DNA of 49,417 nucleotides, counting the filler, from Nitrospirota bacterium (GTDB lineage: Bacteria; UBA2233): the NCBI GenBank assembly GCA_011620345.1. It is 2 parts of 2 records of this genome, joined end to end, with 100 filler letters (N's around TTAATTAATTAA, not from the genome) between each part and the next. Parts side by side here need not be neighbours in the genome. Positions count along the whole stretch, not along the records: positions 1 to 25,122 come from WOZJ01000069.1; 1 more part is not named here. One strand, given 5' to 3'. The first letter of the stretch is position 1, and the number at the start of each line of letters is the position of its first letter. The translations under genes and the position numbers were made by a program. Positions 1 through 49,417 of the stretch are shown in pieces. The notes beneath the pieces were generated by a model that saw only the letters and a program-made list of their open reading frames with translations, ran no database searches and was not told where the DNA came from.

Positions 1-35
1 CTGCGAGCGCTTTTGTCGCAGCCATACTTAAGGGA

Positions 36-268
36 GCGGGACAAGTTCAAAACACTATAGCCGGGGCTTTCCAGCCCCGGAGGCAAGGCCCTACGTGGCG
101 GGACTAAGCCCAAGGTCTTCTAGCCACGACGGTAAGGCAATGCCCTGCAAAAGCGGGACAAGAATGTCCCGGCTATCTAGAGAATGGCCGCACCCCCATT
201 GGATAGCCGGGGCTTTCCAGCCCCGGAGGCAAGGCCGCACATGGCAGAACAGGAATGTCGCGCCTATC
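36..268. repeat. Cluster of alternating-orientation REP-like palindromic repeats with a GATAG foot
   Basis: An exact 34-bp duplicate, ATAGCCGGGGCTTTCCAGCCCCGGAGGCAAGGCC, lies at 57-90 and 203-236. The inverted relative GCGGGACAAGAATGTCCCGGCTATC lies at 153-177, with degenerate copies at 36-59 and 244-268. The intact units form hairpins. Confidence 0.8.
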
Positions 269-343
269 GAAATGTTTTCTGGTTGGCCAAACTTCGCAGG
301 CGGAAGAACCGTGGTGCATAAGGCTCGTTAAGGCAGGAACCCC

Positions 344-377
344 CCTTCATATTGCTGCAACATTCATCCGCTACGAT
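344..377 (+). promoter_or_regulatory. Candidate PHO box plus -10 element
   Basis: CCTTCAT-ATTG-CTGCAAC (344-361) resembles CTGTCAT-N4-CTGT(C/A)A(C/T). It ends 10 nt before TACGAT (372-377) and lies upstream of two phosphoesterase genes. Confidence 0.5.
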
Positions 378-406
378 GGTGTGAAAAAACCGGAAGGAGG
401 CAGGGT

Positions 407-2380
407 ATGGCAAACAGGATCGGGGCATGGCTCCCAGCAGGATTCTTGTGTTTGTTCGGGGCGTTCGGGCCCATCTTGCCTATCCACTGCCAGGAACTCC
501 CGGTTCTCGACCCCTCTACGGCGGGCCACAAAGAAGACCAAGCCTATGGGGTGCGTAACCTGATCGGGATAGAGCAGCTCTATCAAGCCATCCAAGACGG
601 CGACGAAAAAGGCCTCAGGTTCGATCTATCCGGGATAAAAATACTGCTTGATGGCTCGATCATCGACCCGAGCAACGTCTACGGGACGCTCGCTGTCGGC
701 CCCGAGCCCTTTGAGGCTCTAGAGACCGATTATGCCTATGGAAGACTCCGGCGCGAAACCCCCCTCGAGCAAGGCCAAGGGCTGATCGATCTGGCCTACC
801 TTTTGGAGCCAAGCCACAACTCCGAGGGTTGGGAAGAAGAAGGAGAGGCTTTCTTGAGGGCCGAGCTCTTCATGGAAACGCCCGGAAAGGACAGAACCCT
901 GGGGGTCTGCGAGATTCCTTTCCGCTTCGGGTTCGACGGCACCTTTCGAAAACTCCCGGCGATTCTAGCCGGCCCCTTCGTTTCGCTGGCCACCTCCCAA
1001 AAACCCGATGAAATTACGGTATCCTTTCAGACGACGGAACCCCTTCGAGCGAGCGTGAGCGTGAACGAACGCTCCTTTCAGGACAAAGAACCCACGAAAG
1101 AGCACACCATCCTCGTTTCCGGACTACTCCCCGGTAATGTGTACAACTATCGTGTGACCTTCAACGGCTACGCCTCACGGCCTTACTCCTTCAAAACCGC
1201 CCCCAAAGCGGGGGATAACCCCCCTGTAACCTTCGCCTACACGGGCGATAGCCGCGAGGGCGTGGGCGGAGGGCAAGAGGCCCTCATGGGGGTCAACCAC
1301 CTTACTTTCGGGCGTCTCGCCAGCCTAGCCTACAGGAGAGAGGCGGACTTCCTGCTTTTCGGCGGAGACCTATTCAACGGCTACACGAGTTCCGTAGAAG
1401 ATTTTGAAGCCCAGCTTTTTTCCTGGAAACGGGCCCTATCGGGCTTTTGGCACGAACGGGCCGTCTACCCGGCCATGGGCAACCACGAATCGCTCCTTAG
1501 GGTTTTTAATGGAGGCGACATCCGCCTGGATCGCTGGCCGTATGCGACCGACAGCGCCGAGGCTTTGTTCGCCCGGGCTTTTAACAACCCAAACAACGGG
1601 CCCGAGACATCGGATTCAAGGCGCCCCTCCTACAAGGAGAACGTCTACTCCTTTAGGTACGGTCCAGTCTGTATCGTCGCCTTCAACAACAACTACTGGG
1701 CGAGCTTCAACGAAAAAGAGTTTGGCGGAAGCCCCGAGGGTTACATCCTTGAAGACCAGATGGGCTGGATCAAAGACGAGCTCGATAGGGCCGCTCAAGA
1801 CCCGAGCGTGCGCTTTATCGTCCTTTTCGCCCAAGAGCCCGTGATTCCCAACGGGGGCCATATAGACGATGCCATGTGGTACTTGGGCGATAACGCGGTA
1901 AGGGCCTCAACGTTCAAAGATGGAAGGGTTACGCCCGAAAGGGAGGGCATCATCGAGGTGCGCAACAAACTTATAAGGCTCGTGACGTCCAACCCGAAAG
2001 TGGCCTGCGTTTTAGGCTCCGACGAGCACTCCTACCACAGGACGCTCATCTCGTCGGATGTCCCGTTGGGCGACCCGGAAAAGGACGATGCCGACCACGA
2101 CGGGGTAGTCTGCGAGTCTTCCGAGAGCTGCTCGGCACTGGATGTCCGCCACCCCACCTGGTTCATCACTTCTGGCGGGGCGGGTGCCCCCTACTACGCC
2201 GAAGAGCCCACGCCATGGAACGTCTATCTGAAGAATGCCAGGCCAGGGGATTACCTCTACACCTCCCAGGCCAACATCTTGATCTTTCGGACCGAAGGCA
2301 ACACCTTGGGGCTCGAAGTATACAACCCCTACGGGCAGCGAATCGACTCGATCGAAGACCTGATGGCAAAGAAACGCTAA
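407..2380 (+). CDS. Exported purple-acid-phosphatase-like metallophosphoesterase with FN3-like domain
   Basis: RBS AAGGAGG; hydrophobic N-terminus; FN3-like segment (HTILVSGLLPGNVYNYRV...FKTAP); calcineurin-like motifs GDSR, GGDL, MGNHE; late TSGGAGAP. Confidence 0.8.
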   Translation: MANRIGAWLPAGFLCLFGAFGPILPIHCQELPVLDPSTAGHKEDQAYGVRNLIGIEQLYQAIQDGDEKGLRFDLSGIKILLDGSIIDPSNVYGTLAVGPEPFEALETDYAYGRLRRETPLEQGQGLIDLAYLLEPSHNSEGWEEEGEAFLRAELFMETPGKDRTLGVCEIPFRFGFDGTFRKLPAILAGPFVSLATSQKPDEITVSFQTTEPLRASVSVNERSFQDKEPTKEHTILVSGLLPGNVYNYRVTFNGYASRPYSFKTAPKAGDNPPVTFAYTGDSREGVGGGQEALMGVNHLTFGRLASLAYRREADFLLFGGDLFNGYTSSVEDFEAQLFSWKRALSGFWHERAVYPAMGNHESLLRVFNGGDIRLDRWPYATDSAEALFARAFNNPNNGPETSDSRRPSYKENVYSFRYGPVCIVAFNNNYWASFNEKEFGGSPEGYILEDQMGWIKDELDRAAQDPSVRFIVLFAQEPVIPNGGHIDDAMWYLGDNAVRASTFKDGRVTPEREGIIEVRNKLIRLVTSNPKVACVLGSDEHSYHRTLISSDVPLGDPEKDDADHDGVVCESSESCSALDVRHPTWFITSGGAGAPYYAEEPTPWNVYLKNARPGDYLYTSQANILIFRTEGNTLGLEVYNPYGQRIDSIEDLMAKKR

Positions 2381-2427
2381 GGTGGATGCCGTTGTGAACG
2401 GGCCTAACAAACCTTAAGGGAGGCTTT

Positions 2428-4938
2428 ATGGGCGGCATGACGATCAGGCTCGTTGGCTTGCTCCTTTTTGGGCTACTTTTTCCTTTTGTAGGTACCGCTT
2501 GCAGCCAGGGCACGCCCCCACCTACAGAGCCTCCTCGGCCCGAAGCCCCCTGGCCTGCGGGCGCCCCCCTTACTGGCTACACCCCGAACCACTGGCGCTT
2601 AAGCCCAGCGGGAACCCAGGTGATCGTTGGCGACAGGCCGATGGGGATGGCGCTCGATCAAACAGGCCGATACCTCTTTATCACGAACAACGGCCAGGGG
2701 GTGCAAAGCCTGGTCGTGTTCGATACGCTCGCGGGCGGGATCGTCGAAAAAAAGCCCTACCCTCCCCCGGAGGCGCTGTTTTTCGGGATCGCTGTTTCCC
2801 CGGACAACGCTCGCGTCTACGCCTCGGCCGGTGGCAACAACAAAATCCGGGTTTACGCCTTCGAGCCTCCAGGGCTAACCGAGTTGGATCCGTTCGTGCT
2901 GGGCCAAGAAGACGACGGACTCTATCCCACCGGCCTTGCTCTCTCCAAGGATGGCAAAACGCTCTACGTCGCCCTCAACCTAGCCAATGCCGTTGCTAGA
3001 ATCGATTTGCAATCCAGAGCCGTCCGTACGCTTTCTTTTGGCCCAAGGGCGAGCAAGGATTTTACGGGGCCGTTACCCTACGCCCTCGAGCTCTCGAAGG
3101 ATGGCAAAGAGCTCTACGTTTCGCTCCAGAACGGGGGCGGCATCGCCGTAGTGGACTTGAGAAGCCTTGAAGAAAAAAGAAGGATTAAAACTGGCATCCA
3201 CCCAACCGCCATGGCTCTTACCAATGACGGCAAAAGGCTTTACGTCGCCAACACCAACACCGACACCGTTTCTGTCATCGATACCCTCTCGGGCAAAATA
3301 GAGGCTACGCTCAACCTTTCTCCTTACCAGGGCGCCCTGTTTGGCTCCATGCCGAACGCGCTCGCCCTCTCGGGCGACGATGGCACGCTTTTTGTATCCA
3401 ACGGGGGGAACAACGACATTGCATTGGTCGATACAAAAACCCTCACGGTCAAAGGCCTGATCCCAACGGCATGGTTTCCGAGCGCGCTTGCTCTCTCCAA
3501 GGATGGTAAAACCCTCTACGTGACCAACATGAAGGGCTTGGGCGCAGGGCCGAACCCCAAAGGGCCGAACCCGGAATCGAGCGAGCCTTACGAGCAGTAC
3601 ATCGGCTCGATGATTCAAGGAACGCTAAGCGCGATCAAGGTTCCAGATGAAGAGACGCTTAAGCGCTACACCGAGCGTGTAACCCAAAATAACGGGTTTG
3701 ACGAGACGAAAAACCAGCTCGCCCGGGGCTCAAAAATGGCCCCGCCGCATTCGATCCCTAGGCGTCCGGGCGAGCCGTCTTTCATTCGGCACGTGATTTA
3801 CGTAATCAAGGAAAACCGCACCTATGACCAGGTTCTAGGCGACATGCCCCAAGGGAACGGAGACCCAAGCCTTGTGCTGTTCGGCCCTGATACCACGCCC
3901 AACCATCACGCCCTGGCCAAAGAGTTCGTCCTTTTTGATAACTTCTACGCGGACGCCGAGGTGAGCGCGGACGGCCATAACTGGTCTATGGGGGCGATCG
4001 CCACGGACTACGTCCAGAGGAACTGGCCCGCCAACTACTCCGGCCGCAACCGCCCCTACGACTTTGAGGCAGGATCGGAGGCCGTCCTGCCTCCGGCCGG
4101 CTACCTCTGGGACTTGGCCCAAAGGGCTGGGTTGAGCTACAGGGTTTACGGCGAGTTCGGAAACGCAGGAACGTCTGGAAAGACCGAACCCGCCGCGTTC
4201 GCAACGAACCTTGAAGGGCATCTTGCCCCCGATTTTCCGGCCTACAACCTCAGAATCACGGACCAAACGCGCTTCGAAGCCTGGGAAAAAGAGTTCGAAG
4301 GCTTCGTGAAAAAAGGAGTTCTTCCTTCGTTGATGATCGTGAGGCTTCCAAACGACCACACGGCCGGGACGCGCCCAGGCATGCCAACGCCCAAGGCGAT
4401 GGTTGCCGACAACGACCTCGCCCTGGGCAGGCTGATCGAGGCCGTCTCCCGCTCTCCTTTTTGGAAGGACACGGCCGTCTTTGTCGTCGAAGACGACGCC
4501 CAGAACGGCCCAGACCACGTCGATGCCCACAGGACACTGTGCCTTATAGCCTCGCCGTACGCACGCAGGGGCGCGATCGATTCGAGCTGGTACTCTACCG
4601 TCTCGCTCATTAAAACGATCGAACTGATCCTTGGGCTTCCTTCGATGAGCCAGTTCGACGCCGCGGCCACGCCCATGCTCAACGCCTTTACAGACGAGCC
4701 GGATACGCGGCCCTACTTGGCGCGCATCCCCACGCAGCCGCTCAGCGAAGTCAACGGGGAAGACGCCTTCCGGGCCAAGGACTCGCTCGCCTTGAACCTC
4801 GATCAAGAGGCCGACAGAATGGACGAGCAGGCGTTCAACGAGATCCTCTGGGGGGCGATCAAAGGGCCTGACACCCCCATGCCAAACCCCAGGCACGCCT
4901 ACTGCCGACCCACGCCCTGGCTTGAGGAAGATGACTGA
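2428..4938 (+). CDS. Bifunctional YncE/YVTN beta-propeller plus phosphoesterase (alkaline-phosphatase superfamily), probable lipoprotein
   Basis: RBS GGGAGG; signal peptide ending GTAC; repeated blades (LALSKDGKTLYV); phosphoesterase motifs YVIKENRTYDQVLGD, LPNDHT, EDDAQNGPDHVDAHR. Confidence 0.85.
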   Translation: MGGMTIRLVGLLLFGLLFPFVGTACSQGTPPPTEPPRPEAPWPAGAPLTGYTPNHWRLSPAGTQVIVGDRPMGMALDQTGRYLFITNNGQGVQSLVVFDTLAGGIVEKKPYPPPEALFFGIAVSPDNARVYASAGGNNKIRVYAFEPPGLTELDPFVLGQEDDGLYPTGLALSKDGKTLYVALNLANAVARIDLQSRAVRTLSFGPRASKDFTGPLPYALELSKDGKELYVSLQNGGGIAVVDLRSLEEKRRIKTGIHPTAMALTNDGKRLYVANTNTDTVSVIDTLSGKIEATLNLSPYQGALFGSMPNALALSGDDGTLFVSNGGNNDIALVDTKTLTVKGLIPTAWFPSALALSKDGKTLYVTNMKGLGAGPNPKGPNPESSEPYEQYIGSMIQGTLSAIKVPDEETLKRYTERVTQNNGFDETKNQLARGSKMAPPHSIPRRPGEPSFIRHVIYVIKENRTYDQVLGDMPQGNGDPSLVLFGPDTTPNHHALAKEFVLFDNFYADAEVSADGHNWSMGAIATDYVQRNWPANYSGRNRPYDFEAGSEAVLPPAGYLWDLAQRAGLSYRVYGEFGNAGTSGKTEPAAFATNLEGHLAPDFPAYNLRITDQTRFEAWEKEFEGFVKKGVLPSLMIVRLPNDHTAGTRPGMPTPKAMVADNDLALGRLIEAVSRSPFWKDTAVFVVEDDAQNGPDHVDAHRTLCLIASPYARRGAIDSSWYSTVSLIKTIELILGLPSMSQFDAAATPMLNAFTDEPDTRPYLARIPTQPLSEVNGEDAFRAKDSLALNLDQEADRMDEQAFNEILWGAIKGPDTPMPNPRHAYCRPTPWLEEDD

Positions 4939-5160
4939 GCTAGGGGCCTGGAACGGCCCTCGTGAGGGGGGGCCGCCCGGCTAAAGTTGGTTGAGGTTGG
5001 CCCGTTTGTCGTTCCAACAAAGCAAGAAAGGTGCCGTCAACCGCTGAAACGGAGCGTTGAAACACCCCTTCCGCCGCCTTCGGAGCCTGCAAAAACGCCC
5101 GTCGCGTAAGCGAGCCAAAGAAATTGTAGATTCCATACTTTAATGCTTTCTGCTCGTTGT

Positions 5161-5178
5161 CGTCTACCAAAGTGGACG
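5161..5178. promoter_or_regulatory. Candidate BlaI/CopY-family operator (imperfect palindrome)
   Basis: CGTCTAC-CAAA-GTGGACG has a 6/7 inverted match and lies about 90 nt upstream of a BlaI-family gene. Confidence 0.35.
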
Positions 5179-5270
5179 TTGTCAACCCTGGACAACCGCT
5201 TCTGTTAAGGCGTATGGTAATAGCCTCCATAAAAATGCGCAAAAAAACCCGAATGGATATTTCTAAAGTC

Positions 5271-5675
5271 ATGGTCCGGTTCTCTGCTTTGGGCAAGCTC
5301 GAAACGTTGGTAATGGAAACCCTCTGGAAGTCCAAAGAAGGGGTCTCAGGCAAGGAGGTCCACGCCAAGGTACATGAGCAACGCCATATAGCACTCACAA
5401 CGGTACTCACCGTGCTCGAGCGCCTTCAAAAAAAGGGGCTCGTAGTCAGGCTCAAAGACGAGGGGAAGACGTTTAGGTTCGCCCCTTCCCTTCCAAAAGA
5501 GAAGTTCTATCGGGAGCTTTCTAGACAGGCCCTTCAGGGGCTTATCGAGAAGTCCCAGCAAGGCACGTTGAGCGCGTTTGCCGAACTCTTGGGCACGCTC
5601 ACGCCCGAAGAGAGGGCCGAACTCGATCGGCTCGTAGAACAAAGGAAGGGCGGGGATGAAACGTTGGAGGGCTAG
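5271..5675 (+). CDS. BlaI/MecI/CopY-family transcriptional repressor
   Basis: Winged-helix signature LGKLETLVMETLW...IALTTVLTVLERLQKKGLV. The start is uncertain (ATG 5253 or 5271). It overlaps the downstream M56 gene. Confidence 0.88.
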   Translation: MVRFSALGKLETLVMETLWKSKEGVSGKEVHAKVHEQRHIALTTVLTVLERLQKKGLVVRLKDEGKTFRFAPSLPKEKFYRELSRQALQGLIEKSQQGTLSAFAELLGTLTPEERAELDRLVEQRKGGDETLEG

Positions 5676-6567
5676 GGTCTCCCCGTTTGGGCTCGCTCTC
5701 GGGCTGGCACTAGCCTTGTTGGGCCTTGAAGCCCTGGGAACGCTGCCCGAGTTTGGCCTTCTTGGCCAACCATTGCGCTGTGCCCCGTTTTGCAAGCTGC
5801 ATTGTGCGCTCCAACATGGAGACTGGAGACCCCTCACCGAAGCCTGGCTTTTGCTTTGGGCGGCAACCGGGCTTGTGCTCTGTATAGCGGTTCTCTTGGC
5901 CGTTTTTCATGCGGGCCGCATCGTCTGGACGACCAAAAAGGCCCTCGAGGCGCTCCGTGCAAGGCCAGTGAGCCTAGATGGGCCCATGGGAGTGAGCGTG
6001 TTCGCAAATGCGGACATGCCTCTGGCATTCACCGCAGGCTTCTTCAGGCCTAAGGTGTACGCATCCGAAGCGCTTTTGGCCGAGGTGCCGCCAAAAGAGC
6101 TTCATCTCGTGCTGGCCCACGAGCTCCACCACGCAAAGAAGAAAGACCCGCTTAAGGCCTTGATCCTGGCCTCCCTCGCTTTCGGCTTTCCCTTCCTCCC
6201 CATGTTTTCCTGGCTAAAGGCGCGCTTTTTGGAAGATGCGGAGATCCAGGCCGACGATGCGGCGCTTAAGGCCGTGGACGATCCTCGCCTGCTCGCCCGA
6301 ACGCTTCTCAAACTCTCGGCCCGAGCAACGACCATGTTTGCCGCCTTTTTTAGCCATGGGCCTGAATCCTCGATCGTTGCTACAAGGGTAAGGAGGCTTG
6401 TGGGAGCCAAAGAGTCCGCGCCCGGCGGGCGGCCATCCTTTTCGGCTCTTTTGTCTTCTGTCTTGGTTTACGGGTTTTTGACCCTTGGACCCGCCCTGGT
6501 TCTTGCCGGCCGTTTGACTGGAAAGGCCAGCATTTTAAGCTGTCTTTGCAGCTTTGGCCTTTCTTAA
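5656..6567 (+). CDS. M56-family (BlaR1-like) membrane metallopeptidase without C-terminal sensor domain
   Basis: TM helices; PLAFTAGFFRPKVY; zinc motif LAHELHH followed by DPL; EIQADDAA; coupled to the BlaI gene. Confidence 0.85.
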   Translation: MKRWRARVSPFGLALGLALALLGLEALGTLPEFGLLGQPLRCAPFCKLHCALQHGDWRPLTEAWLLLWAATGLVLCIAVLLAVFHAGRIVWTTKKALEALRARPVSLDGPMGVSVFANADMPLAFTAGFFRPKVYASEALLAEVPPKELHLVLAHELHHAKKKDPLKALILASLAFGFPFLPMFSWLKARFLEDAEIQADDAALKAVDDPRLLARTLLKLSARATTMFAAFFSHGPESSIVATRVRRLVGAKESAPGGRPSFSALLSSVLVYGFLTLGPALVLAGRLTGKASILSCLCSFGLS

Positions 6568-6596
6568 AAACCCCTTTTTTCGCGGACCTTTGATGC

Positions 6597-6625
6597 TTGA
6601 CCGATAAGACACGGATAGGTATAAT
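6597..6625 (+). promoter_or_regulatory. Sigma70-type promoter
   Basis: TTGACC (6597-6602), a 17-nt spacer and TATAAT (6620-6625), 65 nt upstream of the GTG at 6691. Confidence 0.7.
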
Positions 6626-6632
6626 TGTCAAT

Positions 6633-6656
6633 ATTACCTATATGCTAATAGATAAT
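6633..6656. promoter_or_regulatory. Palindromic operator, possibly Rrf2 (CymR/IscR-like) type
   Basis: ATTACCTAT-N6-ATAGATAAT has an 8/9 inverted match, just downstream of the -10 of a sulfur amino acid gene. Confidence 0.45.
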
Positions 6657-6690
6657 TCTCCTCTCCCATCCCCATCGCAAGGAGGACACC

Positions 6691-7830
6691 GTGGAATTCG
6701 AAACCACCGCGCTGCACGCGGGCGAAAGGCCCGAAAAGCTCTACGGGGCAATTTCTGTCCCCATTTACCAAACCTCGACGTTCGAGTTCGAGGACATCGG
6801 AAAAACCAGGGGGTTCGACTACACCCGCTCGGGCAACCCGACGAGAAAGGCGCTCGAGGATACGCTCGCCGCGCTCGAGGGGGGCAGCTTTGCAGTTGCG
6901 TTCGCAAGCGGAATGGCGGCCGAATCCACGCTCATGCACCTGCTCGCCCCGGGCGATCGTATCCTTGCCCAGAAAGACCTCTACGGCGGCTCCTACAGGC
7001 TGCTTGCCGCCATCCTTAAGCCATGGGGGATCGAGACGGACTTTGTCGATTTCTACAACTTGGGTGATGTTGAGCGCACCGTATCGCCTAACACCCGGAT
7101 GGTCTGGATAGAAAGCATATCCAACCCGCTGCTTGGCGTCCCCGATATTCCAGGGATCGTCCAAATTGCCAAAGATCACGGCCTCCTTAGCGTAGTCGAC
7201 AACACGTTCGCCTCTCCTGTCTTCTGCAACCCGCTCGAGCTGGGGGCGGATATCGTCGTCCATTCGACGACAAAGTACATCAACGGCCACTCGGATGTTA
7301 TCGGTGGAGCCATCGTTACAAAAGATCCCCGCCTGGCCGAGCGCATAGGCTATTTCGCCAACGCGCTCGGGACAACGCAGGCCCCTTTCGATAGCTGGCT
7401 TGTCTTGAGGGGGTTGGACACGCTTTGGCTTCGGATGCGTTGTCATGAGGCCAACGCTCTTCAAGCGGCCCGTTTCCTTGAGACGCACCCTGCGGTGGAG
7501 CGAGTCTACTATCCGGGGCTCGAGACCCACACGAGCCATGCGCAGGCCAAACGCCTGCTAAAAGGGTTTGGAGGCGTCGTTTCGTTCGTCGCAAAATGCG
7601 GACAAGAGGGCGCATTCCGCTTCCTAAGACAAATTCGCCTTATCAAGCTGGCCGAATCCTTGGGCGGAACGCACTCACTCGCGCAACACCCAGCCACGAT
7701 GAGCCATGCGACCATGCCCCAAGACGTGCGTAGGGCGGCCGGGATCGAAGAGGGCCTTGTAAGGCTCTCTATCGGGCTCGAGAACCCCAAAGACCTGCTC
7801 GCCGACCTTCAGGAAGCGCTTAAGGCTTAA
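6691..7830 (+). CDS. metB: Cystathionine gamma-synthase/gamma-lyase family PLP enzyme
   Basis: PIYQTSTF, YTRSGNPT, FASGMAA, DNTFASP, PLP lysine in HSTTKYINGHSD, LAESLGG; RBS AAGGAGG. Synthase versus lyase activity is not resolved. Confidence 0.85.
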   Translation: MEFETTALHAGERPEKLYGAISVPIYQTSTFEFEDIGKTRGFDYTRSGNPTRKALEDTLAALEGGSFAVAFASGMAAESTLMHLLAPGDRILAQKDLYGGSYRLLAAILKPWGIETDFVDFYNLGDVERTVSPNTRMVWIESISNPLLGVPDIPGIVQIAKDHGLLSVVDNTFASPVFCNPLELGADIVVHSTTKYINGHSDVIGGAIVTKDPRLAERIGYFANALGTTQAPFDSWLVLRGLDTLWLRMRCHEANALQAARFLETHPAVERVYYPGLETHTSHAQAKRLLKGFGGVVSFVAKCGQEGAFRFLRQIRLIKLAESLGGTHSLAQHPATMSHATMPQDVRRAAGIEEGLVRLSIGLENPKDLLADLQEALKA

Positions 7831-7914
7831 GACCAACGTCGAACTTGACGTAGGCGCCCCTTTTGATCATGCTGAAGGTCAAGGAGCACGAAAAGAGAAC
7901 CAAAAAGGACCCCT

Positions 7915-9159
7915 ATGGCGGAGACATTGTTTGCGCAGGCCATTGAACAGTTCGAGCGGGCGAGCGTCTGCCTCGATGTAAGGCCCTCGACACTTGCAAC
8001 TCTTAAGCGGCCAAAACGTGAGCTCACCGTGAATTTTCCCGTCGAGATGGACGACGGCTCCGTCAGGGTCTTTACGGGCTACAGGGTACACCACAACGCC
8101 ACGCTCGGCCCCACAAAGGGCGGCATTCGGTACCACCCAGGAGTCGACCTAGACGAGGTACGAGCACTTGCCATGTGGATGACCTGGAAATGCTCGCTCG
8201 TCGGTATCCCGTTCGGCGGGGCCAAGGGAGGGGTGACCGTCGACCCTCTAGCCCTGTCCCTCAAAGAACTTGAGAACCTAACGCGCAGGTTTACGACCGA
8301 GATCAGCATAATGATCAACCCGGAGGGCGACATCCCCGCACCGGACTTGGGCACAGGCCCAAGAGAAATGGCTTGGATGATGGATACCTATTCCATGCAT
8401 AAGGGGTACTCGGTACACGCGATCGTCACGGGCAAGCCTGTTTTGCTTGGCGGTTCGCTCGGAAGGGACGAGGCGGCAGGGCGTGGCGCGGGGATCACCG
8501 CACTCGAGGCGCTAGCGCTCCTTGGCATCGCCCCCCAAAGCGCAAGGGCAGTCATCCAAGGCTTTGGCAACGTGGGGCAGGGCGCGGCAAAGTTCCTGGA
8601 GGGTTCCGGCTTAAGGCTTGTTGGCGTGAGCGACGTGACGGGCGGGCTCTGCAACCCAGACGGAATCCGCTTTGAAGAGCTGATGGAGCACGTCAAGGTT
8701 CACGGCGCTCTCAAAGGGTTCCCCAAGGCCGAGGCCGTCTCGAACGCGGAGCTTTTGGAACTCGAGTGCGAGGTGCTTTTGCCTTGCGCCGTCGCCCGCC
8801 AGGTCACGGAAGAGAACGCCCATAGGATCCGCGCAAAAGTGCTCGCCGAGGGCGGCAACGGGCCGACAACGCCGGAGGGTGAGAGGATTCTTTTGGAGAA
8901 GGGCGTATTTATCGTGCCCGACATCCTGTGCAATGCGGGTGGCGTGATCGTCTCGTATTTTGAATGGGTTCAAGACCTCCAGTCGTTTTTCTGGAGCGAG
9001 GACGAAGTCAACCGAAGGCTCAAGGACATCATCGTTTGTGCGTTCCATTCCGTGCTCGCAAAGGCCAAAGAAAAAGGCATCGACAACCGGACGGCCGCAC
9101 AGGCGTTGGGAATCGAACGCGTGGCCAGGGCGATCGAACTTAGAGGCATCTATCCCTAA
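7915..9159 (+). CDS. gdhA: Glu/Leu/Phe/Val dehydrogenase, probably glutamate dehydrogenase
   Basis: GPTKGGIRY, PFGGAKGG, DIPAPD, TGKP, QGFGNVG, NAGGVIVSYFEWVQ. Confidence 0.92.
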   Translation: MAETLFAQAIEQFERASVCLDVRPSTLATLKRPKRELTVNFPVEMDDGSVRVFTGYRVHHNATLGPTKGGIRYHPGVDLDEVRALAMWMTWKCSLVGIPFGGAKGGVTVDPLALSLKELENLTRRFTTEISIMINPEGDIPAPDLGTGPREMAWMMDTYSMHKGYSVHAIVTGKPVLLGGSLGRDEAAGRGAGITALEALALLGIAPQSARAVIQGFGNVGQGAAKFLEGSGLRLVGVSDVTGGLCNPDGIRFEELMEHVKVHGALKGFPKAEAVSNAELLELECEVLLPCAVARQVTEENAHRIRAKVLAEGGNGPTTPEGERILLEKGVFIVPDILCNAGGVIVSYFEWVQDLQSFFWSEDEVNRRLKDIIVCAFHSVLAKAKEKGIDNRTAAQALGIERVARAIELRGIYP

Positions 9160-9163
9160 AGTC

Positions 9164-10051
9164 ATGAGACCACCCATTAGCCTCCAAACCTCTTTTTGGC
9201 CCTACGCCGTCCTGCTGGGAGCGCTCGCATGGTTTTGGATGTCGCTGGCGCCGAATGCCATAGCCCTCCACTACAAAGACTCGCTTTGCATCGCAACGAC
9301 GGCTTTTAGCGCGGAGCCATACGACAAAGACGCCAACCTTCAAAAAATAGAGGCCTTCATGGCTCAGGCCAAAGATCAAGGCGCGGAATTCGTCTTGTTC
9401 CCTGAAATGGCGCTCGTTGGATACGGCTCGGACAAGGCACGCAACCGAGAGTTGGCCGAGACCATCCCTGGGCCTTCGACAGGTCGGCTCGGCAATCTCG
9501 CGGCCAGGTTGAACCTCTGGGTAGTCGTCGGGATGCCAGAGCACGACCCCGGTACGGGTAAGCTCTACGATGCGGCCGCCATCATCCCGCCATCAGGCGG
9601 GGCCTTCGGCTTCCGCAAGCTCCATACGGTCTCGAGAGAGCCGCTTTGGGCAAGCGAAGGGGACACCCCCATGGTTTTTGAAACCCCCTGGGGCCCCATG
9701 GGTATCGCCGTCTGCCAGGACAACTACCTCTACCCGGAGGTTGTCCGATACAGCGCCCAACACGGGGCTCGGGTCCACCTTAGCCCTACGGCCTACTCCG
9801 GCCACGTTTTGATCGACTCTCAGGCAATCGACAACTTTTACCGCACGCTCTACTTCAACATTTTGGCTTCCTGGTCGAAGGCCAACCGTATCTTTTTGGT
9901 GAGCGCAAACGAGACTAGCGGGAATTTCATCGGAGAGAGCGCGATCATTGGCCCAGGCCGCTTTGGATGGCCGAAAATTTATGCGGGGCCGTCGGGCAAG
10001 GAAGAGGGCGTTTTCACGGCCTGCCTCGATCTGCGCTTGAGTGGCCGTTAA
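9164..10051 (+). CDS. Carbon-nitrogen hydrolase (nitrilase superfamily) with N-terminal signal peptide
   Basis: E-K-C triad in FPEMAL, FRKLH and AVCQD. I re-set the start to ATG 9164, 4 nt after the gdhA stop. The hydrophobic leader ends in NAIA. Confidence 0.85.
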   Translation: MRPPISLQTSFWPYAVLLGALAWFWMSLAPNAIALHYKDSLCIATTAFSAEPYDKDANLQKIEAFMAQAKDQGAEFVLFPEMALVGYGSDKARNRELAETIPGPSTGRLGNLAARLNLWVVVGMPEHDPGTGKLYDAAAIIPPSGGAFGFRKLHTVSREPLWASEGDTPMVFETPWGPMGIAVCQDNYLYPEVVRYSAQHGARVHLSPTAYSGHVLIDSQAIDNFYRTLYFNILASWSKANRIFLVSANETSGNFIGESAIIGPGRFGWPKIYAGPSGKEEGVFTACLDLRLSGR

Positions 10052-10147
10052 GCTATTCAGGCCAAACTCAAGCTAGACCAAACCCTGCGATTGTGTTAAG
10101 GTGGGACTTTTTACGGGCCTTCTGAAAGCCTTTTTTGAGAAAAGAGG

Positions 10148-12334
10148 TTGACCGTGCGAGCACATGCAAGGGCTGGCCTCACCCTGTTGGCCATTTCTAT
10201 GGTTGGCGCATTCCAAACTCAAGAAGCGCTCGGTATGCTTTCAATCAACCGCTCTCAGTCCCCCCAAGCCCTCGAAGAAACGCCACCCTTGAGCCACGGA
10301 GCGATGGCGGAGCGCTTTTTCGATGTTACCGGCAGGCGCATGTTTTTTGCAGGACGGGAAGACGGCTCGGGCGAGGTCTGGAGCCCGCCTTTCCAGATGC
10401 TGGCCGAGCTTGTTCCTCTGTACGGCAATACCGCCAACGTTGTCCCGTTAACCTACCGTATCGCCCAGCACGCCAGCGCCATAGAGCTTGCCACGCCAAA
10501 CGGCGATTTGCGCTTAACCTACGTAGCCCATCCCACAGAACCTGCCCTGCTCGTCAAGATCGAGGCGGAGGGCGGGGTGGAAGAGTTTAGCTTTCGGGTA
10601 AGCTCCAAAATCCGGCCCAACTGGCCGCTCTCTTCCGCCAATCTTGCCCCTGTGAGCAGGAGCTCTGCGCGCGTCGGCAGCTTCGAGGCGGTAACGTTCG
10701 ATAGACAAGGAGAACAACGGGTCATCGTCGGAGGGATCGGCGTGACCGGCACGAATCTCGGCGCGGAGGGGCCCTCATACGTTCAGGTACACATCGAGCC
10801 AAAAAAGCCTGCATACTTGGTCGTAGCCGGGATAGGGGCAAGCGACGCAGAGAACCTTTTTTTGCGCATCCTAAGCAACCCAGAGGCCACCATCATTGAA
10901 GCCGAGGAAGAAGCCCGAAGGACGTTTCGCGGGTTTCCCAAGATCGAAATTTTCCCCAAGACCTCCGTAAACACCTATATCGAACAGGCGATCGCATGGT
11001 CGATGATGGCAACCGACAGGCTCTACTTCGAAACGCCCGGGGTCGGCAATGGCTACGTGGCCGGAATAAACGTTTCCGGCTCGACGACGGGTGCAGACTT
11101 CATCCCTTTCGACAACGGCAGGCCCGGCTTTGCCTGGTACTTCGGGCGGGACTACCTCTGGATGAGCCTCTCTTTGTCGCTAACGAACCAATGGGAAAAA
11201 TCAAAAGAGAACTTCCGCCTGCTTGCGCGTTACCAGGACGATTCTGGCAAGATCATGCACGAACTTCCCACCTCCGTCGAGCTGCTTGGTCTGGATCGAT
11301 GGAAGAGCGATTTTCCCTACTTCCTGGCCGCCGCGGACTCGACACCGCTGTACATTGTAGCGCTCAAGCGTTACCTTGATTGCTCGGGGGACGTCGAATT
11401 CCTCCAAGAGCTTTGGCCCTCGATCGAAAAAGCGTTCCGATGGCTTGTGACTACCGACTACGACGGAGACGGCCTGATCGATAACTTTGAGGGCCACGGC
11501 TGGGTCGAGGGGGGACCGTTGGCGTACAACCAGATCGCCAAAGGGCATACTACCTTTTATTTGGCCGGAATTTACGTTCAATGCCTACAGGATATGGCAT
11601 CCATGGCAGGGCTGTTCAGCAACCCAGACCTCCAAAAAATGGCCCAAGACAGGTTGCCCAAGGCGCTCGCCGCGCTTGAAGCCTACTGGAACCCTCTAGG
11701 ATTCTACAACGACAGAAAGCTTGCGACGGGAGGCTACAGCGCCGAAAAGACGATCGCGCCCAGCGTTCCCATTTTGTTCGGCCTTTGCATGCAAGAAAAG
11801 GCGATCGCCAACCTGGGCGTGATGAACGACCCAAAAATCCTCACCCCATGGGGGGCGCGATACATCGCAAGCGACGAGCCCGCCTACGACCCAACGCTCT
11901 ACCACTCGGGCAACGTTTGGCCGTTGTTCACGGGATGGCTCACGCTCGCAAACTACAAATCAAGGCTCGAGAACGCGGGCTTCGCGGCGTTCATGACGAA
12001 CGTCCAGCACACCTACTCGAACACGCTTGGGCTTGTCGGAGAAGTATACCGGGGAGACAGGTTTGTCGAGGTAGGCACGCCGCACCAGGGCTGGAGCGAA
12101 ACGGCCGTTACCCAAGGGTTTTTGGAGGGCATGCTCGGCCTCAAAATAGACGCGCTTCAAAACCAAGCCACGCTTTCCCCCCTACTGCCCGACTCGATCG
12201 AAACGGTGCACGTTTCCAATATCAGGGTCGGACCTGGCCGGCTCGATGTGCAAATATCCAGACAGAAGGACGGGACCTACCGTTTGCTAAACCAAAGCCA
12301 AGGGGTTTATGTCCGCTTGGTACAGCAGCAATAA
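10148..12334 (+). CDS. Exported (alpha/alpha)6 glycoside hydrolase, amylo-alpha-1,6-glucosidase (GDE C-terminal)-like
   Basis: RPGFAWYFGRD, GKIMHEL, DSTPLY, YHSGNVWP, HQGWS; N-terminal signal sequence. Start is TTG 10148 or GTG 10154. Confidence 0.75.
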   Translation: MTVRAHARAGLTLLAISMVGAFQTQEALGMLSINRSQSPQALEETPPLSHGAMAERFFDVTGRRMFFAGREDGSGEVWSPPFQMLAELVPLYGNTANVVPLTYRIAQHASAIELATPNGDLRLTYVAHPTEPALLVKIEAEGGVEEFSFRVSSKIRPNWPLSSANLAPVSRSSARVGSFEAVTFDRQGEQRVIVGGIGVTGTNLGAEGPSYVQVHIEPKKPAYLVVAGIGASDAENLFLRILSNPEATIIEAEEEARRTFRGFPKIEIFPKTSVNTYIEQAIAWSMMATDRLYFETPGVGNGYVAGINVSGSTTGADFIPFDNGRPGFAWYFGRDYLWMSLSLSLTNQWEKSKENFRLLARYQDDSGKIMHELPTSVELLGLDRWKSDFPYFLAAADSTPLYIVALKRYLDCSGDVEFLQELWPSIEKAFRWLVTTDYDGDGLIDNFEGHGWVEGGPLAYNQIAKGHTTFYLAGIYVQCLQDMASMAGLFSNPDLQKMAQDRLPKALAALEAYWNPLGFYNDRKLATGGYSAEKTIAPSVPILFGLCMQEKAIANLGVMNDPKILTPWGARYIASDEPAYDPTLYHSGNVWPLFTGWLTLANYKSRLENAGFAAFMTNVQHTYSNTLGLVGEVYRGDRFVEVGTPHQGWSETAVTQGFLEGMLGLKIDALQNQATLSPLLPDSIETVHVSNIRVGPGRLDVQISRQKDGTYRLLNQSQGVYVRLVQQQ

Positions 12335-12341
12335 AAGAGCC

Positions 12342-14387
12342 ATGAAAACAAAAGATTCCCTCGCGAATTTGAACACGGAATCGGCAAAGCAGACGCTAAC
12401 CGTCAACACGATCCGGGCGCTCGGCATCGATGCGATCGAGCGGGCTCAATCGGGGCATCCTGGCATCGTACTAGGGGCTGCCGTAATCGGACACACTATC
12501 TTTCACCGGTTCCTTAAATTCAACCCCGTCAACCCTTCCTGGCCCGACCGGGACAGGTTTGTCCTGTCGGCGGGCCACGGCTCGATGCTGCTCTACGCCC
12601 TCCTTCATCTTACGGGGTACGACGTGAGCCTCGATGACCTAAAGGCCTTTCGGCAGTTCGGCAGCAAAACGCCTGGACACCCGGAGTACGGCCTGACCCC
12701 TGGAGTCGAGACGACCACGGGGCCTTTGGGCCAGGGGTTTGCCAACGCCGTCGGGATGGCGATCGCAGAGCGCTACCTAGGGGCTCTGTTCAACGCGCCC
12801 GGGTTCCCGCTGGTTGACCACCGGACGTACGTGCTGGCCGGGGACGGAGACATCATGGAAGGCGTCTGCTACGAGGCGGCGGCACTCGCCGGCCATTTAG
12901 GCCTGGGCAAGCTTACCGTCGTCTACGACGCCAACGATGTCACGATCGAGGGGGCTTTATCCATTTCGAGCTCGACGGACGTGGCGGGCATGTTCCGGGC
13001 GCTCGGCTGGAGCGTTTGCCATGCCGACGGGCTTGACAGCGCCTCCCTCATCAACGCGCTCAACGAGGCCACGGCCCAAACCGAGCGGCCGACGCTTGTG
13101 ATTGCAAAAACCCGCATAGGGTTTGGAAGTCCGAGCAAGGAAGGAAAGGCCTCCTCGCACGGCTCGCCCCTTGGGGCGGAAGAGGCCATAAAAACCAAGG
13201 CAGCGCTCGGCTACCCCTCCGAAGGGGCGTTCTTCGTGCCGGAAACCATCAAGGCACAGGCACTGCTTTTCAAAGAACGTGGCGAAAAGCTTGAAAGGGA
13301 TTGGCAAGACCTGTTCGATCGCTACCAGCAAGCCTTTCCAAAGAAGGCCGGGCTCTTTAAAGAGCTTGTTGAAGGACGCTTGCCGGAGGACGCCTTGAAG
13401 AACATCCCAACATTCTACCCGGAGGCAGGGCGGCTCTCTACGAGGGAAGCCTCGGGCAGGGTGCTGAACGCCCTCGCCAAGCACCTGCCCACGCTAATCG
13501 GCGGGGCGGCCGATCTTGCGCCTTCCTCGATGACCTACATGGAAGGGATGGGCGATTTTCAGAAGGAAAACCCATCTGGACGCAACATCCGGTTTGGTGT
13601 ACGCGAGCATGCCATGGGGGGCATTTTAAACGGCCTTGCGCTTCATGGAGGCATTTTTCCTTTCGGCGGCACGTTCCTTGTGTTTTCCGATTATATGCGC
13701 CCTGCCGTGCGTTTGGCCGCGCTCATGCGCCTGTCGGTCATTTACCCCTTCAGTCATGATAGCTTCCATGTGGGTGAGGATGGCCCCACCCATCAGCCCA
13801 TCGAGCACATCGCGAGCCTAAGGCTCATTCCAGGGTTGAGAGTCATTCGGCCCGCCGATGCCAACGAAACCGCCCGGGCGTGGAGTTGGGCGCTTCGCCA
13901 CAGAGAAGGGCCTGTAGCATTGATCCTTTCTAGACAAAAACTTCCCATCCTGAAAGAGACACTCAAGGACCCACAAGAAGGACTTGAAAGAGGGGGTTAT
14001 GCCCTCTTAGACTCGGAGGACGATGCACCCCGAATAATCCTTGTAGCAACGGGGTCGGAAGTCCACCTGGCGATGCTCGCCCACCTGGCCCTCAAGGAGG
14101 AGGGAGTGGCCTCTAGAGTTGTTAGCATGCCTTGCCTCGAGCTTTTTCTGGCCCAGCCCAAGGACTACCAAGAAAACGTGCTCCCTAGTACCATAAAGAA
14201 ACGGATCGTCATCGAGGCGGGTGTGACGAGCGGATGGCCCAAGGTAGCCACGGATGAAGGGGTTTGCCTCACGCTCGATCGCTTCGGGGTTTCAGGAAAC
14301 GCAGCCGACATCGCCAAATCGTTCGGGTTTTCCTTGGAGCGCGTGCTTCAAGAAGCTAGGCGACTGCTCAACCAGACTAGCCGTTGA
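12342..14387 (+). CDS. tkt: Transketolase
   Basis: SGHPG, RDRFVLSAGH, TPGHPE, GDGDIMEG, GVREHAM, GEDGPTHQPIEH. Start re-set to ATG 12342. Confidence 0.97.
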   Translation: MKTKDSLANLNTESAKQTLTVNTIRALGIDAIERAQSGHPGIVLGAAVIGHTIFHRFLKFNPVNPSWPDRDRFVLSAGHGSMLLYALLHLTGYDVSLDDLKAFRQFGSKTPGHPEYGLTPGVETTTGPLGQGFANAVGMAIAERYLGALFNAPGFPLVDHRTYVLAGDGDIMEGVCYEAAALAGHLGLGKLTVVYDANDVTIEGALSISSSTDVAGMFRALGWSVCHADGLDSASLINALNEATAQTERPTLVIAKTRIGFGSPSKEGKASSHGSPLGAEEAIKTKAALGYPSEGAFFVPETIKAQALLFKERGEKLERDWQDLFDRYQQAFPKKAGLFKELVEGRLPEDALKNIPTFYPEAGRLSTREASGRVLNALAKHLPTLIGGAADLAPSSMTYMEGMGDFQKENPSGRNIRFGVREHAMGGILNGLALHGGIFPFGGTFLVFSDYMRPAVRLAALMRLSVIYPFSHDSFHVGEDGPTHQPIEHIASLRLIPGLRVIRPADANETARAWSWALRHREGPVALILSRQKLPILKETLKDPQEGLERGGYALLDSEDDAPRIILVATGSEVHLAMLAHLALKEEGVASRVVSMPCLELFLAQPKDYQENVLPSTIKKRIVIEAGVTSGWPKVATDEGVCLTLDRFGVSGNAADIAKSFGFSLERVLQEARRLLNQTSR

Positions 14388-15237
14388 CGACTTGTCCTCC
14401 GTTGGGGTGGAGAACCTGCCCCGAGATGTATGAGGCGTCGGAAGAAGCAAGGAAAACGTAACACGGAGCCACTTCATCGGGCTGCCCGGCACGTCCAAGG
14501 GGGGTTGACTTCCCGAACCTCTCGACCATTTCCGGGGTAAAGCTGTCTTGTGCGGGGATGAGGGGGGTCCATATCGGCCCAGGGGCCACGGCGTTGACCC
14601 GAATCCCCCTAGGGGCCAGCTGAAGGGACAAGGATCGGGTGAAGGCAACTATAGCCCCTTTGGTTGAAGAATAGTCCAAGAGTAAGGGGTGGCCGGAATA
14701 GGCCGTCACGGAGGCCGTGTTGATCACGGAGCTGCCAGGGCCCAAGTGCTTCAAAGCGGCACGGGTCAGGTAGAACTGGGAGAAGATGTTCGTGCGGAAA
14801 GTCCTTTCGATTTGCTCGTCTTCGATGTCCTCGAGGCGCTCCCTGACATGCTGCTCCCCGGCGTTGTTCACCAGGATATCCAGCCCCCCAAAATGCTGAA
14901 CCGTTTCTTCGATCACACGCTCACAAAATGGTCGGGATCCGACATCACCCGCAAAAAGCAGGCCTCTTCTTCCCGATGCCGAAATATGCCCTAAAGTCTC
15001 GCGGGCATCCTCGGTTTCGTCGAGGTAGACGACGGCGACATCGGCTCCCTCCAGAGCGAACATGATAGCCACGGCCCTACCGATTCCGCTATCCCCACCC
15101 GTCACGATGGCTCGCTTCCCTAAAAGCTTTCCTGCAGGCTTGTAGCCCAATGCCTCGCCTTGGGGCTTCGGGGTCATTTCCTTTTGAACGCCTGGCTGCT
15201 TATCTTGTCCTTGAGGGGGAAAGGATTCCCTATCCAT
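14377..15237 (-). CDS. Short-chain dehydrogenase/reductase, YdaD/YhdF general-stress type
   Basis: N-terminal FPPQGQDKQPG...MTPKP; TGGDSGIG, NNAGEQH, YSSTK, VAPGPIWTPLIP. Confidence 0.9.
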   Translation of the reverse strand: MDRESFPPQGQDKQPGVQKEMTPKPQGEALGYKPAGKLLGKRAIVTGGDSGIGRAVAIMFALEGADVAVVYLDETEDARETLGHISASGRRGLLFAGDVGSRPFCERVIEETVQHFGGLDILVNNAGEQHVRERLEDIEDEQIERTFRTNIFSQFYLTRAALKHLGPGSSVINTASVTAYSGHPLLLDYSSTKGAIVAFTRSLSLQLAPRGIRVNAVAPGPIWTPLIPAQDSFTPEMVERFGKSTPLGRAGQPDEVAPCYVFLASSDASYISGQVLHPNGGQVVNG

Positions 15238-15240
15238 GGC

Positions 15241-15435
15241 TCAAGTCCCCTTTTTTCGCACTTGCTTGTCCCTGTTTTCCGCCCACTCCTTGCCCTGAGC
15301 GGTCGCGATGGCGATAGCCCTCTCTTCGGGATAACCCTCTTCGAGCAGGGCATTTCCGATTTCGATCATTTTTTTTCGAACTGGGGCCGTAAAATTTTTC
15401 CATGAAACGGGGTAATCGTGCTCATTCCAAGGCAT
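15241..15435 (-). CDS. Small YdaT-like (DUF2188-related) stress protein
   Basis: Matches the recalled YdaT pattern MPWxxxDYPxSxKN...IEIGNALLEEGYPEERAIAIATAQ; strong RBS AAGGAGGGGG. Confidence 0.75.
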   Translation of the reverse strand: MPWNEHDYPVSWKNFTAPVRKKMIEIGNALLEEGYPEERAIAIATAQGKEWAENRDKQVRKKGT

Positions 15436-15655
15436 AACCCCCTCCTTGGCTTGTAGGGTAGGATGATTTTTCTTTTAGGATAATAAAATTCTACAATGAG
15501 TTCAACCAAGGGGTGTCGCTTATCAAAAACGCCATGGGTGAAGGGGTTAGCGTCTGGAAGAGCCCTAAGGCCCCGGGGCATTTTGATGCCGAGCCACTTG
15601 AAGTAGAATAGAACCGCTCGGTAATTTTTTGATTAATCCTAAGGAGGAAGAAATC

Positions 15656-16666
15656 GTGAAAGCGCCGAAACATCCGAACAGGAGAGACTTCCTTAGACAA
15701 ACGTTGATCGGCGTTTGTGCCGCAAGCCTCCCTGCAAGAGCATGGGCACTCTTACCGGATAAACCCATCCCCAAGCGCCCGCTCGGAAAAACCGGCGTTT
15801 CGGTCCCCATTCTTGGACTTGGCGGGTATCATGTCGGCACGATTAAAGACGAGCGGCAAGCGATCAGGCTTGTCCGGGAGGCAATAGACCTAGGCATCAC
15901 TTTTCTCGACAACGCCTGGGAATACCACCACGGGCGCTCGGAGGAGATCGTAGGCAAGGCCCTCCAAGGGGGGTACCGACAGAAAGCCTTCCTCATGACC
16001 AAGGTGCACGGCCGGGATAAAAAATCCAGCCTAAGCCAACTCGAAGACAGCCTAAGGAGGCTCAAAACCGACTTTATCGACCTTTGGCAGTTCCACGAGG
16101 TCGTCTATGAGGACGATCCTGACCTCATTTTTGCCAAGGATGGCGGGATCGAGGCGGCCTACGAGGCCAAGAAATCGGGGAAAGTGCGGTTCGTTGGGTT
16201 TACGGGCCATAAAGACCCAAAGATTCATCTCGACATGCTCTCTAAGGGGTTCGACTGGGATACGGTCCAGATGCCCGTGAACGTGCTCGATGCGCATTTC
16301 AAGAGCTTTCAAAAGAACGTCCTGCCTGTCCTTGTCGAACGCAACATCGGGGCCATCGCCATGAAAACGCTGGCCGACGGCCATTTGCTGAAAGCCGGCG
16401 TGGTTACCCCCCAAGAGGCCCTGACTTACGTCTGGAGTCAACCCGTCTCTACGATTGTCTCTGGCATGGACTCGTTAGAGCTCGTACGGAACCAAGCACG
16501 TCTTGCCAGCAATTTCGTGCCGCTTTCGGCCGAAGAGCAAGAAAAGCTCCTACAAAGAACTGCCAAGGCGGCCAAAGGGGGCGCATTCGAGCCCTTCAAG
16601 ACGAGCAATCGGTATGATGGATGGAAAGGACGCGAAATCCACGGTATCCCCTTAGGTCAAGCCTAG
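15656..16666 (+). CDS. Aldo/keto reductase with twin-arginine signal peptide
   Basis: RBS AAGGAGG before GTG 15656; Tat leader NRRDFL...ARAWA; AKR motifs FLDNAWEY, LMTKVH, DLWQFH. Confidence 0.88.
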   Translation: MKAPKHPNRRDFLRQTLIGVCAASLPARAWALLPDKPIPKRPLGKTGVSVPILGLGGYHVGTIKDERQAIRLVREAIDLGITFLDNAWEYHHGRSEEIVGKALQGGYRQKAFLMTKVHGRDKKSSLSQLEDSLRRLKTDFIDLWQFHEVVYEDDPDLIFAKDGGIEAAYEAKKSGKVRFVGFTGHKDPKIHLDMLSKGFDWDTVQMPVNVLDAHFKSFQKNVLPVLVERNIGAIAMKTLADGHLLKAGVVTPQEALTYVWSQPVSTIVSGMDSLELVRNQARLASNFVPLSAEEQEKLLQRTAKAAKGGAFEPFKTSNRYDGWKGREIHGIPLGQA

Positions 16667-16861
16667 GGCCCACCGCGAGGGAGGCGGCTTTGAATTCCTT
16701 TTGAGAAAGCCTGCTTGGGTGCTTGAATACTCCCTTAAGCAACCCTCAACGGTCGTCTTTTTCGGGCTCGCACGCGTTCGAGCCTAAAGATGGACGATGG
16801 TAGCAAAACCGTCGATGGACCATCTTCCTAAAAACCTAAACTTCTTTTAAGTGAGGTCACC

Positions 16862-17611
16862 ATGGCTTTAGCGAGGACAGCAAACCCGGCCCTCAACGAA
16901 ACCGCGTTCAGGAATTATAGGGTTCATGCTGCAGAATCGATGACGATCGGGGGTACGGTCAATAAAACGGCGCTCCTTGTGGTTATCGCTCTCCTTTCTG
17001 CCTATTTCACTTGGAGTCGGTTTATAAGCACTGGGAGCCTCCAGGCCATCCAACCCTTTATTCTTATCGGTATTCTGGGCGGCTTTATCATCGCCCTTGT
17101 TACAGTGTTCAAAAAAACGTTCGCTCCTGTCGGCGCGCCCCTCTATGCTGTGGCCGAGGGTTTAGCCCTAGGCGGGATATCGGCCGTCTTCGAGAAAAGC
17201 TACCCAGGCATCGCGGTTCAGGCGATTTTCTTAACTTTCGGAATCCTCCTTGCCCTCCTTCTCGCGTACAAATCCCGGCTCATCCGAGCGACAGAAAACT
17301 TTAAGTTGGGGGTTTTCGCCGCGACGGGCGGGATCGCCATCGTGTATCTCCTGAATTTCGTCATGGGTTTTTTTGGAGCCAGAATTCCCTATCTTTTCGA
17401 TAGCAGCCCGCTTGGGATAGGAATCAGCCTTTTCATCGTCGTCATCGCCTCCCTAAACCTCGTCTTGGACTTTGATTTCATCGAGGGAGCCGCCAGCCGG
17501 GGGGCGCCCAAGTACATGGAATGGTATGCCGCCTTTGGGCTGATGGTCACTCTGGTCTGGTTGTACCTGGAGATTCTGAGGCTATTGTCCAAACTCAGGG
17601 AACAAAAGTAG
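16862..17611 (+). CDS. Bax inhibitor-1/YccA family membrane protein
   Basis: About 7 hydrophobic segments; C-terminal LNLVLDFDFIE...APKYMEWYAAFGLMVTLVWLYLEILRLLSKLR. Confidence 0.88.
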   Translation: MALARTANPALNETAFRNYRVHAAESMTIGGTVNKTALLVVIALLSAYFTWSRFISTGSLQAIQPFILIGILGGFIIALVTVFKKTFAPVGAPLYAVAEGLALGGISAVFEKSYPGIAVQAIFLTFGILLALLLAYKSRLIRATENFKLGVFAATGGIAIVYLLNFVMGFFGARIPYLFDSSPLGIGISLFIVVIASLNLVLDFDFIEGAASRGAPKYMEWYAAFGLMVTLVWLYLEILRLLSKLREQK

Positions 17612-17732
17612 CATTTCGTTTGCATTTTGGCTCAGTGCCCGTCTTGGGGAATGGGAGGAGTTTTCGTGTTTCCGAGTGAAATGTCATGGGGGTTTCTAAA
17701 AGGACCCTGGCAACCTTAAACGGGGCTTAGGC

Positions 17733-18413
17733 ATGGAAGAAGCAAAGGCAAGGCGTTCTGTCCTAGAGCACGGGCAGAAAATGAATGCGCTTGGAATCAA
17801 CCAGGGGACTTCGGGCAACTTAAGCCTTCGGTTTGGAGAGGGACTTTTGATTACCCCATCTGGAATCCCCTACGAGGAGATGACTCCGGAGGATGTGGTG
17901 TTCATGAGGATGGATGGAAGTTACGAAGGACGACACGCCCCTTCGACAGAATGGCGCTTCCACAGGGATATCATGGCCACAAGGCCGGAGGTCAACGCCG
18001 TCGTGCACGCCCACCCCGCCTACTGCACGGCGCTTTCGATCGTTGGGCGCGGTATTCCTGCCGTCCATTACATGATCGCCGCGGCCTTGGGGGATGTCCG
18101 CGTGGCCCCGTACGCCACGTTTGGAACCGAAGAGCTCTCAAAAAATGCCTTGAAGGCGCTCGAGGGGCGCTTTGCCTGTCTTTTGGCCCACCACGGGATG
18201 ATAGCTTTGGGCCTTACGCTCCCAAGGGCGCTTTGGCTGGCAAACGAGGTCGAGACGATCGCCCGCCAGTACACCATCGCCTTGCAGATCGGCGAACCCA
18301 AGGTATTGCCAGAAGATGAAATCCGGCGTGTGATTGAACGGTTCCAATCCTACGGGGTGAAAGACAAACCCAAAGAAAGCCCAGGAGAGAATTCTTCAGA
18401 AAATGCCGTATAA
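17733..18413 (+). CDS. Class II aldolase/adducin family (L-fuculose-1-phosphate aldolase-like)
   Basis: GTSGNLS, ITPSG, PSTEWRFH, VVHAH, LLAHHG. Confidence 0.88.
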   Translation: MEEAKARRSVLEHGQKMNALGINQGTSGNLSLRFGEGLLITPSGIPYEEMTPEDVVFMRMDGSYEGRHAPSTEWRFHRDIMATRPEVNAVVHAHPAYCTALSIVGRGIPAVHYMIAAALGDVRVAPYATFGTEELSKNALKALEGRFACLLAHHGMIALGLTLPRALWLANEVETIARQYTIALQIGEPKVLPEDEIRRVIERFQSYGVKDKPKESPGENSSENAV

Positions 18414-18427
18414 GGCGTATACGCCGA

Positions 18428-19051
18428 TTACGCCCCCGCGGCCAGGCGACCCGCTTCGAACGCTTCAAGGTTGGAAGCAAGCTTTTTTTCCGGGATAGAG
18501 TCCTTAAGCGCCAAAAATGCGTCTTCTTTGGTAAGCGAAAGCCCACTTTTCGCGACGAATGCGCCAAGAATTGCCGTGCTCGCAAGCGCAGGGCTGCCCA
18601 AGGCCTTGGCGATACCTGTCAAATCAAGCCAGAAGGCCTCCTTGGAGAGCGCATCCAAGTCTGCCCTTAAGGCCTCTTGGGTCGGGTAGTCCATCTCGCC
18701 CGCAATGACGCCCATAGGATAGACAGGCCTATCGTTGAGAACCATCCGGACCTCCGGGCTGCCAAACCCCTCGAGGACTCTCAGCGCCTCGAGCGGCTCG
18801 AGTGCAACGACCCAGTCGGCGGCACCTTTGGGGATCTGCGGGCTCAAAAGGCGCCTGTCTACAGAAACCCGGACATGGCTCATGACCGATCCGCCCCGCT
18901 GGGTGGCCCCGAACGTCTCGCCGATCGTCACCCAAAGGCCTTTTGCCGCGAGCATTTTAGCCAGCATCCTGGAAGCAAAGACATTGCCTTGGCCTCCCAC
19001 GCCCGTAAGGATCACGTTCCAGGGGTCTTTTTCAAGCCCTATGCCGCCCAT
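18428..19051 (-). CDS. iorB: Indolepyruvate:ferredoxin oxidoreductase beta subunit
   Basis: ILTGVGGQGNV, ETFGATQRGGSVMSHVR, LEPLEALR, NLEAFEAG. Start re-set to ATG 19051 (RBS AAGGAG), overlapping the iorA stop. Confidence 0.88.
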   Translation of the reverse strand: MGGIGLEKDPWNVILTGVGGQGNVFASRMLAKMLAAKGLWVTIGETFGATQRGGSVMSHVRVSVDRRLLSPQIPKGAADWVVALEPLEALRVLEGFGSPEVRMVLNDRPVYPMGVIAGEMDYPTQEALRADLDALSKEAFWLDLTGIAKALGSPALASTAILGAFVAKSGLSLTKEDAFLALKDSIPEKKLASNLEAFEAGRLAAGA

Positions 19052-20988
19052 ACGAGCTCCTTTTTTTGTATCGCCCCACTGGGACAGATTTGTGCGCAAA
19101 CCCCGCAGCCTGCACAGAGCACGTCGTCCACGCGCGCTTTTTTTGCATTTTTGTCCCAGAAAAGCGCAGGGCAGCGAAAGACCCGCGTGCAGAAGCGGTT
19201 GCACCCGCAGGCCTCTCCAAGGCAAACCGCCTCGTCCACCGCGACCTCGTAGGCCCCCTTGCCCTTCCTTTGAGGAGAGAGCGCGCAGGGCTGCTTTAAG
19301 ATCAGCACCCTAACCCCCTCCCCTTTTTCGCCCATCATGCCAAGCAGAAGCCTTTCGGTTTCTTGAAGCTCGAAGGGGTCGGCCACGAAAACCTTTGCCC
19401 CTATCGCAAGACAAACCCCTTCAATATCCACGGCCATGGCCCCCTTACCCTCTGCATCAAAGGCAAGCCCCGGATGGGGTTGGAAGCCCGTCATCGCGGT
19501 GCCTTGATTGTCGAGGATCACCAAAAGGAGGTCGGAGCGGTTGTGGACGGCGTTGATAAGCGCAGGAAGGCCCGTGTGGAAGAACGTCGAATCGCCCATG
19601 ACGGAAAGGGTGCGCTGGTCAAACCCAAACCTCCCCAGCTTTCCGAACCCGGAGCCAAGGCCCGTTCCAGAGCCCATCGCATGGAGCGTCTTGATCACCT
19701 GGAATCCAGCGGGCAGCATGGCAAGCGTATAGCAGCCGATGTCCCCGCAGACAAACCCGCCTCTTCCGTCCAGGGCTAACGCCTTCGCGACCGAAAAGAA
19801 CGAGGCCCTGTGCGGACAGCCAGGGCAGAAGGCAAGCTCCCTTTGAGGGGCGTGCATAAGGGTGGCCTCTGCGGCCTTTGATGCGTAGGCCTTGGGGACG
19901 GGCTCGTAGGAGAGCCCCAGTGCTCCTGCCAACGCCTCGGCGACGACATCAACGTTGAGCTCGCCAACGCCAGGCAGCGTGCCTTCGTCCTTGCCTAGGA
20001 AGCGTTTTTGTCCAAGCTCTCCATGATGCTCTGCCACGAACGCCTTGAGGGACTGCTCTAGAAACGACACCCCCTCCTCGACGATAAAGACCCGCCCCGG
20101 GGCTTTGAGATGCGCCTTGAGCAGGCCTTCTGGCAATGGGTAGGTTGTCGTGAGCGCAAGAAGGCCCGCCTTGTCCCAGGCGCTTAGCCTCTCGATCGCC
20201 TCAAAAGCGTAAAGGACGGCCACGGAGGAGGCAACAAGCAGGGTTTCGGGCTTATCGGGCCCAAAGTAACGGTTCAAGGGGAACTCTTCAAACCTGGCCT
20301 TCAGGCCAGCGAGCTTTTCTTGCAGAAGCATGCGCTTCAAAGGGACCGGCGCGGAGATCATCGCTCCCAAGTCCGGGTCGAGAATGAAGCCCTCATGCCG
20401 GAATACTGCGTTCCTTCGGGGTTTGGGCAACGGACCGAGCTCCACGACGCCGCTTGCGTGCGAAAGCCTGGTCACGCTCCTTACGAGCACCGGAATCTTA
20501 AAGGCTTCCGATATTTCGAAGGCAAGCTTTATGACTTCCTTCGCGCTTTCGACATCGGAGAGTTCGAAAAGCGGAAGCTCGAGCATCTTGGAAAAGTAGC
20601 GCGAGTCGGCCTCGTTCACGCTCGAGTGCGCTCCCGGGTCTTCGGCGAACACGAGAACCATCCCCGCACGCACGCCAGAGAGCGCCAAGTGCAAAAGAAA
20701 ATCCGAGCCCACGTGCAGGCCGTTCTGCTTCATGGCAGCAAGCGACCGAATACCCGCGAAAGAGGCGGCCGCTGCGACCTCCATAGCGACCTTCTCGTTG
20801 ACCGACCACTCGGTGTAGAGGTTGGCCTCTGAAGCGACCAGTGCCAGGCTCTCCAGGATCTCGGAGGCCGGCGTTCCGGGGTAGCTTGCCGCAACGCCCA
20901 GGCCCGCCTCGAGCGCCCCGCGGGCGATAGCCTCGTTGCCGAGAAACAGCGCCCTCTTGCCGGGGCAATCCTCAATGAGCTCCTTCAT
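19039..20988 (-). CDS. iorA: Indolepyruvate:ferredoxin oxidoreductase alpha subunit
   Basis: LGNEAIARGA, YPGTPASEI, EWSVNEKVA, FCPGCPHR, GDIGCYTL, GDSTFFH, DNQGTAMTG; C-terminal ferredoxin cysteines (CAGCGVCAQICP). Start re-set to ATG 20988. Confidence 0.92.
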   Translation of the reverse strand: MKELIEDCPGKRALFLGNEAIARGALEAGLGVAASYPGTPASEILESLALVASEANLYTEWSVNEKVAMEVAAAASFAGIRSLAAMKQNGLHVGSDFLLHLALSGVRAGMVLVFAEDPGAHSSVNEADSRYFSKMLELPLFELSDVESAKEVIKLAFEISEAFKIPVLVRSVTRLSHASGVVELGPLPKPRRNAVFRHEGFILDPDLGAMISAPVPLKRMLLQEKLAGLKARFEEFPLNRYFGPDKPETLLVASSVAVLYAFEAIERLSAWDKAGLLALTTTYPLPEGLLKAHLKAPGRVFIVEEGVSFLEQSLKAFVAEHHGELGQKRFLGKDEGTLPGVGELNVDVVAEALAGALGLSYEPVPKAYASKAAEATLMHAPQRELAFCPGCPHRASFFSVAKALALDGRGGFVCGDIGCYTLAMLPAGFQVIKTLHAMGSGTGLGSGFGKLGRFGFDQRTLSVMGDSTFFHTGLPALINAVHNRSDLLLVILDNQGTAMTGFQPHPGLAFDAEGKGAMAVDIEGVCLAIGAKVFVADPFELQETERLLLGMMGEKGEGVRVLILKQPCALSPQRKGKGAYEVAVDEAVCLGEACGCNRFCTRVFRCPALFWDKNAKKARVDDVLCAGCGVCAQICPSGAIQKKELVWAA

Positions 20989-22129
20989 GGCTACCCCCTT
21001 CCGTTTCGATGGCTTCGAGGAACTTTGGCAAAAAGGGGTCTTGGATGTCGAGATAGCCAAGCTTCGGACCAGGACCCGTCTTCTGACGTAACGCCCGGAT
21101 GGCCTTTTGTTTTTTGGCCCTGGCCGCCGTCTTGAGCGCTTCGAGCGCGCCCCTGGGAGCCTCGCGGACCTCCAAAACGCCAAGCTCTACGGCTTGCGAA
21201 AAAAACGCCTCTCCGCGCTCCGAGCGGATGAGTACCTGGTTCCAGGTTCGCATCTCCTCCCAGGGCTCGTTGGTTCTTGCCGAGCCCACAGAGATGTCGG
21301 CAAGCTCGGCCGTCGTATCGAGGCAGAAGGCGCATGCCTCCCGGATCATGGGCTCGAACCCATCGAAGGGCAGCTCCGCTAGGCCCGAATCCCCAAGAAT
21401 TTCGAGCGTTCCCTTTCCCGCCGGAATGTCCATCGCTACGAGCCTTCCGACCCCAAGCTCCTTCAGGCGTTCCTTGAAGGGCCTAAGCGAAAGCGTCCAC
21501 CCGCAGAACACGCCCAAAACGATAGAAAGCGCATCGCCAGGGTGGTCCTCGAAGCGTTCCGAAACGCTCCGGATCTTGGCAAGCGCCTGGGCCTGGCAAG
21601 GCGTGGCTACAACCCCGATGCGCTTGAACCCGGCCTTTCTCGCCGCATGGTAGCCGGACACGGTAGGAGAGACAAAAAGGGTACTGCCCGCGTAAGAAAT
21701 GACCTCCTTTGGGCTCGAAACGAGCGCGGGCGTCATGGCAAGGCTCTCTTTCTTGCCCGCCACGACGGCGACGTCCGCAAACCCTTGAGCGAGCGCCATG
21801 GCTAGAAGCACGCTCAGCGTCCCGCCGTGCTGGGCCTTGGCCCGGAGCATTGGGTCGCTTGCCCTTGCGAGCCTATAGCCCCGTATGCGCCCAAGCTCGG
21901 GCGTGCTCCCACCTTTGTTGGAGGGCGGACCGTAGATCTCGCTTAGCCTTAAATTCCAGCGGGGACAATAGGCGCTGCAACGGCCCTCATCGTTGGAAAG
22001 GCTGCAAGAAAAAACCTGCCGGACGTCATCCTCCCAAAACCCCTGGTAGGGGCATAACCCCACGCAGGCTCCGCAGCCCGTGCAAAGCCCAGCGTCCCAA
22101 ACGTTGGCCTTCAACGAATTCTGGCCCAC
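20972..22129 (-). CDS. FrhB/FdhB-family (F420 hydrogenase/dehydrogenase beta-like) flavo-FeS protein with N-terminal 4Fe-4S motif
   Basis: CTGCGACVGLCP, AQHGG, VATPCQ, GVFC, CAFCLD...ADISVGS; RBS AGGAGG. Confidence 0.85.
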   Translation of the reverse strand: MGQNSLKANVWDAGLCTGCGACVGLCPYQGFWEDDVRQVFSCSLSNDEGRCSAYCPRWNLRLSEIYGPPSNKGGSTPELGRIRGYRLARASDPMLRAKAQHGGTLSVLLAMALAQGFADVAVVAGKKESLAMTPALVSSPKEVISYAGSTLFVSPTVSGYHAARKAGFKRIGVVATPCQAQALAKIRSVSERFEDHPGDALSIVLGVFCGWTLSLRPFKERLKELGVGRLVAMDIPAGKGTLEILGDSGLAELPFDGFEPMIREACAFCLDTTAELADISVGSARTNEPWEEMRTWNQVLIRSERGEAFFSQAVELGVLEVREAPRGALEALKTAARAKKQKAIRALRQKTGPGPKLGYLDIQDPFLPKFLEAIETEGGSHEGAH

Positions 22130-22145
22130 CTAAACCTCCTTCGGT

Positions 22146-22820
22146 TCAACCTTCCTTGCTTGGGCCATCTTGCAACACGACGGCCAAAAGTTTCTTTGGT
22201 CCGTGCATCCCGAAAAACGGCACCCCTTGGATATCCGCGCTTTGGCTCGGGCCAGAAACGAGCGTCACTTGGGAGGGCATCGCCAAGGGTGGGGCAAGCG
22301 CGATTGCGAGGGCTCTCAAGTCCTCTAAAATACTTCCGGCCTTCAAAACGATCACGCTCAAAGGAGGGGCAAGGCTAAGGAGCCTCGGGTTTTCCTTCCC
22401 GTGCACAAGCGCCAGGGCGCCTAGCTCAGAAACGCCCCACTTGGCAACGCTCACCCCCGCATAGGCCTGAAAGGCCGCCCTTTTAAGGCCTTCCTCGTCC
22501 TCTGGAGCCAGGGTTCCTACGACCCCCGAGGTCTGCATCGCCTCTTGGAATGCTGGGCCAAGGAGCGCGTCGGCAGCCCTTGTAAACACCACCCTTTCGA
22601 TGCCTTCGCTCTGGAGAGCCTTAAGGAGCGCGCTCCCGACGTCACCGCTTTCTTTTTCTAAGATAACCATGGCAGAGTTTTGCTTAAGCCGCTCGATGAA
22701 ACGCTCGGTCAGGCCGTCTTTTCCTGGCGCCCTTGCCTGGAAATCACCGAGCCGTTCTGGTTGCCTTGATTCTCTAGGGGCCTTCTTCAGCCGCCCAAGG
22801 ATGGCATCGCGCGCGTTCAC
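22146..22820 (-). CDS. lutC: Lactate utilization protein C (LUD domain)
   Basis: N-terminal ARDAILGRL; RLLSLAPP; LVSGPSQSADIQ...GMHGP. Confidence 0.85.
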   Translation of the reverse strand: MNARDAILGRLKKAPRESRQPERLGDFQARAPGKDGLTERFIERLKQNSAMVILEKESGDVGSALLKALQSEGIERVVFTRAADALLGPAFQEAMQTSGVVGTLAPEDEEGLKRAAFQAYAGVSVAKWGVSELGALALVHGKENPRLLSLAPPLSVIVLKAGSILEDLRALAIALAPPLAMPSQVTLVSGPSQSADIQGVPFFGMHGPKKLLAVVLQDGPSKEG

Positions 22821-24184
22821 GGCATTTTTTCCTTGTTTTGGGCTGCCCCGAAAGCCTCCCGGAAACGCCGAGGGGCGAGCAAAGGAAGGCCAAACCTCCT
22901 GCCTAGCGCGTTGTAAAATGGCCTCAAGATTTTCAGCCCAAGGTTCTCTCTCATGCCCCCCGACAGCCCAAAGCCAGCCACGCCGTACGCTATCCCTTCC
23001 AAAGAAAGCAGACGCTTTCTGGCGAGCTTTTTTCGAAGCTCGAGGATAAGCATTGGATGGTCGATCCCGGCAGGGCAGACCTCTTTACACGCCCCGCAGA
23101 GACTGCAGGCTTGAAGGAGCTCGTTGGCGGCCTTTAGCCCGACAAGCATGGGAGTCCAGACAAGCCCCATCGGCCCAGAGTAGGCAAACCCGTAAGGGTA
23201 GCCGCCGACCTGGGCGTAGACCGGGCAGACGTTCAAGCACGCCCCGCAACGGATACAGGCCAGGGCAGGGCGTGTTTTGGGGTCTTCGTATATCTTCGAG
23301 CGCCCGTTGTCCACGATCACAACGTGAAGCTCCTCCGGGCCATCGAACTCGCCAAAGCGCCTTGGGCCCGAATCTATCGTGACGTAGGCCGACATCCTCT
23401 GGCCCGTACAGCTTGGGGGCAGCAGCCGAAGGACATAAAAGGCATCTTCGATGGTTGGTACGAGTTTTTCGATTCCCATGAGCGAAACCTGAACCTTTGG
23501 GACGGACTTTAGGAAGCGGATATTGCCCTCGTTCTCGACGCCCAAGATCGAGCCAGTTTCGGCAACGGCAAAGTTCACCCCCGTGATCCCAACCTTGGCC
23601 TCGGAGAACTTTCGCCTGAAAAATTCCCTAGCCGCAACGCCCAGTGCCACAGGGTCGGTGACGGGTCCTTGAATGAAACCCATATCCAAAAACAACGCCG
23701 AAACCCGCTCGACGGGCACGTTGATGGCGGGCCCGACGATGTGAAACGGAGGAAGCCCTAGCACTTGGCAGATGAACTCTCCCAAGTCCGTCTCTAGTGT
23801 CTCGAAGCCTTCCTCACCAAGAAACTCCCTTAGCCCTATCTCTTCGGTGAGCATCGACTTAGACTTAAGCACCGTCTTGGAGTTTTGCGCCCCAAGGAGA
23901 CCAAGCACAATCAGCCTTGCCTCCTTGGCGTCCCTGGCCCAGTGGATGTTAGTTCCGTTCGCTTTCGCGTTCTTTTCGAACGTTTCCAGAAGCTCTGGCA
24001 ACACCTCGAGCGCATCCGCCCTGATCTCTGCCGCCTTTTTAAGCGCACCCTTTGGATCCGGAAGCTCGGAGAGCGCCGCCTCCCTGAGCGCCCTAAAGGC
24101 AAAGGGCAGGATCTTCAAAAGACGCTGGGCGTCTTGGTCCTCGAGCGCGTCTTTTGCTACCCTCCGAAACGGGATCGACCTCAT
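22817..24184 (-). CDS. lutB: Lactate utilization protein B (FeS)
   Basis: KSKSMLTEEIGL, ETDLGEFI, GVNFAVAETGS, ENEGN, CIRCGACLNVCPVY, CSLCGACKEVCP. Start re-set to ATG 24184 (ATGA overlap with lutA). Confidence 0.9.
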   Translation of the reverse strand: MRSIPFRRVAKDALEDQDAQRLLKILPFAFRALREAALSELPDPKGALKKAAEIRADALEVLPELLETFEKNAKANGTNIHWARDAKEARLIVLGLLGAQNSKTVLKSKSMLTEEIGLREFLGEEGFETLETDLGEFICQVLGLPPFHIVGPAINVPVERVSALFLDMGFIQGPVTDPVALGVAAREFFRRKFSEAKVGITGVNFAVAETGSILGVENEGNIRFLKSVPKVQVSLMGIEKLVPTIEDAFYVLRLLPPSCTGQRMSAYVTIDSGPRRFGEFDGPEELHVVIVDNGRSKIYEDPKTRPALACIRCGACLNVCPVYAQVGGYPYGFAYSGPMGLVWTPMLVGLKAANELLQACSLCGACKEVCPAGIDHPMLILELRKKLARKRLLSLEGIAYGVAGFGLSGGMRENLGLKILRPFYNALGRRFGLPLLAPRRFREAFGAAQNKEKMP

Positions 24185-24921
24185 GGCCTGGCCCTCCGCT
24201 CGAGCGCCTCGTAGAGCACGCTTGCGATGTGCCGCACCTGCTTCGTTTCGTGCTTGCCGAGTGCCCGGCTTAGGTGGGTCATGCAACCGGGCTCGATCAC
24301 GACGAGCACCTCGGCTCCGCTTTGAAGGAACGGCTCGAGCCTCGCATGAGCCATCGCCTTCGAAACTTCTGGAAGATGGAAGGAAAACGCACCCCCAAAC
24401 CCGCAACAGGCCTCGGCAGACTCGAGCTCACTGGCCCCTTGTCCTCTTGACGATGAAAGCAGCGCCAAGGGCTGGGAGCGGACGCCAAGACCCCGAAGGG
24501 CCCTGCATGAGGGCCTGTAGGCAACCTTGCCTTGGATATCCAGGCCGATGCCTTCGATTCCAAGCTCATCCACGAGGAACGAGGAAAGCTCGAACGTCCT
24601 TTGGGCAAGCTCGAGCGCTTTCGCTTGCATTCTGGGCTCGTCTTCAAAAAGCGTTGGGTAGTGGAACTTGATCATCTCCGCGCAAGAGCCCGAGGGAACG
24701 ACGAGAGGTTTTCCGTTCTCCACGGCACTTATGACCCCGCGCGCCAAGGCGCGGGCCCTTTTGGGGCGACCTTCGTTCAAAAAAGGCTGTCCGCAGCAGC
24801 CGGGCGTATCCGGAATGTTCACCTCGACCCCCAAGCGACGAAGGAGGTTAAGCGTGGCGAACCCTATGTCCGGAAGGGCTAGATCGACCAAACAAGGCAC
24901 GAAAAGGTTCGCTTGGTACAC
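24181..24921 (-). CDS. lutA: Lactate utilization protein A (CCG-domain FeS protein)
   Basis: LFVPCLVD, CCGQP, PSGSC, CCGFGG, PGC; GTG start at 24921 after RBS AAGGAGG. Confidence 0.88.
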   Translation of the reverse strand: MYQANLFVPCLVDLALPDIGFATLNLLRRLGVEVNIPDTPGCCGQPFLNEGRPKRARALARGVISAVENGKPLVVPSGSCAEMIKFHYPTLFEDEPRMQAKALELAQRTFELSSFLVDELGIEGIGLDIQGKVAYRPSCRALRGLGVRSQPLALLSSSRGQGASELESAEACCGFGGAFSFHLPEVSKAMAHARLEPFLQSGAEVLVVIEPGCMTHLSRALGKHETKQVRHIASVLYEALERRARP

Positions 24922-24950
24922 CCTGCCCTCCTTCCATAAAACCGTTCTTT

Positions 24951-24989
24951 GTATGTCTTTAGCATACGCTTGAGTAAGGGGATCCACAA
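24951..24989 (-). promoter_or_regulatory. Candidate sigma70 promoter of the lut-ior operon with overlapping inverted repeat
   Basis: The minus strand reads TTGTGG-17nt-TATGCT. The inverted repeat GTATG-N7-CATAC (24951-24967) overlaps the -10. Confidence 0.45.
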
Positions 24990-25043
24990 CCCTTCGTACA
25001 CGAAAAATGCCCTTGGTCGCATGCAAAGCCGAGGCTTGCAAAT

Positions 25044-25122
25044 GCGGGACAAGAATGTCCCGCCTATCTTCCCATCTGATAGCCGGGTCTTTCTAGGCCC
25101 GGCGCAAAGAGAGCTGGACAAG
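25044..25122. repeat. REP-like inverted doublet (same family as 36-268), truncated by contig end
   Basis: GCGGGACAAGAATGTCCCGCCTATC (25044-25068) is followed by GATAGCCGGGTCTTTCTAGGCCCGGC (25078-25103). A third copy (GCTGGACAAG) begins at the break. Confidence 0.8.
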
Positions 25123-25222
25123 NNNNNNNNNNNNNNNNNNNNNNNNNNNNNNNNNNNNNNNNNNNNTTAATTAATTAANNNNNNNNNNNNNNNNNNNNNN
25201 NNNNNNNNNNNNNNNNNNNNNN
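25123..25222. other. Artificial contig-joining linker
   Basis: 44 N, then TTAATTAATTAA (25167-25178, stops in all six frames), then 44 N. Confidence 0.97.
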
Positions 25223-25264
25223 GGAAGGTATGGGCGACGTTTTGCATGGTCAGCGTTTCTAAGC

Positions 25265-25600
25265 TTACCTGGCAAAACCAAGGAAAAGGGCTAGGGCCCT
25301 ATCCAGCCTGACCCTCAAGTGCTCATCAATCTTGCCAAGCCTGGCCCGGATCCTTTCTTGTTTTAGGGCTGTGATCTTGTCCGCCATGATCTGTGAGGGC
25401 CTAACGAGACCTGTTTCGTTGCAAGGTTCTACATCGAGGCGGAAAAGCGGCGCGTCTTGCAGTGTGCTCGTAATTGGGCAAATGACGATGCTTACGTGCG
25501 TGGGGTTAAAAATATCCGACTGAACGATCACCGCAGGGCGGGGTTTTCCGTAGTCTCCGGGAGCGACACAGAGGACAATGTCCCCGCGTTTCAGCTCCAA
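25265..25600 (-). CDS. PemK/MazF-family type II toxin
   Basis: KRGDIV...GDYGKPRPAVIVQSD...CPITS...SQIMADKI. Probable TTG start at 25600, overlapping the antitoxin end. Confidence 0.92.
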   Translation of the reverse strand: MELKRGDIVLCVAPGDYGKPRPAVIVQSDIFNPTHVSIVICPITSTLQDAPLFRLDVEPCNETGLVRPSQIMADKITALKQERIRARLGKIDEHLRVRLDRALALFLGFAR

Positions 25601-25806
25601 TCCCAGCCTTCGGTGTCCCTTGCGGCCTCGACCCAATCAAGCGTTTGCTGCTCGCTTGCTAAGCGGCTGACGAGCGCAGACTGCCTTCTGGCTTCCTCAA
25701 TAAAGCCCGATAAGCGCGTATCCGGTACCCAAAGCTGGATGGGGCGCAGACCACGGGCTCTCAACCTAGCCCTCAAGGCCCTCATTTTTCTGGCCGCTTC
25801 CGTCAT
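25591..25806 (-). CDS. MazE-like antitoxin (DUF3018 type)
   Basis: Signature RARLRARGLRPIQLWVPDTR...EARRQS, immediately upstream of the toxin. Confidence 0.88.
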   Translation of the reverse strand: MTEAARKMRALRARLRARGLRPIQLWVPDTRLSGFIEEARRQSALVSRLASEQQTLDWVEAARDTEGWDWS

Positions 25807-25847
25807 AGGAGGAGCCCCTTTTTTTGGTGAACCCTCATATTCCAATT

Positions 25848-25859
25848 GTAACATGTTAC
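25848..25859. promoter_or_regulatory. Probable TA autoregulatory operator
   Basis: Perfect 12-bp palindrome GTAACATGTTAC about 40 nt upstream of the antitoxin start. Confidence 0.6.
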
Positions 25860-26136
25860 CGGATGCCCCGCCTAGCGGGTACCTAGGCCGACGTTGCTTC
25901 ATAAACTGGAAACGCCCATGCTCGTCCCCCTTGGCTCGGCGGGCTCACGCCTTGGCATCGTGTATAAAAACCATGAAAGAGTAGTAGGCAGAACAGCATA
26001 GCTCGCTGATCGTGGTATGGGAGGCTTCGAAGGTTGCCATGATCCTGCGAAATCGGCCACAATGATATTGCGTGGGAATTTTGGACACAATATCAAGCCC
26101 CCGAAATGAGCCCGGCAAAGCCGAGGAGAAGATAAG

Positions 26137-26625
26137 ATGGAACTTTCCGGCTCATGCCATTGCAAGGCCATCACCTTTACACTGGAGAGCCATACCCCTT
26201 ACCCATTCATGATTTGTTACTGCTCGATCTGCAGAAAGACCCAAGGGGGGAACGGCGGGGCCGTCAACATTATGGGCGAAAAGGGCACGCTCAAGGTAAA
26301 CGGCGGGGAGAGCCTTTCCGTTTATCAGGCGCGCATCGAGATGCCGGACGGCCGTGTGGAACAAAGCCCTGGGCAAAGGCATTTCTGCAGCGGGTGCGGC
26401 TCGGCCTTATGGATGTGGGATCCAAGGTGGCCCGAGCTTGTCCACCCCTTCGCTTCGGCGATCGACACCCCCCTGCCCATCCCCCCAGAGCGCGTCCATA
26501 TCATGCTTAGCTACGCTCCAGCATGGGTCATCGTTCCCGAAGGGCCAGGACATGTCCATTTCAAGGAATACCCGGAAGAAAGCATCGAAGGCTGGCACAA
26601 GACCCGAGGGCTATGGCAGGACTAA
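26137..26625 (+). CDS. GFA/CENP-V family zinc protein
   Basis: GSCHC, CYCSICRK, RHFCSGCGS; RBS GAGGAG. Confidence 0.88.
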   Translation: MELSGSCHCKAITFTLESHTPYPFMICYCSICRKTQGGNGGAVNIMGEKGTLKVNGGESLSVYQARIEMPDGRVEQSPGQRHFCSGCGSALWMWDPRWPELVHPFASAIDTPLPIPPERVHIMLSYAPAWVIVPEGPGHVHFKEYPEESIEGWHKTRGLWQD

Positions 26626-26741
26626 ACTCGAGCGTTCTTCGATGCCATTAAGCAGAATTGCCTGTTCGCATGAGAAACACGGGGAGGCCCTAGATGTCCA
26701 AAAGGGGCCCTAATCAAGCTTAAAACAAACAAAAGGAAAGC

Positions 26742-27353
26742 ATGATGATCAAATTGTACGGTTCGCCAATGTCACGCGCTGCTCGGTGTCTGTGGACGTT
26801 AGAGGAGCTGGAGCTGCAGTACGAGCACGTTCCGGTTGTACCTTCAGCAGAAACCCGCACACCCGAGTTTTTAAAAATCAACCCCAACGGCCACGTACCG
26901 GCACTTGAAGACGACGGCAAGGTCTACTGGGAATCTTTGGCGATCAACCTCTACCTTGCAGAAAAATACGGACAAGGCAAGCTCTGGCCCGCATCAGTAG
27001 TAGATCACGGCTATTGCTATCAATGGAGTTTCTGGGCAATTACTGAAGTCGAACCACACCTGATCGCTATAGTTAAAAACCGCGTTGCTTTGCCTCCGGA
27101 GCAACGCAGCGAAGAAGCAGCCAAAGCCGCCGAAGAGGCTTTAAAGGCTCCATCGAAGGTCATCGACGATTACCTTGCGGGACGCGAATACCTGGGCAAA
27201 ACGTTCACTATCGGCGACTTGAACGTTGCCTCAGTTTACAGCCTTGCTCTCTTTGGACGAGTTGACCTTTCTAGCTACCTCAACCTCAATGCTTGGCTAC
27301 AGCGTTGTCTTAGCCGTCCTGCCCAGCAAAGGGTTGCTGGGATGAAAAAATAG
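26742..27353 (+). CDS. Glutathione S-transferase family protein
   Basis: SRAARCLWTLEEL, INPNGHVPAL, WESLAINLYL, FTIGDL. Confidence 0.92.
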   Translation: MMIKLYGSPMSRAARCLWTLEELELQYEHVPVVPSAETRTPEFLKINPNGHVPALEDDGKVYWESLAINLYLAEKYGQGKLWPASVVDHGYCYQWSFWAITEVEPHLIAIVKNRVALPPEQRSEEAAKAAEEALKAPSKVIDDYLAGREYLGKTFTIGDLNVASVYSLALFGRVDLSSYLNLNAWLQRCLSRPAQQRVAGMKK

Positions 27354-27423
27354 CATTAACCGGCTTAAGCTAAAGGCAACCAACCCAAGCTTCCGCACAA
27401 ACGTGCCACGGAAAGGCCCCAAC

Positions 27424-28917
27424 ATGGAGCGTGTCGTTCTTGCAGGCGCAGGCCAGTTCACCAACCGCTCAAAAAAACTGGAAGACGCGCTCGAACCGCT
27501 GGCCCTCATTGAACGCGCCTTCGAAGCCATGAATTCCGAGCTTGGCGGGAGGACTCCGCGCGCTCTGGACGTGCTTGCCGTCGTCAACATCATTGCTTGG
27601 GATTACGGGGACGCGCCGGAGCTTTTGAAGTCCCGCATCAAGCTGTCCGCCAAGCAGTCGCTGTATACGACCATTTCGGGGCACACGCCCCAGTGGCTCG
27701 TGGGAGAGCTCGCATGTAGCATCCAAAAAGGCGAGGTCGATTCCGCGCTCATTGCCGGGGCCGAGGCGATGCACGCCGTAAGCCTTTTTAACAAGGCCGG
27801 AACCCCTATCCCCTGGACAAAAACAAGGCATACCATCCCCCAGTTAGGCGATTCGAGACAGCCCGTTAAAGACGAGGAATTGACCCACCAGGCATTCCTC
27901 CCTATCCAGATTTACCCGCTGTTCGAGAACGCGCTTCGGGCCAAAAAGGGTTGGACCTTGGAAGCTCACCGCGAATTTTTGGGCAGGTTCTGCGCTAGCT
28001 TCGCCGCGATAGCCAAAGAGCACCCTTACGCCTGGTTCCAAGACGGCAAAAGCGCCGATGAAATAAGGACCGTCACGAAGGTAAACCGCATGGTCGGGTT
28101 TCCTTACACCAAGTACATGAACGCCATCATGAACGTGGACATGGCCGCCTGCCTTCTTGTTTTATCGGAAACAAAGGCCAAAGAGCTCGGAATCCCCGAA
28201 GAGCATTGGGTCTACCTGCACGGCTGCGCTGAAGTTTCTGATCGTTGGTTCGTGACCGACCGGGAGGATTACGCCTTTTCCCCGGCTATCGGCCTTGGAG
28301 CACAAGAAGCCTTAAAAATTGCCCATACCGAACCTCAAGCACTTTCCCACCTGGATTTTTACAGCTGCTTTCCGTGCGCCCCGCAGGTTTCCGCCGAAGC
28401 GCTCGGAATCCCCTTGGAAGGCCAACGCCCTCTTACCGTCACAGGAGGCCTGGCGTATTTTGGAGGACCGGGGAACAACTACGTCACGCACGCCCTGGCC
28501 ACGATGACGGAACTGCTCAGGAAAGACGCGGATGCCTTCGGGATGGTAAGCGGAATGGGCTGGTTTTTTACCCGGCACAGCTTTGGCGTATACTCCAAGA
28601 AAAGGCCCGAGGCTATTCCAGTCGTTGCCGACAAGGAGGCGCTCCAGCGCCGGATCGAGGCCCTCCCCAAACCTACGTTCGTCCAAAGGCCGGATGGAGA
28701 GGCCACCATCGAGACCTACACCGTCATGCACGACCCTTCGGGCGATCCGGCCTACGCCATCGTGATCGGCAAGGACAAAAAAGGGGGGCGCTTTATCGCC
28801 AACGACGCGCAAGACACAGGCTTCATGCGCTTTCTTGAAACCAGCGAGGGCATCGGCCTAAAGGGTACCGTAAGGCTCGATGAGCGAACGGGGCGCAATG
28901 TCTTCTCTCCAAGTTAG
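27424..28917 (+). CDS. Thiolase-like protein type 1 (TLP1-like) with extra C-terminal domain
   Basis: GAEA, NAIMNVDMAA, DFYSCFP, TGGLAYFGGPGNNYVTHA; C-terminal GEATIETYTVMH domain. Confidence 0.8.
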   Translation: MERVVLAGAGQFTNRSKKLEDALEPLALIERAFEAMNSELGGRTPRALDVLAVVNIIAWDYGDAPELLKSRIKLSAKQSLYTTISGHTPQWLVGELACSIQKGEVDSALIAGAEAMHAVSLFNKAGTPIPWTKTRHTIPQLGDSRQPVKDEELTHQAFLPIQIYPLFENALRAKKGWTLEAHREFLGRFCASFAAIAKEHPYAWFQDGKSADEIRTVTKVNRMVGFPYTKYMNAIMNVDMAACLLVLSETKAKELGIPEEHWVYLHGCAEVSDRWFVTDREDYAFSPAIGLGAQEALKIAHTEPQALSHLDFYSCFPCAPQVSAEALGIPLEGQRPLTVTGGLAYFGGPGNNYVTHALATMTELLRKDADAFGMVSGMGWFFTRHSFGVYSKKRPEAIPVVADKEALQRRIEALPKPTFVQRPDGEATIETYTVMHDPSGDPAYAIVIGKDKKGGRFIANDAQDTGFMRFLETSEGIGLKGTVRLDERTGRNVFSPS

Positions 28918-28921
28918 GCCC

Positions 28922-31531
28922 ATGCGCGCTCCCGAGCATGTCCGATCCGAAGTCAATTTGCTCGGAAGAGCCCTAGGAAAAGCCATTCGAGACGTCTCGG
29001 GGGAAGAGCTCTACGCGCTCGAAGAAGAAGTGAGGCTTTTATCCAAGCGCATTGCGGCGAAGGCGGACGCAGCGCGCCTCAGGGGACGCCTAAGAAAGCT
29101 AACGGGAGGCCTTTCGCACAACGCGCTGCACGGCCTAGTACGCTGCTTTTCGAGCTACTTCCACCTAGTCAACATCGCCGAAGAGCGCCACAGGGTGCGG
29201 GTAAATCGCCTGCTAAACGCTCAGGCAAGCCAAGAAAACCCCCCTCAGGAGTCGGTTGCGGCGCTCATCAAGGCCGTTAAAGACATGGGACTTTCCAAAG
29301 ACGAGGCCAGGGCGCTGCTTTCTAACCTTAGGCTTTGTTTGACCTTTACCGCCCATCCGACCGAATCTCGGCGGTTTTCCCTAAGGCGTCAGATCGAGAG
29401 CATCGCCAAAATACTCGAGCGCATGGATAGGGGGCAGGACGGTCAAGAGCTTTTGGAGGCCCGGGTTGCGCTTCTTTGGAGCACCAGGGAGCTTCATGAC
29501 CATCCGCCAAGCGTTCGAGACGAGGTTCGGGGCGGCCTCTATTACCTGCCTACAAGCCTATGGGAGGCTCTGCCAAAGCTTTTGGAGGAGCTAACGAAGG
29601 CCTTCGCCCTCTACTATCAAGAAGAGCCCGACCTTCCTTTGCCCCTTTCCTTTTATAGCTGGATCGGAGGCGATAGAGACGGAAACCCCTTTGTTACCGC
29701 TGAGGTCACCGACTGGGCCCAGCATTACGCCACGGATCTCATCAAGGAGAACTACGAGCGCGCCCTTCAAAAGCTGATTCTCGACCTTTCCGTGTACCAG
29801 GGCTATATAGCGCAGGCGAACCCAACCCTCAAGCCCAATCAAGGCCCCTACCCTCCAGAAGAGCTGTTCCGAAATGCCCTCGAAGAACTCAGGCAGAAGC
29901 TTGGTCAAGGAAAACTCCAAGCAAACGAGCTGGCCGGGGGGCTAAGGGACATCGCCGGGCTTCTTGATGCATCGGGCTTAAAGGGCGTCGCCAAAACGCT
30001 CGTCAAACCCTTACTCACCCGCATCGAGGCATTCGGGCTCGAGCTTGTCCACCTGGACTTGCGCGAAGAGGCCTCTCGGCATACAAGAGCCGTAGACGAG
30101 TTGTTTAATGTAGCGGGCGTTTACCAAGGTTATGTAAACCTTACACCAAACCGGCGACAGCAGCTGCTGCTTGAAGAGCTCAAGACAAGAAGGCCCCTCA
30201 TGCCCAGGGGCTACGAGCCAAAGACGATCGAACTTCAAACCGCCCTTGGGGCGCTCGAATCATGGCGGGCCAAGGGAGCCTACATCATCTCGATGACACA
30301 CCACGTCTCCGATGTCCTTGAGGTATTTTTGCTTGCGAGGGAAACGGGCCTTTATACCCCCTCAGGGCCGCTGCCTTTCAACGTTACCCCCTTGTTCGAG
30401 ACACTCGAGGACCTTTTCGGTTCCCCGAGGTTTATCCACAGGCTTCTTTCGGTCCCTTTGTTCCTGGCGCACGTTCAAGCACGCGGCGGAATGGAGGTAA
30501 TGATCGGTTATTCCGATTCTAACAAAGAAGGGGGTTACCTTCCGGCCAACTGGGCTCTCTACAGGGCCCAACAAGGAATCGTGCGCGCCGCGAAGCGCTT
30601 CGGGGTTGGAGTATCCTTCTTTCATGGGCGTGGAACCTCGACGGCCAGAGGAGGGTCGCCCGCCGGCAAGGCCATTGCTGCCCTTCCACACGGCACGATC
30701 GGTACGCGCATGCGGATCACAGAGCAGGGCGAGGCCTTGACAGACCGCTACTTTTACTCAGACTTGGCCTACCGCAATTTAGAACAGCTCCTGTTTCATT
30801 TCGGGCTTGCCGCAGTAAGGGAGCGGCTCCGGTCAAAGGAAACACCCAAGCCTTGGATGCTTACGATGAAAAAGGCCGCCTTAAGCGCGGCCAAGGCCTA
30901 CAGGGCTCTCGTTACGGCCCCACAGTTTTTGGATTTTTTTAGGGAACTCACCCCGATCGCTGAGATTTCCGAGCTTAAGATCGCCTCGAGGCCGGCATCC
31001 AGAAACTTGGGGGACAACGCGCTGCAGGGGCTACGCGCGATCCCATGGGTCATGGCCTGGAGCCAGGTTCGCTTGAACCTTCCGGGTTGGTACGGTATCG
31101 GTTCGGGCCTATGGGGCCTTGATCTTGCCCTGCTCCGCGAGATGTACCAAGGATGGCCTTTTTTTGGCTCGCTCATCGACACGGCCGCGATGAGCCTGGC
31201 CAAAGCCGAGCTGGGCATCACAAAAGAATACTTAAGGCTCGTTTCTAAGCCCCTCCAGCAGGCATTTTTCCCAAAGATCGAGGCAGAGTTCCTGAATACC
31301 AAGGCGCTTCTAGAGAGCATCCTTGAAGGACCGATCCTTCAAAATGACCCTACCCTAAAGACGCTCATCGGTCTTCGCAACCCCTACTTAGAGCCTCTCC
31401 ACCACATTCAGGTCGAGCTCTTAAAACGCACCCGCGGGCTTACTTCCGAATATCCGGAATGGCCTAGGCTAAGAGAGGCCCTGCTCTCGACGCTTTTGGG
31501 TATCGCTGCAGGCCTAAAAAATACGGGCTGA
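28922..31531 (+). CDS. ppc: Phosphoenolpyruvate carboxylase
   Basis: FTAHPTE, WIGGDRDGNP, PLFET, VMIGYSDSNK, FHGRG, TEQGE, LRAIPW, C-terminal GLKNTG. Start probably ATG 28922. Confidence 0.95.
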   Translation: MRAPEHVRSEVNLLGRALGKAIRDVSGEELYALEEEVRLLSKRIAAKADAARLRGRLRKLTGGLSHNALHGLVRCFSSYFHLVNIAEERHRVRVNRLLNAQASQENPPQESVAALIKAVKDMGLSKDEARALLSNLRLCLTFTAHPTESRRFSLRRQIESIAKILERMDRGQDGQELLEARVALLWSTRELHDHPPSVRDEVRGGLYYLPTSLWEALPKLLEELTKAFALYYQEEPDLPLPLSFYSWIGGDRDGNPFVTAEVTDWAQHYATDLIKENYERALQKLILDLSVYQGYIAQANPTLKPNQGPYPPEELFRNALEELRQKLGQGKLQANELAGGLRDIAGLLDASGLKGVAKTLVKPLLTRIEAFGLELVHLDLREEASRHTRAVDELFNVAGVYQGYVNLTPNRRQQLLLEELKTRRPLMPRGYEPKTIELQTALGALESWRAKGAYIISMTHHVSDVLEVFLLARETGLYTPSGPLPFNVTPLFETLEDLFGSPRFIHRLLSVPLFLAHVQARGGMEVMIGYSDSNKEGGYLPANWALYRAQQGIVRAAKRFGVGVSFFHGRGTSTARGGSPAGKAIAALPHGTIGTRMRITEQGEALTDRYFYSDLAYRNLEQLLFHFGLAAVRERLRSKETPKPWMLTMKKAALSAAKAYRALVTAPQFLDFFRELTPIAEISELKIASRPASRNLGDNALQGLRAIPWVMAWSQVRLNLPGWYGIGSGLWGLDLALLREMYQGWPFFGSLIDTAAMSLAKAELGITKEYLRLVSKPLQQAFFPKIEAEFLNTKALLESILEGPILQNDPTLKTLIGLRNPYLEPLHHIQVELLKRTRGLTSEYPEWPRLREALLSTLLGIAAGLKNTG

Positions 31532-31693
31532 TGAAGAGGCGCAAAAAAGCGCGCTTCCATCAAGGGGCACCCACCGCCGCCATCACCTCTTGAAGGAGCT
31601 CGCGAGGATACGCTTTCCCTGCCGTCTCATCCCAAAGAGGGCGTAGGGCCCTTGCAAAGGCCCTCTATTTTCATAATGCCCCTTTGCTGTAGG

Positions 31694-32932
31694 CTAATCG
31701 ATGTCAAGCTCGGCGAAATCGAGCGCGGCCGAGATGCCGAGCACCTCGTTGCAGCCGTCCTCGATCATCGAGAGCTTGGCATCCCGAAGGAGCATTTCGA
31801 CGGAGGACTCCTTGGAAATGCCAAGGCCGCCGAAGATCTGTATGGCGTCGTGGGCGTTCGAAAACGCCGCCTCCGTACAGTACGTCTTGGCCGTGATCGA
31901 GTATCGGGTCTTGGGCGGCATGGTGGAGAAGTTGTGAATAAGCGCCGCCCTTGAATAATACCGGGCCGTCTCGGAGCGTCTGAACATCTCGAAGAGCTTG
32001 TGCTGGACCAGTTGATGCTCGATGAGGAGCTTGCCCCCTTGAACGCGTGTGCGGGCATAGCCAAGAGCCTCTTCGAACGCGGCCCTGGCGAGTCCTGTAA
32101 AAATCGCTCCCATTCCGGCGTTAGCGGTGGCTAAAACAGCCTCGACTGCGAACGGGTACACCTCTTCATCGTCAACTATCATCCATGCGCCGGGGATTTC
32201 GGCATCTTCAAAGAAGATCTCGCCCTGTGGAAGCGCCCTCTGACCCATCTTTTCCAAAGGTTTGGCTTTGCTTACGCCCTTGATCTCGTTTAAGGGCGCA
32301 ACGCAAATTCCTCCGCCTTTCATGCCGATCCCCGACTTGAGCATAGGGAACAAAAGCGCGTGCGTGGCGACGGGCCCGTTTGAAACCCATGAGGACTTCT
32401 GGCCGTTCAGAACCCAGGCATCCCCTTTTTTTGTCGCCTTTAGGCTTCCTTTGACCGAGATGTCGTCCGTTTTATGGGCCATAAGCCAGTCTGAGCCGTG
32501 GTCGGGTTCTGTGATTGCCCAACAGCCGATGAACTGCGCCTTGGTATCCTCGATATAGGGCATGACGAAACGATCGATCACTTCTTGGTTTTCAGCTCCA
32601 AAAATGCAGGTCCCCATTGCGGGGAAAGCGCTTACTGCTAAAGAAACCCCTAGGGCGCTCGAACCCCAGCCGAGCTCTTCCAAAAGAATATGCGCGCCCA
32701 AAGGATCGAGCCCAAGCCCCCCGTACTCTTCGGGGAGTAGCGCCTTGTGATAGCCAAGCTCGTAGCCCTTCTTCATCACGCCCCAGTAGATAGGGCTTTC
32801 CATCGCCTCTTGGGCGGAGAGCTTATCGAGCGCGAGACCCGCCGGCTTGAGGACTTCCTTGGAAAATTCGTGAACGCTTCGCTTTAAGTGCTCGTACTCC
32901 TCAGGAACGTTCATGTAGAGTTCGTCGTACAT
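31694..32932 (-). CDS. Acyl-CoA dehydrogenase family protein (IEDG variant)
   Basis: PEEYGGLG, WAITEPDHGSD, LNGQK, YARTRVQGG, IQIFGGLG, RDAKLSMIEDG. Confidence 0.9.
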   Translation of the reverse strand: MYDELYMNVPEEYEHLKRSVHEFSKEVLKPAGLALDKLSAQEAMESPIYWGVMKKGYELGYHKALLPEEYGGLGLDPLGAHILLEELGWGSSALGVSLAVSAFPAMGTCIFGAENQEVIDRFVMPYIEDTKAQFIGCWAITEPDHGSDWLMAHKTDDISVKGSLKATKKGDAWVLNGQKSSWVSNGPVATHALLFPMLKSGIGMKGGGICVAPLNEIKGVSKAKPLEKMGQRALPQGEIFFEDAEIPGAWMIVDDEEVYPFAVEAVLATANAGMGAIFTGLARAAFEEALGYARTRVQGGKLLIEHQLVQHKLFEMFRRSETARYYSRAALIHNFSTMPPKTRYSITAKTYCTEAAFSNAHDAIQIFGGLGISKESSVEMLLRDAKLSMIEDGCNEVLGISAALDFAELDID

Positions 32933-32953
32933 CACCACCCCCTAACTTCGTTT

Positions 32954-33355
32954 TTACTCTAAAGGCAGCCCTTCTTGTTTCGCGATCTCTGGGTAAAGCT
33001 GTTTTAAGGGTTTAAGCTGCGGCAGCAGGCCCAACACCTTATTGATCGGCCCTCTTGCCTTGATCTGGCGCTTGGCCACGGCCAGCGGGACGCTTAGCTT
33101 GTCCATCCAGAACCTATGAGCCGTATCCCCGCTCATTTCCATCTCCAGAAGGGCACCTTGAAGGGGCTGGTTGGCCGGACCCTCGACGACACCGTTCGGG
33201 AACAGCCATAACTCAGCTTCCGGTTCGTGGATGACGAAGTGCACGGTTACCCCTAGCTGCGCAAACTTGTCTCGAACCTCTTGTAGCTCGAAGGCCTGCT
33301 TCCACAGAACCCCTAGGACACGGTAGACATGTCCAGCGTCTTGGTACACGCTCAT
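32954..33355 (-). CDS. SCP2-like sterol/lipid carrier domain protein
   Basis: SCP2-like pattern MSGDTAHRFWMDKLSVPLAVAKRQIKARGPINKVLGLLP; lies directly upstream of the acyl-CoA dehydrogenase. Confidence 0.65.
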   Translation of the reverse strand: MSVYQDAGHVYRVLGVLWKQAFELQEVRDKFAQLGVTVHFVIHEPEAELWLFPNGVVEGPANQPLQGALLEMEMSGDTAHRFWMDKLSVPLAVAKRQIKARGPINKVLGLLPQLKPLKQLYPEIAKQEGLPLE

Positions 33356-33601
33356 AACGACCCCCCGTTTTTATAGAGTTTATTATAAATACTATTCATC
33401 CCCTCTGGTCCTCTTGCATTGACCCTTTTTACAGGCTATGAATTGGCCTTCTAGCTTCCGTATTGGAAGGTTCGTTTCTGTAAGCCACCATATTGTCTAA
33501 AGGAAGAATAACATAGTAGAATAGTAGTATGACAAATATATTAGGCTAAAGCAAATTATGTTTAATTTTTGTCTTCCAACGACCTAAGCAAGGAGAGTGC
33601 C

Positions 33602-33925
33602 GTGATTGTCTATGGGGATGCCGTTGAGGTGCCAAACGTGGTGATCGACTATGAAAAGTGCGATACCTGCATTAACTGCCTAAGAACATGCCCGATGCAG
33701 GTCCTTAAGGTCGAGAACAAGCGGGTCGTTCAAGCATCCGAGCTATGCTTCGCCTGTCGAAACTGTGAAGCGGCCTGCCCTACTGACGCGATAAAGGTCG
33801 TCGGCCGCTACAAGGAGCTCAAAGGCAAACGGCCTAGCGGCATCGGGTACAACCCGTTGGTAGCGTTCCCGGAATTCCAAAAGCTCGCGAGCGACAAGGC
33901 GAAACTGTTGTCAAAGGGCCGGTAG
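33602..33925 (+). CDS. 2x[4Fe-4S] ferredoxin-like protein
   Basis: CDTCINCLRTCP and CFACRNCEAACP; RBS AAGGAG 6 nt before GTG 33602. Confidence 0.85.
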   Translation: MIVYGDAVEVPNVVIDYEKCDTCINCLRTCPMQVLKVENKRVVQASELCFACRNCEAACPTDAIKVVGRYKELKGKRPSGIGYNPLVAFPEFQKLASDKAKLLSKGR

Positions 33926-33940
33926 GCAAAAGGAGGCGTT

Positions 33941-34654
33941 ATGGAAACAAAGCCGAGAAGGGACGGGCCTAAAGAGACCACGGCCGCGTACCGCTACAAC
34001 ACCCAAGAAATCGAAAGGCTGATCAAGACGAGGAGGAGCGTCAGGCTGTTCAAAAAAGACGACGTTCCTGACGAGCTGGTCGAGAGGCTGATCGATCTGG
34101 CCCACTGGGCACCTTCAGGGATGAACGCCCAGCCTTGGAAGTTTGTCGTAATCAAAAACCGAGGTCTTCTGGAGGAGATCCGAAGGGCGACGGTCAAGGG
34201 CCTGGAGCTCACGATGAAGGTCTTCACCAAAAGGCAGCCCCACTGGCGCTTGATGAAGCTTTTGGTGCGTATCCTTAAGCCCTCGATGTACCGCATTATG
34301 GACCCGAGGGCCTTGCAGGGCTCGAGGGCGCTGCTCGAGGTCCCGCACACGGACGTCCTCTTGAAAGCGCCCGTGCTGATTCTCGTCTTGGGGAACAACG
34401 GCTCGTCCACGGCGCTCGAGGACTGCAGCGCCGCCACGCAGACCTTGGCGCTAGCGGCCCACGCTCACGGGCTCGGCAGCTGCTGGGTTGGGTTTGTCGA
34501 GAAATTCCTCCCGATGAACCGCAAGCTCTGCAAGAGGCTCGGAATCGGCGGAGAGTGGTTCCTGGCGACGGTATCCGCCCTTGGGTATCCGATTACGGAT
34601 TACGGCAGAAAGTTCATCGAGCGGGATCCGGCCGAAATCGTGTGGGTCCGCTAG
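33941..34654 (+). CDS. Nitroreductase family flavoprotein
   Basis: TRRSVRLF, WAPSGMNAQPWKFVV, AAHAHGLGSCWVG, LGYP; own RBS AAGGAGG. Confidence 0.9.
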   Translation: METKPRRDGPKETTAAYRYNTQEIERLIKTRRSVRLFKKDDVPDELVERLIDLAHWAPSGMNAQPWKFVVIKNRGLLEEIRRATVKGLELTMKVFTKRQPHWRLMKLLVRILKPSMYRIMDPRALQGSRALLEVPHTDVLLKAPVLILVLGNNGSSTALEDCSAATQTLALAAHAHGLGSCWVGFVEKFLPMNRKLCKRLGIGGEWFLATVSALGYPITDYGRKFIERDPAEIVWVR

Positions 34655-34700
34655 CGGCCACAGAAAGGCGGCCAGTACAACCAAGAAAAAGGGAGAAGAC

Positions 34701-35579
34701 ATGGCTTTAGGCAATAAAGCGACTCTTACCTGCGCCCTTACGGGCATCTTAACCGATCCGGAACGCTTCGGCGTTCCCGTAACCCCCGAGCAGATGGCAA
34801 GTCACGCCAAGGAGGCGTTCGATGCCGGGGCGAGCATCATGCACGTGCACGTGCGCGATCAAAGGCCGGGCATGGGATCGTGGCCCTCGTGGAGCCCCGA
34901 GGATGCGCTGGCCGTCGTGCAGGCCATACGTGAGGCCTGCCCCGGCGTAATCATCAACTTGAGCACGGGCATCGTGGGGCCTGACATCTCGGGACCCGTG
35001 GCCTGCCTTGAGCGGGTCAAGCCTGAAATGGCCGCGCTGAACGCGGGCTCGCTCAATTATCTTAAGGTCAAATCGGACGGGACGTGGGCATGGCCCCCTA
35101 TGGTGTTCGACAACCCGGTCGAAAAAGTCGAGCAGTTCGCCCGGGTAATGTATGCCAACGGCATCCTGCCGGAGTGCGAGTGCTTCGATGCGGGGATCGT
35201 GCGGAGCGTCGAGCTCTACCGGCGGGCAGGCATCTTAAGGCCCCCGATCGATGTCTCGATCATCATGGGAGTGGAAAGCGGCATGCCCGCGAAACCCTCC
35301 TGGCTCCCTTTATTGATCGAAGAGCTCCCTCAGGGCGCAAGCTGGCAGGTGATCGCCATCGGCAGGCAAAACGTCTGGGAGCTTCACAAGAAGGCGGCAG
35401 AGCTTGGCGGAAACCTGAGGACGGGCCTAGAGGACACCTTCTACCTGCCAGACGGCACCACGACCCGCTCGAATGGTAAGCTCATCGAGGCGCTTGCCAA
35501 GGTTGCGAAGGAGGCGGGTCGGGACATCGCAAGCCCAAGCGAGACACGGGCTGCGTTTGGCATGCCCTCCGCTACATAG
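34701..35579 (+). CDS. Beta-keto acid cleavage enzyme (BKACE/DUF849, Kce family)
   Basis: TCALTG, PVTPEQ, AGASIMHVHVRD, NAGSLNY, PECECFD, RTGLED. Start re-set to ATG 34701. Confidence 0.9.
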   Translation: MALGNKATLTCALTGILTDPERFGVPVTPEQMASHAKEAFDAGASIMHVHVRDQRPGMGSWPSWSPEDALAVVQAIREACPGVIINLSTGIVGPDISGPVACLERVKPEMAALNAGSLNYLKVKSDGTWAWPPMVFDNPVEKVEQFARVMYANGILPECECFDAGIVRSVELYRRAGILRPPIDVSIIMGVESGMPAKPSWLPLLIEELPQGASWQVIAIGRQNVWELHKKAAELGGNLRTGLEDTFYLPDGTTTRSNGKLIEALAKVAKEAGRDIASPSETRAAFGMPSAT

Positions 35580-35609
35580 AGCCCTTCCTTTAGCCTCTTT
35601 GTGTAGAGG

Positions 35610-36962
35610 CTAAAGCAGAGCATCGGGCAAGAACTCTTCCTCCACAAACTTGACGTGGTATGCCCCCTCCCGAAAGGCCCTTGAATTAAGGAGCGCCTGG
35701 TGGAAGGGGACGAGCGTCTTCGGGCCTTCGAGGACGAGCTCTTTCAAGGCCCTGCGCATCCGTTCGAGCGCAGAGGACCGGTCGGTATCCCAGGCAAGGA
35801 GCTTCAGGAGCAGCGGGTCATAGAAGGCCGTAACCTTAGAGCCTGCCCGGATGCCACCGTCTACGCGCACCCCTGGGCCGCCGGGGGGCTCGTAGGCCGC
35901 CACGACGCCGGGACTCGGCATAAAGTTGCGTTTTGGGTCTTCGGCGTAGATACGGCACTCGATCGCATGCCCTTTCGGCAGGACGTCTTCTTGGCAAAAC
36001 GACAACGGCTCCCCCGCGGCGACCCTAACCTGCTCACGGACCAGGTCAATGCCCGTCCGCATCTCGGTTACAGGGTGCTCGACCTGGATACGGGTGTTCA
36101 TCTCCAGAAAGTAGAAGCGTTGCCCTTCGTCCACCAAAAACTCTATTGTGCCTACGCTGTGGTAGCCCACATGCTTCACGGCCCTAAGCGCGGCCTCGGC
36201 CATCGCTTGCCGGGTATCTTCGGTAATCAAGGGTGAGGGGCTTTCTTCCACGAGCTTTTGGTAGCGCCTTTGAATCGAGCAGTCCCTTTCGAACAGGTGG
36301 ACGGAGCATCCGAAATTGTCGCAGACAACCTGCACCTCGACGTGGTGGGCCTTTTCGAAGTACCGCTCGATGTACACCTTGGGGCTGCCGAAGAACTGGG
36401 CCCCCATCTTGCTTGCACGCAAGAAGGCGCCCTCGAGCGCTTCTTTGTCCTTCAGGATCGCCGTACCGATCCCTCCGCCCCCGAAGGCGGCCTTGAGGAT
36501 GACGGGGTAGCCGAGCTCATCGGCCGCTCTTTGTGCAGCCCCGGCGTCCTCTAGAAACCCTGAGCCCGGCGGGATAGGCAGGCCGGCTTCCTGCATGAGC
36601 CGCTTCGCCAAGACCTTATCGCCCATCTTGCGGGCAATTGCGGCGCTTGGGCCGATAAAAACGAACCCGGCTTTTTCGATGCGTTCGATGTAGTCGGCAT
36701 TCTCGGCAAAAAAACCGTAGCCCGGATGGATGGCCTCGGCGTTCGCCTCTTTGGCCGCCTGAAGGATCGCATCCAGGTTGAGGTAACTCTTTATGGCCGG
36801 AGGCTCGCCGATGAGGTAGGCTTCATCGGCCAGCTTGGTATGAAGCGCTTCTTCGTCCGCCTTCGAGTAAACGGCCACGGATTGGATCCCCAACTCCTTA
36901 AGCGCCCGGATAACACGGACGGCGATCTCGCCACGGTTGGCCACCAGCACCTTCTTGAACAC
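35610..36962 (-). CDS. accC: Biotin carboxylase subunit
   Basis: KVLVANRGEIAVR, IHPGYGF, GGGGIG, RDCSIQRRYQK, EMNTRIQVEHPVTE. Confidence 0.93.
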   Translation of the reverse strand: MFKKVLVANRGEIAVRVIRALKELGIQSVAVYSKADEEALHTKLADEAYLIGEPPAIKSYLNLDAILQAAKEANAEAIHPGYGFFAENADYIERIEKAGFVFIGPSAAIARKMGDKVLAKRLMQEAGLPIPPGSGFLEDAGAAQRAADELGYPVILKAAFGGGGIGTAILKDKEALEGAFLRASKMGAQFFGSPKVYIERYFEKAHHVEVQVVCDNFGCSVHLFERDCSIQRRYQKLVEESPSPLITEDTRQAMAEAALRAVKHVGYHSVGTIEFLVDEGQRFYFLEMNTRIQVEHPVTEMRTGIDLVREQVRVAAGEPLSFCQEDVLPKGHAIECRIYAEDPKRNFMPSPGVVAAYEPPGGPGVRVDGGIRAGSKVTAFYDPLLLKLLAWDTDRSSALERMRRALKELVLEGPKTLVPFHQALLNSRAFREGAYHVKFVEEEFLPDALL

Positions 36963-36964
36963 GC

Positions 36965-38494
36965 CTAGCCTCCCACGATCGTCGCATGTCGGCGCTTTGG
37001 CCTGTCCACGTGCTTGTCCTTGTACGCCTCAAAGTAGCGTATGCACTCTTTGCGTAAATCCCTTGGCGGGATAAGGTCGTCTACGATCATCTCGCCCGCA
37101 AGCTTGAAGATGTTGTAGCCCTCGCGGTAGGCGTCACGGAGATCTTTTTCGACCTTGGCGCGCTCTTCTTTGTCCTCGATCGCCTGGAGCTTGTTGAAGA
37201 ACACGGCGTTGATGGCCGCCTCGGGCCCCATGACGGCCAGCTCGGCGCTAGGCAGGGCAAGCGTGATGTCGGGGTCGTAGGCGGGCCCTGACATGGCATA
37301 GATTCCGGCTCCGTAGGCCTTTCTGACGACGACGCAGATCCTGGGGACGGTGGCGCAGCTCGTGGCGAAGATGAAGTTCCGCCCGCGTCTTAAGATCCCA
37401 CCCCTCTCGACGGCGCTCCCCGCCATGAACCCGGGCGTATCGCACAGGTAGACTAAGGGGATGTTGTAGGCATCGCACAGCCAGATAAACCCTGCCCCCT
37501 TATCGGAAGACTCGGGGAAGATGGCCCCGCCCTTGACCGACGGCTGGTTGGCTACAATCCCGATGACCTTTCCGCCCAGCCGGGCAAAACCCACGACGAG
37601 CTCCTGGGCGTACTTGGCCTTGATTTCCAAGAAGCTGTCTGCATCAACGAACGCCTCGATCAGCTTCCTTACGTTGTACGGGCGGTTGGCGTCGGGCGGG
37701 ATGATGTCGTCTATCTTGGCGGGGTCCGTCTTGGGCTCCCTGGCCTCGGCCTCTGGCGGCAGGCAATCGGAGTTGTCGGGTAGAAAGCCGACGAGCTTCT
37801 TCACGATCTCGGCCGCCTGCTCCTCGGTATCGACGACAAAGTCGCACGAGCCGGAGACAGAGGCGTGCATCTGAGCACCGCCTAAAGCCTGCGGGGTAAC
37901 GTCCTCGCCAATCACCATCTTGACCATCCTGGGCGAGGCGATTGCCATGGCCGCGTCTTTCATCATGATGAGGACGTCGCAGAACACCGGGGTGTAGGCC
38001 GTCCCGGCAAAGCACGTCCCGTAGAGGACGCCGATCTGGGGAACGAACCCCGACATGATGCTGTGATAATAAAAGAGGCCTATGCTTCGCTCGCAGTGGT
38101 AGCCGCCCGTTTCGTCAATCCTCGCCCCAGAGGAATCCACCAAGTACACCATCGGCTTACGCGCCCTGATAGCCGCGATCTGTGACAGGATAAACTTTTG
38201 CCCGTGGTAGCGCCCGATCGAGCCCGCCTTCACGGTATAATCGTTGGCCGCGAAGAACACCAGCCTGCCATCGATCTTTCCCGTCCCCGTGACGATCCCG
38301 TCGGCGGCAAACTCGGGATCTCCGCTCCTTGCGAACCGCCCGAACTCGGTGTAGGGTTCGCCGTCGTCCAAAAAGAGCTTTAGCCTGTCACGTACGAAGA
38401 GCTTGCCCTCGGCCCGCTGTTTTTCATGCCCCCTTTGTGGGCCGCCTTTTTTGATCCGCTCAAGCTCTTTGAGAACCTTTTCTTCTCTTTCCAT
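36965..38494 (-). CDS. Acyl-CoA carboxylase carboxyltransferase (YngE/MCC-beta-like)
   Basis: KKGG...GKLFVRDRL, ANDYTVKAGS, DSSGARI, LGGAQMH, DTPGFM, RKAYGAG, VMGPEAA. Confidence 0.9.
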   Translation of the reverse strand: MEREEKVLKELERIKKGGPQRGHEKQRAEGKLFVRDRLKLFLDDGEPYTEFGRFARSGDPEFAADGIVTGTGKIDGRLVFFAANDYTVKAGSIGRYHGQKFILSQIAAIRARKPMVYLVDSSGARIDETGGYHCERSIGLFYYHSIMSGFVPQIGVLYGTCFAGTAYTPVFCDVLIMMKDAAMAIASPRMVKMVIGEDVTPQALGGAQMHASVSGSCDFVVDTEEQAAEIVKKLVGFLPDNSDCLPPEAEAREPKTDPAKIDDIIPPDANRPYNVRKLIEAFVDADSFLEIKAKYAQELVVGFARLGGKVIGIVANQPSVKGGAIFPESSDKGAGFIWLCDAYNIPLVYLCDTPGFMAGSAVERGGILRRGRNFIFATSCATVPRICVVVRKAYGAGIYAMSGPAYDPDITLALPSAELAVMGPEAAINAVFFNKLQAIEDKEERAKVEKDLRDAYREGYNIFKLAGEMIVDDLIPPRDLRKECIRYFEAYKDKHVDRPKRRHATIVGG

Positions 38495-38749
38495 CAAACA
38501 ACCCCTTTAAGCTTGTTGGTTTCACGTTTCTATCTATAACAGCAAGAGCATCGCCCCAAACGTCTTGCCAAGTTTGTCGGCTCTTAGCGAGCGTAATGCC
38601 CCCCTTCCTGGAGAGCACCGTGGACGATGAATAGGCGCTGGCGAACACGAGCGGCTCTTGCACATCGTCGGGGTAAGGGAGCGTTGGTTTGTATATGCCT
38701 CAAAACCAGAGCCCGGCTCTGATCCTAACGCTCTTTACGCTCTTTGGGC

Positions 38750-38980
38750 TCACCCGGATACCTCTTCGATCTCGGCAAGCACGCTACCCTCATCGATGAA
38801 ATCTCCCTCCTCGACGTTTATTTTCCGCACCAACCCCGATACCGGGGTTTGCACCTCGATTTGCATCTTCATCGATTCGAGCACGAACAGAGTGTCCCCC
38901 TCTTGGATGTTGGCCTCCTGGCTTACCCGAACCTCGACAACCGTACCTGCCATCTCATTGATCACTTTGATCACTTCCAT
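38750..38980 (-). CDS. Stand-alone biotin carboxyl carrier protein
   Basis: Biotinylation motif LESMKMQ; 76 aa from ATG 38980 with RBS AAGGAGG. Confidence 0.9.
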   Translation of the reverse strand: MEVIKVINEMAGTVVEVRVSQEANIQEGDTLFVLESMKMQIEVQTPVSGLVRKINVEEGDFIDEGSVLAEIEEVSG

Positions 38981-39104
38981 AAAGCCTGAACCCTCCTTCA
39001 TTTTTTTCTCGCGCCAAGACTCTCGATTCCAGCGACGAATTGCATCCATAGACTCAAGAAAAGGTTTTTTTGTCTCCAGGCAATCTACAAAGGCTGGTGC
39101 GCGC

Positions 39105-39872
39105 CTAGCCCCCCTTGCCTCTCTGGGCAAGAAACCGCTCGATCGCGTCTTTGAGGGCATCCGATTTGAACGTGAGGAGCCTCAGAAGCCCCGCCTGCTC
39201 AAAAAGGGAGTCATCCGGCCTGCCCATGCGGTTGTAGAGCTCTAGCCCTGTTCTTACAGCGAGCGGGCTCTTTTGGGCAAGGCTTTTTGCGAGCTCCCAT
39301 GCGGCATCCTCAAGCCTTTCCTCCTCGACCACCTCATGGACAAGCCCAAGCTCGCGGGCTTCTTGAGCGGAAAGCGTACGTGCCGTAAGGCTCAACTCGA
39401 GCGCTTTCTTGAGCCCGACGCTCCTTGCGATCAAAGGGAAGATGGCGAACGGAAACAGCCCCAGAGTCACCTCGGGAAGGCCAAGCTTAGCCGAGTCGGC
39501 GGCAATCGCCAAGTGCGCCAAGGCTACAAGCCCCATCCCTCCGCCCATGGCCGCTCCCTTTACTGCGGCCACGACGGGCGTCCTGAGCGTGTGGGCGAGC
39601 TTAAAGAGCTCCATGCTCGGAGCGATCGTTTCGTAGAGCTCGTCCAAACTCTTGCCAAAATGACCGATAAAATCCTTGAAATCGCCGCCCGCGCAGAAGT
39701 GCTTGCCTTCGGCGCTCAAGATGATTGCCCGGACCTCGCTTTCGGCATCGGCTTTTTGAAGGGCTTGGGTCAGCTCGACAACGAGGGCCTCCGACAGGGC
39801 GTTCCGTTGCTCCGGCCGGTTCAAACGTACGAGCGCGATTTGCTCTTTGACTTCATAAAGGACGTCAGACAT
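39105..39872 (-). CDS. Enoyl-CoA hydratase/crotonase (single-Glu, LiuC/AtuE-like)
   Basis: LNRPEQRNAL, FCAGGD, AMGGGMGL (no first Glu), PEVTLGL. Confidence 0.88.
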   Translation of the reverse strand: MSDVLYEVKEQIALVRLNRPEQRNALSEALVVELTQALQKADAESEVRAIILSAEGKHFCAGGDFKDFIGHFGKSLDELYETIAPSMELFKLAHTLRTPVVAAVKGAAMGGGMGLVALAHLAIAADSAKLGLPEVTLGLFPFAIFPLIARSVGLKKALELSLTARTLSAQEARELGLVHEVVEEERLEDAAWELAKSLAQKSPLAVRTGLELYNRMGRPDDSLFEQAGLLRLLTFKSDALKDAIERFLAQRGKGG

Positions 39873-39874
39873 GC

Positions 39875-41452
39875 TTAGACCTCTTTTTTGACTTGCCGGA
39901 CAATCTCATCTTTCATGGCGCGTTTCAGGACTTTCCCGGATGGTGACCGGGGAAAATCCTCGACAAAGTAGACTTCTTTTGGGGCTTTGAATGAGGCCAA
40001 TCGGGTCTTGGCGAACGCGATGACCTCGTCTTGGGTAAGGGTTTCGTTTGCCTTGGTCTTGATGATGGCCACGACCTTCTCGACCCAGTAGGGGTCCGCC
40101 ATGCCAATGACGGCAACCTCGGCCACTTTGGGGTGAGCAGAGAGCGCCTCCTCGACCTCCTGGCTCGCGACGTTCTCCCCGCCCGACTTGATCATGTCTT
40201 TCTTTCGGTCTACGAAGTACAAGAACCCCTCTTCGTCCTTGAAGCCCATATCACCAGTATGGTGCCAGCCGCCCATGAAGAGCTCTTCTGTGGCCTCCTG
40301 ATCGCCTAGGTAGCCCGGTGTAATGGCCGGACCGCGTGCAACCATCTCACCCACGCCAAAAGGCGGGAGTTCGTTCATCTGTTCGTCTACAACCCTGATC
40401 TCTAAGGGCAGGTGAGGAATGCCGACCGGGTTGGGCGCGCTGAGCTTTGTTTCGAGTATACCCGGCGGCGTGCTCGCACCCAGCGGGATCATCTCGGTCT
40501 GCCCCCAGTAGTTGATCCAGACGGCACCCGGGATGAGGGCCATCCATTTTTTAAGGACCTCGGTGGGTAGGTATTGAAAGACGAGCAGCGTCTTGAGACT
40601 CCTTAAGTCCTTTTCCCCGATGTCTGGAATTTGCGACAGGGCAATCCAAACGGTGGCGGGCAGGGCCGCGACGCTGACATTGTCCTGCTCGATCGCCCTA
40701 AAGATTCCGTCTGGCTCGATCCAGGAGAGCATGGTGCTCGTCACGCCCGCCGTGATGGCGCTGAAGGCCAAAAAAAGGCCTGCCGAATGGAACAGGGGCA
40801 GGCAAAGCAATGGCCTGTCCTCTTTCGTAATGCCGATGTCGGTTACGGCGGCCAGAAAAGAGGCGTAGTAGTTTAGGTGCGTGTTCATGACCGCCTTAGG
40901 AAAAGCGGTGGTGCCCGAGGTAAAAAGAATCGTAGCAGGGTCTTCGTTCTCGACCAAGCATTCCACGGGGTCATCCAATACGCCTTGAAGCATCGGCTCC
41001 ATCAGCTCGAACCCCTCGGGGGCAGGGCCAGAGCCTAGGGCAAACTTATGCCTGATACACGAAAGCGCCTCGCTTCCTAGGTCCAAACTGCCAGAAAGCA
41101 TGGGGTCGATCACAAGCGCCTTCACATTGGCCCTTGAAAGCACGTAATCGACCTCTTTTCCCCTTAACAGCGCGTTGATCGGGACAAAAGGCGCCCCTAT
41201 CCTTGCCAAGCCAAAAAAATGCGCCAAGAAAGACAGGCTGTTCAAGCCCAAAAAGGCCACGGCATCACCTCTGGCTATGCCTCTATCCAAAAAGAAGCGG
41301 GCAACTTTATCGGCTTTGGCATCGAGCTCAGCATAAGAGGTGTCGGCCCCCTCAAACCGTACGGCTGCCTTTGCCGGGTACCTCTTGGCCGATCTCCTTA
41401 AGCTATCGCCCACGTTGAACCTGTGAATCAGGTTAAACGCCAAGGAATCCAT
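39875..41452 (-). CDS. Acyl-CoA synthetase (AMP-forming)
   Basis: FTSGTTAFPK, WGQTE, HTGD, DRKKDMIKSGGEN, SGKVLK. Start re-set to ATG 41452. Confidence 0.92.
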   Translation of the reverse strand: MDSLAFNLIHRFNVGDSLRRSAKRYPAKAAVRFEGADTSYAELDAKADKVARFFLDRGIARGDAVAFLGLNSLSFLAHFFGLARIGAPFVPINALLRGKEVDYVLSRANVKALVIDPMLSGSLDLGSEALSCIRHKFALGSGPAPEGFELMEPMLQGVLDDPVECLVENEDPATILFTSGTTAFPKAVMNTHLNYYASFLAAVTDIGITKEDRPLLCLPLFHSAGLFLAFSAITAGVTSTMLSWIEPDGIFRAIEQDNVSVAALPATVWIALSQIPDIGEKDLRSLKTLLVFQYLPTEVLKKWMALIPGAVWINYWGQTEMIPLGASTPPGILETKLSAPNPVGIPHLPLEIRVVDEQMNELPPFGVGEMVARGPAITPGYLGDQEATEELFMGGWHHTGDMGFKDEEGFLYFVDRKKDMIKSGGENVASQEVEEALSAHPKVAEVAVIGMADPYWVEKVVAIIKTKANETLTQDEVIAFAKTRLASFKAPKEVYFVEDFPRSPSGKVLKRAMKDEIVRQVKKEV

Positions 41453-41939
41453 AAAAAGCCCCCCAACACTTATTGTCTGCCCTTCAAAATCGCCAAAAAT
41501 CCGTGAAGAGATAAAGAATGACTGCGGGATAAAACTCCTAAGCATAAAGAAGCCATGAATTATTTTGATAGCATCTGCATAACTATCGTAGAAATATAGG
41601 TTATATAATATTATTTATCATTTCAAGACTGCGTTTGGGTTATTGCCCGCTGTTTTCAAAAAGCCCGTCTACGCGGCAGTCACAGCTAGAATTGCTTGGG
41701 CGGATTCAGGGCCTAAAAAATGTGCGATGTTGAACAACAGTATCGCAAAGCCCGGCCATTTTTCAAGGGTCTTGAGATAATCATGTTCTTAGTTGTAAGC
41801 TGAAAGCAGATTTAATATTCACGCGGGTTGAAAGAGGGAAAACCTTGAGTATACCGATGTTAAGCTTTTCCTTCGAGGATGTATCAAACATGAATCCAAA
41901 CAGGCCCGAATGAAAAGGAGCGCCGCTCATGCAGGCGAT

Positions 41940-41954
41940 TGGCATGCTTCTTGA
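41940..41954 (+). promoter_or_regulatory. Candidate sigma54 promoter
   Basis: TGGCATG-CTTC-TTGA against consensus TGGCACG-N4-TTGC, 75 nt upstream of ATG 42030, in a long and partly AT-rich divergent spacer. Confidence 0.35.
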
Positions 41955-42029
41955 GCGACTGGCCCCCAAATCTTCGCAATGATCAACCCACAGGTATAGA
42001 AGCGGTCCTACCCAAAAGGAGGCAAGAAG

Positions 42030-43877
42030 ATGCAAGCAAAACCCATGGCCGAGATCAGAAGAATACTGAAGGGCGTTGCCCATCAAGACCCGGAGCATAG
42101 CGTACTCAAGGTGTTCAAGGCCCAATGGGGACGGCTGAACACGGTCAGGATCCTTTGGAAGGCGCTCGCTACGGGCGGTCTTGTACACAACATGAAAGAG
42201 CTCCGTCAAGGACGGGTAGGAAGGATCAGCGCACAGCTTTTTCTGGCCATATGGGGGACATTACGCAACCGTGAGGCGATTGTCGCCGCCAACAAGCGCT
42301 TGAGTTACCCCCAGATGCGCAAGCGGGTGCTCAGGCTGGCCAACGCGCTCGTTTCGATGGGAGTCCGGCCCAAAGACAGGGTAGGTGTTATGCTCTACAA
42401 CCAGCCCGAGTTTATCGAGGCAGTCTATGCATGCGCGCTGATCGGAGCCATTCTTCCCCCCTTGAACTTCCACAGCAGGGGTAAAGAGCTCGCTTCTTTG
42501 ATCAACCTCAGGAACCCCAAAGTTCTTATCGTCGACAAGGATTTCTTGGGCGCGATCGAGGCAATACGGGGGGAGACCCCGAGTATCGAGCATGTTATCG
42601 TGGCCGGCCAAGATCAAGAAGAAGGCGACACGCTGGCCTACGAGCGGGTGCTCGAGCGATCTACCGAAAAGACGCCCCCGCTCCACTTCATCTTGCCGCT
42701 CAATTACTATACGGGCGGAACGACGGGGACACCCAAGAGTTCGAACATCCATGAGAGCATGAGCTACTTACTGAGCGATGAAATCGAGGCGCCCAAGGCC
42801 TCGCTCGAGGAGTTCCTAACGCAAGCCGATAAGGGGGTGCGTTTTCTTTCTTGGTACAAAGCGGACGAGGTCAAAGACCCCGTAACAAAAAACATCCGCT
42901 CGCTCATCACCACGCCCCTTTACCACGCGGGCACGGCGGTTGGGTTCTCGCCCTGCTTGCTCCTTGGCGGCACGGCCATTCTCATGAAGAAGTTCGACCC
43001 GGAAGGCTGGCTTGCGCTTATCGAGAAAGAGCGGGCAAACTGGGCGTTTGCCGTCCCGACCATCTTTCAAAAAGTGCTCGCCCTGCCGGACGAGATTAAG
43101 GGCCGCTACAACTTAAGCTCGATGCGCGTCGTTATTTCCTCGGCCGCGCCCTGTCCGCCCGAGGTCAAGAAGGCCATCAACGCCCTCTTCGTGAAGCAGG
43201 GCGCAAAAGGCCCTGTCTTCCACGAGTACTACGGGAGCTCCGAAGGAGGGCTGTTCACGATTCTTGTCCCAGAAGACTACATCGCCAACGAGCAGCGCTA
43301 CGCGAGCGTGGGTAAGGCAAGAGCCGCCGAGGTCATCGTTGTGGACAAGGAAACCGGGCGTCTTCTCGGGCCCTACGAGGAAGGGCTGGTCCTCATCCGC
43401 TCGGCGGCCACGATGGCGCTACGCTACCTGGGCGACGAGAAGAAGGCTCACGAGAACATACGCGTCGTAAGCGGCAAGGAGTACTACGACGACGGGATCG
43501 TCGGGTACTTCGACGAGGACGGGTTTTTGTATCTCAGCTCACGCGTGAAAGAAATGATCATCACGGGCGGGGTTAATATCTATCCGAACGAAATAGAGAA
43601 CGCCATCCTCACTCATCCAAGCGTGCTCGATGCCGCCGTGATCCCCGTTCCGCACGAAACGCTGGGCGAGGTGGCGCAAGCCTGTATCCAGCTCAAACCC
43701 GGGCAAGCAGCGAGCAAAGAGCAGATCCTCGAGCATCTCGAGAAAACGGGACTTTCCGGGTTCAAGCTCCCCCAGGACATCGCAATACTCGATGAGCTCC
43801 CGCGCTTCATCGACGGCAAGATCAAAAAGCGAATCCTTAGGGAGGCCTACTGGAAGGGGGTCAAGGAAATAGGGTAG
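42030..43877 (+). CDS. Acyl-CoA synthetase with N-terminal extension
   Basis: YTGGTTGTPK, PLYH, YYGSSE, RVKEMIITGGVNIYP, GKIKK; RBS AGGAGG. Confidence 0.88.
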   Translation: MQAKPMAEIRRILKGVAHQDPEHSVLKVFKAQWGRLNTVRILWKALATGGLVHNMKELRQGRVGRISAQLFLAIWGTLRNREAIVAANKRLSYPQMRKRVLRLANALVSMGVRPKDRVGVMLYNQPEFIEAVYACALIGAILPPLNFHSRGKELASLINLRNPKVLIVDKDFLGAIEAIRGETPSIEHVIVAGQDQEEGDTLAYERVLERSTEKTPPLHFILPLNYYTGGTTGTPKSSNIHESMSYLLSDEIEAPKASLEEFLTQADKGVRFLSWYKADEVKDPVTKNIRSLITTPLYHAGTAVGFSPCLLLGGTAILMKKFDPEGWLALIEKERANWAFAVPTIFQKVLALPDEIKGRYNLSSMRVVISSAAPCPPEVKKAINALFVKQGAKGPVFHEYYGSSEGGLFTILVPEDYIANEQRYASVGKARAAEVIVVDKETGRLLGPYEEGLVLIRSAATMALRYLGDEKKAHENIRVVSGKEYYDDGIVGYFDEDGFLYLSSRVKEMIITGGVNIYPNEIENAILTHPSVLDAAVIPVPHETLGEVAQACIQLKPGQAASKEQILEHLEKTGLSGFKLPQDIAILDELPRFIDGKIKKRILREAYWKGVKEIG

Positions 43878-43907
43878 ACGAAGTATCGCCTTCCTAAGCG
43901 TACATCC

Positions 43908-43939
43908 CGATAGGCGGGAGGTGTTTATCACGCCTATCG
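43908..43939. repeat. Collapsed REP-like hairpin with GATAG feet
   Basis: CGATAGGCG...CGCCTATCG forms a 9-bp stem. GATAGGCGGGA is the reverse complement of 25058-25068. Confidence 0.55.
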
Positions 43940-44127
43940 CACACCTCAACAAGCCCGCCAATTGACCTGCCGAGCGTTCACTTTTTTCTTTTTTTTCGTT
44001 CCTTACGCGTATTTCACGTAACTCGGACGAAAGGATGGTGCCTAAGGGCCAAAAGCCCCTCGTTTGACCACTCCGCAGAATGGCGCAAAAATACAAAGGT
44101 AGGGAAGCAACGACACGGAGGGCCGGC

Positions 44128-45792
44128 ATGTCGGATAAGACGGGCGGGCAGTTGGCGGTGGAATCGCTCAAGGCTTTAGGGGTAAGGCGCGTTTTTTGTG
44201 TACCGGGCGAGAGTTTTTTGCCGATCCTCGACGCACTTTACGACAGCCCAGAAATCGAGCCCATCGTCTGCCGGCAAGAAGGCGGCGCGGCGTACATGGC
44301 AGAGGCGCACGGGAAATTGACCGGAGAGCCGGGTGTATGCCTCGTTTCCAGGGGGCCTGGCGCCACCAACGCCAGCATCGGCGTGCATGCGGCGTTTTTT
44401 GACGCCACGCCCATGGTGCTGCTTGTGGGACAAGTAAGACAGGACACGCTCGGCCGCGAGGCCTTCCAGGAGATGGATTTTGGACGCTTCTTCGCCCCAA
44501 TCGCCAAAACGATCGAGACCCTCCACGACCCCGCGCGAATTCCGGAGGCGCTCTTTCGGGCGTTTTCCATCGCACGCGCCCCGCGTCCGGGGCCTGTCGT
44601 GCTCGTCCTCCCAGAAGACGTGCTCCGTATGAGAGCAGGCGGTCCAATTTTTCCCCAAGCAAAGCAAAGCGAGGCTTGGCCTTCTAAAGAAGACCTCAAC
44701 ACGCTCATGGGCCTTCTTTCTGCGGCCAAAAAGCCGCTTGTCGTGCTCGGCGGAAGCGGATGGACAGAAGAAGGCCGAGACGCTATCGAGCATTTTGCCG
44801 AGGCAAACGGCCTGCCCGTGACCACGTCTTTTGTCCGGCAAAGCCTGTTTGACAACACGCATCCTGACTACGTCGGCCCTTTGGGGGTGTGGGCAGATCC
44901 GAGGCTAAAAAATGCCCTCAAGGAAGCCGACCTGGTTCTCGCCTTAGGGACAAGACTAGGCGATGCCACAACGGACACATACCAATTGCTCAAGCCCCAA
45001 AATACCGCACGCACGCTCGTTCATGTCTACCCGGACGCAAAAGAGTTGGGCAAGGTCTGGCCTTTTCGCCTCGGCATACCGGCCGGGCCAAACGCCACGG
45101 CAGCCGCGCTCGCAGGCCTTCCGGCGGTTCCTGCAAGGCCTTGGGAGGGATGGTGTAAGGAGTTAAGAAAACAGTATTTAGAAGACATCCAGCCGCCTCC
45201 CATGCCAGGACGCCTGAACCTTGCCGAAGCGATCAAAACCTTGCAGGCCACGCTCGAGCCCGATGCGATCCTTGCGATTGGGGCGGGCAACTTCATGGGC
45301 TGGCCCATTCGTTTCTACCAATACCAAAAGCCCCATACCCAGCTTTCCTTGACGGTGGGGGCAATGGGATATTCTGTCCCGGCTGCCGTAGCGGCCAAGC
45401 TCTGCTATCCCAAAAGGCAGGTCGTGGCGTTCGCGGGCGATGGGTGCTTTCTGATGAACGGGCAAGAGTTGGCGACGGCAAAGCGCCACGGGCTCAAGAT
45501 CGTTTTTTTCGTGGTCAACAACGGGATGTACGGGACGATCCGCATGCACCAAGAACGCCACTACCCAGGCCGGGTGATCGCAACCGATTTGACCAACCCG
45601 GATTTCGCCCGTCTGGCCCAGGCCTACGGCGCGCTCGGGTTCCGCGTTGGAAGGACGGAGGAGTTCGCCCCAGCCTTGGAATGCGCGCTTTCGACGAACG
45701 GCCCTGCGCTCATCGAGCTCATGCTCGAGCCAGAAGCCATCAGCACGCGAGAAACGCTCAAGGGAGGCAGCATGCCCTACTCTTTGGCATGA
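44128..45792 (+). CDS. Thiamine-diphosphate-dependent enzyme (acetolactate synthase large-subunit-like)
   Basis: FCVPGESF, RQEGGAAYMA, SRGPGATN, AFQEMD, GAMGY, GDGCF...NNGMYGTIR; RBS GGAGG before ATG 44128. No small subunit is adjacent. Confidence 0.9.
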   Translation: MSDKTGGQLAVESLKALGVRRVFCVPGESFLPILDALYDSPEIEPIVCRQEGGAAYMAEAHGKLTGEPGVCLVSRGPGATNASIGVHAAFFDATPMVLLVGQVRQDTLGREAFQEMDFGRFFAPIAKTIETLHDPARIPEALFRAFSIARAPRPGPVVLVLPEDVLRMRAGGPIFPQAKQSEAWPSKEDLNTLMGLLSAAKKPLVVLGGSGWTEEGRDAIEHFAEANGLPVTTSFVRQSLFDNTHPDYVGPLGVWADPRLKNALKEADLVLALGTRLGDATTDTYQLLKPQNTARTLVHVYPDAKELGKVWPFRLGIPAGPNATAAALAGLPAVPARPWEGWCKELRKQYLEDIQPPPMPGRLNLAEAIKTLQATLEPDAILAIGAGNFMGWPIRFYQYQKPHTQLSLTVGAMGYSVPAAVAAKLCYPKRQVVAFAGDGCFLMNGQELATAKRHGLKIVFFVVNNGMYGTIRMHQERHYPGRVIATDLTNPDFARLAQAYGALGFRVGRTEEFAPALECALSTNGPALIELMLEPEAISTRETLKGGSMPYSLA

Positions 45793-45966
45793 AGATCAAC
45801 ACCCATGCTCTAGCCTTTTTGGGATCGCACCGCTCCATGTAAGATAAGAAGGAGTGACCCAGACCTTCAATAAGAAAGCGCCACCGGGGCAAACCTAGGA
45901 AGGAAGCGTTTGATTCCATAAGGTTCTAAATGACGATCGCTAACGAACTGTCCAAAGGAGAGAGCA

Positions 45967-46974
45967 ATGCCCATCCAATCCAAGGAAATCCGTCTCAAGG
46001 CATACCCTAAGGGGTATCCGAACGAGGAAGATTTCGAGCTCACGACCCTAGAACTCCCAGAGCCAAAAAAGGGGGAGGTGCTCATCAAGAACCTCTATAT
46101 GAGCGTCGATCCCTACATGCGGGGCAGGATGACGCCAAGAAAGAGCTACGTCCCTCCGTTCGAGGTGGGCAAGGCAATGGAGGGCGCAGCCGTGGGGGTC
46201 GTCCTCAAGAGCCTTAACCCGGGGTTGAAAGAGGGTGAGCATGTCGTTAGCATGCTCGGGTTTCGGGAATACTTTCTCTCGGATGGCTCCGGCCTTCTGA
46301 AGGTCGACCCCAACCTCGCCCCGATCGAGGCTTACTTGGGTGTACTCGGAATGACAGGGCTCACGGCCTACGTAGGGCTCAAGCGCGTGGCAGAGTTGAA
46401 AGAAAACGAGCGCGTGCTCGTCTCGGCGGCCTCCGGCGCCGTCGGCTCCATCGCCTGCCAGATCGCCAAAATCATGGGCTGTACCGTCGTCGGCACGGCG
46501 AGCTCGGATGAAAAATGCGCATGGCTCTTGAACGAGCTCAAGATCGACAAGGCGATAAACTACAAAAAGGCCCAAAACCTGCCCCATTCCTTTGCCGAAG
46601 CGCTGCCCGAAGGGATCGACGTTTACTTTGAAAACGTTGGCGATGTCTTCTTGGAGGCCGCGCTCGAGAATATGCGCGATTTTGGCAGGGTTGTACTCTG
46701 CGGCATGATCGCCCTCTACAACCTTGAGGACCCCAAACCAGGCCCTTCCAACCTCTTTCTGGCCATAACAAAAAGGCTTAGGCTCCAGGGCTTTATCGTC
46801 TCCGACAACCTCGACATGCGCGAGGCCTTCCTTGCCGACATGACCCGCTGGATCCAAGAGGACCGCATCGTCTGGCGTGAGACCGTTTTTGGGGGCATCG
46901 AGAACGCACCGAAGGCCTTCCTTGGCCTGTTCGATAGCGAGAACATAGGTAAGATGCTCGTCAAGCTCGCCTAA
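45967..46974 (+). CDS. NADP-dependent alkenal/double-bond reductase (CurA/YncB/PTGR family, MDR)
   Basis: SVDPYMRGRM, GVLGMTGLTAY, SAASGAVGS, DVYFENVG, NIGKMLV. Confidence 0.92.
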   Translation: MPIQSKEIRLKAYPKGYPNEEDFELTTLELPEPKKGEVLIKNLYMSVDPYMRGRMTPRKSYVPPFEVGKAMEGAAVGVVLKSLNPGLKEGEHVVSMLGFREYFLSDGSGLLKVDPNLAPIEAYLGVLGMTGLTAYVGLKRVAELKENERVLVSAASGAVGSIACQIAKIMGCTVVGTASSDEKCAWLLNELKIDKAINYKKAQNLPHSFAEALPEGIDVYFENVGDVFLEAALENMRDFGRVVLCGMIALYNLEDPKPGPSNLFLAITKRLRLQGFIVSDNLDMREAFLADMTRWIQEDRIVWRETVFGGIENAPKAFLGLFDSENIGKMLVKLA

Positions 46975-47169
46975 AGGTTTTATTTAGAAACAAAATCGGC
47001 CCCCCTCAGTCCATAGGCTGAAGGGGGGAACTGGCCTCAAGAGGGCGCTGCTCCTGGACTGACGAGGGAATTAATACCTTAGGCGCTCGACCAAGCCTTC
47101 CCAGGCTTGGAGCATATCTTTCAACGGGTGCCGTGAATTTGGTGATATGAACAGCATTTTTCTTGTCAT

Positions 47170-47270
47170 NNNNNNNNNNNNNNNNNNNNNNNNNNNNNNN
47201 NNNNNNNNNNNNNNNNNNNNNNNNNNNNNNNNNNNNNNNNNNNNNNNNNNNNNNNNNNNNNNNNNNNNNT
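47170..47270. other. Scaffold gap flanked by a 54-bp direct duplication (assembly overlap)
   Basis: 47116-47169 is identical to 47271-47324. Confidence 0.9.
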
Positions 47271-47301
47271 ATCTTTCAACGGGTGCCGTGAATTTGGTGA
47301 T

Positions 47302-48585
47302 ATGAACAGCATTTTTCTTGTCATGGTCGTAACCGCTTTCGGGGTCGGCGCCCTAAGAGAGCTTTTTTCTTCTCCAGGCACGATGCAAGCCTTGAGTGCA
47401 CAAACCCTTGGTTCCGCCAACCAAAGCGTTCAACTCGCCCTTGGCCTTGTCGGCGCCATGGCTCTTTTTCTTGGACTGATGAAAGTCGCAGAGAAAGGCG
47501 GACTTTTAACGATTCTGGCTCGCTTGATGCGCCCTTTGCTCGTTCGCCTTTTTCCTTCGGTACCCGCCGATAATCCCGCCATGGGCGCCATGATCCTGAA
47601 CCTTTCTGCCAATGCCCTGGGGCTTGGCAATGCCGCCACCCCCTTTGGTATTCGCGCCATGCAGCACCTGGATTGCCTTAACTTAAGCAAAGGAACGGCA
47701 ACCAAGGCCATGATTCTTTTTTTAGCGATCAACACCTCCAGCGTCACCCTTTTGCCGACAGGCGTCATTGCCCTTCGCTCTTCTTTGGGTTCTGCCAACC
47801 CCGCAGGGATTTTGCCCACCACCCTATTTGCAAGCCTTTGTTCCACGGTGGTCGCCGTTGTCCTGGCCAAATGCTGCGAGCGTTTTTTTCCTGAATCCTC
47901 AAACCAGAAAGCTCGTTTGAGCGACGCTCATAATTCTGGAGATGGAGAAAAGAAAGACCACCTCGAGGAAATGGAGATCGGAAAAAGCTACCCCCTTTGG
48001 ACGTCTTTGCTTGTCCTGTTTCTTTTGGGAGCCTTTATTGTGTTGGCTGTGCTCTACGGCCAAACAATCGCCCCGTGGATTATTCCTGGGATCGTCGTCG
48101 GACTTTTAGGCTTTGGCGCATACCGGGGAGTGCATACATACGAGGCATTCATTGAAGGGGCCAAGGAAGGTTTTGATGTGGCCTTGAAGATCATTCCTTA
48201 TCTAGTCGCAATCCTTGTGGCTGTCGCCATGCTTCGAACAAGCGGCGCTCTTGGTTTGATAGTTGCGCCCATTGCCGCATGGACCGCCCCCTTAGGCTTG
48301 CCGGGCGAAGCCATTCCAATGGCGCTTTTGCGACCCCTTTCCGGTTCCGGCGCATACGGCGTGATGGCCTCGATTCTAGCAGATCCGGCCGTTGGGCCGG
48401 ATAGCTATACCGGATACCTAGTCAGCACCCTGCAAGGTTCCTCAGAGACGACTTTCTATGTCCTTGCCGTCTATTTTGGCGCCGTAGGCATCCGGCGCAT
48501 CCGCTACACACTTATTGCAGCCCTTGGCGCCGATTTGGCCGGCATTGTAGGGGCCGTCATTGCCTGTCGTTATCTCTACGGCTGA
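47302..48585 (+). CDS. Fused SpmA-SpmB (nucleoside-recognition GATE domain) membrane protein
   Basis: SpmA half: ANALGLGNAATPFG, AINTSSV. SpmB half: FIEGAKEGF, RPLSGSGA, QGSSETTFYVLAVYFG. Confidence 0.88.
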   Translation: MNSIFLVMVVTAFGVGALRELFSSPGTMQALSAQTLGSANQSVQLALGLVGAMALFLGLMKVAEKGGLLTILARLMRPLLVRLFPSVPADNPAMGAMILNLSANALGLGNAATPFGIRAMQHLDCLNLSKGTATKAMILFLAINTSSVTLLPTGVIALRSSLGSANPAGILPTTLFASLCSTVVAVVLAKCCERFFPESSNQKARLSDAHNSGDGEKKDHLEEMEIGKSYPLWTSLLVLFLLGAFIVLAVLYGQTIAPWIIPGIVVGLLGFGAYRGVHTYEAFIEGAKEGFDVALKIIPYLVAILVAVAMLRTSGALGLIVAPIAAWTAPLGLPGEAIPMALLRPLSGSGAYGVMASILADPAVGPDSYTGYLVSTLQGSSETTFYVLAVYFGAVGIRRIRYTLIAALGADLAGIVGAVIACRYLYG

Positions 48586-48620
48586 TTTATCATGCTTAGA
48601 GGGGAAACTACGGCGCCTTC

Positions 48621-49337
48621 TTAGCCCTCTATTGCATTCATCTCAGCTTGGATCATCTTCGCCACCTGGGCTCCCCATAACGCATACGCCATTTCCCCGG
48701 GGTGAAATCCATCTTTTGCCAGGTAGGCTTGCTGCACCGGGAACGTCACAGAAACGAAAAGACACGCGTCATCCTTTTTCACGATGGATCCCATAATGGC
48801 ATTGAGTTTCTTTGCCCGTGCCCCTAACCACCAACGGAGCGGCTGAGGTAGCGCTACGAAGCGATGCATTGGCGGCACGCTAGAGAACAAAATGCGGAGA
48901 GCGCAAAACTTCGATTTCAGCAAAGCAATGATCTTTAATATGTTGTTGGCCCACTCATCGTACCTGGTGCGCGCCGTGACGTCATTGACCCCTAGAGAAA
49001 CCAGCACGAAGTCGAAAGGCTCTTCTGCACTAGACTTGAGCCTATCGAGAACCTTGCCAGAGGCATAACCTGATTTCGCGAGCATCTTCCACGTCACTTC
49101 ATGGGTAGAACCAAGCGACGACACCAACGCGCCTGAGAGTGCTTGGTCTTGTCTGTTGACACCCACACCGGCCGCAGCAGAGTCGCCAACAATCAACAAT
49201 CTTATTTTGGGACCCGCGCCGTACACACCCGAGCGCGCGCCCTTCGCTTCCGGTAATCGCGGAATGACTCTCCTTACGTAACGCCCTTGCATAATGAGGA
49301 TTGGCGCTAACAACGCCGTTGATAGGTTATCGATCAT
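48621..49337 (-). CDS. SGNH/GDSL hydrolase
   Basis: IVGDSAAAG, LGVND, DGFHP. Confidence 0.9.
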   Translation of the reverse strand: MIDNLSTALLAPILIMQGRYVRRVIPRLPEAKGARSGVYGAGPKIRLLIVGDSAAAGVGVNRQDQALSGALVSSLGSTHEVTWKMLAKSGYASGKVLDRLKSSAEEPFDFVLVSLGVNDVTARTRYDEWANNILKIIALLKSKFCALRILFSSVPPMHRFVALPQPLRWWLGARAKKLNAIMGSIVKKDDACLFVSVTFPVQQAYLAKDGFHPGEMAYALWGAQVAKMIQAEMNAIEG

Positions 49338-49417
49338 ATTCGCTCCATGCGGGCTAACATCCTCTTAAAATTAAGGCGGCGAAATAGGGTAAAGCGGCTT
49401 TTTCGATCTCGAGGCCA

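What the first reader, a model, noticed from the sequence alone, without database searches (positions are those of the whole stretch)
18428..24921. lutABC-frhB-like-iorAB operon: candidate aryl- or branched 2-hydroxy-acid oxidation pathway with a dedicated FrhB-type electron module
Seen: six same-strand genes, four junctions overlapping and one with a 16-nt gap, behind a single candidate promoter. Known: LutABC oxidises lactate to pyruvate; IorAB oxidatively decarboxylates arylpyruvates to arylacetyl-CoA and reduces ferredoxin; FrhB-family proteins are FAD/FeS modules that need not use F420 outside methanogens. Inference: here Lut may act on phenyl-, indole- or hydroxyphenyl-lactate (or other bulky 2-hydroxy acids) and feed the 2-oxo acid to IOR. 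The FrhB-like subunit could route electrons between the high-potential Lut step and the low-potential IOR step. I know of no characterised example of this arrangement, but could not search for one.
Basis: partly seen in the sequence, partly recalled or inferred. Interest (0 to 1): 0.8.

Follow-up and report, generated by a model that had tools for sequence, protein, structure and literature searches.

The report
Oxoacid oxidoreductase wired to FrhB flavoprotein
A real six-gene bacterial operon joins a lactate-type dehydrogenase to a 2-oxoacid oxidoreductase that carries its own FrhB-type flavin/iron-sulfur subunit, a widespread but undescribed three-gene module that probably replaces free ferredoxin as the enzyme's electron outlet.

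Summary
Six tightly packed minus-strand genes (lutA, lutB, lutC, an FpoF/FrhB-like gene, iorA, iorB) lie at 18428-24921. The claimed single promoter could not be verified, and a contig end lies 201 nt upstream.

The core is a conserved three-gene module, FrhB-like + IorA + IorB. It is adjacent in 77 of 78 testable related loci. The complex model places FrhB's N-terminal ferredoxin domain on IorA's C-terminal ferredoxin domain (score 0.67, best control 0.00).

FrhB's closest solved relatives are the F420-reductase subunits bolted onto CO dehydrogenase and formylmethanofuran dehydrogenase in an ethane-oxidising archaeon.

lutABC is a rarer add-on. All six genes recur, in permuted order, in 3 of 93 loci. 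Other 2-hydroxyacid dehydrogenases and ADP-forming acyl-CoA synthetases flank the module elsewhere, which fits 2-hydroxyacid to 2-oxoacid to acyl-CoA.

This genome encodes F420 synthesis, but only 1 of 13 other module-bearing genomes does. F420 is therefore plausible here and cannot be the general acceptor.

The operon is a GC-rich accessory cassette, absent from the one same-genus genome.

Substrate, acceptor and any Lut-FrhB electron link remain untested. I rate it a new variant of a known kind, of moderately high interest.

The parts
24181..24921 (-). lutA-like subunit (246 aa, GTG start, RBS GGAAGGAGGG): two CCG cysteine-rich domains
   Evidence: Pfam CCG 1.1e-23 with 2 stretches. Best NCBIfam match is the C-terminal part of LdhH, below cut-off. 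Start and RBS.
22817..24184 (-). lutB (455 aa): LUD domain plus 2x[4Fe-4S]; its ATG overlaps the lutA stop by 4 nt
   Evidence: Pfam LUD_dom 5.5e-40 and Fer4_8 2.3e-16. TIGR00273 scores 391.3 bits against a cut-off of 444.8.
22146..22820 (-). lutC (224 aa): LUD domain; 4-nt overlap with lutB
   Evidence: Pfam LUD_dom 3.4e-21; junction.
20972..22129 (-). FpoF/FrhB-like flavo-iron-sulfur subunit (385 aa): N-terminal ferredoxin domain, then FrhB_N and FrhB_C; 16-nt gap after lutC, RBS GAAGGAGG
   Evidence: Pfam FrhB_FdhB_C 1.7e-30, FrhB_FdhB_N 7e-12, Fer4 1.9e-05. Best PDB relatives are 8riu_B (5.4e-35, residues 8-345) and 8rja_E. Eleven Cys are invariant in 54 homologs.
19039..20988 (-). iorA (649 aa): TPP-binding alpha subunit with a C-terminal 2x[4Fe-4S] domain; overlaps the FrhB-like gene by 17 nt
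   Evidence: TIGR03336 IOR_alpha 6.7e-168, 559.7 bits against a cut-off of 650.9. Pfam POR_N, TPP_enzyme_C and Fer4. TPP-motif residues G465, D466, D493 and N494 are invariant in 44 homologs.
18428..19051 (-). iorB (207 aa): POR gamma-type domain; overlaps iorA by 13 nt; its stop lies 14 nt from the convergent aldolase gene's stop
   Evidence: Pfam POR 7.5e-31. TIGR03334 IOR_beta scores 128.9 bits against a cut-off of 205.8.
18478..24952 (.). Extent of the accessory cassette: the stretch missing from the same-genus genome G001, where about 1.46 kb holding DUF4282 and TauE genes stands instead
   Evidence: In G001, homology at 91% ends at window 18477 and resumes at 24953 at 86%. Replacement genes. 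Operon GC (18428-24921) is 59.7% against a genome mean of 55.6%; 4 of 712 windows are as high.
24922..25035 (-). Upstream untranslated region, partly shared with G001 (24953-25068); the promoter is presumed here or further upstream and was not identified
   Evidence: conservation; no consensus promoter found.
25036..25114 (.). REP-like dispersed repeat with two short GC-rich hairpins; the cause of the contig break
   Evidence: 43 matches listed in G001, nearly all to this stretch. Depth 61-440 against 11-34 for the operon, and contigs of four runs end here. Sequence read.

Best explanation
The operon encodes a two-step oxidation of a 2-hydroxy acid to an acyl-CoA.

Step 1: LutABC oxidises the 2-hydroxy acid to the 2-oxo acid.

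Step 2: IorAB decarboxylates the 2-oxo acid to acyl-CoA plus CO2.

IorAB does not release its electrons to free ferredoxin. It carries a dedicated third subunit, the FpoF/FrhB-like protein. This protein docks by its N-terminal two-cluster ferredoxin domain on IorA's C-terminal ferredoxin domain. It passes single electrons through its own [4Fe-4S] cluster to FAD, and it delivers them as a hydride to a two-electron carrier.

In this bacterium, which encodes F420 biosynthesis, that carrier is most likely F420. That would make the enzyme a 2-oxoacid:F420 oxidoreductase, analogous to the F420-reducing CO dehydrogenase and formylmethanofuran dehydrogenase of Ca. Ethanoperedens. In the many F420-less hosts of the same module the carrier must be something else, such as NAD(P)+ or a protein partner.

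Shown here: the gene content, the tight packing, the conservation of FrhB-IorAB, the recurrence of the six-gene set, the accessory nature of the cassette, and the presence of cof genes.

Inferred: physical FrhB-IorA binding (model only), direction of electron flow, the acceptor, that Lut feeds Ior, and the substrate. The substrate may be lactate/pyruvate or a bulkier acid. I put about 0.35 on a substrate other than lactate.
For: Module conservation:
- FrhB-like is adjacent to IorA/IorB in 13 of 13 genome loci.
- Over all 93 loci, 77 show the adjacency. Of the 16 without, 15 have under 330 nt after FrhB, so the count is 77 of 78 testable.

Binding model:
- Score 0.67, best of 3 controls 0.00. 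The mark was reached by 116 of 157 solved complexes and by 2 of 215 mismatched pairs. These counts hold only roughly, because my own alignments were used.
- Runs agree in at least 89% of contacts, and partner pLDDT is at least 84.
- The interface joins IorA 401-408, 429, 549, 590-603 and 634-637 to FrhB 24-50 and 193-195. These are the two ferredoxin-type domains, and they include invariant Cys-motif residues.

Closest solved relatives:
- 8riu_B at 5.4e-35 over residues 8-345, and 8rja_E.
- They have the same architecture: ferredoxin domain, F420-reductase domain with [4Fe-4S] and FAD, anchored through the N-terminal domain, with measured F420 reduction (PMC11493965, passages read).

F420 in this genome:
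- CofD 320 bits, CofE 186 bits and CofH 463 bits, all over cut-off.
- A second FrhB paralog overlaps the cofH stop on contig C70.

Lut linkage:
- All six genes appear as iorA-iorB-frhB-lutA-lutB-lutC in L049, L051 and L058.
- Relatives of LutB (72%), FrhB (62-64%) and IorA (76%) sit on contigs of identical lengths, 8349 and 22561 nt. LutB and FrhB relatives also share lengths 6986 and 13579. This is indirect.

Pathway context:
- GlcD-like dehydrogenase lies 59 nt upstream in L032, about 3 kb downstream in L001 and L013, and with a CCG protein in L010.
- D-2-hydroxyacid dehydrogenase lies 80 nt upstream in L037.
- ADP-forming acyl-CoA synthetase lies just downstream in L001, L004, L013 and L046.

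The genome also holds a separate core lutABC (93% identical in G001) and a 1225-aa PFOR. The cassette is therefore a second, accessory system.
Against: - F420 cannot be the module's general acceptor. CofH is over cut-off in only 1 of 13 module-bearing genomes, and CofD in the same 1 of 13. A genome whose record title calls it a whole chromosome (7.66-Mb contig) is among those lacking both.
- No Fno/npdG was found in this genome, and no F420H2 consumer was identified.
- cofG and cofH lie on a 4.2-kb contig whose membership in the genome is less certain. The same-genus genome (93% complete) shows CofD and CofE but no CofH and no FrhB-family gene.
- Lut is adjacent in only 3 of 93 loci, and in 1 of 23 loci with a complete module and at least 2.5 kb on both flanks.
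- The most frequent neighbour is not a dehydrogenase. It is a flavodiiron protein directly downstream of iorB in 16 loci, which hints at another role.
- All six proteins score below their NCBIfam equivalog cut-offs.
- No promoter was found.
- One locus (L046) has FrhB with 6.3 kb downstream and no IorAB.
Confidence: 0.55

Rival explanations
1. The architecture is the same, with FrhB-like as a fixed subunit of IorAB, but the acceptor is not F420 even in this organism. The FAD hands electrons to NAD(P)+, or the subunit passes them to a protein partner such as a flavodiiron protein or rubredoxin. The FrhB fold would then be used as a generic flavin/iron-sulfur adaptor.
For: - 12 of 13 other module-bearing genomes lack CofH and CofD over cut-off.
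- A flavodiiron protein gene follows iorB within 40-275 nt in 16 loci, often with rubrerythrin.
- PF04432 also hits F420-less control genomes, namely Synechococcus and Bacteroides.
- A chloroplast chlorophyll-a reductase is a weak PDB hit of the family (5dqr).
- OFORs with NAD-reducing extra subunits are an annotated kind: NF045764, NADH-dependent phenylglyoxylate dehydrogenase.
- No Fno was found here.
Against: - This genome does encode CofD, CofE and CofH, plus an FrhB paralog in the cofH operon.
- All strong solved relatives listed (E 5e-35 down to 5e-06) are parts of F420 enzymes.
- No NAD(P)-binding domain is detectable in the protein.
Confidence: 0.22
2. Confurcating supercomplex. Electrons from the high-potential Lut step and the low-potential IorAB step meet at the FrhB FAD. 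Together they reduce two molecules of a mid-potential hydride carrier (F420 or NAD(P)+), so that 2-hydroxyacid oxidation is pulled by 2-oxoacid oxidation.
For: - FrhB lies between the Lut and Ior blocks in both gene orders. It is translationally coupled to lutA in L049, L051 and L058, and it lies 16 nt after lutC in the window.
- From textbook values that I recalled, the lactate/pyruvate potential (about -190 mV) and the pyruvate/acetyl-CoA potential (about -500 mV) average close to that of F420 (about -340 mV).
- A lactate dehydrogenase/Etf complex that uses reduced ferredoxin to drive lactate oxidation is known in Acetobacterium woodii (recalled, no call).
Against: - FrhB-IorAB occurs without Lut in the great majority of loci.
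- FrhB's position at the junction is expected in 1 of 4 cases by chance.
- No bifurcating-type second flavin or known bifurcation module is present.
Confidence: 0.1
3. The two halves are functionally independent. An ordinary L-lactate utilisation operon and an FrhB-IorAB module for amino-acid-derived oxoacids travel together only because they were captured in one mobile cassette.
For: - The operon is a compositionally odd accessory cassette, replaced by other genes in the same-genus genome.
- Lut adjacency is rare.
- Thousands of LutB homologs at 50-57% identity exist in similar bacteria, and the window's LutB is not especially close to those of L049, L051 or L058.
Against: - The six-gene set persists across deep divergence, with IorA about 55% identical, and in two gene orders.
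- It is retained in relatives at 62-86% identity (indirect).
- Junctions are overlapping or 16 nt apart.
- Three unrelated kinds of 2-hydroxyacid dehydrogenase recur beside the module.
Confidence: 0.1
4. The module works in reverse. It carboxylates an acyl-CoA reductively to a 2-oxoacid for amino-acid synthesis, with FrhB feeding electrons in.
For: IOR-family enzymes are reported to work anabolically in some anaerobes (recalled, no call).
Against: - F420H2 and NAD(P)H are too weak as reductants for this reaction. The same argument is made for PFOR in PMC9012536 (passage read).
- Neighbours are catabolic: dehydrogenases, ADP-forming acyl-CoA synthetases, CoA transferases.
Confidence: 0.03

Closest known systems
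F420-reducing CO dehydrogenase (ACDS alpha2-epsilon2-zeta2, PDB 8RIU) and formylmethanofuran dehydrogenase with FwdI (PDB 8RJA) of Ca. Ethanoperedens thermophilum (Lemaire, Wegener, Wagner 2024, PMC11493965)
   Same: - An FrhB-type subunit with an N-terminal two-cluster ferredoxin domain, a [4Fe-4S]/FAD domain and a C-terminal tail.
- It is attached to a CO2-releasing enzyme that normally uses ferredoxin.
- These subunits are the best PDB hits of the window's protein.
- Docking through the N-terminal domain is predicted here too.
   Different: - The partner is a TPP-dependent 2-oxoacid oxidoreductase of the IorAB type, not CODH or Fwd.
- The host is bacterial.
- Most hosts lack F420 biosynthesis.
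- There is no biochemistry.
FrhB6-PFOR and FrhB7-CODH gene clusters predicted in ANME-1 archaea (Chadwick et al. 2022, PMC9012536, passages read)
   Same: - An FrhB paralog clustered with a 2-oxoacid:ferredoxin oxidoreductase.
- The same proposal: oxidative direction with electrons going to F420.
   Different: - Archaeal, with a four-subunit-type PFOR rather than IorAB.
- No 2-hydroxyacid dehydrogenase is attached.
- I could not test whether FrhB6 and this family are orthologous, because no sequences were at hand.
Desulfovibrio-type lactate oxidation locus with LdhH, named by NCBIfam NF045670 (L-lactate dehydrogenase (quinone) large subunit LdhH). The operon with PFOR is recalled, not looked up.
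   Same: - LUD/CCG-type lactate dehydrogenase genes are linked to a 2-oxoacid oxidoreductase for hydroxyacid to acyl-CoA.
- LdhH is the best NCBIfam match of LutA and the second-best of LutB, after TIGR00273.
   Different: - Here LutA and LutB are separate genes, not fused.
- The oxidoreductase is IorAB plus FrhB-like, not PFOR.
- The cassette holds no permease, pta or ack.
Canonical LutABC/LldEFG L-lactate utilisation complexes (TIGR00273 family)
   Same: Three-subunit CCG / LUD+FeS / LUD architecture and gene order.
   Different: - Below the equivalog cut-off, 391 against 444.8 bits.
- It is a second, accessory copy beside a core lutABC on contig C50.
- It is fused into an operon with an oxidoreductase.
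FpoF/FqoF input subunits of F420H2 dehydrogenases (NF040616, NF006808)
   Same: Same full-length architecture, Fer4 + FrhB_N + FrhB_C, matched over residues 8-343.
   Different: - 79-80 bits against cut-offs of 444-475.
- Encoded with IorAB, not with a Nuo-like complex.

Membership tests
LutABC (LUD/CCG lactate utilisation complex) | Three genes encoding a CCG-domain subunit, a LUD + 2x[4Fe-4S] subunit and a LUD subunit, in that order | tested here: met
   Pfam CCG (2 stretches), LUD_dom + Fer4_8, and LUD_dom. Overlapping junctions.
LutABC (LUD/CCG lactate utilisation complex) | LutB reaches the NCBIfam equivalog cut-off (TIGR00273, 444.8 bits) | tested here: not met
   391.3 bits. The genome's core paralog also fails at 364.1, and L058 and L051 LutB score 384.6 and 380.7.
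LutABC (LUD/CCG lactate utilisation complex) | Oxidises L-lactate to pyruvate | not testable with these tools
   Needs an enzyme assay. A phylogeny against validated LutB was not built because no validated sequences were available to me.
Indolepyruvate:ferredoxin oxidoreductase (IorAB) | Two-subunit form: alpha with PYR and PP (TPP) domains plus a C-terminal 2x[4Fe-4S] domain; beta with a POR gamma-type domain | tested here: met
   TIGR03336 aligned 12-640 to 2-595 of 595. Pfam POR_N, TPP_enzyme_C, Fer4 and POR. TPP-motif residues and the Cys of the cluster motifs are invariant in 44 homologs.
Indolepyruvate:ferredoxin oxidoreductase (IorAB) | Reaches the equivalog cut-offs (IOR_alpha 650.9; IOR_beta 205.8) | tested here: not met
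   559.7 and 128.9 bits. FrhB-linked IorA of L058 and L001 score 575.5 and 589.8. This points to a distinct subfamily.
Indolepyruvate:ferredoxin oxidoreductase (IorAB) | Prefers arylpyruvates; reduces ferredoxin | not testable with these tools
   Needs assays with a panel of 2-oxoacids and acceptors.
FrhB/FpoF-type F420 reductase | FrhB_N + FrhB_C fold with four Cys for one [4Fe-4S] and a Q-x-G-G FAD loop; FpoF/zeta-type N-terminal ferredoxin domain | tested here: met
   Pfam. Cys 178, 209, 266 and 269, and seven N-terminal Cys, align with 8riu_B and are invariant in 54 homologs. The loop reads QHGG, where PMC3930138 gives QDGG for FrhB. The own paralog has QDGG.
FrhB/FpoF-type F420 reductase | Reaches NCBIfam cut-offs for FrhB or FpoF | tested here: not met
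   142.9 against 269 (PRK09325); 123.8 against 331.5 (frhB); 79.3 against 475 (FpoF).
FrhB/FpoF-type F420 reductase | Host makes F420 | tested here: inconclusive
   Own genome: CofD, CofE and CofH over cut-off. Other module hosts: 1 of 13. Same-genus genome: CofD and CofE yes, CofH no, at 93% completeness.
FrhB/FpoF-type F420 reductase | Reduces or oxidises F420 | not testable with these tools
   The papers read define no sequence signature for F420 binding. The pocket was empty in the Frh map (PMC3930138).
Hard-wired acceptor subunit on a ferredoxin-type enzyme (8RIU/8RJA kind) | The FrhB-type subunit binds the catalytic enzyme through its N-terminal ferredoxin domain, continuing the cluster chain | tested here: met
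   Prediction only. Score 0.67, best control 0.00; the mark was reached by 116 of 157 solved complexes and 2 of 215 mismatches, counts that hold only roughly with my own alignments. Contacts agree at 89% or more and partner pLDDT is at least 84. The interface joins FrhB 24-50 to IorA 590-603 and 634-637. The model supports binding and does not show it.
Desulfovibrio LdhH-type lactate/pyruvate oxidation locus | Fused LutB-LutA large subunit (706 aa) with PFOR, permease, pta and ack | tested here: not met
   LutA and LutB are separate genes matching LdhH positions 468-705 and 4-390. The cassette has no PFOR, permease, pta or ack.

The most novel reading that the evidence does not exclude
The six proteins form one machine. 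It oxidises a 2-hydroxy acid all the way to acyl-CoA and merges the high-potential electrons of the Lut step with the low-potential electrons of the IorAB step at the FrhB flavin. This yields two reduced F420 (or NAD(P)H) and no free ferredoxin. It would be a flavin-based electron-confurcating 2-hydroxyacid oxidation system built on an FrhB scaffold. It would also be the first 2-oxoacid:F420 oxidoreductase, and it would be bacterial.
Probability: 0.1. Interest if true: 0.85.

Novelty: new variant of a known kind. Interest (0 to 1): 0.62.

Why it matters
2-Oxoacid:ferredoxin oxidoreductases are treated as ferredoxin enzymes in metabolic models of anaerobes.

A large, conserved bacterial subfamily of IorAB carries its own FrhB-type flavoprotein. 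It was seen in 77 loci here and in 960 FrhB-like proteins at E of 1e-60 or below. Hosts include syntrophs and sulfate reducers (Smithella, Syntrophaceae, Desulfosarcina) and Dehalococcoidia. If the subunit works as proposed, the electron output of these reactions is a hydride carrier and not ferredoxin. That would change energy budgets for amino-acid and organic-acid degradation in sediments, digesters and oil reservoirs.

It would extend the 2024 discovery of F420-reducing CODH and Fwd from archaea to bacteria and to a third enzyme class.

It also poses a sharp question. What does an FrhB module reduce in organisms that make no F420?

The Lut-linked version offers a compact operon for testing whether hydroxyacid and oxoacid oxidation are electronically coupled.

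Tried and rejected
- Promoter: the consensus scan found none upstream of lutA, and terminator-like sites were at background (10 found, 11.7 expected). This gives no support either way for co-transcription.
- RNA evidence: no RNA holder was listed among 24 runs, so expression and co-transcription are untested.
- F420 as a universal acceptor: rejected.
- Origins of the Lut linkage: not settled.
  - FrhB trees put the window clade with Smithella-type sequences, apart from L049, L051 and L058. AU tests gave p 0.016 and 0.015 against one clade. The group was named after seeing the first tree, and there is a long stem branch.
  - IorA trees put the window clade next to L051 and L058 with support 78 and 62.
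- NCBIfam scores as a way to tell the accessory from the core LutB: both fall below cut-off, so they are uninformative.
- F420-binding residues: no usable signature in the passages read.
- Fno/npdG as an F420H2 outlet: not found in this genome, which is 96.8% complete.
- Operon-less form in nature: one contig joint, 18477 to 24983, in one marine-sediment run, with only 30 letters on one side. I treat it as a weak hint.
- LutB phylogeny against validated enzymes: not built.
- Literature: no paper on FrhB-IorAB or on a Lut-FrhB-Ior operon turned up. The searches were 'FrhB'+'indolepyruvate'; 'F420'/'ferredoxin oxidoreductase'/'FrhB'/'2-oxoacid'; 'iorAB'+'F420'; 'indolepyruvate'+'F420 hydrogenase'; and 'LutABC'+'indolepyruvate'. 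For most hits I saw only the search listings. Supplementary figures of PMC11493965 (Fig. S17, frhB homolog contexts) and of PMC9012536 (S16 Fig) were not seen and might bear on novelty.

Full report
**1. The observation**

The region 18428-24921 holds six minus-strand genes. Starts are supported by Shine-Dalgarno sequences.

| Gene | Coordinates | Length |
|---|---|---|
| lutA-like | 24921..24181 | 246 aa |
| lutB | 24184..22817 | 455 aa |
| lutC | 22820..22146 | 224 aa |
| FrhB-like | 22129..20972 | 385 aa |
| iorA | 20988..19039 | 649 aa |
| iorB | 19051..18428 | 207 aa |

Four junctions overlap, by 4, 4, 17 and 13 nt, and one is a 16-nt gap. Pfam and NCBIfam give the expected families:
- LutA: CCG x2.
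- LutB: LUD + 2x[4Fe-4S].
- LutC: LUD.
- FrhB-like: Fer4 + FrhB_N + FrhB_C.
- IorA: IOR_alpha.
- IorB: IOR_beta.

All six score below NCBI's equivalog cut-offs, so these are divergent members.

- The window is a concatenation of contigs, with a spacer of N, TTAATTAATTAA and N at 25123-25222. The operon's 5' end is therefore only 201 nt from a contig end.
- The consensus scan finds no promoter there, and site counts are at background.

Contigs assembled from four separate studies (oil field, soil, marine sediment, sludge) cover the same gene arrangement. All of them break in a repeat at about 25037-25111.

**2. The core is a three-gene module**

I searched with the FrhB-like protein.
- It gave 13 loci in species-representative genomes: Thermodesulfobacteriota such as Smithella, Syntrophaceae, Desulfosarcina and Desulfobacteraceae, plus two Dehalococcoidia. 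IorA and/or IorB lie next to it in 13 of 13. L003 is cut within iorA.
- A profile scan of metagenome contigs gave 80 more loci.
- Over all 93 loci, IorA or IorB is adjacent in 77. Of the 16 without, 15 end less than 330 nt after the FrhB gene. Only L046 is a true exception, which gives 77 of 78 testable loci.
- The order is frhB-iorA-iorB in 69 loci and iorA-iorB-frhB in 8.
- The family is large. 960 proteins score at E of 1e-60 or below, and sources name them only 'coenzyme F420 hydrogenase subunit beta'.

**3. What the FrhB-like protein resembles**

Its best solved relatives are 8riu_B (E 5.4e-35, residues 8-345 aligned to 14-344 of 370) and 8rja_E.

According to the passages I read in PMC11493965:
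- These are the zeta subunit of the CO dehydrogenase component and the FwdI subunit of formylmethanofuran dehydrogenase of Ca. Ethanoperedens thermophilum.
- The zeta subunit, which is described in detail, has an N-terminal ferredoxin domain with two [4Fe-4S] clusters and an F420-reductase domain with one [4Fe-4S] and FAD. It is anchored to the catalytic core through the N-terminal domain.
- Both complexes reduce F420 in assays.

The window's protein keeps the same cysteine pattern. The Cys are invariant in 54 homologs. The FAD loop reads QHGG, where PMC3930138 reports QDGG for FrhB.

PMC9012536 had already noted FrhB paralogs clustered with PFOR (FrhB6) and with CODH (FrhB7) in ANME-1 archaea. 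It proposed oxidative, F420-reducing complexes.

None of my five literature searches found the bacterial FrhB-IorAB module or a Lut-FrhB-Ior operon described.

**4. Does it bind IorA?**

I folded IorA (1-649, alignment of 44) with FrhB (1-350, alignment of 54).
- The score was 0.67, and the best of three controls was 0.00.
- The mark was reached by 116 of 157 solved complexes and by 2 of 215 mismatched pairs. These counts hold only roughly, because my own alignments were used.
- The runs agree in at least 89% of contacts, and the partner's pLDDT is at least 84.
- The interface joins FrhB 24-50 (its ferredoxin domain) and 193-195 to IorA 590-603 and 634-637 (its ferredoxin domain) and 401-408, 429 and 549.

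This geometry would continue IorA's cluster chain into FrhB, as in 8RIU. The model supports binding but does not show it. Likeness to solved FrhB-type complexes may contribute to the score.

**5. F420 or not**

This genome (1.80 Mb, 72 contigs, 96.8% complete) encodes the following.
- CofD, CofE and CofH over cut-off.
- A CofG-like gene beside cofH.
- A second FrhB paralog, 29% identical, whose start overlaps the cofH stop on the 4.2-kb contig C70.

F420 is therefore available here and is tied to an FrhB-family protein.

Several results weigh against F420.
- Of the 13 other genomes that carry the module, only one (a Dehalococcoidia) has CofH and CofD over cut-off. A genome whose record title calls it a whole chromosome (7.66-Mb contig) is among those without.
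- The same-genus genome G001 (93% complete) has CofD and CofE but no CofH and no FrhB-family gene.
- No Fno was found here.

I conclude that F420 is a reasonable acceptor in this organism and cannot be the module's general acceptor.

**6. The Lut link**

Lut genes are adjacent in only 3 of the 93 loci. In those three (L049, L051, L058) all six genes are present and tightly packed in a different order, iorA-iorB-frhB-lutA-lutB-lutC.

Closer relatives also exist.
- LutB relatives at 72%, FrhB at 62-64% and IorA at 76% identity sit on contigs of identical length, 8349 and 22561 nt.
- LutB and FrhB relatives also share contig lengths of 6986 and 13579 nt.
- This is indirect evidence that the cassette is conserved in relatives.

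Whether the two gene orders descend from one linkage event or two is unresolved.
- FrhB trees separate them, with AU p of 0.016 and 0.015.
- IorA trees join them weakly, with support 78 and 62.

Either way, the linkage has been kept or re-made.

Other kinds of 2-hydroxyacid dehydrogenase lie beside the module elsewhere:
- GlcD-like: 59 nt upstream in L032; about 3 kb downstream in L001 and L013; with a CCG protein in L010.
- NAD-dependent D-2-hydroxyacid dehydrogenase: 80 nt upstream in L037.

ADP-forming acyl-CoA synthetases follow the module in L001, L004, L013 and L046, and CoA transferases occur in L055 and L095.

This recurring frame fits the pathway 2-hydroxyacid to 2-oxoacid to acyl-CoA, and then on to the acid plus ATP.

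**7. The cassette is accessory**

- In G001 the convergent aldolase gene (91% identity) and 116 nt upstream of lutA (86%) are both present. The 6.5 kb between them is replaced by about 1.46 kb holding DUF4282 and TauE genes.
- The operon's GC is 59.7% against a genome mean of 55.6% for 6.5-kb windows (sd 1.8). Only 4 of 712 windows are as high.
- The genome also has a core lutABC on contig C50, whose proteins are 34-43% identical to the window's. That region is 93% identical in G001 at the DNA level. There are three other OFOR loci, including a 1225-aa PFOR.

The cassette is thus a second, probably acquired system. Its nearest relatives outside its own clade come from Thermodesulfobacteriota-like bacteria at 45-58% identity. 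Nothing I could compute tests this.

**8. Verdict**

The best-supported reading is a modular 2-hydroxyacid oxidation operon whose IorAB is hard-wired to an FrhB-type flavoprotein in place of free ferredoxin. F420 is the likely final acceptor in this organism.

The main rival keeps the architecture and replaces F420 with NAD(P)+ or a protein partner. The flavodiiron protein gene directly downstream of iorB in 16 loci is a lead for that rival.

The boldest reading that is not excluded is a confurcating Lut-FrhB-IorAB machine.

The finding is a new variant of a known kind.

Noticed in passing
window 25123-25222 and 47170-47269: The window is not one contiguous sequence. An artificial spacer (N run, TTAATTAATTAA, N run) and a second N run separate contigs. 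Only 1-25122 is contig C61 of the genome, so genes beyond 25222 are not neighbours of the operon.
   Followed up: yes
window 25036-25114: A REP-like dispersed repeat with two short GC-rich hairpins. 43 matches are listed in the same-genus genome, nearly all to this stretch. Depth in four metagenomes is 61-440 against 11-34 for the operon. It breaks every assembly looked at and flanks the variable cassette site.
   Followed up: partly
own genome contig C70 (4218 nt): 377-1603(-), 1913-3094(+), 3091-4218(+): A CofG-like gene, then cofH (over cut-off), then a second FpoF/FrhB-like gene whose start overlaps the cofH stop and which runs off the contig end. So an FrhB-family gene sits in an F420-biosynthesis operon. 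No FrhB-family gene and no CofH were found in the same-genus genome (93% complete).
   Followed up: partly
L002, L005, L006, L007, L030, L052, L057, L060, L065, L067, L068, L078, L080, L083, L092, L101 (directly after iorB): A class-A flavodiiron protein gene follows iorB on the same strand within 40-275 nt in 16 loci, often with rubrerythrin next. This suggests that in Smithella/Syntrophaceae-type bacteria the FrhB-IorAB module may feed oxygen or peroxide detoxification.
   Followed up: partly
L009 5454-11505 and L011: In the Desulfobacteraceae-type loci, IorAB-FrhB is followed by aconitase-family, isocitrate/isopropylmalate dehydrogenase-family, PrpD-family and FAD_binding_2 genes, behind an IclR regulator. 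This may be a different oxoacid-generating pathway feeding the same module.
   Followed up: no
L046 2259-9442: This is the one locus where the FrhB-like gene has no IorAB beside it. It is followed by a fused ADP-forming acyl-CoA synthetase, an acyl-CoA dehydrogenase and a DUF362 protein.
   Followed up: no
G001:C48 (locus L028) and own genome C28:42684-43577: In the same-genus genome, cofD lies on the same contig as the cassette site, about 11 kb away. In the window's genome, cofD lies about 400 nt from the end of contig C28.
   Followed up: no
own genome C66:61525-63551, C53:23704-24456, C32:6127-6588: One NuoF lies next to a NuoD (a full-type complex I). Two further NuoD-like genes have no NuoF hit nearby. 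A second Nuo-like complex could be an F420H2- or ferredoxin-dependent entry point.
   Followed up: no
window 25265-25636 (-), on the next contig: A MazF/PemK-type toxin ORF (Pfam 1.3e-21) lies at the start of the following contig.
   Followed up: no
window 33569-35579 and 35610-41545: On the other contig there is a ferredoxin, nitroreductase and BKACE cluster. Beside it is an acyl-CoA carboxylase (biotin carboxylase and carboxyltransferase), enoyl-CoA hydratase and AMP-ligase cluster. These are unrelated to the finding.
   Followed up: no
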